Below the pieces are notes generated by a model. The model made no database searches and had not been told where the DNA came from. It was given only the letters and a program-made list of their open reading frames with translations. From Chrysomallon squamiferum (lineage: Eukaryota > Animalia > Mollusca): DNA of 64,000 nt. The DNA lies in the NCBI GenBank assembly GCA_012295275.1, contig CM022665.1, forward strand, positions 310,001 to 374,000. The letters run 5' to 3'. Of the stretch, positions 1 through 64,000 are shown piece by piece. Numbering within the stretch: position 1 is the stretch's first letter; each line of letters begins with the position of its first letter. Made by a program: the position numbers and the translations under genes.

Positions 1-36
1 TGACTCTGTTGATTTCCGTTTGTTCATGGGTTAAAC
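1..36 (-). CDS. 5' part of an 'exon A' cassette of a further IAP-cluster gene copy, running off the left edge
   Basis: Reverse complement reads tttctgaaattacag|gtttaacccatgaacaaacggaaatcaacagagtca = (G)LTHEQTEINRV; same acceptor and exon start as the A exons of the 46.7-62.8 kb array. Confidence 0.55.
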
Positions 37-333
37 CTGTAATTTCAGAAATATAGATGAACATAAAATGATTTTACGTTAGAAATATGTGATGTATTTT
101 TCAGTAATTTTATGAAATGCATTAATATATTGATGATTCATATCTTGATCTGGAGACTGTTTTCTAAAACACCACGAAGAAATTAATACTTCTGATAATC
201 TACGTTTTCATGATTGTACTGCTCATTTACATTTAATGCGTATTATCCCAGATACAAATAAATAAAGTGTGATGTTATCAGACATAAAACTGAAGTAACA
301 AAGGTTAATATAAGGAAAATCTCTGTTACGCAC

Positions 334-370
334 CAGACTGCTCTATAAATAGATTCAAGTTTCTCTTCAT
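334..370 (-). CDS. Candidate first coding exon (MKRNLNLFIEQS, phase-1 donor), inverted copy of 46455-46491
   Basis: ATG...tct g|gtgcgt; 37 nt gives phase 1, compatible with the exon A acceptor at 38-37. Confidence 0.3.
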
Positions 371-1271
371 TCTTTCTGACTGTGTCTTTTACTTTGACAA
401 TTTAAGCAGTTTCTAAATTTAAATAAATTTAATTTGAGTATAATTATTAATAAAACACTGGAACGTGTTAAATTTGTAGACAAACTGATTCTATATTGAT
501 TACTGACCTCAAGAAATAAAATAACATGTACTATACATGTAGTCTGATGTAAGTATGAACTTTACCAAAGTTTAATCTGATAACATTCAGTCAATCAATT
601 AAAACATCAAACAAAATGTTGTGTTCTTTCATCACAGTTAAGAAATCATTAAACTAACAAATTTATCTTTTACAGAACTACTAATGTTTATTCAAATCTA
701 GCTACTACCACTGCAGGCAGTTAAGTCTTCTCGAACATTCTCGGAAATATTTTCGTTCATACAAGTTTCAGTTTCATAAAGAAACCAAAAAAAGAAGAAG
801 AAGAAAAAAAAAAAAAAAAAAGAAACTAAAACACGGAAATATTTTATAATATAAAGCAACACAAAACTAATAATTTTAAATATTTGTTTTAGCACGTAGT
901 CTATGAACTTTTAACTGTTACTGAAAACGATATTCAAGAATGGGCGACACAAACGGGTCAATATTTGTGACCTTTTCGTTGTCGCTCGTAACAAATACAA
1001 AGGAAGGTCGTTTTTTCTGTTATCTGAATGTGGTAAAACAGGTTAAAACGTAATCATTATTTCATAAACTGTCATGTTAATAAGCTCTTTAACTAAATGT
1101 AAGGTCCATGTCCATTTTACTGGAGTGTTTGAATCGAATAAAACCACTTCAATATTTGATATAAAATTTACAAAGAGGAAGTAATGTTAGAATCTGTTTG
1201 AAAAAATCAGCGTATTTACAAACATAAATATCTGATTACTGGATATAGAAAACTGTTATTACAATGTTTAT

Positions 1272-1430
1272 CGACTTACCCAAATTCCTAATCAAATTAT
1301 TTCTGTAAAGAACGACCCAAACACATCAATATGTTAAAAAGAGAAAACAAAACATACAGGTCGTCTCTGCGTGGTAACGATCACGTGACTCAAATTACGT
1401 GTACAAAGTGACATAAACATGGCGACTTTC
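1272..1430 (-). promoter_or_regulatory. Promoter-like module: YY1-like site, E-box, downstream GTAAGT donor
   Basis: aaacatggcg at 1415-1424, tcacgtga at 1381-1388, acttacc (donor on - strand) near 1274-1280. Confidence 0.35.
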
Positions 1431-2469
1431 CATTGAACCACTGATACGGAAAAATCTCATTTTATTTTATTTTATTTCATTTCATTTCACTTCATTTTAT
1501 TTATTTATATCCTAGTTAACTAAATATTAATAGTACTACAACTAGGTATATTGTTTACATGGTGAACTTTCTTATGCCTTAATAAGACGAACTCACAATT
1601 GAATAAACATTTTCTAGATGTTGTTATTATAATTCCATTTTTATTACTTTAACTCTCGTTTCATAAATCTAGAAAGATTTTCTGATAAACAAATATAAAT
1701 ATTTGTAATATTTTCATGTACGTTATACTCAGTGGACTAATTTGCCACGCATTAAATATAATATTAAAATATATTACTTTTATTACAGGAAAAATACACT
1801 AATCTTTATTTATATTACAGTTACTGCAATTTATTTTGTTTGAATACGCTTGCTGTTAAATGTGGTTAATTTTGAATTTTTCGATTTTCCTGTACGTTGT
1901 CCATAAAACCAACTTTGACACGAATAAAACTGATCTAAATGGTGACACAATACCAAAAACAGATTATTGACGATATTCTGAAAACACAGAGGAGACTTGC
2001 AAAACTGTAAACTGTTTATATTGTGTCTAACAGAAGCTTTTGTTACCGCCCCGTAGAAAAATATCACAGGTTTCTTATAAAAAGGAGAAGAAACAAATAA
2101 ATTAAAAAATGACAAAAGTCTTATAACTTAGCCTCAAACATTATTTATTTTTTTATTTATATTTTCTATTTTTTTTCATAAACACAGACTGAGATATACT
2201 TAAGCTCTCATTCACATTAGTAACATTTCTAAATGTTCTGAGTTATAGACTAATACCGCTTACAGACTCTTTATTTTTCTTAATGTTTTCTTTTTACTTA
2301 TTTAACAAAGAAGGTACATCAAATATCGCACGAGTCCAGGTCGTAGCTTCAGGGGTGTGGTTCACAGAGCACTGTCTATTAAACTCCATTGAAAAGTTAT
2401 CTGATCTTAACAAACAAACAAACAAACATATAAAGTTATCTGGCTTGGTCATGTAATTTAGAATATTAA

Positions 2470-2980
2470 ATATATACATACATGCACATATATACATACG
2501 TACGTACATACATTCATCCATACAAATGCACATACATAGGCCTATACACATAAACATACATACATCGGAACATACATATGTACGTGCATTTATACACAGA
2601 CATACGTTCATATATACAAACATACATATTCACACACACAAATACATACATATAAATATGCATACATTCATATACATGCACGCATGCACACACGCAAGCA
2701 CACACGCAAGCACACATACATACATACGTACATACATTCATATATACTCATGCATACATACATACATACAAACATAGATACATACATACACACATACATA
2801 CATACGTACATACATTCATATATACTTATGCATACATAAATACATACATACATACATACATATATACATACATACATATATACATACATACGTACATACA
2901 TTCATATATACAATTCAGAATAATAATAATAATAATAATAACAACAGCAACAACAACAACAACAGCAACAATAATAATAA
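2470..2980. repeat. Degenerate (CATA)n/(CA)n microsatellite followed by (AAT)n/(AAC)n
   Basis: Directly visible; source of the spurious MYVC/HTYI ORFs; inverted copy at about 43840-44355. Confidence 0.95.
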
Positions 2981-5900
2981 TTAAGATGGTGATGATGATG
3001 GAAATGACATACAAATATATAATTCTACTGAACACGACATTTTTATTTTTTCAGACTATTTTATTTCTTTTTAAAGATTTCTACAATGAACAACACTAAA
3101 ACAATATTTTGTACAATTTATCATTCTGAAAACAAATAGGTTTCAAAAACGACCAAGAATGCAATAACTTACAAAAGTCGTTATGCATAACGTGGTGGCT
3201 TTATCATAAAATTGTTCGAGAATTAATCCTACCAGTCAACACACTTGACTGAACACCAGTAGTTACCTTTGTTATTGCTTTGAATAAATTGCTGTATATA
3301 TTTATAACCTATTATGTTAAAGTAGATTTCTACTGATTTGATCGATATACATTTCGATGTGTCATTTATATTATGTCTAACAGCAACTTTTGTTACCGCC
3401 CAGTAGAAAAATATCATAACAAAAAGATTTAGAAAATATTTATTCAAATCTGGGTACGTTTTTTTTCAAGCATATAGGAAAATAATATACAAGAACGTTT
3501 GTTATTTTAATGAATTATTTAGTCCGTTGTAAAAATAGAGGTTTCGGTTTCAAAAACGTAAGAAAGAACACGGAAATACTTCCGAGTGTTAGCAAAATAA
3601 ATAATGATAATTTTAAATGTTTGTCTCATCTACACACTCCTAACTATTATTGAAAACTATATTGAAGAAGCGTGGTTATACAGATCGTTCAGTATTTGCG
3701 ACCTTTTGGTTGTCGTTTATATCAAATACAAAAAGAGGAAAATCATATACAACAACGTTTGCATTTACTTAGTTGTAATTTAAATAAAATATATATGCAT
3801 TTTTACTACAATAAAATATAATTTATTCAGAAAGATATATATAAATAAACAAACAAAACTAAATAAAATAACTAACTAAATACAATTTAATTAAAAAAAA
3901 ACAAAAAAAAAAAAACGTTTTCTATATATTTTAATTTGAATCTTGTCAGGCATAACAGAGGTTTCAGATTCACTAAAGAAAAGAAGTATACGGAAATATT
4001 TTATAATTTAGCAACAAAAGGCTAAAGATTTTAAATAATTGATTTAACACTTACTCTATACACTCCTAACAGTTACTGAGAAAGATATTCAATAAGTGTA
4101 CGACACAAACGGGTCAATATTTGTGACCTTTTCGTTATCGCAAATAACAAATACAAAAGAATGTCGATTTGAAGATAGTCAAATATATTAAAACGTATTT
4201 TTTATTTCAAATATTGGTCCTGTTATTCCTCTTATTCAATTAAATCCAGTGCCCTTTTTACGTGAGTGCTTGTCATGAATAAAATCGACCAGAAAAACTT
4301 TACTAAGAAATTTACACGAAGTTAAACAAGGACGTAAAGTTAAAATCAGTTTAATATATTTGAAAAGTATCAGAATATTTACAGACATTAATATCTGATT
4401 ACTTGATGAAGAAAACTTATTAAAATGTTTATTAACTTACCTATATTCCTAACCACATGACTTATGTAAATGACAGCTGAAACACACTGATAAATATATC
4501 GATATTTTCTCGTATAATTACTAGAAATATTTTAGTCCGTTGTAAAAACAGAGGTTTCGATTTCAGAAAAGAAAGAATGAACACGGAAATATTTCCTAAT
4601 GTTATCAAAATAAAGCTGACAATGTTAAATGCTTGTCTGAACACTCACTCTATACACGATACTGAAGAAGGGTGATAATGAGATACTTCAGTATTTGCGA
4701 CCTTTTGGTTGTCGTTTATAATAAATACAAAAAACGGATGTTTTCTCTTTTATCTGAATATAATGAAATATGTTAATAAATATTTCAAACACTGGTCATG
4801 TTATTAAACTCTTTTCACTAAATTAAATCGAAGGTCTAAATTAAATCGTTATTAGCTGTGAAAATGTACACAGTGTAAACAAGGAAGTAATGTTGAAACC
4901 AGTTTCATACATTTAAAAAATATACATATATCTATAGACATAAATGTATATTTACAGACATAAATTACTAGATATAGAAAACTGTTATTAAAATGTTTAT
5001 AAACTTCTAAAAATTCCAGATCAAATTATTTCTGTAAAGAACAGCTCAAGTTCATCGGTGAATTAAAAACTGACAACAAAATATTTATGGATGGTCACTA
5101 CGTCGTAACGATAGAAATAAACTTAGCAAACCATTGAACTGCTCATAATCTTAGCCACAAATCTTTTCATTTTTTATTTGTTTCTTTGTTTGCTTGTTTA
5201 TATATTTCATTTCACATATTTATTGATGTGTTTTATTTTATTTTATTTTATTTATTTACAGTTTGTTGAATACAATGGGTTTTTTTCTTATAGTAAAAGA
5301 AAACTTTCCCATATAATAACTTCCTATGTCTTATGCCTTAATAAGACCAACTAAGATTTGAATAAACAATTTCTAAATGTTGTTATTTTTAAATTAGTTC
5401 CATTTTATTACTTTAACTTACTCTTCATAAATCTAGAAATATTTTCTGATAGACAGATACAAACATTTATAATATTTTCATGTACTCAGTAGACTAAAAT
5501 AATAATATTAAAATATATTTCTTTAATTACAGTACAAATACACTAATATTTATTAATATTAGAGTATTCTATATATATATATATATTTTTTTTTTTTTGA
5601 ATACTCTTGTTATTAAACAGCGGTCAATTTGGAATCTTTGGATTTTCCTATATATTATACATAAAACCAACTCTGACAGGAATAAAACTGATCTAAATGG
5701 TGGCACATAACAAAAACTGATTCTGTATAATATTCTGTATATACAGAGTCGACTTGCAAAACTGTAAACTTTTCATTTTGTGTCTAACAGTAACTTTTGT
5801 TATCGCCCTCTGAAAACTGGTGAAAAGTTTTCCTCATACGCTCTCATAAATAAATAAATAAAATTTATATCTAAATTATAAGATACCAGTAGAATTTCGA

Positions 5901-7313
5901 CATATTCGTAGGTATATTTTATTTTATTTTTGTTTGTTTATTTGTTTTTACATTTTATTCTTAGCTAACTGATTTGTCTTGTATATTTTACTGTATATAA
6001 TAATAATAATAATAATAGTAGTAGTAGTAAAAATAAATTAAAAAATGTCCAAATGTTATTGTTTTTTGACATTTTGAAATGAAATATTGTCAGGAATAGT
6101 AGATCTTCAATTCTAAAAATAGAGCTTTCAGTTTCACGAAGGAGAGAAAGAAAAAAGAAATACTTTATAATGTTAGCAACATAAATCTAATAATTTTAAA
6201 TATTTGTCTTAACACTTACTCACTCTGTACACGTCTAACAGTTATTTAGAACCATATTCAAAAGTGGGAGACACAAATCTTTGTGACCTTCTCGTTGTCG
6301 CTCGTAACAAATACAAAAGAAAGTCGTTTTTCTCTGTTACATGAATATAGTAAAACAGGATAAAACATAATCATTATTTAAAATACTAGTTTTATTATTA
6401 AAGCTTTCTTAAAACTAAATCCTAGGTCTATGCATGTTTCACATGAGCCAATGAATTTAATAAAATCGACGAGAAAAGCTTCATTATTAGCTGTAAAAAT
6501 GTTAACAATGTTAAACAAGTAAGTAAAGTTAAAAATTGCATAATAATAATAATATACAAAAAAGGCTATACAGTCATGTCGGGATTCTTATGAAGGCGTG
6601 CTTTTATTTTAAACTTGATGATCACAAATAACAGTTTTGACAGTGGTTCACAATAGTGTCACAACCTATCACAGATTCCTTTTGTGTCAGGATTAAAGTT
6701 TGATTAAAATTTTGACCTGTACGTACTAACGGCGCACTGACACAGCTATTATGTTGGCGCGCTTTTATCGGCGTGTTTTGTAGGTGTGCCTTTTACTGCA
6801 TTTTTAACCTGTATCTTGTCACAAATAACAGAGGTTTCAGTTTCACAAAAGAAAAGACGTACACGGAAATATTTTATAAAGTTAACAACGTAAAACTAAT
6901 AATTTTAGACATGTATTCGTGTGTCTGTGTGTGTGTGTGTGTCTGTGTGTTTTATAATAATAATAATAATAATAATATGCATACTTTGCTTCACCTAACT
7001 TTTGAAACAAATGGTTTGTAGAGTTTCATAAAAATAATTTTACATCCTTTTATGAATTTAACAATAATAACTGCAATAACATCAACAATAATAACTAATA
7101 ATAACAATAATAATAACGGTAATGACAAGATCAATAATATAACAGTAACAACAACAACAACACAATAATAATAATAATAATAATAATAATAACGATAACA
7201 ATAGTAAAGAAAAATATAACAGAAAAAAAAAACGAAAAAAAAGAAGACGAAGAAAATAAAACTAACTAACGAGATAAATAAATCAAGTACAATGAAATAA
7301 ATCTACAATATAC

Positions 7314-7600
7314 CTACAGTTGCACGTTCTGTGTTTCTTGTTGTTTCACTTAGAACGCAACTCAGTCCTTCAGATTTGTGAATAAATAAGATTTTTGTAA
7401 ATTTTAATTCTGTTGACACGAACTCATTTAAAATATCATTTTCTGGGACGTAAAATTCTTCAATATTTCTATCTTCAGATGTTTTTGTGATATTCCGATA
7501 TTGGATGTGTCTAATGTTTTTTTGGTAAACCTATACTCTTCTAATAACAAAACGTGACATCTTCTATTTTCATTAAGATCAGTATCTCTGTCATAGAAGT
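7314..7600 (-). pseudogene. Remnant of the 3' end of the IAP pre-RING exon with its donor
   Basis: Reverse complement aaatctgaaggactgagttgcgtt...gcaactgtag|gtatattgtagatttatttca aligns with 19279-19362 (aaatctgaagaaacgagt...gcatctgaag|gtatattgtagttttatttca). Confidence 0.6.
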
Positions 7601-8279
7601 TTAATATGTTAAAACGTAATTATTATTTCGAATACTGGTCATGTTATTAAACTCTGTAACTAAATCCAGTGTCTAAGTATGTTTTACATGACTCACAGAA
7701 TCCAGCAAAATGGACGAGAAAAATTTCGTTAATAGCAGAGAAATTTTATACAACGTAAACAATGAAGTAATGTTAAATTAGTGTCATACATTTAAAAAGT
7801 TTAAATATCTCTGCAGAGATAAATGTATATTTATAGACATAAATAACTAGATACAGAAAACTGTTAATATTTTTTTTTTTGTAAACTTACTTAAATTTCT
7901 AGTAACATTGTTTCTATAAAGAACAGCTCAAACTCTTCGATATATTAAAAACAGAAAATAAAACGTATACGGGTTGTCTCGACCTCGTAATGATTACGTG
8001 TCTCAATTTACGTGTACAAAATCAACTTGGTAACATTCCAGAAATCTAACTGCTGTTTAGAATAATCTCATAACTTAGGCTACAACCATTTTTCATTTTA
8101 TTACTTATTTATTTATTTATTTATTTATTTTGTTGAATACATTCTATTTTATTCTAGTAAAAGTTAACTAAACATTATTCATCAGAAAAATCTGATACTG
8201 TAGGCAACAAACATTATTTATTTTATTTTATTTGTTTGTTTATATATTTCATTTCATTCATTTATTTAAGTATTTTATT

Positions 8280-8314
<35 letters not shown>

Positions 8315-9441
8315 TATTCTAAATATTGATACAACTAGGTATATTGTGTACATATTGAACTTTCTTGTGCCTTAATAAGACGAACTCAGAAATGAATAAA
8401 CATTTTCTAAAAGTTGTTATTATAATATTAATTCTATTTTTATTACTTTAAATCCCTCTAGAAAGATTTTCTGATAGATAAATATAAATATTTGTAATAT
8501 GTTCATGTACATTAAACTTAATTTTGCACGTATAAAATATAATAATATTAAAATATATTACTTTCATTACAGTAGAAATACACTAATCTTTATTTATATT
8601 ACCGCTGTTGCAGTCTATTTGCTTTGAATACTCTTGCCATTAAAGAGCAATCAATTGTGAATTTTTACTATTTGCTGTTACACTTTTTGTACATCAGATT
8701 GTTAAATAATAACTCTAGTATAGCTTTTATAAATGTTCTTTTTTTGTTGTTGTGACTGATATTCCTTTTTCTTTTCTTCTTCTTCCTTTTTTATTTTTCC
8801 TTTTTTTATTTTAGAAGATTACAATACAGTTTTCTAAATAAATCTTTTAAATCGTATACTTTCAAGTTCTTAGTAATTTTTTGTTGTGATTTGAGATGGT
8901 TTATAGGTAAGTAAATTTGTATAGCTAGTATCAAATTAAAATCGTCACATATCATATATTATTTTGCTGAATTGTTCAGTATTGTGTAAAATATGTTGAA
9001 AAAAAAATAAAGGTTTGTTTAAATTAGAACCATATATATTCGCAATGGTATTCTGTCCTTATTATATGTATTGCTATTTTAACTTGTTTTAAAAACATCG
9101 GTTAATTATTCTTAATTTCGAAATTTTCCCCAACGAAAGAAATTTTAAAAGGAAGACGAACAAAAAATAAAGTAATTAATACGAGACATTTTTAGGGCAG
9201 AAAGGAAGTAAAAAGAAAATATAATAAGAAAAACAACAAATAAGTAACTTTTTGGTCAAAGGGCCCGGTTTCCTTTCCTCATAATATTTGTAATATATAA
9301 AATAAAACCATTTTAACTGTAATTGTAAAACACTTAGAATAAACAAACAAACTAACAAATATATAAAGTTATCTGGCTTGGTCATGTAATTTAGAATATT
9401 ACATACATACGACATTAATACATACATTGAAATACATACAT

Positions 9442-9480
<39 letters not shown>

Positions 9481-9853
9481 TAGGTATACATACGTGCACA
9501 TACATACACACGTACATACATACATTCATACATACAAACACATATACATAGGCCAAAATACACATACACATACATATGTACGTGCATTCATACATAGACA
9601 CACATACATATATACAAACATACATACTCACACATACAAACAAATACATACATAAAAACATGCATACATTCACACATTAGTACGCATGCACACATACATA
9701 CATACATACATATATAAAAACAAAAAATACTCAGTAATGTGTGTAAGGTAGCTTGAGGGATGGGTCCCAAAGATCATTTTCTACTGAACTCCACTGGTAT
9801 TTCTGAGCTGATTTTATGTAAAGTTATCTGATCTTAAATTAGAGCGCAATTCA

Positions 9854-9904
<51 letters not shown>

Positions 9905-12383
9905 CAACAACAACAACAACAACAATAATAATACTTATGATGGAAATGACATACAAATATATCATTCTACTGAACACGACATTTTTATTTTTTCAAACTA
10001 TTTTATTTCTTGTTAAAGATTTCTACAATGAACAACACTAAAATAATATTTTGTACAATTTATCATTCTGAAAATAAATAGGATTTAAAAACAACCAAAC
10101 TGTTCGATGAAATAAGTTGTAATAGTGTTATGCATAACGTGGTTGTTTATCATAAAACTGTTCAAGAATTAAATCTACCAGTCAACACACTTGACTGAAC
10201 ACCAGTAGTTACCTTTGTTATTGCTTTGAATACACTGCTGTATATATTTATAACCTATTATGTTAAAGTAGACTTCTACCGATTTGAGAGATATACATTT
10301 CAATGGGTCATGAATGCTTTGTACTGTGGGGTCTTGCATGTGAATCTATTCATTTCTTATAAATGTTTGTATGCTGTTAAAGAGGGCTGGTGGTTTAACG
10401 GATAATTATATTACTCTATAATTATGTACATCGTAAAGTTACAAGTAATGATTTTACTAGAGTGAACGCATGGCAATGCAGACCAAAAGCTTTAATAATA
10501 AAATATGATAACAGCAAAACAAATCCAGGTTATTCGAAGGAAGTTAAATCTTATACAGAAATGTAAAACACTACTACTACTACATTTTTATACAGCTACA
10601 ATATTGTACTGACAACGTCACCACTGACAACAACAGCAGCAGAGAAATAAGAAACTTTAATTAATTAAATAATAAAAACAAATTAACATTTTGCTACAGA
10701 TATTTAAAAAAGTAATTACATTTGATTAATTAAAGGATATTGCTGGCAACATTTTCATTTGTTTTTACTTTTCTAATAGAAGCAACACCAAGTTTTAATA
10801 CAGAAGTCTAAACCAAAAATTACATTTAGAATTATCGGACATTTTCTGTCACAGTGAATGGACGGACAAAACTGGATGAAAACTGGTGCAGAATTTTCTT
10901 CTAATGACTAGATATCTATTTTTAAAATTGTATACATTTGCAGCCATGTATACATAGGTGTGAACATTTTAAGTTAATACCAAACTTCTCGTTGATGCAG
11001 TAAAAACTATTAAACACAGAACGGCAGGGTAGATGTACGAGGTTTCCTTACAGAGAATTAAAAAAAACATGACCGCACGAATGTTACTCAGTACTATGGT
11101 AAAAGAAACATTGGCGTATTTTGGGGGGAGTCTCTGTCTTTCCTTACTATCCATCTATCCATCCATCTCTGTAGCATCCATTATTCATCCGTCTGTCCAT
11201 CTGTTTAATCATCTGTCAATCCATCTTTCTATTCATCCATATATTTATGTATCTTTGTCTATCTGTTCATCGATCTATCTGTATATCTGCTATTTTTAAA
11301 CAATTCGAATTTATAATTTGTCCTTTTAAATAATAAAATTAAACATACGATATTTTATTTTATTTTATTTTTTATCATATATTTCTTTAAATATATATAT
11401 ATATATACACACATACATACACAGATGGATAGATAGATGATAATTAGATATAGATATGCAAGTATGTAGTTTTAGGATTTTGAATATTCTCTGTTTTATG
11501 TACATGTGATTAGACTCTGCGCACAGACAATATTCGTTGGCGCAGGAGGACAAAGTCCAATCACAACCTTACAAATACCGTCAGATGCCGCTGAGGAGAC
11601 TCGAACTAGTTTATTTCTTGTTAAAGATTTCTACAATGAACAACACTAAAACAATATTTTGTACAATTTATCATTCTGAAAATAAATTGGATTTAAACGA
11701 CCAAACCGTTGAATGAAACAACTTACAAAAGTCATTATGTATAACATGGTAGCTTATCATAAAACTGTTCAAGAATTAATTCTACCAGTCAACAAACATT
11801 CACTAACTAATAAATATACTACTATATAATTATGTACATCATACATTTACAAGAGGCTATCTTACTAGATCGAACTCATGGTAGTGCAAACCAAATGCTT
11901 TAATATTTGCCATGAAAATATGAAATTAAAAAATGTGTCCACATGACTGTCCTCGATTTCATTCTTTGTTAATAATAAAATACAATAACTTAAAATAACT
12001 CCAGGTTATTTGAAGGAAGTTAAATCTTATACAGAGAAATAGAGAACGATAAAAAGGTTGTTAACAGGAGACATTTTCAGGGCAGAAAGGAAGTAGAAAG
12101 GAAATATAATAAGGAAAACAACAAGCCAATTTGTTGGTCAAAGGTCCCGCTTTCCCAAACAACAAACAAACAAATATAAATAGTTACTTAGCGATTTGAA
12201 TTTCCCGCTCGCTTAGATGGTAATATAATTTAGAATTTGACATACATATCGACATACATACATACATATATACATACATACATACATACATACATACGTA
12301 CATGCATTCATACATGCATATATACGTATGTATGTATGTATGAATGTCGACACGCACACACACACACACACACGTATACAAAC

Positions 12384-12416
<33 letters not shown>

Positions 12417-12589
12417 AACACAAATATGATTTGATCAATAACAATAGAACACATCACATATATATATATACACATACATATATGCATATAGATAGATAGA
12501 TAATAGATAAATCTAAATATATAGATATATAGATATACAGATATAGATACAGATATAGACATACATATGTATTACAACACAGAAAAATC

Positions 12590-12987
12590 TTTTATATGTT
12601 CTGTTATTAGTTTTCTAATAATGTGAGGGACAAAATGCATATTGCATTGTATTTACCTTTGGGGTTGTATATTTTTGCCGTTTGGTATTCGACATTGTTT
12701 ACATATTATATATAGCGTATTTTGTTCATAAACTAAATAACTGCATGACACCTCACTCAGTATCATGTACATTATAAAACAGTCATACACTTTATCTAAA
12801 GTAACAGTAATAAATCATATTTCTAAAATTGTTAGTGCGAAACTGTAAAAAAATCAATCTACAAATACTCATGTTTATTCTTTTCTTAGGTGAATTAAAA
12901 TTTATCAGATCGTCAAAAAAAAAAAAAAAAAATAAATAAATAAATAAAAAATAAAAAAACATTATAAAAAAAATGGTTAAAAACAGA
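12590..12987 (-). other. IAP 3' UTR-like sequence
   Basis: Reverse complement aligns with 20312-20663 (e.g. tgactgttttataatgtacatga, tttagtttatgaacaaaatacg, cacattattagaaaacta). Confidence 0.75.
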
Positions 12988-13166
12988 TTAACACAAGAAA
13001 GCTCGCACAGTGGCTTGGATTATCTCTCTACAAAGTGGACATCTTCGCAGTCTGGACGCACCATCTTCACAGCAACAAAGATGACCGCAGGGCAGGAAAA
13101 CCATTCTGACCCTGTTTTCAAGACAAACTTTGCAGATCAGTGGACTGTTATCATCCGGCAAGGACT
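12988..13166 (-). pseudogene. Orphan terminal RING (C3HC4, IAP-type) exon
   Basis: tttaacag| phase 1, (E)SLPDDNSPLICKVCLENRVRMVFLPCGHLCCCEDGASRLRRCPLCREIIQATVRAFLC*; closely similar to 20145-20311; sixth Zn ligand is Gly; no BIR exon recognised upstream. Confidence 0.85.
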
Positions 13167-13410
13167 CTGTTAAATATCACAGAGTACGTAATAAAAACAA
13201 TATAATTCTTGTACGTTAAGTAATGTGTATATTTTGTAACAAAGGACAGTTTAAAATAAATCAAATAACTTATATATTTTATTACACATAACCTTTGAAA
13301 CAAATGGTTTGTAGGTTTTATCGTAAAAGTGTCTTGACCCTTCACAAGGTTTTACGAATATACTAAAAGGTTTTCTGTATTTCTTTCCTCCTTAAATATA
13401 TCAGATAACA

Positions 13411-13464
<54 letters not shown>

Positions 13465-13679
13465 GAAATACCAGTAACATCACTGACAGCAATAACAATA
13501 ATTACACCATCAATAATAAATAAATAAGTAAGTAAATAAATAAAATAAAATAAAATAAAAAAGCTGTTGTGAAGCACGTCTGCGACCGTCACGCTCTCTG
13601 ACAAAGCCAGGGTGTGTGTATCTGTCGTAGAAAAGAGACGAGGGAGGTAAAAGAAGTTGTTCTCGTTTCCACTGCAGAC

Positions 13680-13875
13680 TAAAGAGTTACGAATTGGTTG
13701 TGATGTTTAGTCGGTTTTTTTTCCGCTTGTTGATGTTTCAAGATTTGTGCTTGTTCGTTCATTTTGTTGTTTTTATCACCAAATTCGTGAGGGGCTGGTC
13801 CTGTTTGTTTACCGATTCTGTGAGCTTTCTTAACATGTTCATCTCCTTCTTGGCCGGTTCTTTTATAATCCAACA
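13680..13875 (-). mobile_element. Possible LINE ORF1-like fragment
   Basis: KKAHRIGKQTGPAP resembles the AHRIG...PRP motif of LINE ORF1 proteins; short and degraded. Confidence 0.25.
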
Positions 13876-14659
13876 GTTAGCAACTTTTTTTTATTTTTAT
13901 TTTTTATTTTTTATTTATTTTTTATTTTTTACTATTATTATTATTTTTTATTTTTTTTTTGGCCAGTGATCTTTCTGTTAGTTAAAAAAATATTATATAC
14001 ACATGAACAAATATTAATAACGGGGAAATAAATAAATAAATAAATAAATAAATAGGAAAGTTAAATAAATATCGTTTAAGTAAAGTTAAAAATAAATAAA
14101 TCAATAAAAAATAAAAACAAATAGTTATATCAACAAGAACAACAACAGCAATCACATAGTACTCATGATAACCTTTCATTTGATCTATATTAGTTTTAAG
14201 GTTTTAATTTTCATTTCCTCTTTTTCAAGCTTGAAATGACAAGTTTTGTTGGTATCTGAAATGAATAAGAAAGTTATTAACTTATTTACATTATTATATA
14301 CAGTTTTCTGCAGAAACGCATACATGCATATGCACACACACATACAAATGTACACACATACATATACATTTAAAATTATATTATTAAATTAGTTTAATCA
14401 GATAGTCAATCAATTGATCAATCAGCCGATCAGTACATCAATTAGCTGGTCAATCAATTAATCTGTAAGTCAATTAAATTATTTATTTATTTATTTATTT
14501 TTATTTATTTATTTTTTTATTTATTCGTTTTTTGTATTTAGTGTATTTGATTCATGTTTTGTTTGTTATTGTGTCTGTTATTTTAATATTGTGTTTTTTG
14601 TATTTTAATTGTTTTTATAAATTATTACGTGAATGTCTTATTTTGCGCTATGTTTTTTA

Positions 14660-15160
14660 ATTTATTTAATCAAACGTTCGTGTGTTTATGTATTTGTTTG
14701 TAATGTAAGCTGTTACTGCAGCGAGGACTAATTCTCTGTTTTTCTGGTGCCAAGATATTTTTAGGTGTGAATTCAATTTTCAGTTCGTCAGATGTGTCAA
14801 GTAGCGTTAATCATTCCTTGGTTAAAACTGGACAATGAAGAAGTATAGTTTCATGGTTTCAGAAAGTCCACAGCTGCAGTTGGGTGATGTGGTTATTTTA
14901 TATTTTAAGCCGATTCTGAGTCTGGTCAGCTTGTTGTTACGTAATTCGTTACTCACAGTGATTTTGGGTGTTTTGATAACTGGTTTGATATTAAAGTGCA
15001 AGATGTTTTTGGTGTTATTCCATTCGTTCTGCCACTGTTTGTTATACTATTTGGCTGCAATGGATAAAATTTCGTTTGTTCCGTAGTGTATGTCTGTGCA
15101 GATGTCTTTGTCTTTGATATTGAGTGACTCTTTGGCATAATGATTAACTGTTTGTTGTTG
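14660..15160 (-). mobile_element. 3' fragment of a non-LTR retrotransposon ORF2 (I-group-like, post-RNase H region plus CCHC knuckle)
   Basis: Translates as VNHYAKES...KQWQNEWNNTK...LTRLRIG...SPNCSCGLSETM/(frameshift)ILLHCP, with one stop; WQxxW, LTRLRIG and CxC...ET..ILLHCP are typical of this region. Confidence 0.7.
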
Positions 15161-15279
15161 TGTAGTCTTTCTTCATGTAGATGGTATATACTGTTGAGTA
15201 AATCTAGTCTGGTGGAATGTCCAGATTGAAATGATGTAATAGAACAACTAAGGCTGTCTCAGAATGAAAGATCCGAACT

Positions 15280-15460
15280 TTATTTATATCACTTTGTACA
15301 CGTAATTTGAGTCATGTGATCTATTCGACGTATAGAGACCACAAAGATATGATTTTGCTGTCTATTTTATTCCATTAAAACACTCACGTAAAAATCAAAC
15401 TGGATTTAGGTAAAAGATGAATAACATGACCGCATTTTAAATAATGATTACATTTTAAAT
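15280..15460 (+). promoter_or_regulatory. Degenerate copy of the promoter-like module
   Basis: tatttatatcactttgtacacgtaatttgagtcatgtgatc matches 37450-37490 with the E-box mutated. Confidence 0.35.
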
Positions 15461-16598
15461 ACATTGGTGACTTAGAGATAATATTTATATACATAATTTG
15501 GTAGTATGCACAACACTAATCACTTTAAAATTTCCATTCTATTTTCAATTAGGAGTAAAACAAATACCTCATATTACCTGCGGTGTTTATTTTTGTTTCA
15601 ATACTCGATATGTAACGGCCCTTTTCAGAATTTACGTTAAAATAATAGAGTGGGTTTTCAGATAGCTAATTGATCAAACAAACTTTCTAATCATCAGGTT
15701 GAGTTTAAGATTTTTTTTTTCTTCCTATCACTCCTTGTTTCTGCAGTTAAACTACAAGCATATTTCATCTTCACCTGACGGGCCGTTTCTCGTTTCTGTC
15801 GTATAAATAACAATCAAAAGTCGCATTAGACGCGATCATTTTAAACAAATTTCCTTTCTTTGAATGTCACTTTAATAACAACGTCAGTCGGTTATTAAAG
15901 TATTAGCGGGAACGCATTTGATTCCTGTTCTTTGCTCTTTTTTAAACTCTTTTTGTCTTAGACCATCTTTTCTTTGTTACTTTTTTTTATTTCTCTTTTC
16001 TTTTCTTTCTTCTTCTTCTTCTTTAAAAAAAAAAAAAAAAAAAAAGACTTTTCTTTCTTTCTTTTAATCTCAGGTAGTTACTGAGCCTATTGGAAATTTA
16101 TGACGTGTATCAACAGGGACGTTAGAAGGAAAGGAGATATTCATTAACATGCAGTGTTCATTTATTGAAGTCGTATTTTTACGAAAACCTCGCATAAATG
16201 GAGATCGTATATCGTGTGTATTATTAGCAAGAGTGTAATGCGCGTGTATTATGTTTCAAATGTTTAAACGCTAAACTGAATTTGTATTCGTTATACAGTC
16301 TAAACACAATGAGACTGAAAAACAGACTGGTAGTTGTTTATGTTATCAGAGATCTGTGTATCTACTGCAGTTTAGTTGTTACAGGGCAGTTCTAAGACGG
16401 TAGTGATGACAGGATCCATTCTTCTGGATGTTCCAGTTGGAACATTTCTTCAAAAATTCCTATCATTTCTTAAAGAAACAGCTGTCTCAAATTTTCTAGG
16501 TTCTGAAGAAGTTGAAGAATAAAATACAAGTTAAATATAAAACTTATAATATAAGTGTTAGAAAAATAAGTACAAACTCAGTGTTTGAGAAAATAATG

Positions 16599-16636
<38 letters not shown>

Positions 16637-16649
16637 TAAAAAAAAAAAA

Positions 16650-17137
16650 AGTTTTAAAATACAAAATACAATCGTTTTTCTCTTCATATAAAAATTATTA
16701 TTTAAAAATGGATTTGTTGAATTCTTACTTTATTTGGGAACAAGGAAAATAAATTCATATCGTGTCATGTCATCTTTGTGTTTTGTGTGGAAGTTTACAA
16801 ACCTCTATTGTTTAATGTCTGCAAACATACAGTTTCTCCTAAAGCGGCTTTCAATCCTTTTTCTGTTTATTCTAAGCCCAGTCTTTAGTAAATAAAAACG
16901 TTGGGTATAAAAGGGAAGTTTACATGTACAGCTAACAAATGTAGTCTGGCTTACAATAACGCAGTTGTGACATTGTGAAATTTTCTTATCGTAATCGTAA
17001 AACAGCGAATTGTTGTCGGCACAAATACAATAGTTTAACGGAAAGGTTAGCGTTTAGTCGTCATAGTTCATAAAAACTCTTCATAGTCTTAGCGCCGTTT
17101 ACTTGAGAAAAAAAAATTCATATCAGTTGTTACCTTA
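16650..17137 (+). repeat. Direct repeat of about 33065-33560
   Basis: Shared blocks such as cggcacaaatacaatagtttaacggaaaggttagcgtttagtcgtca. Confidence 0.85.
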
Positions 17138-17140
17138 TAG

Positions 17141-17550
17141 CAGGGGCTGGCAAACGTTTTAAAACAGGGGTCAGATGGATATTATAGGAAAAGCGTGTAA
17201 AAAGTAAATTCACTTTTAACAAATGCTAGAAGAGTTAATGAGATGGGTGGTGTTGCATACCATGAAGCAGCGATTAAAAGTCAGGCTTAATTGATGTAGT
17301 GGACAAAAGAAGAATGTTATTTAGATGGCGTTCAGAGAGTTGCGAGCGAAGGCGATATTTTGTAAGAAGAGTTGTTCACAGTAAAATGTACTTCCGAATA
17401 CAATGTATTGAACATGTTATTAAATTGTGGAAATTTGCCAGATGGAAGAATGACATCATGAAAGAAGGAAAGGGGAGAAGAAGTGCTGAACTTAATTCAT
17501 CATTGCATTGCATACCTACCAACTCCATCTGCAAGGAAACTGAAGAATCA
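17141..17550 (+). mobile_element. hAT-like DNA transposon end (one terminus only)
   Basis: Begins caggggctggcaaac, like hAT/Charlie-type TIRs, at the point where homology to 33560 stops; no matching TIR or TSD seen; right boundary inferred from start of IAP intron homology. Confidence 0.4.
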
Positions 17551-17709
17551 TCCATTGATATTCAATGATGTTTTCCAGGGAATAAATCAAATCATAAAAT
17601 CAAAACAAAACTATCAACATGTTTAACCTATAGTATTGTACGTTTATCAGACATAGAGAGTATTTTAAATTTTACATTAACTTTTTATCTTATAGACAAG
17701 TCAGCAATG

Positions 17710-18213
17710 AGAAGTGATGAGAGAGAACAGCTGAGAAGTGATAAAACGGAACAGCTGAGAAGAGATGAGACAGAACAGTTGAGAAGTAATGAGACAGAAC
17801 AGCTGAGAAGTGATAAGACAGAACAACTGAGAAGCAATGAGACAGAACAGCTGAGAAGTGAAGAGACAGAACAACTGAGAAGTGATGAGACAGAACAACT
17901 GAGAAGTGATAAAGCAGAGCAACAGAGAGGTAATGAGACAGAACAGTTGAGAAGTGAAGAGACAGAACAACTGAGAAGTGACGAGACAGAACAGCGGAGA
18001 AGTAATGAGAGAGAACAGTTGAGAAGTGATGAGACAAAACAACTGAGAAGTGACGAGACAGAACAGCGGAGAAGTAATGAGAGAGAACAGTTGAGAAGTG
18101 ATGAGACAGAGCAGTTGAGAAGAGATGAGACAAAACAACTGACAAGTGATGAGACACAAGAGTTGAGAAGTGATGAGACAGAACAGCTGAGATATGATGA
18201 AACAGGACAGTGG
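17710..18213 (+). repeat. Coding 24-bp minisatellite, 21 units, consensus RSDETEQL
   Basis: agaagtgatgagacagaacagytg repeated with no indels or stops in this frame. Confidence 0.95.
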
Positions 18214-19448
18214 AGAAGTTGTCGATATGATAACGCATTTACTCTAGAGAATCTGGCATATAATTATCAATTTAAATTGCGCGAATCCACCTGTGACAGG
18301 ACTTCAGACAGTAGCGAAGGAACTGAATCGGAAGATGCGAGCACTGGTTACAGTCAGTCAGAAGCTGCAACTATTGATATAAATGAATCAGAACTGATGA
18401 GTAGTGACATAACAGGATCGTTTTTTTTTTAAACAAGAGAAGTAATACATGGAGATATTTATGAGAATGAAGTAGAACAGGCGGGTTTCATGGAAACAGA
18501 ATCAGAAATTACTGATGATGAGAGAAATCAAACTGGAATGACGAGAAATGATGAATTAGGGACAGAACATTTACACACTGTCAGATACAGGAGGGAGTGG
18601 GACAGATATGCGTCTTAGTTACAATTTTCTCTAACCTCAGCCTGGCCAAGTCGTCTTGCAGCTGCTGGATTCTACTTTACTGGGACTGGTGATCGCGTTG
18701 TCTGCTTCAGCTGTGGTCAGAGCTATGATCAGTGGAGAGCCGCAGATAACCCAATGGAAATTCACAGACAAATCTCACCAAGCTGCAGATTTGTCCTGCG
18801 AGAGGAAGAAAATGAATCGATTAGGCTAAGTGATAATGATGAGCAGACTGTACAAGCATTCCTGGGCAGATTATCTGTACCAGTGTCGGAATCTTCTGCT
18901 ATTCAAAGTGAAACACTTCGTAATCGGAGCGAGTCTGAAAGTTCAGTTAGTGACAATGAACTGTTTGGAGTTTCTGAAACACCAAGAAATAACGTCGATA
19001 ACATCGTTACCTCTGTTGGTCATGAAAATATTGTCGTATCTGCCGTTAGTTTGACTGGTACTGTAGCATCAGCTACTAATACCAGCTGTATGCCTACATT
19101 TACTGGTAATATTTGTAGTATACCCTCATGCACTTTTTCATCTACATCTACTGTAGACCTGAGATAACCCAATGGAAATTCATGGACAAATCTCACCAAG
19201 CTGCAGATTTGTCCTGGGAGAGGAAGAAAGTGAACCGATTGGGCTAAGTGATAATGATGAGCAGAGACTACAAGAATTAAATCTGAAGAAACGAGTGGTG
19301 AATTTACTGACGCAAAAAATAGTACAAAGTGCGCATCTGAAGGTATATTGTAGTTTTATTTCACTACATTTTATTAATTTATTTATTTATTGATCTTGTT
19401 ATTACTATAGTTACATTATTGCTATATTTGTTCTTGTTCTCGTTGTTC

Positions 19449-19483
<35 letters not shown>

Positions 19484-19835
19484 ACCATTATTACGTTTTA
19501 TTAATTTATTTTCTATTTTTATTTATTTATTCAGTAATTCATTCATTCATTCATTTATTATGTTGTAACTATTGTTATGGTTGCTGTCATTAATGTTACT
19601 GGTGATGCTATTATCATCATCATCATCATCATCATCATTATTATTATTATTATTACCTGATACATTTCGATAACAAAAAGGTAACGTAAGGAAGAACGAA
19701 AGGTACAACATTTTAATAAATAGATAAAACATTTTGAAGAGTCAAAGTTACTTTTGTGATTGTGTCAAAGATTTTATACTTCAACGTATATAACTTTTTT
19801 ATAACTAAAGAAGTATTTGAAAAATTGTGTTGCAA

Positions 19836-19889
<54 letters not shown>

Positions 19890-20144
19890 CATAGAACTAA
19901 TTGTTTCAAACATTTTGTGTAGCAAAGTACACACATTAATATTATTATTATTATTAATATTATTATTATTACTTTAAAACGAATTTTCTTGTTTCAAAGT
20001 TTATATCCTTCAAACTATACAAATTGTTTGATTTTAAAACTATATTGTTTATTTTATTAGTTTCAAAATATACGTAATATTTGACGTACAAAATTATCTT
20101 ATTTTTATAACATACTTTTTGATATTTAATACATTCCTTCTCAG

Positions 20145-20311
20145 ATGACAATGAAGAATTCATCTGCAAAATTTGTCTTGAAAACAGGGTCAGAATAATG
20201 TTCCTACCCTGCGGTCATATTTGTTGCTGTGAAGATTGTACACCCAGACTGCGAAGATGTCCACTTTGTAGAGAGATAATCCAAGCCACTGTGCGAGCTT
20301 TCTTGTGTTAA
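20145..20311 (+). CDS. Terminal RING exon (IAP-type C3HC4), intact
   Basis: ccttctcag| phase 1, (D)DNEEFICKICLENRVRIMFLPCGHICCCEDCTPRLRRCPLCREIIQATVRAFLC*. Confidence 0.9.
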
Positions 20312-21454
20312 TCTGATTCTGATCATTTTTATTATAATATGTTTTAAAGATGATGATGTGATGAACTTTGATTCACCGGAGAAAGTTGTAACAAACAGTA
20401 TGAATAGATTTGTTTGAGTTTCGCACTAACAATTTGAGAAATATGATTTGTGACTGTTACCCTAGATAATATGTCTGAGCTATTTGTTTATGACTGTTTT
20501 ATAATGTACATGAATACTAAGTGTGTGTAGTACAGTGATTTAGTTTATGAACAAAATACGCAAACAGTGTAAACAATGTCGAAAACCCAAAGTTAAAAAT
20601 ATATAACCCCAAAGTAAGTACATTACAGTACGCATTATGGCCTTCACATTATTAGAAAACTATGACTTTGCTTTTTTAAATACTTGGGGAAATGTTGCGA
20701 TTCCATAAAATTAACAATTTTTTTACCTTCATTATTTTTATTTTTTTTAAATATTTAAATAAACAAAACAACAACAACAACAACAACAAAAAGTAAAAAA
20801 AAAATAAATAAAATAAATAACACTGATTAATTATCTGGAATTTCAAAATTAATATTATCCGATATGTACAATAGAAACGAATAAACCAGTGGCATTACGG
20901 ATTATGACAATTAATTCATTGTTTCTGCCCATTTATATTATAAAATGTTTTTGATTATTATTATTATTATTTTTATATGACGACGTGATGAATTTTTATT
21001 TACTACTACTATTACTATCAGTATGTCTATGACAGTTAACAGAAATAGACAATTTATATATTCCGTTACTGTCACAAGGAGAAATTTTGTACATTAAATT
21101 ATAAACATAAACAAAGACTGGTTAAAACCTGCCTCTGTCAAAATTATCAGAAACAGTACAATTTATAATCCATTCTGACATAACAGTTAGGAGTTCAATA
21201 TGTAATAAACATGGCAAAAGCTTCATAAATTATTACAGCACAAAGAAATAATAGCAATTAAACATATAACAAAGAAATATTCACTTAGAATTCTGTCGTG
21301 TACACCGAGGCTGTGCGCATTACAACATGGTGGAAGTTTGAAGAAAATTAGCTGCAGTATTTTATATCTTGTTTTTAAATATTTTAATATAAATACGGTT
21401 AAAACAAATTATTATTAATACATGACATCTTATATGACAAAATAACCTGGATCT

Positions 21455-21890
21455 ATGCCAGCAAATAAGAAGAAGGGACGGAAGAAGAAAGAAAACAATC
21501 ACAAGCGGATAAAAATGAAAGAAAAGATGGTGACACCTTCTCCAACTATTGCGTCCAATACACAGTCACACATTTTATTTAACACAGTATTCACTCGCTC
21601 GCCTGAATACAGAAATACCAAGTTCTGCCTTTGTTTCAAAAGCAAATTCCATCGTGGACCAACCAGATATTTCAGAAATTGAATGAAATATCAAATACAC
21701 TTCTTGCCATTTAGGAGAAGAAAAGTATTGAGAAACCATTACAAATTATTGAAACCAGTGTCAATAATTTTAAAATCAAACTGCATGAAAGTAACAAGAA
21801 AATCTCTGAGTTAGAAAAATCTATAAATTTTGTAAACACTAGTTTTGAAGAAGCCCGTACGGAAAGAAATAATATCTTAGTTGCTCAGGT
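21455..21890 (+). mobile_element. Degraded LINE ORF1-like coiled-coil region
   Basis: Basic N-terminus (MPANKKKGRKKK), then in another frame ...KIKLHESNKKISELEKSINFVNTSFEEARTERN, resembling LINE ORF1 coiled coils; contains stops and frameshifts. Confidence 0.4.
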
Positions 21891-22227
21891 TGAATATTAT
21901 AAAATGTAAAACATAACAAATTTTTTAGTATTTATAAATTAAGAAGAATCTTTATTAAATATAATTTACTTTCTGAACAAGCATTTAATTTTTCCATTGC
22001 TATTAATATTAATGAAATATGTAACTTGGTTTATTGATTGTTACTGTAGCTAGCTCTTTCTGATATCAGGATTTCCACACAAAAAAAAAGTGATTTGGAA
22101 AATGAGACATACAGTTTGGTTTTACCATTTTTGTGGAAATGTTATAGCATTGTTCTGTAAGATATCTATATTCCTATAATAAAAAATGTTTTTTTTTAAA
22201 AATGTCTGAACATTTTTTTGATTTTAG

Positions 22228-23195
22228 GATGTTGCATGGAAATTGAATAACTTGTCTGAATAACATCATCCTTACCAAAACACCCAAACTTAGATTACTG
22301 TGAGTATTTTGTTTTTTTTTATCTGTTTTATAAAAATCTTATAAATCTTATTGTTTCTTTATTTTTAACAGATACACACACACACAGAGGATGTAACTGT
22401 TATAGTCTAAATATCAGCTTTATCCTGTGAAGGTTAGAATGCTGAATTGAAGCAAGTCTCTCCCAAAATATTTCTTTTATCCTGCAATCCTAAATAATAC
22501 CAAAATTAATTTCATTTCTCAAATCACCCACAATGAGACTAGTAAATTCACACAATTAGGTGCAAAAGAAGTAAATTTGAATAATATATATGTAAACAGC
22601 AAGCAATTTATCAAAGTGCAGAGTTCTATCCCATGAACCATTTGGTCAGTACCCCAAATAAACACACACATTAATAAATGGTCCATGTTCAAAATGTCCT
22701 AACATTTGTAAAACATTCCACATAGATTACGAAAATAAAGTAAAAAGTACAGTTAAACAGCTTGTTAATATTTTTATTTTCAGCTCTCTCTATGCTAACC
22801 AGATCAGATGTATAACCCAGGAAGCTTTTGACAGACTTCATTACCTGTTAACACTGTAAGTAGAACAAGATACTCTCTGTTTATCCATCAGCAGAGTCAC
22901 TCTCTTTCTCTTCAGTTCTAACTGGTCATCTTCATTAAATCTTTTATCTCTTATAAATATCTAATTACAACTGTTCGAATTATTCTCTGTCTGAAGCTTT
23001 TTGACTGACGAACATTTGTGTTAAAATTGTAAATAATTTTGTCATAATATGTTTGTGGCTAGGTTGTTACAAAATGCAGGAGAATTTCATTTATTGAATT
23101 ATACTTGTTATTTTGTGTAAGAATTTATTAAATAGGTGATGATTGATCAGAAGTGACTTGATTTTGTAGGAACAGAAAAGTTAAATAAAAAAATG

Positions 23196-23249
<54 letters not shown>

Positions 23250-23500
23250 TCTTATGATCATTAGATCAATTTTATATTCCCAATTAACAAATGAAGAATT
23301 TTTATTATAAAATGTTCTTTGTTTCAGAAATCTGACAAAATCCATTCAACTGTAACTGTCATCTGGGCTGGCTGGATGAGTGGTAGATACGTCATAACCA
23401 GAATGCCCACTTCATGCCCCCCCCACAGTCTGGAAAACACACCCATTCAGGACTTGAAACAGAAAGATTTTGTTTGTGAAAAAATAAAGCATAAAATTAT
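22228..23500 (+). ncRNA. Possible spliced non-coding exons (22228-22299, 22784-22855, 23328 onward)
   Basis: ttttag|...|gtgagt; ttttcag|...|gtaagt; tttgtttcag|; first exon has stops in all three frames. Confidence 0.3.
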
Positions 23501-23966
23501 TTTTAATTTCTGTCATTTCTTTCGTAAAAAGAATGTTATTTGTTATTTTTTATAGCTATAAATATCAATTTAACTAAAATAAAAAGAAAAAAGTAAAAGA
23601 AAAATAAAATAAAAATAATGAAAACAAATAAAATAAAATAGAATAAAATAAATGAAACATTTTTATACTCTATTGAAGTTTTAATTTTTGTCAGAAATGT
23701 CATATTGAATGTAGAAAAGAAATAATTGTAATTTTATATTTTGTCATAAAATAAAAGAAAGAAAATGAAATAAAATAAAATAAAATAAAGAAATAAGAAT
23801 AAATAAAGGATCAAAATAAAATTAGTTTTCTCTGTATTGTTTAAAATAATAAAATATGAACTGTATACTATAAAAATGGAAACTATAAAAAATAATTTTT
23901 GTTATCATAAACTGTCAGTATCCTACATGCACTGTATCTAAATAATAAAATAAATAATATATAAAA

Positions 23967-24166
23967 NNNNNNNNNNNNNNNNNNNNNNNNNNNNNNNNNN
24001 NNNNNNNNNNNNNNNNNNNNNNNNNNNNNNNNNNNNNNNNNNNNNNNNNNNNNNNNNNNNNNNNNNNNNNNNNNNNNNNNNNNNNNNNNNNNNNNNNNNN
24101 NNNNNNNNNNNNNNNNNNNNNNNNNNNNNNNNNNNNNNNNNNNNNNNNNNNNNNNNNNNNNNNNNN
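23967..24166. other. Assembly gap (200 N)
   Basis: Run of n; round size suggests a scaffolding join. Confidence 0.99.
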
Positions 24167-27100
24167 TTTATATTTATCTATCAGAAAATCTTTCTAGAGG
24201 GATTTAAAGTAATAAAAATAGAATTAATATTATAATAACAACTTTTAGAAAAATGCTTTATTCATTTTATTCGTCTTATTAATACACAAGAAAGTTCAAA
24301 TATAAACAATATACCTAGTTATAAATGATCAATATTTATTAACTAGAATATATAAATAAATAAAATTAAATAAGTAAGTAGTTAACAAATAAAATACTTA
24401 AATAGATAATGAAATGAACATATAAACAAAGAAATAAAATAAAATAAACAATTGTTGTCTAGAGTATCAAATTTTTCCATGGATATTTAGCTAACTTTTA
24501 CTTAGAACAAATAGTATTCAACAAAATATAAACAAAATAAATAAATAAGTAATAAAATAGAAAATGTTTTGTCTGCTATGAGATTATTCTAAACAGCAGC
24601 AGTTAGGATTTGGAATGTTACCAAGTTGATTTTGTGCTTTAGAAATTGAGACACGTAATCCATTAATATAGTCAGAACAACCCGTATACGTTTTTTATTT
24701 TCTGTTTTTAATATATCAGAGAGTTTGAGGCTGTCTTTATAGAAACAATGTTACTAGGAAATTTAAGTAAGTTTAAAAAAAAAAAAAAAAAAAATAAAGG
24801 AGTTTTCATTCATTTAATTTATATCTATAAATATACATTTATCTCTGCAGAGATATTTAAATTTTTAAATGCATGACACTAATTTTAACATTACCATTGT
24901 TTATGTTGTATAAAAATTTCATAGCTATTCTCTGTCCATTTTGTTGATTCAGTGAGTCATGTAAAAACATACTTAGACACTGATTTAGTTACAGAGTTTA
25001 ATAACATGACCAGTATTTGAAATAATAATTATGTTTTAACATATTAAACTTCTATGACAGAGATACTGATCTTAATGAAAATAGAAGATGTCACGTTATG
25101 TTATTAGAAAAGTGTAGGTTTACCAAAAAAACATTAGACACATCGCATAGCCCAATATCGGAATATCACAAACAAATTTGAAGATAGAAATATTGAAGAA
25201 TGTTACGTCCCAGAAAATGATATTTTAAAATGGAGTTCAGTGTCAACAGAATTAAAATTTACAAAAATCTTATTTCATTTTATTCACAAATCTGAAGGAC
25301 GGAGTTTGCGTTCTAAGTGAAACAACAAGAAACACAGAACGTGCCACTGTAGGTATATTGTAGATTTATTTCATTGTACTTGATTTATTTATCTCGTTAG
25401 TTAGTTTTCTTTTCTTCGTCTTCTTCTTTTTTTTTTTGTCTGTATTTTTCTTTACTATTGTTATCGTTATTATTATTATTATTATTATTATTGTTGTGTT
25501 GTTGTTGTTATTTACTGTTCTATTATTGATCTTGTCATTACTGTTATTATTATTGTTATTATTAGTTATTATTGTTGATGTTATTGCAGTTATTATTGTT
25601 AAATTCATAAAACGATGTAAAAGTTATTTTTATGAAAGTCTACAAACCATTTGTTTCAAAAGTTAGGTGAAGCAAAGTATGCATATTATTATTATTATTA
25701 TAAAACACACACACACACACAAAAAATCACAAACACACACGAATACATGTCTAAAATTATTAGTTTTACGTTGCTAACATTATAAAATATTTCCGTGTAC
25801 TTCTTTTCTTTTGTGAAACTGAAACCTCTGTTATTTGTGACAAGGTTAAAAATGCAGTAAAAGGCACACCTACAAAAACACGCCGATAAAAGCGGGCCAA
25901 CATAATAGCTGTGTCAGTGCGCCGTTAGTACGTACAGGTCAAACTTTTGATCAAACTTTAATCCTGGCACAAAAGGAATCTGTGATAGGTTTTGACACTA
26001 TTGTGAACCACTGTCAAAACTGTTATTTGTGATCATGAAGTTTAAAATAAAAGCACACCTTCATAAGAATCCCGACATGACTGCATAGCCTTTTTTGCTT
26101 ATTATTATTATTATTATGCAGTTTTTAACTTTACTATTTTGTTTAACATTGTTAACATTTTCACAGCTAATAATGAAGGTTTTCTCGTCGATTTTATTAA
26201 ATTCATTGGCTCATGTGAAACATGCATAGACCTTGGATTTAGTTTTAAGAAAGGTTTAATAATAAAACTAGTATTTTAAATAATGATTACGTTTTATCCT
26301 GTTTTACTATATTCATGTAATAGAGAAAAATGATTTTCTTTTGTATTTGTTACGAGCGACAACGAGAAGGTCACAAATATTTGTGTCTCCCACTTCTTGA
26401 ATATCGTTCTCAATAACTGTTAGAAGTGTACAGAGTAAATAAGTGTTAAGACAAATATTTAAAATTATTAGATTTATGTTGCTAACATTATAAAGTATTT
26501 CTTTTTTCTTTCTCTCCTTCGTGAAACTGAAAGCTCTACTTTTAGAATTGAAGACCTGCTATTCCTGACAACATTTCAGTTAAAATTGTCAAAAAACAAT
26601 AACATTTGGACATTTTTAAATTTATTTTTACTACTACTATTATTATTATTATATACAGTAAAATATACAAGACAAATCAGTTAGCTAAGAATAAAATGTA
26701 AAAACAAACTAATAAACAAACAAACAAACAAACAAACAAAAAGAAAAGAAAAGAAAAGAAAATATACCTACGAATATGTCGAAATTCTACTGGTATCTTA
26801 TAATTTAGATATAATTTTTATTTAATTATTTATGAGAGCGTATGAGGAAAACTTTTTACCAGTTTTCACAGGGCGATAACAAAAGTTACTGTTAGACACA
26901 AAATGAAAAGTTTACAGTTTTGCAAGTCGACTCTGTATATTCAGAATATTATACAGAATCAGTTTTTTTTTTTATGTGCCACCATTTAGATCAGTTTTAT
27001 TCCTGTCAGAGTTGGTTTTATGTATAATATATAGGAAAATCCAAAGATTCCAAATTGACTCCTGTTTAATAACGAGTATTCAAAATAAAAATAAATATAT

Positions 27101-29700
27101 ATATATATATAGAATACTCTAATATTAATAAATATTAGTGTATTTGTACTGTAATTAAAGAAATATATTTTAATATTATTATTTTAATCTACTGAGTACA
27201 TGAAAATATTATAAATGTTTGTATTTGTCTATCAGAAAATATTTCTAGATTTATGAAGAGTAAGTTAAAGTAATAAAATGGAACTCATTTAAAAATAACA
27301 ACATTTAGAAATTGTTTATTCAAATCTTAGTTGGTCTTATTAAGGCATAAGACATAGGAAGTTATTATATGAGAAAAGTTTATGAACATTTTAATAACAG
27401 TTTTCTATATATAGTAATTTATGTCTGTAAATATTCATTTATGTCTATAGATATATGTCTATTTTGTAAATGTATGAAACTGGTTTCAATATTACTTTCT
27501 TGTTTACACTGTGTAAATTTTCACAGCTAATAACGATTTAATTTAGACCTTCGATTTAATTTAGTGAAAAGAGTTTAATAACATGACCAGTGTTTGAAAT
27601 ATTTATTAACATATTTCATTATATTCAGATAAAAGAGAAAACAAACGTTTTTTTTATTTATTATAAACGACAACCAACAGGTCGCAAATACTGAAGTATC
27701 TCATTATCACCCTTCTTCAGTATCGTGTATAGAGTGAGTGTTCAGACAAACATTTAAAATTGTCAGCTTTATTTTGATAACATTAGGAAATATTTCCGTG
27801 TTGTTTCTTTTTTTTCCGAAACCGAAACCTCTATTTTTACGACTAAAATATTTCCGGTAACGTTCGAGAAAAATCAAAGGGAAAAATCGATGTGTTTATC
27901 AGTGTGTTTGAGCTGTCATTTACATAAGTCATCTGATTAGGAATTTAGGTAAGTTAATAAACATTTTAATGTTTTCTTCATCCAGTAAAGAGATATTAAT
28001 GAAACTAATTTTAATTTTTCTTCCAAGTTTCATAGCACATATCGAAGCTTTTCTAGTCGATTTCATTCAATACAAACACTTATATAAAAAGCACATTCGA
28101 TTTAGTTGAAGGAGATGAATAACAGGACCAATATATGAAATAAAAATTACACATTTACCTACCTTCAAATCGACATTATTTTGTATTTGTTAGGAGCGAC
28201 AACGAAAAGGTCACAAATATTGACCCGTTTGTGTCGCCCACTTCTTGAATATTTTTCTCGGTAACTTAGGAGTGTATAGAGTAAGTACTAAGACAAATAT
28301 TTAAAATATTTAGCTTTTTGTTACTAACATTATAAAATATTTCCGTGTTATTCTTTTCTTTTGTGAAACTGAAACCTGTATTATGCCTAACAAGATTTAA
28401 GTTAACAGTGTAGAAAGCATTTGATAATTTTTTTAAATTAAATTTTATTTAATTAATTATTTTATCTAGTTTTGTTTATATGTATCTTTCTAAATAAATT
28501 ATATTTTATTCTACAAAAAATGCACATATTTTATTTAAATTACGACTAAGTACATCATTTACATGACAAAAGTTCTTGTATATAATTTTCCTATATGAAT
28601 AAAACGTATTCAGATTTCAATAAACATTTTTTAAGTCTTTTTATTATGACATTTTCTTATTGGGCGGTGAGAAAAGCTGCTGTTAGACACAATATAAACA
28701 GTTTACAATTTAGCAGGTAGGTTCTGTATATTCAGAATTGCATACATAATCTCTTATTGGGCGGTGAGAAAAACTGCTGTTAGACACAATATAAACAGTT
28801 TACAATTTTGCAGGTAGGCTCTGTATATTCAGAATTGCATACATAATCTCTTCTTGTTATTGTGATCAGTTGTATTCCTGTCAGAATTGGTTTTATGGAC
28901 AATGTACAGGAAATTCCAAAGATTCGAACCTGAATATTCAAACAAAACAAACTGCAATAGCTGTAATAAAAATAAAGATTAGTGTATGTTTATTATAATT
29001 AAAGTAATATATTTTAATATTATTATATTTTATACACGGCAAATGAGTATGCTGTAAATGAAAATAATAAAATATTTATATTTGTCTATTCAGCAAACTA
29101 TAGATAAATCAATAGTTTAATAAATAAATAAATAAATAACATAATGTGTGTTGCGTGTATTGTGATATTTATCTGATTAGCGGTTCAGCGGAAAGTCGCC
29201 CAGTTTATTTATAACCCTTTTTTCAACGTTACTTGAGTCACGTGATCGTTACAATATAGTGACGACCCGGAAACGTTTTTTTGTCTGTTTTTAATATATC
29301 GATGTGTTTGAGTCGTTCTTTACGGAAATATTTCGATTAGTTAAGTTAATAAAAAAAAATAATGTATGAAAGGGATTTGAATATTACTTCCTTGTTTACG
29401 TTGTGCAAATTTTCGAAGATAATAACGAAATTTCTCTCGGCGATTTTTGAAATAGTAATTAGCTTTTAAATAGTTCTTCTATCTTCAGATAATACATAAA
29501 ATAACCTTCTTTTATATTTATTACGAGCGACAACGTAAAAGTAACACACTTCTTCAGTATCGTTTTTAATAATAGTTTTGAGTGTATAAAATAAGCGGTA
29601 AAACAAATATTTAAAGTTACTAGCTTTCTGTTGCTAAAGTTATAAAATATTCCGCGTTGTTTCGATCTTTTGTGAAACTGAAACTTGTACGGACGAAAAT
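24167..29700 (+). repeat. Third copy of the upstream block (direct to about 38800-46080, inverted to about 750-8480), with deletions
   Basis: e.g. 25850-26090 = 40430-40670 = reverse complement of 6565-6810. Confidence 0.9.
25050..25352 (+). pseudogene. Remnant of IAP pre-RING exon end with donor
   Basis: aaatctgaaggacggag...gccactgtag|gtatattgtag, homologous to 19279-19352. Confidence 0.6.
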
Positions 29701-29720
29701 ACTACACGAAATTTATATAT

Positions 29721-29755
<35 letters not shown>

Positions 29756-29797
29756 TATCATGGTAGATCAGATAATTTATTAACATCAGAATTACAG

Positions 29798-30570
29798 GTT
29801 TAATCCGTGAACTGATGAAAATCATGGTACAGAGAACTTGTTCGCCATTAAATGCACTTGAAAACATCAGAATAGAAGGTGCGGACAATAGAATTTTCTT
29901 TCTACAAATTTGTAAATTTAATAGTTATCGAAAGATGATGAAAGATAACATAAAGTTGTAACAAGGAAACACATTATTACACGATTAAACCTTAGTAGTT
30001 TAGTTTCATACCTTATGTAACAAGTTCATCACCTGTTTCATTTAAATAAAATTACTGAAAAATGCATTACCTGTTTCTAATGTAAAATCATAATAGTGTG
30101 ACGAACCACACTTCACAGATGTTAATTATTAAATGTTTGTTTTAATATCATGTTACTGAACTTACAGAGCCAAGTGATAAGCAGGTGAACATGACTGACA
30201 AGAACATTGAGTCGTCAGGTACTTTTTTACCTTGTTTAACGTAAATGATAAAATGATTGTCATAAAATTAATCTTCTAATCTCAGTGAGTGCTACATAAA
30301 TATAATGGGGAAGAAATAATTATTTTGTTAGAAACGTAAGGTGATGTTAATTTTTCACATTTTATTTGTATTCATTTTTCTGAAATTACAGGTTTAACCC
30401 GTGAACTACTGAAAATCATGCTTCAGAAAATTCGTTCTCTATTACATTCGGTTGGAAACATCACAATAGAAGGTATATAAAATTTAAATTTTATATATAT
30501 ACATATATATTATGTTTTTTTAAAGAATTCAAAATAATTAACCGATGTTTTTTTTTAATGTTAAAATTAC

Positions 30571-30614
<44 letters not shown>

Positions 30615-31150
30615 GAAAAGGCTTAACATGAAATATATTAATAATTTATACATTGTGCAAAATAATATAACTTTTATCCTCACTGTCATCATAAGATTAT
30701 TCAAGTTTTATATGAAAACCTTCTTCAGGTAAGTAGATAATTAAATTTAACCATAATGCTAAACCTCACCCTAACAGTAACCCTAACACTAAACATAACC
30801 CTGATGCTAACATTAACCCTAAACCTTACCCTAGATATAATCTTACTTCTAGCAATATGATAAATTGACCAATGTTATACCAACAATCCTAATAAACTTT
30901 CCCAAGTTAATATTTTGAAATAAAAGTTGTTTTAATTTTTACACCATGTTATATACGAAAACTCCATTGAGGTAAACAGATAATTTAATTTAACCCTATT
31001 GCTAACCCTAATCCTAATAGATAATCTAATCCTAACCCTAGCTGTGTTAATCTGTTTTAAAATGTTTTAACGATGAGATGAACTTTAATTCACCTGGGAA
31101 TCATGTAACAAAGAATATGAGTTGATTTGTTTGAGTTTCACACTAAGAAT
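29798..31150 (+). pseudogene. Internally deleted IAP relic: exon A (29798-29878), exon B (30168-30218), exon A (30392-30472), then RING stop/3' UTR stub (about 31043-31150)
   Basis: Exons of 81, 51 and 81 nt, all phase 1/1 and open: GLIRELMKIMVQRTCSPLNALENIRIE / EPSDKQVNMTDKNIESS / GLTRELLKIMLQKIRSLLHSVGNITIE; tgtgttaatctg...gatttgtttgagtttcacactaa matches 20304-20430. Confidence 0.7.
30748..31040 (+). repeat. Two patches of degenerate (TAACCC)n telomere-like repeat
   Basis: ccctaacagtaaccctaacactaaacataaccctgatgctaacattaaccctaaaccttaccct (30769-30832); gctaaccctaatcctaa...cctaacccta (31001-31040). Confidence 0.6.
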
Positions 31151-31954
31151 TTCAAGTTTCTTTCGTTTTTTAGTTACATGCTCAGGTCTAGCATTTTAGT
31201 TTAGTATTTCATAGAACAACTAATTAATTTTGAAATACAATTTTAAAATAATAATAATAATAATAGAAATGTATATATAGATATACACATTAAAAGAGTA
31301 GGTAATACATATTTTCTTTACTGTGTCCAAACCAATAATAAAGATAACTATTGTTGTTCAGTCAAGTTTTTGTCGACTGGTAAAATAAATTTTTGAACAG
31401 TTTTATGATAAACCGTATTGTCATAGATAACAACTTTTGTAAATTATTTCATTCGGCAGTTTAGTTCTCTTATATTAAAAAAATAATAATAACCATCTAA
31501 ATTATATTTATTTGCAGAGTAATAATTTGTTTAAAATATTGTTTTACTGTTGTTCATTGTAGACATTTTTCCAAAGAAATAAACTATTAAACCAATGAAA
31601 TCATATTTTTCAGTTATTATCTATGTTAGACTATCTATGTAAAAATCTAAATTACATAATCATCTAAGCTTATGGGAAATTCTCAATAACTGTGTATTTA
31701 GGAATGAATATTCTGCTCTATCAGATCAAGTCTCATTATATTAATTCCGTCTGCACGAATCTAAAGGTTTTTGTCACAGAGAGAAAGAAAAATATTCGTA
31801 AAATTAACTTCGCTTTCTGCAAACCTGTTACTAAATCCATTATAAAGTAAATATCAGCATATGAAAAATTATTCAGATTAACGTGACCCAAACTGTTTCA
31901 TTCTTAGTAAATCTGGTCGAACATCTTAGCCATTTGACATCTATATTGGCATTT

Positions 31955-32093
<139 letters not shown>

Positions 32094-32394
32094 CACATTT
32101 TGTCCTGTTACGTTTTGTCATATGCGATTCCACTTGAACAAACCTGATTCGTGGATCGGATTTAAGGAAAGGGTTGAAGGTTAATGATCTTATCATTAGT
32201 AGAGTATAATCTTACAACAGTATGTACGGATAATAAAGCGGTTATTTCAGAAACAAGGTTACAGGATACGCCGAGACATTTTCCCAGCATGGCTAACAGC
32301 TGTGTGAGTGGGTGGTGCTGGTCTGGTATGACTGCAGCCTTCTTGTCCGTCGTTGTCGTCTTTTCTGTCCACTTCAAAGGCAACGAATTGAATA

Positions 32395-32458
<64 letters not shown>

Positions 32459-32844
32459 GTTTTAAATATTTGCGACACTTATTTTTAACGTAACCTAAAC
32501 ATATTTAATGACGAGTTGAATTTAAAAAGTTGTATAAAATATACAAAATATACTTAGAAATGTTGATTTTTCAAATATCACTATAAGGTAATGCCGGCTA
32601 ACTTTTAAATGCTCCGTATATGTTGCATACACGGTACATGTTTTCATTCAGTATATGAAATTTTAATATTAATTTTTATACGTGCTGAAACAACAGAACC
32701 CTAAAAATGATAAATTAATGTCCTGTTTGAGTGATGCAGGATCAATGAGAGAGAGCTCAAAAGCTGGGACTGTCCTTTACAGAATATCGTGTCAACAGAC
32801 GTTGATATGCGGATATTCAGCGTTCTTTTCACTGACTACTACTT

Positions 32845-32918
<74 letters not shown>

Positions 32919-33692
32919 GAAGATGATGATAATAATAATAATAGTAATAAAAAATAATAATAAAAACAATAATAGTAAGATGAAGAAGAAGAAGAAATAA
33001 TAGTAGTAGTAATACTGTTAGTAGCAATAACGGTAATAACAATAATAATAATAATAACAACAACAATTTAAAAATACAAAATTTAACTATCGATTTTCTC
33101 TTCATATAAAAATTAGTATTTAAAATTGGATTTGCTGAACTCTTACATTATCTGGGTACAAATAAAGTGACAGCTAATCATGACATCCTTCTGTTTTGTG
33201 TGGAAGTTTTCAAGCTGCTATTGGCAATCTGATATATGTACACATACAAACTGTTTTTTCTAAAGCGGTTTTCATTGTTTTTCTGTTTATTCTCAGCTCA
33301 GTCTTTCGTAAATAAAAAAGTAGGGTACAAAAGGTAAGTTCACATATACAGCTAACAAATAGCCTGGCTTACAATAACGTAGTTGTGACATTGAAAATGT
33401 TACTATCATAATCGCAAAACAGCGGAGTTGTTTTCGGCACAAATACAATAGTTTAACGGAAAGGTTAGCGTTTAGTCGTCACAGTTCATAATCACATTCA
33501 TTAAAACTGTTCATAGCCTTAAAATTAACTTTTAAAAATTTCATACCAGTAGCTACCTTCTAATTTGTTAATATTTTGTAAAATTGACTACAACCGCTTA
33601 ATATAGTTCGTATTCTGTTTACCTCATATTTCGATCAACCACTGCAAAGCAAATGACGTGTTTTTAAGTATAAATTTTAATTTTAATTTTAG

Positions 33693-33870
33693 GAATTATG
33701 CTGCAATTATCAAACGTCCGTAAGTTAGATACGATCCATATACTCAGTCTGTGCAGAAGCTGAACAACAAGGACATGTTACACTGCGTGGCACGTAATCT
33801 CAAAGGAGAACTCGAAGTACTCCAACACGCCATCGATCGGATACAGTCGTTTAACCTCGACTCCCGATGA
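33693..33870 (+). pseudogene. Terminal exon of a biopterin-dependent aromatic amino acid hydroxylase (TH/TPH/PAH family), disrupted
   Basis: ttttag|g aat tat...: (R)NYAAIIKRP*VRYDPYTQSVQKLNNKDMLHCVARNLKGELEVLQHAIDRIQSFNLDSR*; matches family motif RPFxVRYDPYTQ plus C-terminal tetramerisation helix; phase-2 intron at the Arg; TAA at 33721-33723. Confidence 0.85.
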
Positions 33871-34283
33871 CGTCACTGGACGTAACATCCCGGAGATATC
33901 TCATCTACGTCACTGGATATGTTTTATTATATCTCCATTAACAGACAGATACGTAGATGACGTCATGAGAAAAACATCCAAATTACAAACATCGAGCGTA
34001 TAAATATGCATATTGTTGTTGTTTCCTATAATATTATTATCATAGTTTTGTTTTAAGGATAACATTTATTCATTAAAATACTAGATTGAATACGTAGATT
34101 TACAGAGAGTGTGTAAATAAACAGTGATTTTATGTATGATGTTTGTCTAATTGTAATTCAATACACACTGCATAGCTACTTCACATACACACCCACACAT
34201 TTTCATATATTCATTTATATCTACCTATATTTACCACCATAAAAAAGTATACATACATTCAGATAAAACTGTTTATATATATA

Positions 34284-34348
<65 letters not shown>

Positions 34349-35909
34349 TACATACATGTTGCATATTACTATAAATATATATTTAATCTGTATGTTATTT
34401 ATAGTGGGACACAACACTAAAACCACGCATGAAACTGCCTAATAAATTATTTACTTTAAATTAACTGCACACGAAGACACACGCGCACATACATACAAAC
34501 ATACAGCCACATACCCTTATTATTTTACATTTACGTATAAGATGTAACTTCCTTTGAATAACCTGGAGTTGTTTTATTGTTATCATATTTTATTATTAAT
34601 AAAGAATGAGAACCACTGAACAATCGTGTCGACACATATTTGATTACATATTTTCATGGCAAATTAAATATATTAAAGCATTTGGTTTGTACTGCCATGG
34701 GTTCATTCTAGTAAGATAATCTCTTGTAAATGTACGATGTACATAATTATATAGCAGTGGATTTATTCGTTAACCCACGTACCCTCTTTAACAGTAAACA
34801 AAAAAATGTACGAGAAATTAATACAGATATACATGCGAGACCCCACAGTACAAAGCATTCATGACCCATTGAAATGTATATCTCTCAAATCAGTAGAAGT
34901 CTACTTTAACATAATAGGTTATAAATATATACAGCAGTGTATTCAAAACAATAATAAAAGTAACTACTGGTGTTCAGTCAAGTGTTTGTTCACTGGTAGA
35001 TTTAATTTTTGAATAGTTTTATGATAAGAATGATACATTGCAAAAAGTATTATTTTAGTGTTGTTCATTGTAGAAAACTGTAACAAGAAATAAAATAGTT
35101 TGAAAAAATAAAAATGTCGTGTTCTTATGTTACGAATGATATATTTCTATGTTATTATTTCCCTCATCATTATCATAATTATTATTATTATTGTTAACAA
35201 AAATTAACATTATTATTGTAATTGTTGTTGCTATTGTTATTATTATTATCGTTATTGTTATTGTTGATACTTGATGTACCTTACATACATTACTGAATAG
35301 TGTGCGTGTGTGTGTGTGCGTGTGTGTGAGAAAGAGATAATAAATTATATGATCACGCTAACTAACTTTATGTATTTGTTTGTTTGTTATTTTAAGTGTT
35401 TTACAATTACAGTTAAAATGGTTTTATTTTATAAATTACAAATGATTATGAGGATGGGAAACCGGGCTCTTTTATAAAAAAGCTAAGTTCTTTGTTGTTT
35501 TTCTTATTTTCTTTTTACTTCCTTTCTGCCCTAAAAATGTGTCGCATTAATCACTTTTATTTTTCTTTACTTCTCTGATTTATTGTTATTATTATTATTA
35601 TTATAATTTTATTTTATTTTATGTTGTTCGTCTTCCTTTTTAAATTTTCTTTCGTTGAAGATGTCACAATTAAAAATAATTAACCGATATTTTTAAAACA
35701 AGTTCAAATTAAATACAATAAGGAGAGAATACAGTTGTCAGTATATAGGTTCTAATTTAATCAATACAAACCATCATCATAATTATTATTATTATGGTTG
35801 TTGTTGTTATCGTTATTGCTGTTGTTCTTGTTGTTGTTATTTTTGTTATTATTATTATTATTGTTATTGCTATTGTTATTATTGCTGTTGTTGTAGTTGT
35901 TGCTGTTAC

Positions 35910-36042
35910 CAGGGTCGTATCTAGGATTCATAAATTGCGCTGATGTTAAGATCAGGTAACTTTACCATAAAATCAGCTCAGAAATATCAATGAAGTTTAA
36001 TAGAAAGTGCTCCGTGGGCCCCACCCTTCAGGCTACGCCCTG
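35910..36042. mobile_element. Small MITE-like element with imperfect TIRs
   Basis: Starts cagggtcgtatc, ends ggctacgccctg (reverse complement cagggcgtagcc); partial relatives near 2335-2410, 9745-9850, 44415-44490; no TSD evident. Confidence 0.35.
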
Positions 36043-36133
36043 TGCACGTGCGATACTTGATACACCTTACATACATTATTGAGTATTATTTTTGTGTATG
36101 TTCTTGTGTGTGTATGTATCTATGTATGTGCGT

Positions 36134-36175
<42 letters not shown>

Positions 36176-36366
36176 TAATAAATTACATGACCAAGCTAAA
36201 TAACTTTATATATTTGTTTGTTTATTTCAAAATGTTTATTTGTTTGTTTTTTTTTATTATATTTTCTTTTTCCTTGTTTTCTACCTTAAAAATGACTCCT
36301 GTTAATTAGATACCTTTTTATTTTCCTTTAATTCTCTTATTTATTATTATTAACATTATTATTAAC

Positions 36367-36399
<33 letters not shown>

Positions 36400-38926
36400 T
36401 TATTATTATTATTATTATTATTATTTTAATACTTGGTCAAGAGACGTGTTTATTTTTGCTGTTCGTCTTCCTTTTAAAATTTCTTTCGTTGGGGAAAATG
36501 TCGAAATTAAGAATAATTAACCAATGTTTTTAAAACAAGTTAAAACTGCAATACATATAATAAGGAGAGAATATCTTGTGAATATATATGGTTCTAATTT
36601 AAACAATACAAAGTTGTTGTTGTTTTTTTCAACATATTTTAGACTGTACTGAACAATTCAACAAAATAATATATGATATGTAACGATTTTAATTTGGTAC
36701 TAACTATACAAACTTACTTACCTATAAACCATCTGAAATCACAACAAAAAATTACTAAGAACTTGAAAGTACACGATTTAAAAGATCTATTGAGAAAACT
36801 GTATTCTAATCTTCTAAAATAAAAAAAGAATATCAGTAACAAGAAAAAAAGAACTTTTAAAAAGCTATACTAGACTTATCATCTAGCAATCTGATGTACA
36901 AAAAGTGTAACAGAAAATAATTATCATTTGGTCGTCTCGGTTATACTTTTAAATTTAAACTTTAGTCAATTTAAAAAAGATGAAGTAGAGTGGAAATTTA
37001 ATAACTTATTATTATTAATTCTTTGTTAAATAAATAAAAGGAAAAAAAAACAACAAAAAACAATAAAATAAAAATAACGAGTTTGTACGCGGTGCCAGTC
37101 TATAACTTAGAAGACTTTGCAACCCCGAAAAATGAAATCAAGTTTTCAATCAAAAATCATTTCAGAAATGTTGCTAATGTAAATAAGAGCATACATTCAT
37201 CTTTCTCTGTATTTAAGAAAAAGAAAAAAAGAAGTAAATATAAATAAATAAATAAATAATGTTTGCGCCTACGTCAACTTTTACTAGAATAAAATATAAT
37301 GTACTCAGGTAAATAAATAAATAAATAAATAAATAATAAGTTAAGTTAAATTAAATTAAATTAAATTAAACTAAACTAAATTAAATTAAATAATGTTTGT
37401 TAACTCGATTATGATATTTTTCTTATTAGCGGTTCAAAGTCGCCAAGTTTATTTATATCACTTTGTACACGTAATTTCAGTCACGTGATCGTTACGACAT
37501 AGAAACGACCCATCTAACGTATCGGTGTGTCTGAGCTGTTCTTTACGGAAATAATTTGATTCGGAATTTAGGTAAGTTTACAAAACATTTAATAACGGTG
37601 TTATGTACCTAGTAAGTTATGAGATTATTCTTAATAGCAGTTAGATTTCTGGAATTTACCAAGTTTATTTATATCACTTTTGTACACGTAATTTGAGAAC
37701 GTGATCGTTACGAGGTCGAGAAAACCAGTATACACTGCGTTGTGTATATTTTAATATATAGAAGAGTTTGAGCTGTTCTTTACAGAAACAAGGTTACTAG
37801 GAATTTAAGCAAGTTTATAAATATTTTAATAAAAGTTTTCTCTATCTAATAATTTATGCCTGTAAATATATATTTATTTCGGTAGATAGATTTATGTTTT
37901 TTGGAAATGTATGAAACTGATTTTAACATTACTTCCTTGTTTACTTTGTGTAAATTTTCACAGCTAATAACGAAGCTTTTCTCGTCGATTTTATTCGATT
38001 CAGTGAGTGAGGTAAATTATGCGATTTTATAGGTAATAGGCACGTGGACCTTGGATTTAGTTAATAGTTTAATAACATGACCTGTGTTTGAAATAATAAT
38101 TAGGTTTTAACATATATTATTATATTCAGATAATTTGTTACAAACGGCACCAGAAGGTCATAAATATTGACCCGTTTCTGTCCCTACACTTTTGAATATC
38201 ATTTTATAGGAGTTTATAGCGTAAATGCTAAAACAAATATTTAATATTATTAGATTTATGTTGCTAACTTTATAAAATATTTCCGTGTTATTTCTTTCGT
38301 TTCTGAAACCGAAACTTATATTTATGACGAAAATATTTCCTGTAACGTTCGAGAACATAGTACATACTTATACGAGAAATTTAAATTATTAGAATTATAT
38401 ATGTAATGGTTTATTATAATTTATAGACATGTACATTTTATGTATATTTTATTTATGGGACACAATACAAACAGTTTAATGCTTTGCAACTGGGCTCTAT
38501 ATATTCAGACTATCATACATAATCTGTTCTTGTTATTGTTCTACCATTTAGATCAGTTTTATTCCTGTCGCCGTTGGTATTATGTATAATATATAAGAAA
38601 ATCCGAAGATTTAATCGCTGTTGAATAGCAAGTGTATTTAAAGAAAAGAAACTGCAATTCTGTAATATAAATAAAGATAAGTGTATTTACTGTAATGAAA
38701 ATAACATATTATTATATTTTATACGTGTCAAATTAGTCCACTGAGTATGAAATACATGAAAATATCACAAATATTTATATTTGTCTGTCAGAAAACCTTT
38801 CTACATTTATGAAGAGAAAGTTAAAGTAATACAAATATAAGTAATATTATAATAACAACTTTTATTAAGGCAAAAAAAAGTTCACCATTTAAACAATAAA
38901 GCTGGTTAATATTTAGTTAAGTAGAA

Positions 38927-38961
<35 letters not shown>

Positions 38962-39639
38962 GTAAGTTAATAAATAAAATACTTAAATAGATAATGAAAT
39001 GAAATATATAAACAAAGAAATAAAATAAAATAAATGTTTGTTGTCTAGAGTATCAAATTTTTCTGATGGATAATATTTAGCTAACTTTTACTAGAACAAA
39101 ATAGAATGTATTCAACAAAATATAAACAAATAAAATAAATAAGTAATAAAATGAAAAATGGTTGTAGCCTAAGTTATGAGATTATTCTAAACAGCAGTTA
39201 GATTTCTGGAATGTTACCAAGTTGATTTTGTACACGTAAATTGAGACACGTAATCATTACGAGGTCGAAACAACCCGTATACGTTTTATTTTCTGTTTTT
39301 AATATATCGAAGAGTTTGAGCTGTTCTTTATAGAAACAATGTTACTAGGAATTTAAGTAAGTTTACAAAAAAAAAATATTAACAGTTTTCTCTATCTAGT
39401 TATTTATGTCTATAAATATACATTTATTTCTGCAGAGATATTTAAACTTTTTAAATGTATGACACTAATTTAACATTACTTCATTGTTTACGTTGTATAA
39501 AATTTCATAGCTATTCTCGTCCATTTTGTTGGATTCAGTGAGTCATGTAAAACATACTTAGACACTGGATTTAGTTACAGAGTTTAATAACATGACCAGT
39601 ATTTGAAATAATAATTACGTTTTAACATATTAAACTTCT

Positions 39640-39934
39640 ATGAAAGAGATATTGATCTTAATGAAAATAGAAGATGTTACGGTATGTTATTAGAAAAGTA
39701 TAGGTTTACCAAAAAAACATTAGACACATCGCATAGCCCAATATCGGAATATCACAAACAAATTTGAAGATAGAAATATTGAAGAATTTTACGTCCCAGA
39801 AAATGATATTTTAAATGAGTTCGTGTCAACAGAATTAAAATTTACAAAAATCTTATTTCATTTTATTCACAAATCTGAAGGACGGAGTTGCGTTCTAAGT
39901 GAAACAACAAGAAACACAGAACGTGCAACTGTAG
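39640..39934 (+). pseudogene. Remnant of IAP pre-RING exon end with donor
   Basis: ...HKSEGRSCVLSETTRNTERATV|gtatattgtag aligns with KSEETSGEFTDAKNSTKCASE|gtatattgtag at 19279-19352. Confidence 0.6.
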
Positions 39935-42900
39935 GTATATTGTAGATTTATTTCATTGTACTTGATTTATTTATCTGGTTAGTTAGTTTTCTTTTCTTCG
40001 TCTTCTTTTTTTTCGTTTTTTTTTTCTGTTATATTTTTCTTTACTATTGTTATCGTTATTATTATTATTATTATTATTATTGTGTTGTTGTTGTTGTTAC
40101 TGTTATATTATTGATCTTGTCATTACCGTTATTATTATTGTTATTATTAGTTATTATTGTTGATGTTATTGCAGTTATTATTGTTAAATTCATAAAAGGA
40201 TGTAAAATTATTTTTATGAAAGTCTACAAACCATTTGTTTCAAAAGTTAGGTGAAGCAAAGTATGCATATTATTATTATTATTATTATAAAACACACACA
40301 CACACACACAAAAACACAAATACATGTCTAAAATTATTAGTTTTACGTTGTTAACTTTATAAAATATTTCCGTGTACGTCTTTTCTTTTGTGAAACTGAA
40401 ACCTCTGTTATTTGTGACAAGGTTAAAAATGCAGTAAAAGGCACACCTACAAAAACACGCCGATAAAAGCAAGCCGACATAATAGCTGTGTCAGTGCGCC
40501 GTTAGTACGTACAGGTCAAAACTTTGATCAAACTTTAATCCTGACACAAAAGGAATCTGTGATAGGTTTTGACACTATTGTGAACCACTGTCAAAACTGT
40601 TATTTGTGATCATGAAGTTTAAAATAAAAGCACGCCTTCATAAGAATCCCGACATGACTGCACAGCCTTTTTTTATTATTATTATTATTATTATGCAGTT
40701 TTTAACTTTACTTTTTTGTTTAACATTGTTAACATTTTTCACAGCTAATAATGAAGGTTTTCTCGTCGATTTTATTAAATTTATTGGCTCATGTGAAACA
40801 TGCATAGACCTTGGATTTAGTTTTAAGAAAGGTTTAATAATAAAACTAGTATTTTAAATAATGATTACGTTTTATCCTGTTTTACTATATTCATGTAATA
40901 GAGAAAAACGACTTTCTTTTGTATTTGTTACGAGCGACAACGAGAAGGTCACAAAGATTTGTGTCTCCCACTTCTTGAATATCGTTCTCAATAACTGTTA
41001 GAAGTGTACAGAGTAAGTAAGTGTTAAGACAAATATTTAAAATTATTACATTTATGTTGCTAACATTATAAAGTATTTCTTTTTTCTTTCTCTCCTTCAT
41101 GAAACTGAAAGCTCTATTTTTAGAATTGAAGACCTACTATTCCTGACAACATTTCAGTTAAAAATGTCAAAAAACAATAACATTTGGACATTTTTAAATT
41201 TATTTTTACTACTACTACTATTATTATTATTATTATTATATACAGTAAAATATACAAGACAAATCAGTTAGCTAAGAATAAAATGTAAAAACAAGCTAAT
41301 AAACAAACAAATAAACAAACAAAAATAAAAGAAAAGAAAATATACCTACGAATATGTCGAAATTCTACTGGTATCTTATAATTTAGATATAATTTTTATT
41401 TATTTATTTATGAGAGCGTATCAGTAAAACTTTTCACCAGTTTTCACAGGGCGATAACAAAAGTTACTGTTAGACACAAAATGAAAAGTTTACAGTTTTG
41501 CAAGTCGACTCTGTATATTCAGAATATTATACAGAATCAGTTTTTGTTATGTGCCACCATTTAGATCAGTTTTATTCCTGTCAGAGTTGGTTTTATGTAT
41601 AATATATAGGAAAATCCAAAGATTCCAAATTGACCGCTGTTTAATAACAAGAATATTCAAATAAAATAAAATATAGAATACTCTAATATTAATAAATATT
41701 AGTGTATTTGTACTGTAATGAAAGAAATATATTTTAATATTATTATTTTAGTCTACTGAGTACTTGAAAATATTATAAATGTTTGTATTTGTCTATCAGA
41801 AAATATTTCTAGATTTATGAAGAGTAAGTTAAAGTAATAAAATGGAACTAATTTAAAAATAACAACATTTAGAAATTGTTTATTCAAATCTTAGTTGGTC
41901 TTATTAAGGCATAAGACATAGGAAGTTATTATATGAGAAAGGTTTCTTTTACTATAAGAAAAAAAACCATTGTATTCAACAAACTGTAAATAAATAAAAT
42001 AAAATAAAATAAAATAAAATAAAACACATCAATAAATAAATGAAATGAAATATATAAACAAGCAAACAAACAAACAAATAAAAAATGAAAAGATTTGTGG
42101 CTAAGATTATGAGCAGTTCAATGGTTTGCTAAGTTTATTTCTATCGTTACGACGTAGTGACCATCCATAAATATTTTGTTGTCAGTTTTTAATTCACCGA
42201 TGTTCTTTACAGAAATAATTTGATCTGGAATTTTTAGAAGTTTATAAACATTTTAATAACAGTTTTCTATATCTAGTAATTTATGTCTGTAAATATACAT
42301 TTAAGTCTATAGATATATGTATATTTTTTAAATGTATGAAACTGGTTTCAACATTACTTCCTTGTTTACACTGTGTAAATTTTCACAGCTAATAACGATT
42401 TAATTTAGACCTTCGATTTAATTTAGTGAAAAGAGTTTAATAACATGACCAGTGTTTGAAATATTTATTAACATATTTCATTATATTCAGATAACAGAGA
42501 AAACAACCGTTTTTGTATTTATTATAAACGACAACCAAAAGGTCGCAAATACTGAAGTATCTCATTATCACCCTTCTTCAGTATCGTGTATAGAGTGAAT
42601 GTTCAGACAAACATTTAAAATTGTCAGCTTTATTTTGATACCATTAGGAAATATTTCCGTGTTCATTCTTTCTTTTCTGAAACCGAAACCTCTATTTTTA
42701 CAACGGACTAAAATATTTTCGGTAACGTTCGAGAACAGAGCATAATTATACGAGAAAAATCAAAGGAAACATCGATGTGTTTTTCAGTGTGTTTGAGCTG
42801 TTATTTACATAAGTAATATTGATTAGGAATATAGGTAAATTAATAAACATTTTAATAAGTTTTCTTCATCAAGTAATCAGATATTAATGTCCGTAAATAT

Positions 42901-43204
42901 TCTGATACTTTTCAAATATATTAAACTCATTTTAACTTTACTTCCTTGTTTAACTTCGTGTAAATTTCTTAGTAAATATCGAAACTTTTCTGGTCGATTT
43001 TATTCATTACAAGCATTCACGTAAAAAGCACACTGGATTTAATTGAAGAAGAGGAATAACAGGACTAATATTTGAAATAAAAATTACGTTTTAATATATT
43101 TGACTATCTTCAAATCGACATTCTTTTGTATTTGTTACTTGCGATAACGAAAAGGTCACAAACCATTTGTTTGAAAGATTAGGTGAAGCAAAGTATGCAT
43201 ATTA

Positions 43205-43249
<45 letters not shown>

Positions 43250-43876
43250 ACACACACACACAAATCACACACCCACACGAATACATGTCTAAAATCTTTA
43301 GCTTTTTGTTGCTAACATTATAAAATATTTCCGTATACTTCTTTTCTTTAGTGAATCTGAAACCTCTATTATGCCTGACAAGATTCAAATTAAAATATAT
43401 AGAAAATATTTGATTTAAAAAAAAAATTAAATTGTATTTAATTAGTTATTTTATTTAGTTTTGTTTGTTTATTTATATATCTTTCTGAATAAATTATATT
43501 TTATTGTAGTAAAAATGCATATATATATTTTTTAAATTTAAATTACAACTAAGTAAATGCAAATATTGTATGATTTTCCTCTTTTTGTATTTGATATAAA
43601 CGACAACCAAAAGGTTTACAAATAAAAATAAACGTTCTTGTATATTTTTTCCTATATGCTTGATATTAAAAACGTACCCAGATTTGAATAAATATTTTCT
43701 AAATCTTTTGTTATGATATTTTTCTACTGGGCGGTAACAAAAGTTGCTGTTAGGAAATAAAATAGTCTGAAAAAATAAAAATGTCGTGTTCAGTAGAATT
43801 ATATATTTGTATGTCATTTCCATCATCATCACCATCTTAATTATTATTATTGTTGCTGTTGTTGTTGTTGTTGCTG

Positions 43877-43908
<32 letters not shown>

Positions 43909-45394
43909 CTGAATTGTATATATGAATGTATGTACGTATGTATGTATATATGTATGTATGTATATATGTATGTATGTATGTATGTATTTATGTATGCATA
44001 AGTATATATGAATGTATGTACGTATGTATGTATGTGTGTATGTATGTATCTATGTTTGTATGTATGTATGTATGCATGAGTATATATGAATGTATGTACG
44101 TATGTATGTATGTGTGCTTGCGTGTGTGCTTGCGTGTGTGCATGCGTGCATGTATATGAATGTATGCATATTTATATGTATGTATTTGTGTGTGTGAATA
44201 TGTATGTTTGTATATATGAACGTATGTCTGTGTATAAATGCACGTACATATGTATGTTCCGATGTATGTATGTTTATGTGTATAGGCCTATGTATGTGCA
44301 TTTGTATGGATGAATGTATGTACGTACGTATGTATATATGTGCATGTATGTATATATTTAATATTCTAAATTACATGACCAAGCCAGATAACTTTATATG
44401 TTTGTTTGTTTGTTTGTTAAGATCAGATAACTTTTCAATGGAGTTTAATAGACAGTGCTCTGTGAACCACACCCCTGAAGCTACGACCTGGACTCGTGCG
44501 ATATTTGATGTACCTTCTTTGTTAAATAAGTAAAAAGAAAACATTAAGAAAAATAAAGAGTCTGTAAGCGGTATTAGTCTATAACTCAGAACATTTAGAA
44601 ATGTTACTAATGTGAATGAGAGCTTAAGTATATCTCAGTCTGTGTTTAAGAAAAAAAATAGAAAATATAAATAAAAAAATAAATAATGTTTGAGGCTAAG
44701 TTATAAGACTTTTGTCATTTTTTAATTTATTTGTTTCTTCTCCTTTTTATAAGAAACCTGTGATATTTTTCTACGGGGCGGTAACAAAAGCTTCTGTTAG
44801 ACACAATATAAACAGTTTACAGTTTTGCAAGTCTCCTCTGTGTTTTCAGAATATCGTCAATAATCTGTTTTTGGTATTGTGTCACCATTTAGATCAGTTT
44901 TATTCGTGTCAAAGTTGGTTTTATGGACAACGTACAGGAAAATCGAAAAATTCAAAATTAACCACATTTAACAGCAAGCGTATTCAAACAAAATAAATTG
45001 CAGTAACTGTAATATAAATAAAGATTAGTGTATTTTTCCTGTAATAAAAGTAATATATTTTAATATTATATTTTATGCGTGGCAAATTAGTCCACTGAGT
45101 ATAACGTACATGAAAATATTACAAATATTTATATTTGTTTATCAGAAAATCTTTCTAGATTTATGAAACGAGAGTTAAAGTAATAAAAATGGAATTATAA
45201 TAACAACATCTAGAAAATGTTTATTCAATTGTGAGTTCGTCTTATTAAGGCATAAGAAAGTTCACCATGTAAACAATATACCTAGTTGTAGTACTATTAA
45301 TATTTAGTTAACTAGGATATAAATAAATAAAATGAAGTGAAATGAAATGAAATAAAATAAAATAAAATGAGATTTTTCCGTATCAGTGGTTCAA

Positions 45395-45553
45395 TGGAAA
45401 GTCGCCATGTTTATGTCACTTTGTACACGTAATTTGAGTCACGTGATCGTTACCACGCAGAGACGACCTGTATGTTTTGTTTTCTCTTTTTAACATATTG
45501 ATGTGTTTGGGTCGTTCTTTACAGAAATAATTTGATTAGGAATTTGGGTAAGT
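45395..45553 (+). promoter_or_regulatory. Promoter-like module with candidate non-coding first-exon donor
   Basis: gtcgccatgttt (YY1-like) at 45401, gtcacgtgat (E-box) at 45438, gg|gtaagt at 45548. Confidence 0.35.
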
Positions 45554-46454
45554 CGATAAACATTGTAATAACAGTTTTCTATATCCAGTAATCAGATATT
45601 TATGTTTGTAAATACGCTGATTTTTTCAAACAGATTCTAACATTACTTCCTCTTTGTAAATTTTATATCAAATATTGAAGTGGTTTTATTCGATTCAAAC
45701 ACTCCAGTAAAATGGACATGGACCTTACATTTAGTTAAAGAGCTTATTAACATGACAGTTTATGAAATAATGATTACGTTTTAACCTGTTTTACCACATT
45801 CAGATAACAGAAAAAACGACCTTCCTTTGTATTTGTTACGAGCGACAACGAAAAGGTCACAAATATTGACCCGTTTGTGTCGCCCATTCTTGAATATCGT
45901 TTTCAGTAACAGTTAAAAGTTCATAGACTACGTGCTAAAACAAATATTTAAAATTATTAGTTTTGTGTTGCTTTATATTATAAAATATTTCCGTGTTTTA
46001 GTTTCTTTCTTTTTTTTTTTTCTTCTTCTTCTTTTTTTGGTTTCTTTATGAAACTGAAACTTGTATGAACGAAAATATTTCCGAGAATGTTCGAGAAGAC
46101 TTAACTGCCTGCAGTGGTAGTAGCTAGATTTGAATAAACATTAGTAGTTCTGTAAAAGATAAATTTGTTAGTTTAATGATTTCTTAACTGTGATGAAAGA
46201 ACACAACATTTTGTTTGATGTTTTAATTGATTGACTGAATGTTATCAGATTAAACTTTGGTAAAGTTCATACTTACATCAGACTACATGTATAGTACATG
46301 TTATTTTATTTCTTGAGGTCAGTAATCAATATAGAATCAGTTTGTCTACAAATTTAACACGTTCCAGTGTTTTATTAATAATTATACTCAAATTAAATTT
46401 ATTTAAATTTAGAAACTGCTTAAATTGTCAAAGTAAAAGACACAGTCAGAAAGA

Positions 46455-46491
46455 ATGAAGAGAAACTTGAATCTATTTATAGAGCAATCTG
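46455..46491 (+). CDS. Candidate first coding exon (MKRNLNLFIEQS), phase-1 donor
   Basis: Acceptor tttag| at 46411-46412, ATG at 46455, g|gtgcgt; phase matches downstream cassette exons. Confidence 0.3.
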
Positions 46492-47505
46492 GTGCGTAAC
46501 AGAGATTTTCCTTGTATTAACCTTTGTTACTTCAGTTTTATGTCTGATAACATCACACTTTATTTATTTGTATCTGGGATAATACGCATTAAATGTAAAT
46601 GAGCAGTACAATCATGAAAACGTAGATTATCAGAAGTATTAATTTCTGCGTGGTGTTTTAGAAAACAAAATATCGTCTCCAGATCACGAGATGAATCATC
46701 AATATATTAAGACATTTCATAAGCGTGGAGTTTCATTAATGTCCTGGTTTCGTTTTCAAATAGTTTTTCTGTCTGTGATTTTGTGCATTTTTATAATCTG
46801 AATGACTACTACATGAATATAATAGGTGAAAAAGAATTATTTTCTTACAAACGTTAGCTGATATTAATTTTACACATTTTATGTTTATCGATATTTCTGA
46901 AATTACAAATTGGAAGATGATGAAAGAACACAGACAGTAGTAAAAAATAAAAATATCGTTATATGATTAAACCTTGTTTGTTTAGTGTCATTCTTTATTT
47001 AACATGTGACGCTCGTTTTATTAAAACTTAATTTGCATGGTCACCCTCCGTAATGATGTCTGACTTGAGGGTATTCGTAAAGTTCTTGTTGTTTTTTTGT
47101 TTTTTTCTAATCTTTATTTTTATTTATTTGTTTGTTTATTTATTACTGTTATTATTATTAAAAGGAGCAGTATTTAATAGATCCGTAAGCTCTGTTTCTG
47201 ACAGTTATTTGCAGATACGGAGAAACACTTTTTGCATTTTGTATTGTAAGTGAAACGCGTACTCATCTGAGGAAAACGCTGAAATTTCTATCTCGATGTC
47301 GTCTGTGGATGCTTAGAACAATTCATCCTTACAACTCAAAATCTCGGTTCTAGATTGGCGAGAAAAATCACGAATATAACTGATCCTTTTAAAAAAAATT
47401 AGTGAAAACTGCATCGCCTATATCTAATGTAAAATCATAACAGTGTGACGAACCACACTTCACAGATGTTAATTTTAAAATGTTTGTTTTGATTTCATCT
47501 TACAG

Positions 47506-50500
47506 AACTTACAGAGCTAAGTGATAAGCAGGTGAAGATGATAAAGAGGATCTTACATCCTTTAGGTACTTTTACACCTTCTTGAACGTAACTTATAAAG
47601 TCACTGTCATATACTTAATCTACTGATGTTTTGTTTGGTAAACAACCTGTTTTTAAGTATTTATTTCTTAATCAATACCTGTAAAAAAAAAGAAATAATT
47701 GCCTGTACATCCAATTATTTAGTACGGCTATAAAATATTGATATATAGTAATTTCAGTAGCTGATAGAGCCCTATCCTGATTTTACCTCACTCATGCCTT
47801 TCAATGAATATACGAACATCAACATCTATTATTTATTTTAATTAGTGAACGTTTGTCAGTGATTTTGAATTATTGCAAGTCAGACAAATGTCTCCTTTAT
47901 TTCCTGGTTTTAAAAATTATCCCAAAAGATAAGCGTGGAGTTTCATTAATGTCCTGGTTTCGTTTTCAAATAGTTTTTCTGTCTGTGATTTTGTGCATTT
48001 TTTATAATCTGAATGACTACTACATGAATATAATAGGTGAAAAAATTATTTTCTTACAAACGTTAGCTGATATTAATTTTACACATTTTATGTTTATCCA
48101 TATTTCTGAAATTACAGGTTTAACCTATGAAACAACGGAAATCATGTGTCACAAAACTTGTTCAACTTTAAGTGAAGTTGAAAACAGCACAATAAAAGGT
48201 ATGTACAATTTAATTTGTTTTGTTTTTTTTACAATTTTTTAAATTAAATATTTTTGGAAGATGATGAAAGAACACAGACAGTAGTAAAAAATAAAAATAT
48301 CGTTATATGATTAAACCTTGTTTGTTTAGTGTCATTCTTTATGTAACATGTGACGCTCGTTTTATTAAAACGTAATTTGCATGGTCACCCTCCGTAATGA
48401 TGTCTGACTTGAGGGTATTCGTAAAGTTCTTGTTGTTTTTGTGTTTTTTTCTAATCTTTATTTTTATTTATTTGTTTGTTTGTTTATTTATTACTGTTAT
48501 TATTATTAAAAGGAGCAGTATTTAATAGATCCGTAAGCTCTGTTTCTGACAGTTATTTGCAGATACGGAGAAACACTTTTTGCATTTTGTATTGTAAGTG
48601 AAACGCGTACTCATCTGAGGAAAACACTGAAATTTCTATCTCGATGTCGTCTGTGGATGCTTAGAACAATTCGTCCTTACAACTCAAAATCTCGGTTCTA
48701 GATTGGCGAGAAAAATCACGAATATAACTGATCCTTTTAAACAAAATTAGTGAAAACTGCATCGCCTATATCTAATGTAAAATCATAACAGTGTGACGAA
48801 CCACACTTCACAGATGTTAATTTTAAAATGTTTGTTTTGATTTCATCTTACAGAACTTACAGAGCTAAGTGATAAGCAGGTGAAGATCATAAAGAGTAAC
48901 ATTCAGTCATCAGGTACTTTTACACCTTCTTGAACGTAACTTATAAAGTCACTGTCATATACTTAATCTACTGATGTTTTGTTTGGTAAACAACCTGTTT
49001 TTAAGTATTTATTTCTTAATCAATACCTGGAAAGCAAAGAAATAATTGCCTGTACATCCAATTATTTAGTACGGCTATAAAATATTGATATATAGTAATT
49101 TCAGTAGCTGATAGAGCCCTATCCTGATTTTACCTCACTCATGCCTTTCAATGAATATACGAACATCAACATCTATTATTTATTTTAATTAGTGAACGTT
49201 TGTCAGTGATTTTGAATTATTGCAAGTCAGACAAATGTCTCCTTTATTTCCTGGTTTTAAAAATTATCCCAAAAGATAAGCGTGGAGTTTCATTAATGTC
49301 CTGGTTTCGTTTTCAAATAGTTTTTCTGTCTGTGATTTTGTGCATTTTTATAATCTGAATGACTACTACATGAATATAATAGGTGAAAAAAAGAATTATT
49401 TTCTTACAAACGTTAGCTGATATTAATTTTACACATTTTATGTTTATCCATATTTCTGAAATTACAGGTTTAACCTATGAAACAACGGAAATCATGTGTC
49501 ACAAAAAACTTGTTCAACTTTAAGTGAAGTTGAAAACAGCACAATAAAAGGTATGTACAATTTAATTTGTTTTGTTTTTTTTTTACAATTTTTAAATTAA
49601 ATATTTTTGGAAGATGATGAAAGAACACAGACAGTAGTAAAAAAAAAAAATATCGTTATATGATTAAACCTTGTTTGTTTAGTGTCATTCTTTATGTAAC
49701 ATGTGACGCTCGTTTTATTAAAACGTAATTTGCATGGTCACCCTCCGTAATGATGTCTGACTTGAGGGTATTCGTAAAGTTCTTGTTGTTTTTGTGTTTT
49801 TTTCTAATCTTTATTTTTATTTATTTGTTTGTTTATTTATTACTGTTATTATTATTAAAAGGGAGCAGTATTTAATAGATCCGTAAGCTCTGTTTCTGAC
49901 AGTTATTTGCAGATACGGAGAAACACTTTTGCATTTTGTATTGAAAGTGAAACGCGTACTCATCTAAGGAAAACGCTGAAATTTCTATCTCGATGTCGTC
50001 TGTGGATGCTTAGAACAATTCATCCTTACAACTCAAAATCTCGGTTCTAGATTGGCGAGAAAAATCACGAATATAACTGATCCTTTTAAACAAAATTAGT
50101 GAAAACTGCATCGCCTATATCTAATGTAAAATCATAACAGTGTGACGAACCACACTTCACAGATGTTAATTTTAAAATGTTTGTTTTGATTTCATCTTAC
50201 AGAACTTACAGAGCTAAGTGATAAGCAGGTGAAGATGATAAAGAGGATCTTTCATGCTTTACGTACTTTTACACCTTCTTGAACGTAACTTATAAAGTCA
50301 CTGTCATATACTTAATCTACTGATGTTTTGTTTGGTAAACAACCTGTTTTTAAGTATTTATTTCTTAATCAATACCTGGAAAGCAAAGAAATAATTGCCT
50401 GTACATCCAATTATTTAGTACGGCTATAAAATATTGATATATAGTAATTTCAGTAGCTGATAGAGCCCTATCCTGATTTTACCTCACTCATGCCTTTCAA

Positions 50501-53500
50501 TGAATATACGAACATCAACATCTATTATTTATTTTAATTAGTGAACGTTTGTCAGTGATTTCGAATTATTGCAAGTCAGACAAATGTCTCCTTTATTTCC
50601 TGGTTTTAAAAATTATACCAAAAGATAAGCGTGGAGTTTCATTAATGTCCTGGTTTCGTTTTCAAATAGTTTTTCTGTCTGTGATTTTGTGCATTTTTAT
50701 AATCTGAATGACTACTACATGAATATAATAGGTGAAAAAATTATTTTCTTACAAACGTTAGCTGATATTAATTTTACACATTTTATGTTTATCCATATTT
50801 CTGAAATTACAGGTTTAACCTATGAAACAACGGAAATCATGTGTCACAAAACTTGTTCAACTTTAAGTGAAGTTGAAAACAGCACAATAAAAGGTATGTA
50901 CAATTTAATTTGTTTTGTTTTTTTTACAATTTTTTAAATTAAATATTTTTGGAAGATGATGAAAGAACACAGACAGTAGTAAAAAATAAAAATATCGTTA
51001 TATGATTAAACCTTGTTTGTTTAGTGTCATTCTTTATGTAACATGTGACGCTCGTTTTATTAAAACGTAATTTGCATGGTCACCCTCCGTAATGATGTCT
51101 GACTTGAGGGTATTCGTAAAGTTCTTGTTGTTTTTGTGTTTTTTTCTAATCTTTATTTTTATTTATTTGTTTGTTTATTTATTACTGTTATTATTATTAA
51201 AAGGAGCAGTATTTAATAGATCCGTAAGCTCTGTTTCTGACAGTTATTTGCAGATACGGAGAAACACTTTTTGCATTTTGTATTGAAAGTGAAACGCGTA
51301 CTCATCTAAGGAAAACGCTGAAATTTCTATCTCGATGTCGTCTGTGGATGCTTAGAACAATTCATCCTTACAACTCAAAATCTCGGTTCTAGATTGGCGA
51401 GAAAAATCACGAATATAACTGATCCTTTTAAACAAAATTAGTGAAAACTGCATCGCCTATATCTAATGTAAAATCATAACAGTGTGACGAACCACACTTC
51501 ACAGATGTTAATTTTAAAATGTTTGTTTTTGATTTCATCTTACAGAACTTACAGAGCTAAGTGATAAGCAGGTGAAGATGATAAAGAGGATCTTTCATGC
51601 TTTACGTACTTTTACACCTTCTTGAACGTAACTTATAAAGTCACTGTCATATACTTAATCTACTGATGTTTTGTTTGGTAAACAACCTGTTTTTAAGTAT
51701 TTATTTCTTAATCAATACCTGGAAAGCAAAGAAATAATTGCCTGTACATCCAATTATTTAGTACGGCTATAAAATATTGATATATAGTAATTTCAGTAGC
51801 TGATAGAGCCCTATCCTGATTTTACCTCCTCATGCCTTTCAATGAATATACGAACATCAACATCTATTATTTATTTTAATTAGTGAACGTTTGTCAGTGA
51901 TTTCGAATTATTGCAAGTCAGACAAATGTCTCCTTTATTTCCTGGTTTTAAAAATTATCCCAAAAGATAAGCGTGGAGTTTCATTAATGTCCTGGTTTCG
52001 TTTTCAAATAGTTTTTCTGTCTGTGATTTTGTGCATTTTTATAATCTGAATGACTACTACATGAATATAATAGGTGAAAAATTATTTTCTTACAAACGTT
52101 AGCTGATATTAATTTTACACATTTTATGTTTTCCATATTTCTGAAATTACAGGTTTAACCTATGAAACAACGGAAATCATGGCACAAAAACTTGTTCCAC
52201 TTTAAAGTGAAGTTGAAAACAGCACAATAAAAGGTATGTACAATTTAATTTGTTTTGTTTTTTTTACAATTTTTTAAATTAAATATTTTTGGAAGATGAT
52301 GAAAGAACACAGACAGTAGTAAAAAATAAAAATATCTTATTACATGATTAAACCTTGTTTGTTTAGTGTCATTCTTTATGTAACACGTCACGCTCGTTTT
52401 ATTAAAACGTAATTTGCATAGTCCCTCCGTAATGATGTCTGACTTGAGGGTATTCGTAAAGTTCTTGTTGTTTTTGTGTTTTTTTCTAATCTTTATTTTT
52501 ATTTATTTGTTTGTTTATTTATTACTGTTATTATTATTAAATGGGCACCATTTAATATATCCGTAAGCTCTGTTTCTGACAGTCATTTGCAGATACGGAG
52601 AAACGCTTTTTGCATTTTGTATTGTAAGTGAAACGGGTACTCATCTAAGGAAAACGCTGAAATTTGTACCTCGATGTCGTCTGTCGATTCTTAGAACAAC
52701 TCATCCTCACAACTCATAATCTAGATTTTAGATTGGCGAGATAAATCATGAATATAATTGATCCTTTTAAACAAAATTACTGAAAACTGCATCGCCTATA
52801 TCTAATGTAAAATCATAACAGTGTGACGAACCACACTTCACAGATGTTAATTTTTAAATGTTTGTTTTAATTTCATCTTACAGAACTTAAAGAGCTAAGT
52901 GATAAGCAGGTGAAGATGATAAAGAGGATCTTTCAGCCTTTAGGTACTTTTACACGTTCTTGAACCTAACTTATCAAGTGATTGTCATGTATTTAATCTT
53001 CTGTACTTTTATGTGGTAAAGAACTCTGTTTTATTCTTTATCAACAATACCTGTGAAGCAAAGAAATAATTGCCTATACATTCACTTATTTAGTACGCAA
53101 TATAATATTGATATATCGTAATTTCAGTAGCTCACAGGACCCTACCCTGATTTTACCTCACTCATACCTTGCAATTAATATACGAACGTCAACATCTATT
53201 GTTTATTTTAATTAGTGAATGTTTGTCAGTGATTTGGAATTATTGCAAGTGAGACAAATTTCCCTTCGTTTCCCAGTTTTAAGAATTATCCCAAAAGATA
53301 AGCGTGGAGTTTCATTAATGTCCTGGTTTCGTTTTCAAATAGTTTATCTGTCTGTGACTTTGTGCATTTTTATAATCTGAATGACAACTACATGAATATA
53401 TTACATGAATAATTACTTTCTTATAAACGTTAGCTGATGTTAATTTTACACATTTTATGTTTTCTGTATTTCTGAAATTACAGGTTTAACCTATGAACTA

Positions 53501-56500
53501 ACGGAAATCATGGCACAGAAAACTTGTCCCACATTAAGCACAATAAAAGGTATGTACAATTTAATTTATTTTGTTTTTACAATTTTGTAAATTTAGTAAT
53601 TTTGGAAAGATGATGAAAGAACACAGAAAGTAGTAAAAAATAAATATATTATTACATGATTAAACCTTCTTAGATTAGAGTCATGCTTTATGTAACACGT
53701 CGCGCTCGTTTTATTAAAATCTAATTTGGGTAGTCCCCCTCCATAATGTCTGACTTGAGGGTATCCGTAAAGTTCTTGGTTTTTTGTGTTTTAATTGTTT
53801 GTTTGTTTATTATTGTTATTATTAAAATGGGCACCATTTGATATATCCGTATGCTGTTTTTCTGACAGTTATTTGCAGATACGGAGAAACGCTTTTTGCA
53901 TTTTGTATTGTAAGTGAAACGGGTACTCATCTAAGGAAAACGCTGAAATTTCTACCTCGATGTCGTCTGTCGATTCTTACAACAACTCATCCTCACAACT
54001 CATAATCTAGATTTTAGATTGGCGAGATAAATCATGAATATAATTGATCCTTTTAAACAAAATTACTGAAAACTGCATCGCCTATATCTAATGTAAAATC
54101 ATAACAGTGTGACGAACCACACTTCACAGATGTTAATTTTTAAATGTTTGTTTTAATTTCATCTTACAGAACTTAAAGAGCTAAGTGATAAGCAGGTGAA
54201 GATGATAAAGAGGATCTTTCAGCCTTTAGGTACTTTTACACGTTATTGAACCTAACTTATCAAGTGATTGTCATGTATTTAATCTTCTGTACTTTTATGT
54301 GGTAAAGAACTCTGTTTTATTCTTTATCAACAATACCTGTGAAGCAAAGAAATAATTGCCTATACATTCACTTATTTAGTACGCAATATAATATTGATAT
54401 ATCGTAATTTCAGTAGCTCACAGGACCCTACCCTGATTTTACCTCACTCATACCTTGCAATTAATATACGAACGTCAACATCTATTGTTTATTTTAATTA
54501 GTGAATGTTTGTCAGTGATTTGGAATTATTGCAAGTGAGACAAATTTCCCCTTCGTTTCCCAGTTGTAAGAATTATCCCAAAAGATAAGCGTGGAGTTTC
54601 ATTAATGTCCTGGTTTCGTTTTCAAATAGTTTATCTGTCTGTGACTTTGTGCATTTTATAATCTGAATGACAACTACATGAATATATTACATGAATAATT
54701 ACTTTCTTATAAACGTTAGCTGATGTTAATTTTACACATTTTATGTTTTCTGTATTTCTGAAATTACAGGTTTAACCTATGAACTAACGGAAATCATGGC
54801 ACAGAAAACTTGTCCCACATTAAGCACAATAAAAGGTATGTACAATTTAATTTATTTTGTTTTTACAATTTTGTAAATTTAGTAATTTTGGAAAGATGAT
54901 GAAAGAACACAGAAAGTAGTAAAAAATAAATATATTATTACATGATTAAACCTTCTTAGATTAGAGTCATGCTTTATGTAACACGTCACGCTCGTTTTAT
55001 TAAAATCTAATTTGGGTAGTCCCCCTCCATAATGTCTGACTTGAGGGTATCCGTAAAGTTCTTGGTTTTTTGTGTTTTAATTGTTTGTTTGTTTATTATT
55101 GTTATTATTAAAATGGGCACTATTTCATATATCCGTAAGCTGTGTTTCTGACTATTATTTGCAGATACGAAGAAACGCTTTTTGCATTTTGTATTCTAAG
55201 TGAAACGGGTACTCATCTAAGGAAAACGCTGAAATTTCTACCTCGATGTCGTCTGTCGATTCTTAGAACAACTCATCCTCACAACTCATAATCTAGATTT
55301 CAGATGGGCGAGATAAATCATGAATATAATTGATCCTTTTAAACAAAATTACTGAAAACTGCATCGCCTATATCTAATGTAAAATCATAACAGTGTGACG
55401 AACCACACTTCACAGATGTCAATTTTTAAATGTTTGTTTTAATTTCATCTTACAGAACTTAAAGAGCTAAGTGATAAGCAGGTGAAGATGATAAAGAGGA
55501 TCTTTCAGCCTTTAGGTACTTTTACACGTTATTGAACCTAACTTATCAAGTGATTGTCATGTATTTAATCTTCTGTACTTTTATGTGGTAAAGAACTCTG
55601 TTTTATTCTTTATCAACAATACCTGTGAAGCAAAGAAATAATTGCCTATACATTCACTTATTTAGTACGCAATATAATATTGATATATCGTAATTTCAGT
55701 AGCTCACAGGACCCTACCCTGATTTTACCTCACTCATACCTTGCAATTAATATACGAACGTCAACATCTATTGTTTATTTTAATTAGTGAATGTTTGTCA
55801 GTGATTTGGAATTATTGCAAGTGAGACAAATTTCCCCTTCGTTTCCCAGTTTTAAGAATTATCCCAAAAGATAAGCGTGGAGTTTCATTAATGTCCTGGT
55901 TTCGTTTTCAAATAGTTTATCTGTCTGTGACTTTGTGCATTTTTATAATCTGAATGACAACTACATGAATATATTACATGAATAATTACTTTCTTATAAA
56001 CGTTAGCTGATGTTCATTTTACACATTTTATGTTTTCTGTATTTCTGAAATTACAGGTTTAACCTATGAACTAACGGAAATCATGGCACAGAAAACTTGT
56101 CCCACATTAAGCACAATAAAAGGTATGTACAATTTAATTTATTTTTGTTTTTACAATTTTGTAAATTTAGTAATTTTGGAAAGATGATGAAAGAACACAG
56201 AAAGTAGTAAAAAATAAATATATTATTACATGATTAAACCTTCTTAGATTAGAGTCATGCTTTATGTAACACGTCGCGCTCGTTTTATTAAAATCTAATT
56301 TGGGTAGTCCCCCTCCATAATGTCTGACTTGAGGGTATCCGTAAAGTTCTTGGTTTTTTGTGTTTTAATTGTTTGTTTGTTTATTATTGTTATTATTAAA
56401 ATGGGCACCATTTGATATATCCGTATGCTGTTTTTCTGACAGTTATTTGCAGATACGAAGAAACGCTTTTGCATTTTGTATTGTAAGTGAAACGGGTACT

Positions 56501-59500
56501 CATCTAAGGAAAACGCTGAAATTTCTACCTCGATGTCGTCTGTCGATTCTTACAACAACTCATCCTCACAACTCATAATCTAGATTTTAGATTGGCGAGA
56601 TAAATCATGAATATAATTGATCCTTTTAAACAAAATTACTGAAAACTGCATCGCCTATATCTAATGTAAAATCATAACAGTGTGACGAACCACACTTCAC
56701 AGATGTCAATTTTTAAATGTTTGTTTTAATTTCATCTTACAGAACTTAAAGAGCTAAGTGATAAGCAGGTGAAGATGATAAAGAGGATCTTTCAGCCTTT
56801 AGGTACTTTTACACGTTCGTGAACCTAACTTACCAAGCGATTGTCATATATTTAATCTTCTGTACGTTTATGTGGTAAAGAACTCTGTTTTATTCTTTAT
56901 CAACAATACCTGTGAAGCAAAGAAGTAATTGCCTATACATTCACTTATTTAGTATGCAATATAATATTGATATATCGTAATTTCAGTAGCTCACACGAGC
57001 CTACCCTGATTTTACCTCACTCATACCTTTCAATTAATATACGAACGTCAACATCTATTGTTCATTTTAATTAGTGAATGTTTGTCAGTGATTTGGAATT
57101 ATTGCAAGTGAGACAAATTTCCCCTTCGTTTCCCAGTTTTAAGAATTATCCCAAAAGATAAGCGTGGAGTTTCATTAATGTCCTGGTTTCGTTTTCAAAT
57201 AGTTTATCTGTCTGTGACTTTGTGCATTTTTATAATCTGAATGACAACTACATGAATATATTACATGAATAATTACTTTCTTATAAACGTTAGCTGATGT
57301 TCATTTTACACATTTTATGTTTTCTGTATTTCTGAAATTACAGGTTTAACCTATGAACTAACGGAAATCATGGCACAGAAAACTTGTCCCACATTAAGCA
57401 CAATAAAAGGTATGTACAATTTAATTTATTTTTGTTTTTACAATTTTGTAAATTTAGTGATTTTGGAAAGATGATGAAAGAACACAGAAAGTAGTAAAAA
57501 ATAAATATATTATTACATGATTAAACCTTCTTAGATTAGAGTCATGCTTTATGTAACACGTCGCGCTCGTTTTATTAAAATCTAATTTGGGTAGTCCCCC
57601 TCCATAATGTCTGACTTGAGGGTATCCGTAAAGTTCTTGGTTTTTTGTGTTTTAATTGTTTGTTTGTTTATTATTGTTATTATTAAAATGGGCACCATTT
57701 GATATATCCGTATGCTGTTTTTCTGACAGTTATTTGCAGATACGGAGAAACGCTTTTTGCATTTTGTATTGTAAGTGAAACGGGTACTCATCTAAGGAAA
57801 ACGCTGAAATTTCTACCTCGATGTCGTCTGTCGATTCTTAGAACAACTCATCCTCACAACTCATAATCTAGATTTTAGATTGGCGAGATAAATCATGAAT
57901 ATAATTGATCCTTTTAAACAAAATTACTGAAAACTGCATCGCCTATATCTAATGTAAAATCATAACAGTGTGACGAACCACACTTCACAGATGTCAATTT
58001 TTAAATGTTTGTTTTAATTTCATCTTACAGAACTTAAAGAGCTAAGTGATAAGCAGGTGAAGATGATAAAGAGGATCTTTCAGCCTTTAGGTACTTTTAC
58101 ACGTTCGTGAACCTAACTTATCAAGCGATTGTCATATATTTAATCTTCTGTACTTTTATGTGGTAAAGAACTCTGTTTTATTCTTTATCAACAATACCTG
58201 TGAAGCAAAAAGAAATAATTGCCTATACATTCACTTATTTAGTATGCAATATAATATTGATATATCGTAATTTCAGTAGCTCACACGAGCCTACCCTGAT
58301 TTTACCTCACTCATACCTTTCAATTAATATACGAACGTCAACATCTATTGTTTATTTTAATTAGTGAATGTTTGTCAGTGATTTGGAATTATTGCAAGTG
58401 AGACAAATTTCCCCTTCGTTTCCCAGTTTTAAGAATTATCCCAAAAGATAAGCGTGGAGTTTCATTAATGTCCTGGTTTCGTTTTCAAATAGTTTATCTG
58501 TCTGTGACTTTGTGCATTTTTATAATCTGAATGACAACTACATGAATATATTACATGAATAATTACTTTCTTATAAACGTTAGCTGATGTTAATTTTACA
58601 CATTTTATGTTTTCTGTATTTCTGAAATTACAGGTTTAACCTATGAACTAACGGAAATCATGGCACAGAAAACTTGTCCCACATTAAGCACAATAAAAGG
58701 TATGTACAATTTAATTTATTTTTGTTTTTACAATTTTGTAAATTTAGTAATTTTGGAAAGATGATGAAAGAACACAGAAAGTAGTAAAAAATAAATATAT
58801 TATTACATGATTAAACCTTCTTAGATTAGAGTCATGCTTTATGTAACACGTCACGCTCGTTTTATTAAAATCTAATTTGGGTAGTCCCCCTCCATAATGT
58901 CTGACTTGAGGGTATCCGTAAAGTTCTTGGTTTTTTGTGTTTTAATTGTTTGTTTGTTTATTATTGTTATTATTAAAATGGGCACCATTTGATATATCCG
59001 TATGCTGTTTTTCTGACAGTTATTTGCAGATACGGAGAAACGCTTTTTGCATTTTGTATTGTAAGTGAAACGGGTACTCATCTAAGGAAAACGCTGAAAT
59101 TTCTACCTCGATGTCGTCTGTCGATTCTTAGAACAACTCATCCTCACAACTCATAATCTAGATTTTAGATTGGCGAGATAAATCATGAATATAATTGATC
59201 CTTTTAAACAAAATTACTGAAAACTGCATCGCCTATATCTAATGTAAAATCATAACAGTGTGACGAACCACACTTCACAGATGTCAATTTTTAAATGTTT
59301 GTTTAATTTCATCTTACAGAACTTAAAGAGCTAAGTGATAAGCAGGTGAAGATGATAAAGAGGATCTTTCAGCCTTTAGGTACTTTTACACGTTCGTGAA
59401 CCTAACTTACCAAGCGATTGTCATATATTTAATCTTCTGTACGTTTATGTGGTAAAGAACTCTGTTTTATTCTTTATCAACAATACCTGTGAAGCAAAGA

Positions 59501-61953
59501 AATAATTGCCTATACATTCACTTATTTAGTACGCAATATAATATTGATATATCGTAATTTCAGTAGCTCACACGAGCCTACCCTGATTTTACCTCACTCA
59601 TACCTTTCAATTAATATACGAACGTCAACATCTATTGTTCATTTTAATTAGTGAATGTTTGTCAGTGATTTGGAATTATTGCAAGTGAGACAAATTTCCC
59701 CTTCGTTTCCCAGTTTTAAGAATTATCCCAAAAGATAAGCGTGGAGTTTCATTAATGTCCTGGTTTCGTTTTCAAATAGTTTATCTGTCTGTGACTTTGT
59801 GCATTTTTATAATCTGAATGACAACTACATGAATATATTACATGAATAATTACTTTCTTATAAACGTTAGCTGATGTTAATTTTACACATTTTATGTTTT
59901 CTGTATTTCTGAAATTACAGGTTTAACCTATGAACTAACGGAAATCATGGCACAGAAAACTTGTCCCACATTAAGCACAATAAAAGGTATGTACAATTTA
60001 ATTTATTTTGTTTTTACAATTTTGTAAATTTAGTAATTTTGGAAAGATGATGAAAGAACACAGAAAGTAGTAAAAAATAAATATATTATTACATGATTAA
60101 ACCTTCTTAGATTAGAGTCATGCTTTATGTAACACGTCACGCTCGTTTTATTAAAATCTAATTTGGGTAGTCCCCCTCCATAATGTCTGACTTGAGGGTA
60201 TCCGTAAAGTTCTTGGTTTTTTGTGTTTTAATTGTTTGTTTGTTTATTATTGTTATTATTAAAATGGGCACCATTTAATATATCCGTATGCTGTTTTTCT
60301 GAAAGTTATTTGCAGATACGGAGAAACGCTTTTTCCATTTTGTATTGTAAGTGAAACGGGTACTCATCTAAGGAAAACGCTGAAATTTCTACCTCGATGT
60401 CGTCTGTCGATTCTTACAACAACTCATCCTCACAACTCATAATCTAGATTTTAGATGGGCGAGATAAATCATGAATATAATTGATCCTTTTAAACAAAAT
60501 TACTGAAAACTGCATCGCCTATATCTAATGTAAAATCATAACAGTGTGACGAACCACACTTCACAGATGTCAATTTTTAAATGTTTGTTTTAATTTCATC
60601 TTACAGAACTTAAAGAGCTAAGTGATAAGCAGGTGAAGATGATAAAGAGGATCTTTCAGCCTTTAGGTACTTTTACACGTTCTTGAACCTAACTTATCAA
60701 GTGATTGTCATGTATTTAATCTTCTGTACTTTTATGTGGTAAAGAACTCTGTTTTATTCTTTATCAACAATACCTGTGAAGCAAAGAAATAATTGCCTAT
60801 ACATTCACTTATTTAGTACGCAATATAATATTGATATATCGTAATTTCAGTAGCTCACACGAGCCTACCCTGATTTTACCTCACTCATACCTTTCAATTA
60901 ATATACGAACGTCAACATCTATTGTTTATTTTAATTAGTGAATGTTTGTCAGTGATTTGGAATTATTGCAAGTGAGACAAATTTCCCCTTCGTTTCCCAG
61001 TTTTAAGAATTATCCCAAAAGATAAGCGTGGAGTTTCATTAATGTCCTGGTTTCGTTTTCAAATAGTTTATCTGTCTGTGACTTTGTGCATTTTTATAAT
61101 CTGAATGACAACTACATGAATATATTACATGAATAATTACTTTCTTATAAACGTTAGCTGATGTTAATTTTACACATTTTATGTTTTCTGTATTTCTGAA
61201 ATTACAGGTTTAACCTATGAACTAACGGAAATCATGGCACAGAAAACTTGTCCCACATTAAGCACAATAAAAGGTATGTACAATTTAATTTATTTTGTTT
61301 TTACAATTTTGTAAATTTAGTAATTTTGGAAAGATGATGAAAGAACACAGAAAGTAGTAAAAAATAAATATATTATTACATGATTAAACCTTCTTAGATT
61401 AGAGTCATGCTTTATGTTACACGTCACGCTCGTTTTATTAAAACCTAATTTGGGTAGTCCCCCTCCATAATGTCTGACTTGAGGGTATCCGTAAAGTTCT
61501 TGGTTTTTTGTGTTTTAATTGTTTGTTTGTTTATTATTGTTATTATTAAAATGGGCACCATTTAATATATCCGTATGCTGTTTTTCTGAAAGTTATTTGC
61601 AGATACGGAGAAACGCTTTTTCCATTTTGTATTGTAAGTGAAACGCGTACTCGTCTAAGGAAAACGCTGAAATTTCTACCTCGATGTCGTCTGTCGATTC
61701 TTAGAACAACTCATCCTCACAACTCATAATCTAGATTTTAGATGGGCGAGATAAATCATGAATATAATTGATCCTTTTAAACAAAATTACTGAAAACTGC
61801 ATCGCCTATATCTAATGTAAAATCATAACAGTGTGACGAACCACACTTCACAGATGTCAATTTTTAAATGTTTGTTTTAATTTCATCTTACAGAACTTAA
61901 AGAGCTAAGTGATAAGCAGGTGAAGATGATAAAGAGGATCTTTCAGCCTTTAG
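47506..61953 (+). CDS. Twelve 60-nt 'B' exons (starts 47506, 48854, 50203, 51546, 52884, 54170, 55456, 56743, 58031, 59320, 60607, 61894)
   Basis: tttcatcttacag|aactt...|gtactt; phase 1/1; all open, e.g. (E)LKELSDKQVKMIKRIFQPL. Confidence 0.65.
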
Positions 61954-62547
61954 GTACTTTTACACGTTCTTGAACCTAACTTATCAAGTGATTGTCATGA
62001 ATTTAATCTTCTGTACTTTTATGTGGTAAAGAACTCTGTTTTATTCTTTATCAACAATACCTGTGAAGCAAAGAAGTAATTCACTTATTTAGTACGCAAT
62101 AAAATATTGACATATCGTAATTTCAGTGTCTCACAGGACCCTACCCTGATTTTACTACACTCATACCTTTCAATTAATATACAAACGTCAACATCTATTG
62201 TTTATTTTAATTAGTGAATGTTTGTCAGTGATTTGGGATTATTGCAAGTGAGACAAATTTCCCCTTCGTTTCCCAGTTTTAAGAATTATCCCAAAAGATA
62301 AGCGTGGAGTTTCATTAATGTCCTGGTTTCGTTTTCAAATAGTTTATCTGTCTGTGAGTGTGCATTTTTATAATCTGAATGACAACTACATAAATATATT
62401 ACATTAATAATTACTTTCTCATAAACGTTAGCTGATGTTAATTTTACACATTTTATGTTTTCTGTATTTCTGAAATTACAGGTTTAACCTATGAACTAAC
62501 GGAAATCATGGCACAGAAAACTTGTCCCACATTAAGCACAATAAAAG
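48118..62547 (+). CDS. Twelve 'A' exons (81-83 nt: 48118, 49468, 50813, 52153; 66 nt: 53484, 54770, 56057, 57344, 58634, 59921, 61208, 62482)
   Basis: tttctgaaattacag|gtttaacc...ataaaag|gtatgt; phase 1/1; (G)LTYETTEIMCHKTCSTLSEVENSTIK or (G)LTYELTEIMAQKTCPTLSTIK; copies at 49468 and 52153 have homopolymer indels. Confidence 0.7.
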
Positions 62548-63407
62548 GTATGTACAATTTAATTTATTTTGTTTTTACAATTTTGTAAATTTAGTAATTT
62601 TGGAAAGATGATGAAAGAACACAGAAAGTAGTAAAAAATAAATATATTATTACATGATTAAACCTTCTTAGATTAGAGTCATGCTTTATGTAACACGTCA
62701 CGCTCGTTTTATTAAAACCTAATTTGGGTATTCGTCATCATCCGTAATGACTTTTGACTTGAGGGTTTTCGTAAATTTGTTGTTGTTTTTCTAAACTTTA
62801 TATATATATATATATATGTATATTTTTATATTTAATTTTTTTTTTAATTTCTGTTCGTTCAATAATTTTGTATCTACGATTAAAGATCACAGTGTTTGTA
62901 TTTGAAATATTATTTTTTAATAAAATGATTATAATGAGAATAAACTTTGTTAATTTTGTTTCATGTCTTCGACAATTTATTTATTAATAAGAAGATAATT
63001 ATCTAAGTCTTACTTTGGATCTTGAACAGTTTTATTTTTTGCCTCTCGTCTATTTTCTGCTTAACTGACTATTCCTGACGTTCTCATGTACTCTGATGAA
63101 TGCTACTTCTTTAGAAGAGAAATAATTTTTCTATCTTCTTGTTGTAAAAAATCATTTAAAACATAAACGCTTAATTTTCTATCTGAAAATGATCTGCGAA
63201 TGAAAAATGTTTTCAAGATTGTAAATGAAATTTAAAATGAACATCCATCTTAAAATGAACTTCCTTACCACTGATATTCAATGATGTTTTCCAGGGAATA
63301 AATCATATAAAATGAAAACAAAACTCTCAACATGATTAACCTATAGTTTGTAAGTCTATCAGACACACAGAATATTTTAAATTTTACATAAATGTTTTAT
63401 CTTATAG

Positions 63408-64000
63408 ACACGTCAGCAATGAGAAGTGATGAGAGAGAACAGCTGAGAAGTGATGAGAGAGAACAGTTGAGAAGTGATGAGAGAGAACAGAGTAGAAGTG
63501 ATGAGAGAGAACAGTTGAGAAGTGATGAGACAGAACAGTGGAGAAGTGATCAAAGAGAACAGCTGAGAAGTGATGAGAGAGAACAGTTGAGAAGTGATGA
63601 GACAGAACAACTGAGAAGTGATGAGATAGAACAGCTGAGAAGTGATGCGATAGAACAGTTGAGAAGTGATGAGACAGAACAGTTGAGAAGTGATGAGACA
63701 GAACAGTTGAGAAGTGATGAGACAGAACAGGTGAGAAATGATGAGACAGAACAGCTGAGAAGTGATGAGATAGAACAGCTGAGAAGTGATGAAATAGAAC
63801 AGTTGAGAAGTGATGAGACAGAACAGTTGAGAAGTGATGAGACAGAACAGTGGAGAAGTGATGAGACAGAACAGTTGAGAAGTGATGAGACAGAACAGTT
63901 GAGAAGTGATGAGACAGAACAGTGGAGAAGTGATGAGACAGAACAGTTGAGAAGTGATGAGAGAGAACAGTTGAGAAGTGATGAGACAGAACAGTGGAGA
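63408..64000 (+). CDS. Start of the large IAP-type exon (RSDETEQL repeat, about 24 units so far), open to the window edge
   Basis: ttttatcttatag|ac acg tca gca atg aga agt gat...; paralogous to 17696 onward, including intron 63268-63407 vs 17552-17695; phase-1 acceptor; BIR/RING expected beyond the window. Confidence 0.8.

Follow-up and report, generated by a model that had tools for sequence, protein, structure and literature searches.

The primate LPA gene holds a homogenised tandem array of the two-exon kringle IV-2 unit, which varies in copy number. The array described here resembles it in being a homogenised two-exon tandem array, but LPA encodes a secreted protein of known fold and has a larger unit. 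In NBPF genes, likewise, the Olduvai (DUF1220) repeat is encoded by two exons, the first of them small, and the unit has multiplied by tandem duplication within the gene (PMC9313022; here and below, published systems are described from parts of the cited papers). The present array shares the two-exon unit and this mode of multiplication, but NBPF units, of about 1.6 kb, lie in primate genes without BIR or RING, whereas here a repeat of 42–47 amino acids stands before a likely E3 ligase; a sequence relation between the two is not expected. In the LRR arrays of brown-algal ROCO genes, small exons of the same phase, each encoding one motif of a known ligand-binding fold, lie in tandem and diversify, with splice variants and positively selected sites shown (PMC11378527). 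Same-phase small exons in tandem are common to both, but our unit is a doublet, most of its copies are identical, its repeat belongs to no known family, and its clear splice joints all alternate.

Molluscan IAP genes have multiplied through tandem and segmental duplications accompanied by loss of domains, and the covered parts of the surveys describe their diversity in terms of BIR and RING number, UBA and death-like domains, and not of small-exon arrays (PMC13159474, PMC7831173, PMC8917759). The BIR-RING paralogue in the window shares with these expansions a BIR, a RING and a low-complexity repeat ahead of BIR1, but two Gigantopelta aegis proteins contain nothing like exons A and B of the array. 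We found no IAP whose N-terminal part is encoded by small exons repeated in this way in the literature searched, including the portions covered of molluscan and metazoan IAP surveys, whose supplements may list such proteins.

Organisation and splicing of the exon array

The window, the 64,000-nucleotide stretch analysed here, contains 12 tandem units at 46722–62830 on the forward strand, with a period of 1286–1349 nt and the order intron-B-intron-A; a partial unit with a deleted A precedes them (Table 1). An initial annotation had described 24 exons in units of about 1.3 kb, with B exons of 60 nt and A exons of 81 or 66 nt, all in phase 1/1. The units and the 12 B exons (60 nt, from 47506 to 61894) agree with this description, as do 11 of the 12 A exons (three of 81 nt and eight of 66 nt); the remaining A, at 49468, measures 83 nt, leaving 23 of 24 exons symmetric. 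A CAG acceptor and a GT donor are present at all 24, with TAC preceding the donor GT in two B exons (50203 and 51546), and the exon A acceptor motif occurs 15 times compared with none in 100 shuffles.

Table 1. Features of the array and of related gene copies in the window.
Feature	Positions	Strand	Details
Four older-type units	47506..52233	+	B at 47506, 48854, 50203, 51546; long A at 48118, 49468, 50813, 52153
Frame-breaking A exon, 83 nt	49468..49550	+	Sits at A homopolymer
A exon, 81 nt, internal stop	52153..52233	+	The two length differences are at A runs
Eight young units (B 60 nt, A 66 nt)	52884..62547	+	Units 96.5–99.7% identical
Last-unit exon B	61894..61953	+	B-to-A joint in RNA contigs, 3/3 runs
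Last-unit exon A	62482..62547	+	Exact match in one X3 contig; A-to-B joint in 2/3 runs
Exon R	63408..64000	+	Phase-1 acceptor, in-frame ATG 63419, open to window end
Candidate promoter or non-coding first exon module (inferred)	45380..45559	+	Donor-like site near 45548
Paralogue without A/B exons	17696..20311	+	R repeats, type I-like BIR, partial second BIR copy, RING exon 20145–20311
Diverged A-B-A copy	29798..30472	+	All three exons open; B acceptor non-canonical
A copy start, fourth gene copy leaving window	1..36	-	Only acceptor visible
Orphan intact RING exon, same family	12988..13166	-	BIR not found upstream on the same strand

The older-type units are 97.6–99.1% identical to one another and about 89% identical to the young type, in which all eight A exons are identical, as are all eight B exons. 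The whole array thus has two open A types and four B types, and with 8/12 A and 8/12 B exons identical its exon diversity is low and falls short of that of the ROCO arrays. In units 6–12 none of the 126 exon columns is variable, against 54 events in the 1136 others, although 34 of 1262 shifted placements are as invariant as the exons.

Exons of the kind found in the array are spliced B-A-B-A in RNA. The RNA contigs come from three runs (X1, X2 and X3) of one study, and because only 20 of 203 aligned contigs are at least 99% alike, most of this evidence derives from paralogues or alleles. The predicted junctions were recovered at GT..AG sites: B to A (61951/62480, cut +2) occurs in X1, X2 and X3, and two runs, X1 and X3, also contain the joint from the 66-nt A to B (62545 back to 61892). 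Long-A variants are joined to B in four more contigs, three with the 81-nt length and one shorter by 1 nt, so that A-B joints occur in all three runs, and at least five exon A variants are seen in RNA. Such joints at the unit exon borders rule out non-coding satellite DNA, and the two-exon unit, its conserved introns and its splicing in order are those of an intragenic tandem exon-doublet array. RNA contigs also cover the intron bins of the array; bins 63062–63401 have no contig cover, which proves nothing. We set aside depth differences between exons and introns, contig depth being no basis for ranking the parts of a gene.

Phase 1 is open in 22 of the 24 exons, including all 12 B exons; this confirms an earlier count, most of which does not represent independent observations since the eight young A and eight young B exons are each identical. 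Stops interrupt two of the three reading frames of the B-A unit; the remaining frame, which has none, is in the phase of the acceptor at 63408. In-frame ATGs are present in both exons, and indels mostly keep the frame (15 nt between the A lengths; a deletion of 3 nt in B in RNA from X1 and X3). Two old A exons, at 49468 and 52153, break the frame; they are either homopolymer assembly errors or real lesions that would need skipping. An N-terminal region of about 520 amino acids, as first proposed, includes both and is not open as assembled under constitutive splicing; the 22 open exons together encode 470 amino acids, and the young units in order (B5 to A12) encode 336.

Exon R and neighbouring IAP gene copies

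Exon R contains 24 copies of an acidic 8-residue repeat (24-nt unit) and is open for 197 codons. A single-sequence model of the repeats gives one long helix (pLDDT 90.6, pTM 0.33; weak evidence), and we rejected a Gp5_trimer_C match (E 1.9e-10), which likely reflects shared 8-residue periodicity, the model being all helix. The segment 63268–63931 is 87% identical to 17552–18219, which spans the pre-BIR exon and intron end of the paralogue, and the paralogue shares the ATG of exon R at 63419. The proposal that this paralogue leads into a BIR and a RING holds for the sequences but not for an open frame. The BIR (PF00653, 67.6 bits) lies behind two stops; its zinc ligands C-x2-C-x16-H-x6-C, at 18619, were found in this paralogue only, and H77/I80/S81/C84 fits a type I-like BIR as defined in the part of PMC8917759 consulted. 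The RING (PF13920, 52.6 bits) is C3HC4, C-terminal and in the last exon, and the orphan exon at 13166 likewise carries a RING of this kind. With three stops, at 18430–32, 18616–18 and 19165–67, the paralogue is likely a pseudogene. The unique stretch after its R repeats yielded no relatives among longer proteins and no P0003 match beyond the BIR edge.

The diverged copies, thought to retain both splice sites and frame, do so in part: the A-B-A copy is open, but its B exon at 30159 has TG in place of the acceptor AG (the following AG, 9 nt later, is in frame), and the copy at 1–36 can be judged by its acceptor alone. Behind the A-B-A copy, R and BIR are absent, and we found only fragments like the 3' flank of the paralogue (31055–31152) and the pre-R intron (33011–33562). 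Upstream of the copy at 1–36, positions 110–3067 are an inverted duplicate of 43754–46722 (99.2%). The candidate upstream module also lies upstream of the three other gene copies, yet it is repeated further times in the window; 62830–63407 has no copy of it.

The nearest relatives are the G. aegis IAPs XP_041379548.1 and XP_041350670.1 (BIR 54–56% identical over the aligned part, RING 65–73%), which also carry a low-complexity repeat just before BIR1. Exons A and B gave no significant match to these two proteins (best p 0.042 of 12 tests), and a profile of four A peptides found no credible homologue among 1.84 billion proteins, its sole match, a 2205-amino-acid DUF11 repeat protein with a 13-residue stretch six times, being rejected as chance. 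The ESM Atlas, searched with one A exon frame, returned an unnamed protein as its best score (0.87) and no lead, exact-pattern scans of metagenome contigs returned 0 loci, and an ICAM_N match to exon A (E 0.033, under the cut-off) was rejected.

A gene model and its alternatives

The locus is best read as part of a gastropod IAP cluster with rapid turnover, in which an exon doublet was recently duplicated in tandem within a gene and its copies homogenised, with a length-variable N-terminal arm as a likely outcome. More specifically, and with about even confidence, we suggest that a gastropod BIR-RING IAP gene has the array as its 5' coding part. Unequal crossing-over would have expanded the array recently, and gene conversion would have homogenised its units. 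Transcription would begin at the module at about 45400, translation at the in-frame ATG of the first B exon (47538) or nearby, and the last A would be spliced onto the exon at 63408. The array would then likely give an IAP a long repetitive front end, its own BIR and RING lying past 64000, and the product would comprise n repeats of 42 or 47 amino acids, a rod of acidic 8-residue repeats, a type I-like BIR and a RING E3. This arm would most likely serve the ligase as a spacer or a multivalent binding surface, constrained in frame and little in amino acids. With both exons in phase 1/1, a unit can be gained or lost without a change of frame, and variation would therefore most likely take the form of copy number and of sequence differences between alleles or paralogues.

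The model draws on the spliced joints at predicted sites, one B-to-R contig, the 87% identity around exon R, and an upstream module that precedes all four gene copies and is lacking from 62830–63407; the single stop-free frame in the phase of 63408, the mostly frame-keeping indels, the invariant young exons and the pre-BIR1 repeat of G. aegis also favour it. The identification as an IAP/RING E3 is likely by homology of exon R and the upstream module to the BIR-RING paralogue, and the proposed in-frame joint of the last A to 63408 agrees in phase, but no such joint is among those listed in the three runs. This weakens the model, as do the two broken old A exons, the broken and truncated comparable neighbours (17696 and 29798), the want of a credible A/B homologue, and the substitutions between diverged A copies, where five of six pairs have a pN similar to or higher than pS.

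Several of these points would also fit a decaying duplicate, in which the A/B exons of the family are real and the array is a satellite-like by-product of amplification, transcribed but yielding no full protein. Half of the old A exons break the frame, one neighbour is a pseudogene with three stops and another is truncated, pN is not below pS among the diverged A copies, and few RNA contigs match the array copy at 99%. We regard this as unlikely, since both lesions lie at A runs, like 10 of 20 between-unit indels and as assembly errors would, the young exons are invariant, exon R stays open and the 66-nt A has an exact match in an X3 contig.

Rather less likely, in our estimate, is an undescribed N-terminal recognition arm on snail IAP ligases, built from a shuffled, diversifying exon doublet of 42–47 amino acids whose length is tuned by copy number and skipping: an immune-receptor-like variable region, possibly tied to host-tissue microbes. 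It is suggested by exons that diverge faster than introns with the frame kept (57/222 against 66/361 differences, Fisher p 0.037, a comparison biased by the choice of introns) and by the A variants in RNA.

Regulated or stochastic skipping of exon subsets, giving many IAP isoforms of differing length and sequence, is doubtful. The exons are short and nearly all symmetric, real lesions would require skipping for an open frame, and brown-algal ROCO genes do so according to the part of PMC11378527 covered. Two joints are skip-like, one in an X2 contig from the end of B to the R repeats (61954 to 63420, side 31; 85% likeness) and one in an X3 contig from A back to A, but both contain unassigned letters, and the A-A contig has the depth of an A-B contig (11.2), so a diverged exon may lie between. 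Every well-defined joint alternates, and two sets of identical exons account for 16 of the 24; the suggestion that any subset could be skipped to give combinatorial sequence isoforms is thus not borne out, and skipping young units would alter length only, since all eight encode identical peptides.

It is similarly doubtful that translation of the IAP starts at ATG 63419 and leaves out the A/B exons, these being leader exons at the 5' end or a small repeat gene of their own. The paralogue has that ATG without A/B exons, the G. aegis relatives have no A/B match and no A-to-R joint is among those listed, but the frame-keeping lengths and indels, the stop-free frame in phase with R, the ATGs in both exons and the B-to-R contig argue for translation. 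Copy number inflated by assembly over a true gene of few units, as young units up to 99.7% identical might suggest, is highly improbable given that every unit differs from all others, that shared substitutions form mosaic patterns and that the two classes differ by about 11%.

Significance for IAP genes

A block that a repeat masker would treat as "satellite" is an expressed exon array, and annotations probably miss or truncate genes of this kind. If the BIR-RING link is true, this would be an IAP architecture not found in the covered parts of surveys of molluscan and metazoan IAPs, and an invertebrate NBPF-like amplification of an exon doublet caught in two rounds, with an old unit of 47 and a young unit of 42 amino acids. 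Should the arm prove to be diversifying, it would place a variable region on an intracellular regulator of apoptosis and NF-kB.

Exon structure and reading frame of the array

The array (see table; window GC about 28%, one gap of 200 bases) is a real, spliced exon array with a unit period of 1286–1349 nt. Each of its 12 units has a B exon of 60 nt, all open, and an A exon; the A lengths are, in order, 81, 83, 81 and 81 nt (units 1–4, the old class), followed by eight of 66 nt (units 5–12, the young class, whose A exons are all identical, as are its B exons). The initial annotation counted 22 of 24 exons as open, and we find the same, the two exceptions being A exons. As assembled, no continuous reading frame runs through all 24 exons; the open exons sum to 470 aa, and units 5–12 alone to 336 aa. 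We also note at 46065–46116 a short frame that opens with ATG and has a weak donor in phase 1; it is a possible first coding exon, and its ATG reads ACG in the copy near 29680.

Features of the array and related copies (window positions)
Feature	Position	Location or relation
Array	46722–62830	
R exon (acidic 8-residue repeats)	63408–64000	after array
A exon, frame shift, 83 nt	49468	at a run of adenines
A exon, internal stop, 81 nt	52153	at a run of adenines
Upstream module	45380	before array
Upstream module	29177	before copy at 29798
Upstream module	1447	before minus-strand copy
Upstream module, degenerate	15277	before paralogue
Diverged A-B-A copy	29798–30472 (+)	
Paralogue	17696–20311 (+)	R, BIR, RING
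Paralogue stops	18430–32, 18616–18, 19165–67	
Inverted duplicate	110–3067 vs 43754–46722	adjoining array, 99.2%
Inverted duplicate	4120–8654 vs 38611–43162	farther out, ~91%
Third copy of this sequence	24167–28600	

Just one of the three frames of a B-A unit is stop-free, and it is in phase with the R acceptor at 63408 and its ATG at 63419. Among units 6–12, 0 of 126 exon columns vary, compared with 54 events in 1136 other columns, and 34 of 1262 shifted placements are likewise without variation (p about 0.03). Amino acids are not conserved between diverged copies (pN 0.20–0.35 versus pS 0.17–0.22, five pairs); the comparison of old with young A is the only one in which pN falls below pS (0.12 versus 0.28). 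The diverged copy has no gaps in its exons, and these differ more than the adjoining introns do (Fisher p 0.037, biased in that the intron pieces were picked by similarity). Under simulated neutral change of 14%, A stays open 51% of the time and B 63%, so one copy being open says little by itself, and moderate evidence comes only from the set as a whole. That the array belongs to a decaying copy is unlikely, and is the strongest of the alternatives.

RNA joints

Three RNA runs from a single study (X1, X2 and X3) each match part of 61430–64000; at 85% likeness, 203 contigs aligned to 61430–63467, 20 of these at least 99% alike. A B-to-A joint removing 528 nt with GT..AG ends is present in all three runs, and in X1 and X3 the 66-nt A is joined at its end to the beginning of B, the form that an A-to-next-B splice takes when mapped on one unit. 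One X3 contig matches the 66-nt A with zero differences. Longer A variants joined to B occur in four further contigs (two each from X2 and X3), three at the 81-nt exon length and one a base short, and X1 and X3 contigs have a 3-nt deletion inside B. The contigs are uninformative on strand, level and whole transcripts, and their joints may derive from spliced retrocopies in DNA.

The last A had been proposed to join the acceptor at 63408; no such joint is listed for any of the three runs among these aligned contigs, which counts against the proposal. In one X2 contig the end of B is joined to R repeats, and one alignment row of X3 runs from A to A again; in each case the letters in between are unknown and may hide a diverged exon, so the combinatorial skipping also proposed is unproven. 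A true cassette system is improbable, and untranslated or separate exons are marginally more so.

Probable relationship to IAP genes

The segment 63268–63931 is 87% identical to 17552–18219, intron end included. Downstream of the latter, the paralogue has a BIR (67.6 bits), an intron and a RING (52.6 bits), with zinc ligands intact and a BIR signature that is type I-like by the definition in the available text of PMC8917759. The initial annotation had it leading into both domains, and both are matched; three stops interrupt the frame, so the paralogue is likely a pseudogene. The second half of the BIR is duplicated within it (18740–18850 and 19160–19270), which ends its frame. An orphan intact RING exon at 12988–13166 (-) lies in an inverted repeat with the paralogue RING region (12608–13303 versus 19989–20662, 74%). 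At 22229–23450 (+), 3' of the paralogue RING, several short exon-like pieces have splice-like borders by eye (e.g. near 22229–22301 and 22786–22857), perhaps fragments of another gene.

The diverged copy is followed by fragments resembling the paralogue 3' flank and the pre-R intron. Also 3' of it, a strong donor CAG/GTAAGT (cut after CAG) at 30697–30729 marks a possible extra small exon, and a similar piece lies at 30945–31040. From the R and intron-end identity, the common upstream module, these fragments and the one B-to-R contig, the array, paralogue and other copies are likely one gene family, consisting of the module, optional A/B units, R, BIR and RING. The upstream module, a candidate promoter or first-exon element, has no copy within 62830–63407 and recurs at about ten other places in the window, so we only infer that it acts as a promoter. 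Upstream regions in 24167–46000 are made of many 300–500-nt modules about 70% alike, among them repeats of the candidate promoter module that carry a TCACGTGA motif; these modules stem either from old tandem duplication or from a dispersed element.

Among the best ten relatives of the paralogue BIR region, Branchiostoma is first by E-value, Gigantopelta aegis ranks second and third (54–56% over the BIR) and Haliotis is last; the RING exons are 65–73% identical to a G. aegis protein versus 46–47% to Branchiostoma. These matches make it likely that the host is a gastropod. In the G. aegis relatives a low-complexity repeat precedes BIR1, as the R repeats precede the paralogue BIR; they contain no A/B match, and searches with the A peptide gave no credible homologue. 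LPA KIV-2 has a comparable gene architecture. Others are already described, in the portions consulted, for NBPF/Olduvai exon doublets (PMC9313022) and brown-algal ROCO LRR exons (PMC11378527). That molluscan IAPs have undergone expansion, segmental duplication and loss of domains is well described in the available text of PMC13159474, PMC7831173 and PMC8917759, the last also describing oyster splice variants differing in domains; neither in the same text nor in literature searches did we find an IAP whose N terminus is encoded by an array of small repeated exons.

Array growth and the predicted product

Unit identity is about 89% between the old and young classes and 96.5–99.7% inside a class. 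No two units are identical, which argues against simple assembly duplication, and an assembly artefact is very unlikely. A large inverted duplication relates 1–11800 (minus) to about 34500–46722 (plus). The young units share substitutions in a mosaic pattern, and the 99.2% identical inverted duplicate adjoining the array has its edge inside a unit; these observations suggest that exchange between copies is ongoing. The array probably arose in two amplification rounds by unequal crossing-over, and phase 1/1 exons allow gain or loss of units without damage to the frame.

In the product, the repeat arm would be followed by an acidic rod, then by a type I-like BIR and finally by a RING E3; a single-sequence model weakly suggests that the rod is one long helix. 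The array gene probably represents a new variant of IAP architecture, and the reading we consider most likely, at about an even chance, is that its repeat arm serves as a spacer or as a multivalent binding surface and differs between alleles and between paralogues.

Follow-up and report, generated by a model that had tools for sequence, protein, structure and literature searches.

Why does the end of one short exon differ so strongly within a tandem array whose introns are nearly identical? The question is raised by a 64,000-nucleotide stretch of the genome of Chrysomallon squamiferum (contig CM022665.1), hereafter called the window, which contains 12 tandem copies of a spliced two-exon unit located 5' of an exon that encodes an 8-residue repeat. 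An earlier note, made from the letters alone, had described a hypervariable patch in the 3' third of one of the two exons and ascribed it to diversifying selection or to short-tract gene conversion from a paralogue. The reading we prefer, to which we assign a probability of about 0.65, is that the array is spliced and is likely the N-terminus of an inhibitor-of-apoptosis (IAP) protein, and that the exon end of unit 2 is a tract of 13 to ~45 nt exchanged by gene conversion with distant paralogous exons.

Organization of the array

Each unit comprises an exon B of 60 nt and an exon A of 81 or 66 nt, both of phase 1-1, and the units form two blocks (Table 1). The divergence between units is 0.2-2.7% inside the blocks, 10.7% (~11%) between block 1 and block 2, and ~18% to the paralogue; units are closer to one another inside the blocks than to the paralogues, introns included, which is the pattern of concerted evolution. 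The starts of exon B given by the earlier note, together with seven more, were all recovered with the peptide ends that it had read, MIKRIFHAL occurring in two copies and MIKRIFQPL in eight. Unit 5 is a mosaic of both blocks, with several switches between block states, and exon A of unit 4 is intermediate between them. The slot ahead of unit 1 lacks exon A, with a deletion at 46907. Because exon A is broken in two of the four block-1 units as assembled, the array-bearing copy may be partly pseudogenic or mis-polished. The end of the putative first coding exon is similar to the exon-B end of unit 2, hereafter the SS type.

Table 1. Features of the array and its paralogues. Positions are those of the window, and exon lengths, phases and peptide ends are given where available.
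Feature	Position	Strand	Description
Inverted paralogue of the first exon, then A-type exon	1..412	-	LTHEQTEINRV...; leaves the window
Paralogous IAP copy	17696..20311	+	8-residue-repeat exon running into BIR, then RING exon (20145-20311)
Diverged paralogous A'-B'-A'' trio	29798..30472	+	29798-29878, 30168-30218, 30392-30472; frames all open; SS-type tip
Putative first coding exon	46414..46491	+	ATG at 46455; MKRNLNLFIEQS; phase-1 end, GT donor; frame fits exon B; putative splice
Tandem array, 12 units	46912..62790	+	by sequence comparison
Block 1, units 1-4	within 46912..62790	+	~1.345 kb each
Block 2, units 5-12	within 46912..62790	+	~1.287 kb each
Exon B, unit 1	47506..47565	+	..MIKRILHPL
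Exon A, unit 1	48118..48198	+	81 nt, open, phase 1-1
Exon B, unit 2	48854..48913	+	..IIKSNIQSS
Divergent tip of unit 2	48888..48911	+
Tip core common to paralogous exons	48899-48911	+	likely converted tract
Exon A, unit 2	49468..49550	+	83 nt; +2 in A-run, frameshift as assembled
Exon B, unit 3	50203..50262	+	..MIKRIFHAL
Exon A, unit 3	50813..50893	+	81 nt, open
Exon B, unit 4	51546..51605	+	same sequence as unit 3
Exon A, unit 4	52153..52233	+	compensating indels and stop, as assembled
Units 5-12	52884..62547	+	8 identical exons B (..MIKRIFQPL) and 8 identical 66-nt exons A, all open
Exon B starts, units 5-12	52884, 54170, 55456, 56743, 58031, 59320, 60607, 61894	+
8-residue-repeat exon	63408..64000	+	LRSDETEQ-type, phase 1; in frame with last exon A; leaves the window

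Divergence of the exon-B tip

The last 26 nt of exon B (the tip) show 9 differences between units 1 and 2, as the earlier note had stated, with no indel or stop and with the GT kept; by comparison, 6 of 1141 intron sites differ (Fisher p 1e-12). Unit 2 differs from units 3 and 4 at 9/26 sites as well. The introns, described before as almost identical, differ between unit 2 and the block-1 units at 5-7 of ~1130 sites (~0.5%), far below the density of the tip. None of 5000 permutations gave a 26-nt window with 9 differences, and the scan p was 0.0002 for all three pairs of unit 2 with a block-1 unit, so that the differences cluster as in a conversion tract.

The hypervariable patch is real for unit 2, a strong outlier and the only significant one in the window, but the claim does not extend to the other copies, whose differences are not significant after scanning. 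The tips of units 1 and 3 differ at 3/26 sites (scan p 0.17), those of unit 1 or 3 and block 2 at 2-3/26 against 10.7% in the introns (p 0.54-0.78), and exon B is identical over its full length in 8 of the 12 copies (units 5-12). Nor is the variation confined to exon B, as had been proposed, since differences also cluster in exon A of unit 4, where compensating indels, along with a stop, account for a window with 12 of them; in unit 2, exon A carries the +2 frameshift. The putative private base of unit 1 (47555) and the putative last exon base C of units 3 and 4 are absent from the variant table of the four sequencing runs described below, whose contigs cannot show absence; the IFHAL-type junction in RNA shows ...AG, unlike that final C.

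The resemblance reported between the unit-2 end and positions 30203-30218 was borne out (14/16 bases). However, the exon located there, which had been taken for a relic, is probably not dead, judging from its letters: its first acceptor reads TG, and an intact CAG 9 nt further on, ending at 30167, would give an exon of 51 nt that is in frame and is flanked on both sides by an open A exon.

Splicing and the probable inhibitor-of-apoptosis context

The array exons are spliced in frame. The A-to-B joint 49548>48852 is present in both RNA runs and in neither of the two DNA runs, and the B-to-A joint in X7 and X4. Because RNA contigs carry these splices, exon B is a real exon, as previously argued from its variation. 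A second in-frame acceptor, 9 nt inside exon B of unit 2, is used in one RNA contig. The A/B exons fit the repeat exon in phase and frame; none of the joints listed leads from the array to the repeat exon or a BIR exon, and the exon spliced after B in X7 has no match within the window with up to 3 mismatches allowed.

The array likely encodes the N-terminus of a BIR/RING inhibitor of apoptosis, an assignment based on the shared repeat exon, which together with its upstream intron is 87% identical in DNA between the array copy and the paralogous IAP copy. The latter contains a BIR (PF00653, 18619-19164, E 1.4e-18) and a RING (PF13920, 20147-20308, E 4e-14) and is disrupted twice, near 18430 by a frameshift and at 18616 by a stop. 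The array-bearing copy exits the window at 64000, ahead of the expected BIR and RING; in the IAP/BIRC family, a C-terminal RING is common, not obligatory. The protein is probably cytosolic. The suggested parallel with immune-recognition loci is only loosely right, since the context is that of the IAP family and includes no receptor of a known recognition family.

The nearest named proteins are the XIAP-like P0002 and P0003 of Gigantopelta aegis, alike in BIR and RING, with 54-56% identity over 39% of the BIR-bearing query; P0003 also has, as here, a low-complexity short repeat just 5' of the first BIR. No A/B-like repeat turned up in P0002 and P0003 (best E 0.29 among 10 proteins), and the likeness to the post-BIR helix of P0002/P0003 is not significant (E 0.29-0.55 among the 10).

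No homologue or fold of the A/B repeat peptide was found in our searches. Exon A had two matches among 1.84 billion representatives, both unrelated repetitive ORFs scoring by repeats or composition. Seven single exon peptides gave only a sub-threshold ICAM_N match in Pfam, and a protein atlas search with the repeat peptide gave no usable match. The IAP UBA carries an MGF loop; against a profile of IAP-type UBA made of four near-identical amphioxus sequences, the A/B repeat reached an hhalign probability of 0.2%, and 22 of 100 column shuffles scored as high, which gives the idea of a UBA no support, although so narrow a profile makes for a weak test. The conserved intron stretches gave one snoRNA or other RNA match (E 0.12), far under the gathering score, and we read a Gp5_trimer_C match of the 8-residue repeat as periodicity, not homology.

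Tip types in the sequencing runs

Tip types and haplotypes were taken from four runs: X1 (DNA), X2, X4 (RNA) and X5. Haplotypes were decoded by depth sums over 31 of 49 contigs; several sums in X1 and X5 have more than one solution, and four depth terms, three of them from X5 and the other from X2, are contigs entered by subtraction. Phase within ~31 bases of a contig comes from real reads.

Among the tip types, of which there are at least eight, are mosaics as well as paralogues in which a unit-2-like tip follows a diverged 5' part. From unit 2, DNA record 5 of X1 (63 nt) differs at two bases, 48888 and 48897, and record 7 (40 nt) at none; RNA record 22 of X4, joined to exon A, retains the unit-2 T at 48897, and record 27 of X5 has the C at 48888 on an IF..AL background. 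The unit-2 bases are present in both DNA and RNA contigs, and hence are not assembly errors; no contig identical to unit 2 at all 60 bases is among those decoded. X1 record 5 and X4 record 22 each unite the SS tip, an array-type upstream exon and a block-1 intron start in a single contig.

Candidate donors, which combine an SS tip with a 5' part that has diverged, are X4 record 23 (spliced), X1 record 6 and X2 record 14, with one further contig each in X2 and X5 obtained by subtraction; these classes are short contigs. Seven tip bases of unit 2 match paralogue classes and are not private. The earlier proposal of short-tract conversion from a paralogue is supported by this matching tip class, but the copy at 30203, where 2 of 16 bases differ, was not the donor.

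For the two positions 48899 and 48909, all four base combinations are present: unit 2, block 2, X2 record 11 (NIQ+PL), and X1 record 1 and X2 record 9 (IIQ+SP). Repeated mutation could also yield four gametes. In-frame indels occur as well (15 nt in exon A; 3 nt in X2 record 11). X2 and X5, unlike X1 and X4, have the QPL-diagnostic base of 48907 among their listed variants; since neither absence nor copy number can be read from contigs, this no more than hints at differences between animals.

Mechanism and alternatives

Under gene conversion, the array would be homogenized by unequal crossing-over and conversion, and the copies at its 5' edge would evade full homogenization and acquire tracts from many paralogues. 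Homology on both sides would come from the first half of exon B, which is conserved, and from the near-identical intron start. The symmetric phase-1 exons would hold the frame through copy-number change, exon skipping and indels of 3, 6 or 15 nt, and since the frame is kept, the peptide would tolerate the swap. Of the two tip types, SS is probably the ancestral state and PL/AL the derived one. Conversion alone leaves the faster divergence of the tip between paralogues, described next, without explanation.

The alternative that survives best, though improbable beside conversion, is that diversifying or balancing selection acts on a surface of the protein for which the tip of exon B codes, conversion merely supplying and shuffling the alleles, as in the MHC peptide-binding exons, whose diversity is under selection. 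Across paralogues, the tip diverges 2-4 times faster than the flanks and the 5' exon part (p 0.003-0.006), with 9-13/26 sites differing in the tip versus 23-24/166 in the flanks (p 1e-4 to 0.017), and the number of tip types points in the same direction. For paralogue pairs, pN in exon A and in the tip exceeds intron divergence (0.29-0.42 vs 0.18, p 0.003-0.03), an excess that intron homogenization or splice-signal constraint could also produce, and a hand count of single-base changes in array-type alleles gave seven, all of them replacements, albeit with p ~0.2. However, the pN (0.29-0.45) and pS (0.32-0.42) of the tip against the paralogue are alike, and pN>pS was non-significant in 4/4 tests (p 0.15-0.57), with low power given ~6 synonymous sites in the tip; moreover, there is no tip excess between blocks, and 8 of the 12 copies are identical. 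The diversifying selection proposed earlier is therefore not upheld by these tests, and selection for tip diversity is possible.

It is unlikely that the tip is an unconstrained linker gathering point changes and in-frame indels, the 5' half of the exon being held by splicing signals, and that unit 2 is an old edge variant without discrete conversion. The similarity of pN and pS, the in-frame indels, and the longest identical runs between blocks, which adjoin splice acceptors and fall in the 5' part of exon B, agree with this explanation, but an old unit would have old introns, and those of unit 2 are ~0.5% from its neighbors; its seven shared tip bases also speak against it.

Very unlikely is an artefact of assembly or polishing in which paralogue reads were merged into unit 2. 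Small indel events number 0-4 per unit, many of them in homopolymers, exon A in unit 4 has a chimeric look, as does the beginning of unit 5, and the best DNA runs contain only 0.55 of the sampled words; nevertheless, X1 record 5 and X4 record 22 carry the SS tip in its array context. An artefact may account for isolated private bases, for the frameshifts of exon A and for the number of units. Least credible is an origin of the cluster by local template switching at short inverted repeats, or by copying of a 13-nt inverted match to the unit-2 tip at 46232-46244 (shuffle p 0.03). Both double changes, at exon positions 46/48 and 56/58, make 5-bp inverted repeats of the PL type perfect, but 13% of random double changes do likewise, 21/49 control pairs between blocks lie within such repeats, and the 13-mer is the best of three patches tried, so that the switching and the inverted match are both within chance; moreover, the sites vary independently among paralogues, which have the same tip at the homologous position.

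Comparison with known systems and implications

Intron-containing two-exon tandem arrays are known from LPA kringle IV-2 and NBPF/Olduvai, which share with this locus a symmetric two-exon unit arranged head to tail, near-identical introns and subtype blocks; here, the peptide is unrelated, the unit is smaller (1.3 kb), and the context is an invertebrate IAP. MHC paralogues undergo short-tract (micro)conversion, and the likeness extends to homogeneous introns, mosaic haplotypes and clustered changes that match a paralogue over a short stretch of exon, whereas this locus has no known ligand-binding groove, no significant dN>dS and an unrelated protein family. According to PMC2704960, the intragenic array of abalone VERL is homogenized by conversion or unequal crossing-over, its first repeats are diverged, and its length varies between individuals. 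The homogenized intragenic array with diverged first repeats is shared with our locus; in contrast, VERL is, in the same paper, an egg-coat receptor with 153-residue repeats and positive selection reported at repeats 1-2, and here the modules contain introns, encode 42-47 residues and probably belong to a cytosolic protein, and selection is no more than possible.

Molluscan IAP clusters arise by repeated duplication, inversion and segmental duplication, and gastropods have 22-89 IAPs, according to PMC13159474, in whose main text "gene conversion" and "tandem repeat" do not occur. No literature on such an IAP exon array was found among what were mostly titles and abstract openings. Set beside the molluscan IAP families, the variation here is that of a tandem two-exon module ahead of the expected BIR. 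A bolder proposal, somewhat more doubtful than selection on the tip, is a combinatorial N-terminal module in a gastropod IAP family, with frame-symmetric exons, variable copy number, alternative splicing, and a nine-codon tip that would be microconverted and selected as a variable surface to which IAP antagonists of microbes or of the host would bind.

The mechanisms are familiar, the setting less familiar: studies of IAP expansion in molluscs tally genes and BIR/RING architectures, and this locus would add another layer to IAP diversity, in which paralogues exchange the tip of a two-exon module that is spliced and varies in copy number. If the tip is under selection, it would be a variable interaction surface on a cell-death regulator, with a defined nine-codon target to test; if it is not, the locus would be a clean case of microconversion at the edge of a homogenized array.

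The divergent tip of unit 2

The array consists of twelve tandem units, each with an exon B and an exon A, in two blocks (units 1 to 4 and units 5 to 12, unit 5 being a mosaic). Exon B is always 60 nt long, and the length of exon A is 81 nt (units 1, 3, 4), 83 nt (unit 2) or 66 nt (units 5-12), all in phase 1-1; in a frame check of putative exons, the ATG exon placed 5' and the repeat exon (of LRSDETEQ-type, 8-residue repeats) placed 3' are frame-compatible with them. Block-2 exons are all open, and exon A is broken in units 2 and 4 as assembled. Introns diverge by 0.2-2.7% within blocks (units 1-4; units 6-12) and by 10.7% between them, while unit 5 switches several times between block states across the first 33 of 113 diagnostic sites. 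Two parts of the introns, 67 and 55 nt long, are identical between blocks (permutation p 0.06 and 0.02, respectively), the first being also well conserved in the paralogue; neither matched Rfam, and they are possibly splicing elements or conversion tracts.

Features of the window (positions in window coordinates).
Feature	Position	Strand	Remarks
12-unit array	46912-62790		exon B + exon A in each unit
ATG exon	46455-46491
Block-identical intron stretches	~48750-48816; ~49271-49325		approximate, unit-2 coordinates
Tandem acceptors	48849-48862		9 nt apart; CTTACAG twice in block 1
Cryptic donor-like site	48877-48885		CAG/GTGAAG within exon B
A'-B'-A'' paralogue	29798-30472	+	SS-type tip
RING-flank-like segment	30945-31152		resembles 20332-20435
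Paralogous IAP copy	17696-20311	+	8-residue-repeat exon, BIR (PF00653, E 1.4e-18), final RING exon (PF13920, E 4e-14)
Duplicated BIR end	18744-18860 / 19162-19278		117 nt, internal to the IAP copy
Second repeat exon and upstream intron	63268-64000		87% identity to the IAP copy
RING exon	13152-12991	-	81% identity to RING exon at 20147
Aromatic amino acid hydroxylase-like last exon	33693-33870	+	PF00351, E 6e-5; in-frame stop near start
Inverted duplication	110-3067 / 46722-43754		3 kb, 99.2% identity; takes in putative first exon
Older inverted blocks	4120-8654 / 43162-38611; 5301-8488 / 27381-24167		92%; 90%
Direct duplicated block	24167-27381 / 38774-41945		91%
Scaffold gap	23967-24166		200 N, between duplicated blocks

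In the pairs 1/2, 2/3 and 2/4, exon B differs at 9 of its last 26 nt (the tip) and at none of its first 34, and the introns differ at just 5-7 of ~1130 sites; such a window was matched in 0 of 5000 permutations for unit-2 pairs within block 1. Units 1 and 3 differ at 3/26 tip positions (Fisher p 0.002; scan p 0.17), each differs from block 2 at 2-3/26, which is not above the intron rate, and the exon B sequence is the same in all of units 5-12. The hypervariable patch described in an earlier note, with more variants than the introns, is thus upheld for unit 2 but not for the other units, and in the present assembly it comes down to unit 2 as an outlier and a handful of isolated changes.

Presence of the variant and of the exon in sequencing runs

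Nine of the eleven listed runs, from three studies, hold part of the stretch. Variants were checked on 48854-48945 in 49 contigs of four runs (31 of 49 itemised), with letters assigned to contigs by depth sums; where sums had several solutions, these were settled by the given contig number and coordinates. The unit-2 tip variant is real: each unit-2 base was found among the contigs of the four runs, although none of these contigs equals unit 2 throughout. Contig X1 record 5 carries an array-type exon, the entire SS tip (ending NIQSS, as in unit 2) and the block-1 intron start, with 2 differences from unit 2; X1 record 7 matches unit 2 exactly over 40 nt; X4 record 22, spliced to exon A, has the T of unit 2 at 48897; and X5 record 27, without the G at 48888, starts exactly 30 nt before that position, as expected of a branch there. 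These contigs, which cannot show absence, did not include unit 1's private base or the final exon-B base of units 3 and 4.

That exon B is a real exon, as had been argued, is borne out by splicing. The joint between the end of A and the start of B at unit 2 occurs in both RNA runs (contig depth 285 and 139) and in neither of the two DNA runs aligned there. The predicted exon-B donor is used, since an IFHAL tip is joined to exon A in X7 and another tip in X4; as this evidence consists of contigs, neither expression level nor strand is readable from it. X7 also holds exon A spliced to an A-type exon and exon B spliced to an exon not present in the window, and in one X4 contig exon B begins at an acceptor lying 9 nt further in; in these splices the frame is kept or compatible. 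The first of the tandem acceptors reads TG in some copies, in contigs from all four runs checked for splices, and for this reason the array form of exon B seems to have gained three residues via a new acceptor. Use of the donor-like site would shift the frame, and none of the joints listed uses it.

Probable conversion and possible selection at the tip

At least eight tip types occur in contigs (IFQPL, IFHAL, IFQAL, NIQSS, NIQPL, IIQSP, NFQSS and NIESS), and further types turn up in loose ends. In X4 record 23, a spliced RNA contig, the SS tip comes with a diverged 5' half, as it does in DNA contigs and, within the window, in A'-B'-A'', whose frames are open provided that an acceptor at 30167 is used; the putative first exon ends in IEQS. 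From these sequences, the SS type is likely widespread and ancestral, and the PL/AL types of the other units likely arose within the lineage of the array. For an SS tip to lie in flanks only 0.5% from those of PL/AL units, short-tract exchange is required, and the bases at 48899 and 48909 occur in all four pairings, which fits the prediction of exchange. The unit-2 tip is therefore likely the product of conversion between paralogues; of the short-tract conversion proposed earlier, the exchange is supported, and the tract may have moved either into or out of unit 2. The exchanged tract would have its 5' boundary near 48894-48899 and its 3' boundary possibly as far as ~30 nt inside the intron, where one paralogue contig (X2 record 14) differs at 1 of 44 bases.

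Selection for diversity, also proposed earlier, is a possible but less likely cause. The tip evolves fast across the family, with 9-13/26 differences from the paralogue against 2-3/34 in the 5' part and 23-24/166 in the flanks, and in exon A and the tip the introns are outpaced by replacement divergence (p 0.003-0.03). However, pS reaches the level of pN in the tip, the four tests for pN>pS all fell short of significance (at low power), and a loosely constrained tip next to splice-constrained sequence, or old tracts carried by conversion, would explain the pattern equally well.

Locus setting and relatives

The window is AT-rich animal DNA (GC content 24-35%) with abundant microsatellites and large inverted duplications. 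It includes a paralogous inhibitor of apoptosis (IAP) gene whose reading frame is interrupted twice, by a frameshift at a T-run near 18430 and by a stop codon at 18616. Among named proteins, the closest to its product are IAPs from Gigantopelta aegis (54-56% identity, 39% of the query covered), amphioxus and abalone (10 of 1271 candidates were hits), which makes a gastropod the likely source of the DNA. A second copy of its repeat exon lies immediately 3' of the array, and this shared exon makes the array-bearing gene a likely IAP family member. No BIR was found within the window upstream of the minus-strand RING exon. The RING-flank-like segment after A'-B'-A'', with neither BIR nor RING between, suggests a family member with an internal deletion.

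The array behaves like microconversion within a concerted array, for which MHC, LPA and NBPF offer parallels. Abalone VERL has the same pattern, its first repeats being diverged and later ones homogenised, according to excerpts of PMC2704960. Excerpts of PMC13159474 document molluscan IAP expansion by local duplication and rearrangement, and those of PMC8917759 and PMC7831173 also document the expansion. Searches with the peptide of exons A and B gave no homologue, family or fold, and a description of the A/B two-exon module was not found in the literature searched. This peptide, judging from its sequence, is probably a helical modular spacer or interaction module ahead of the acidic repeat and BIR.
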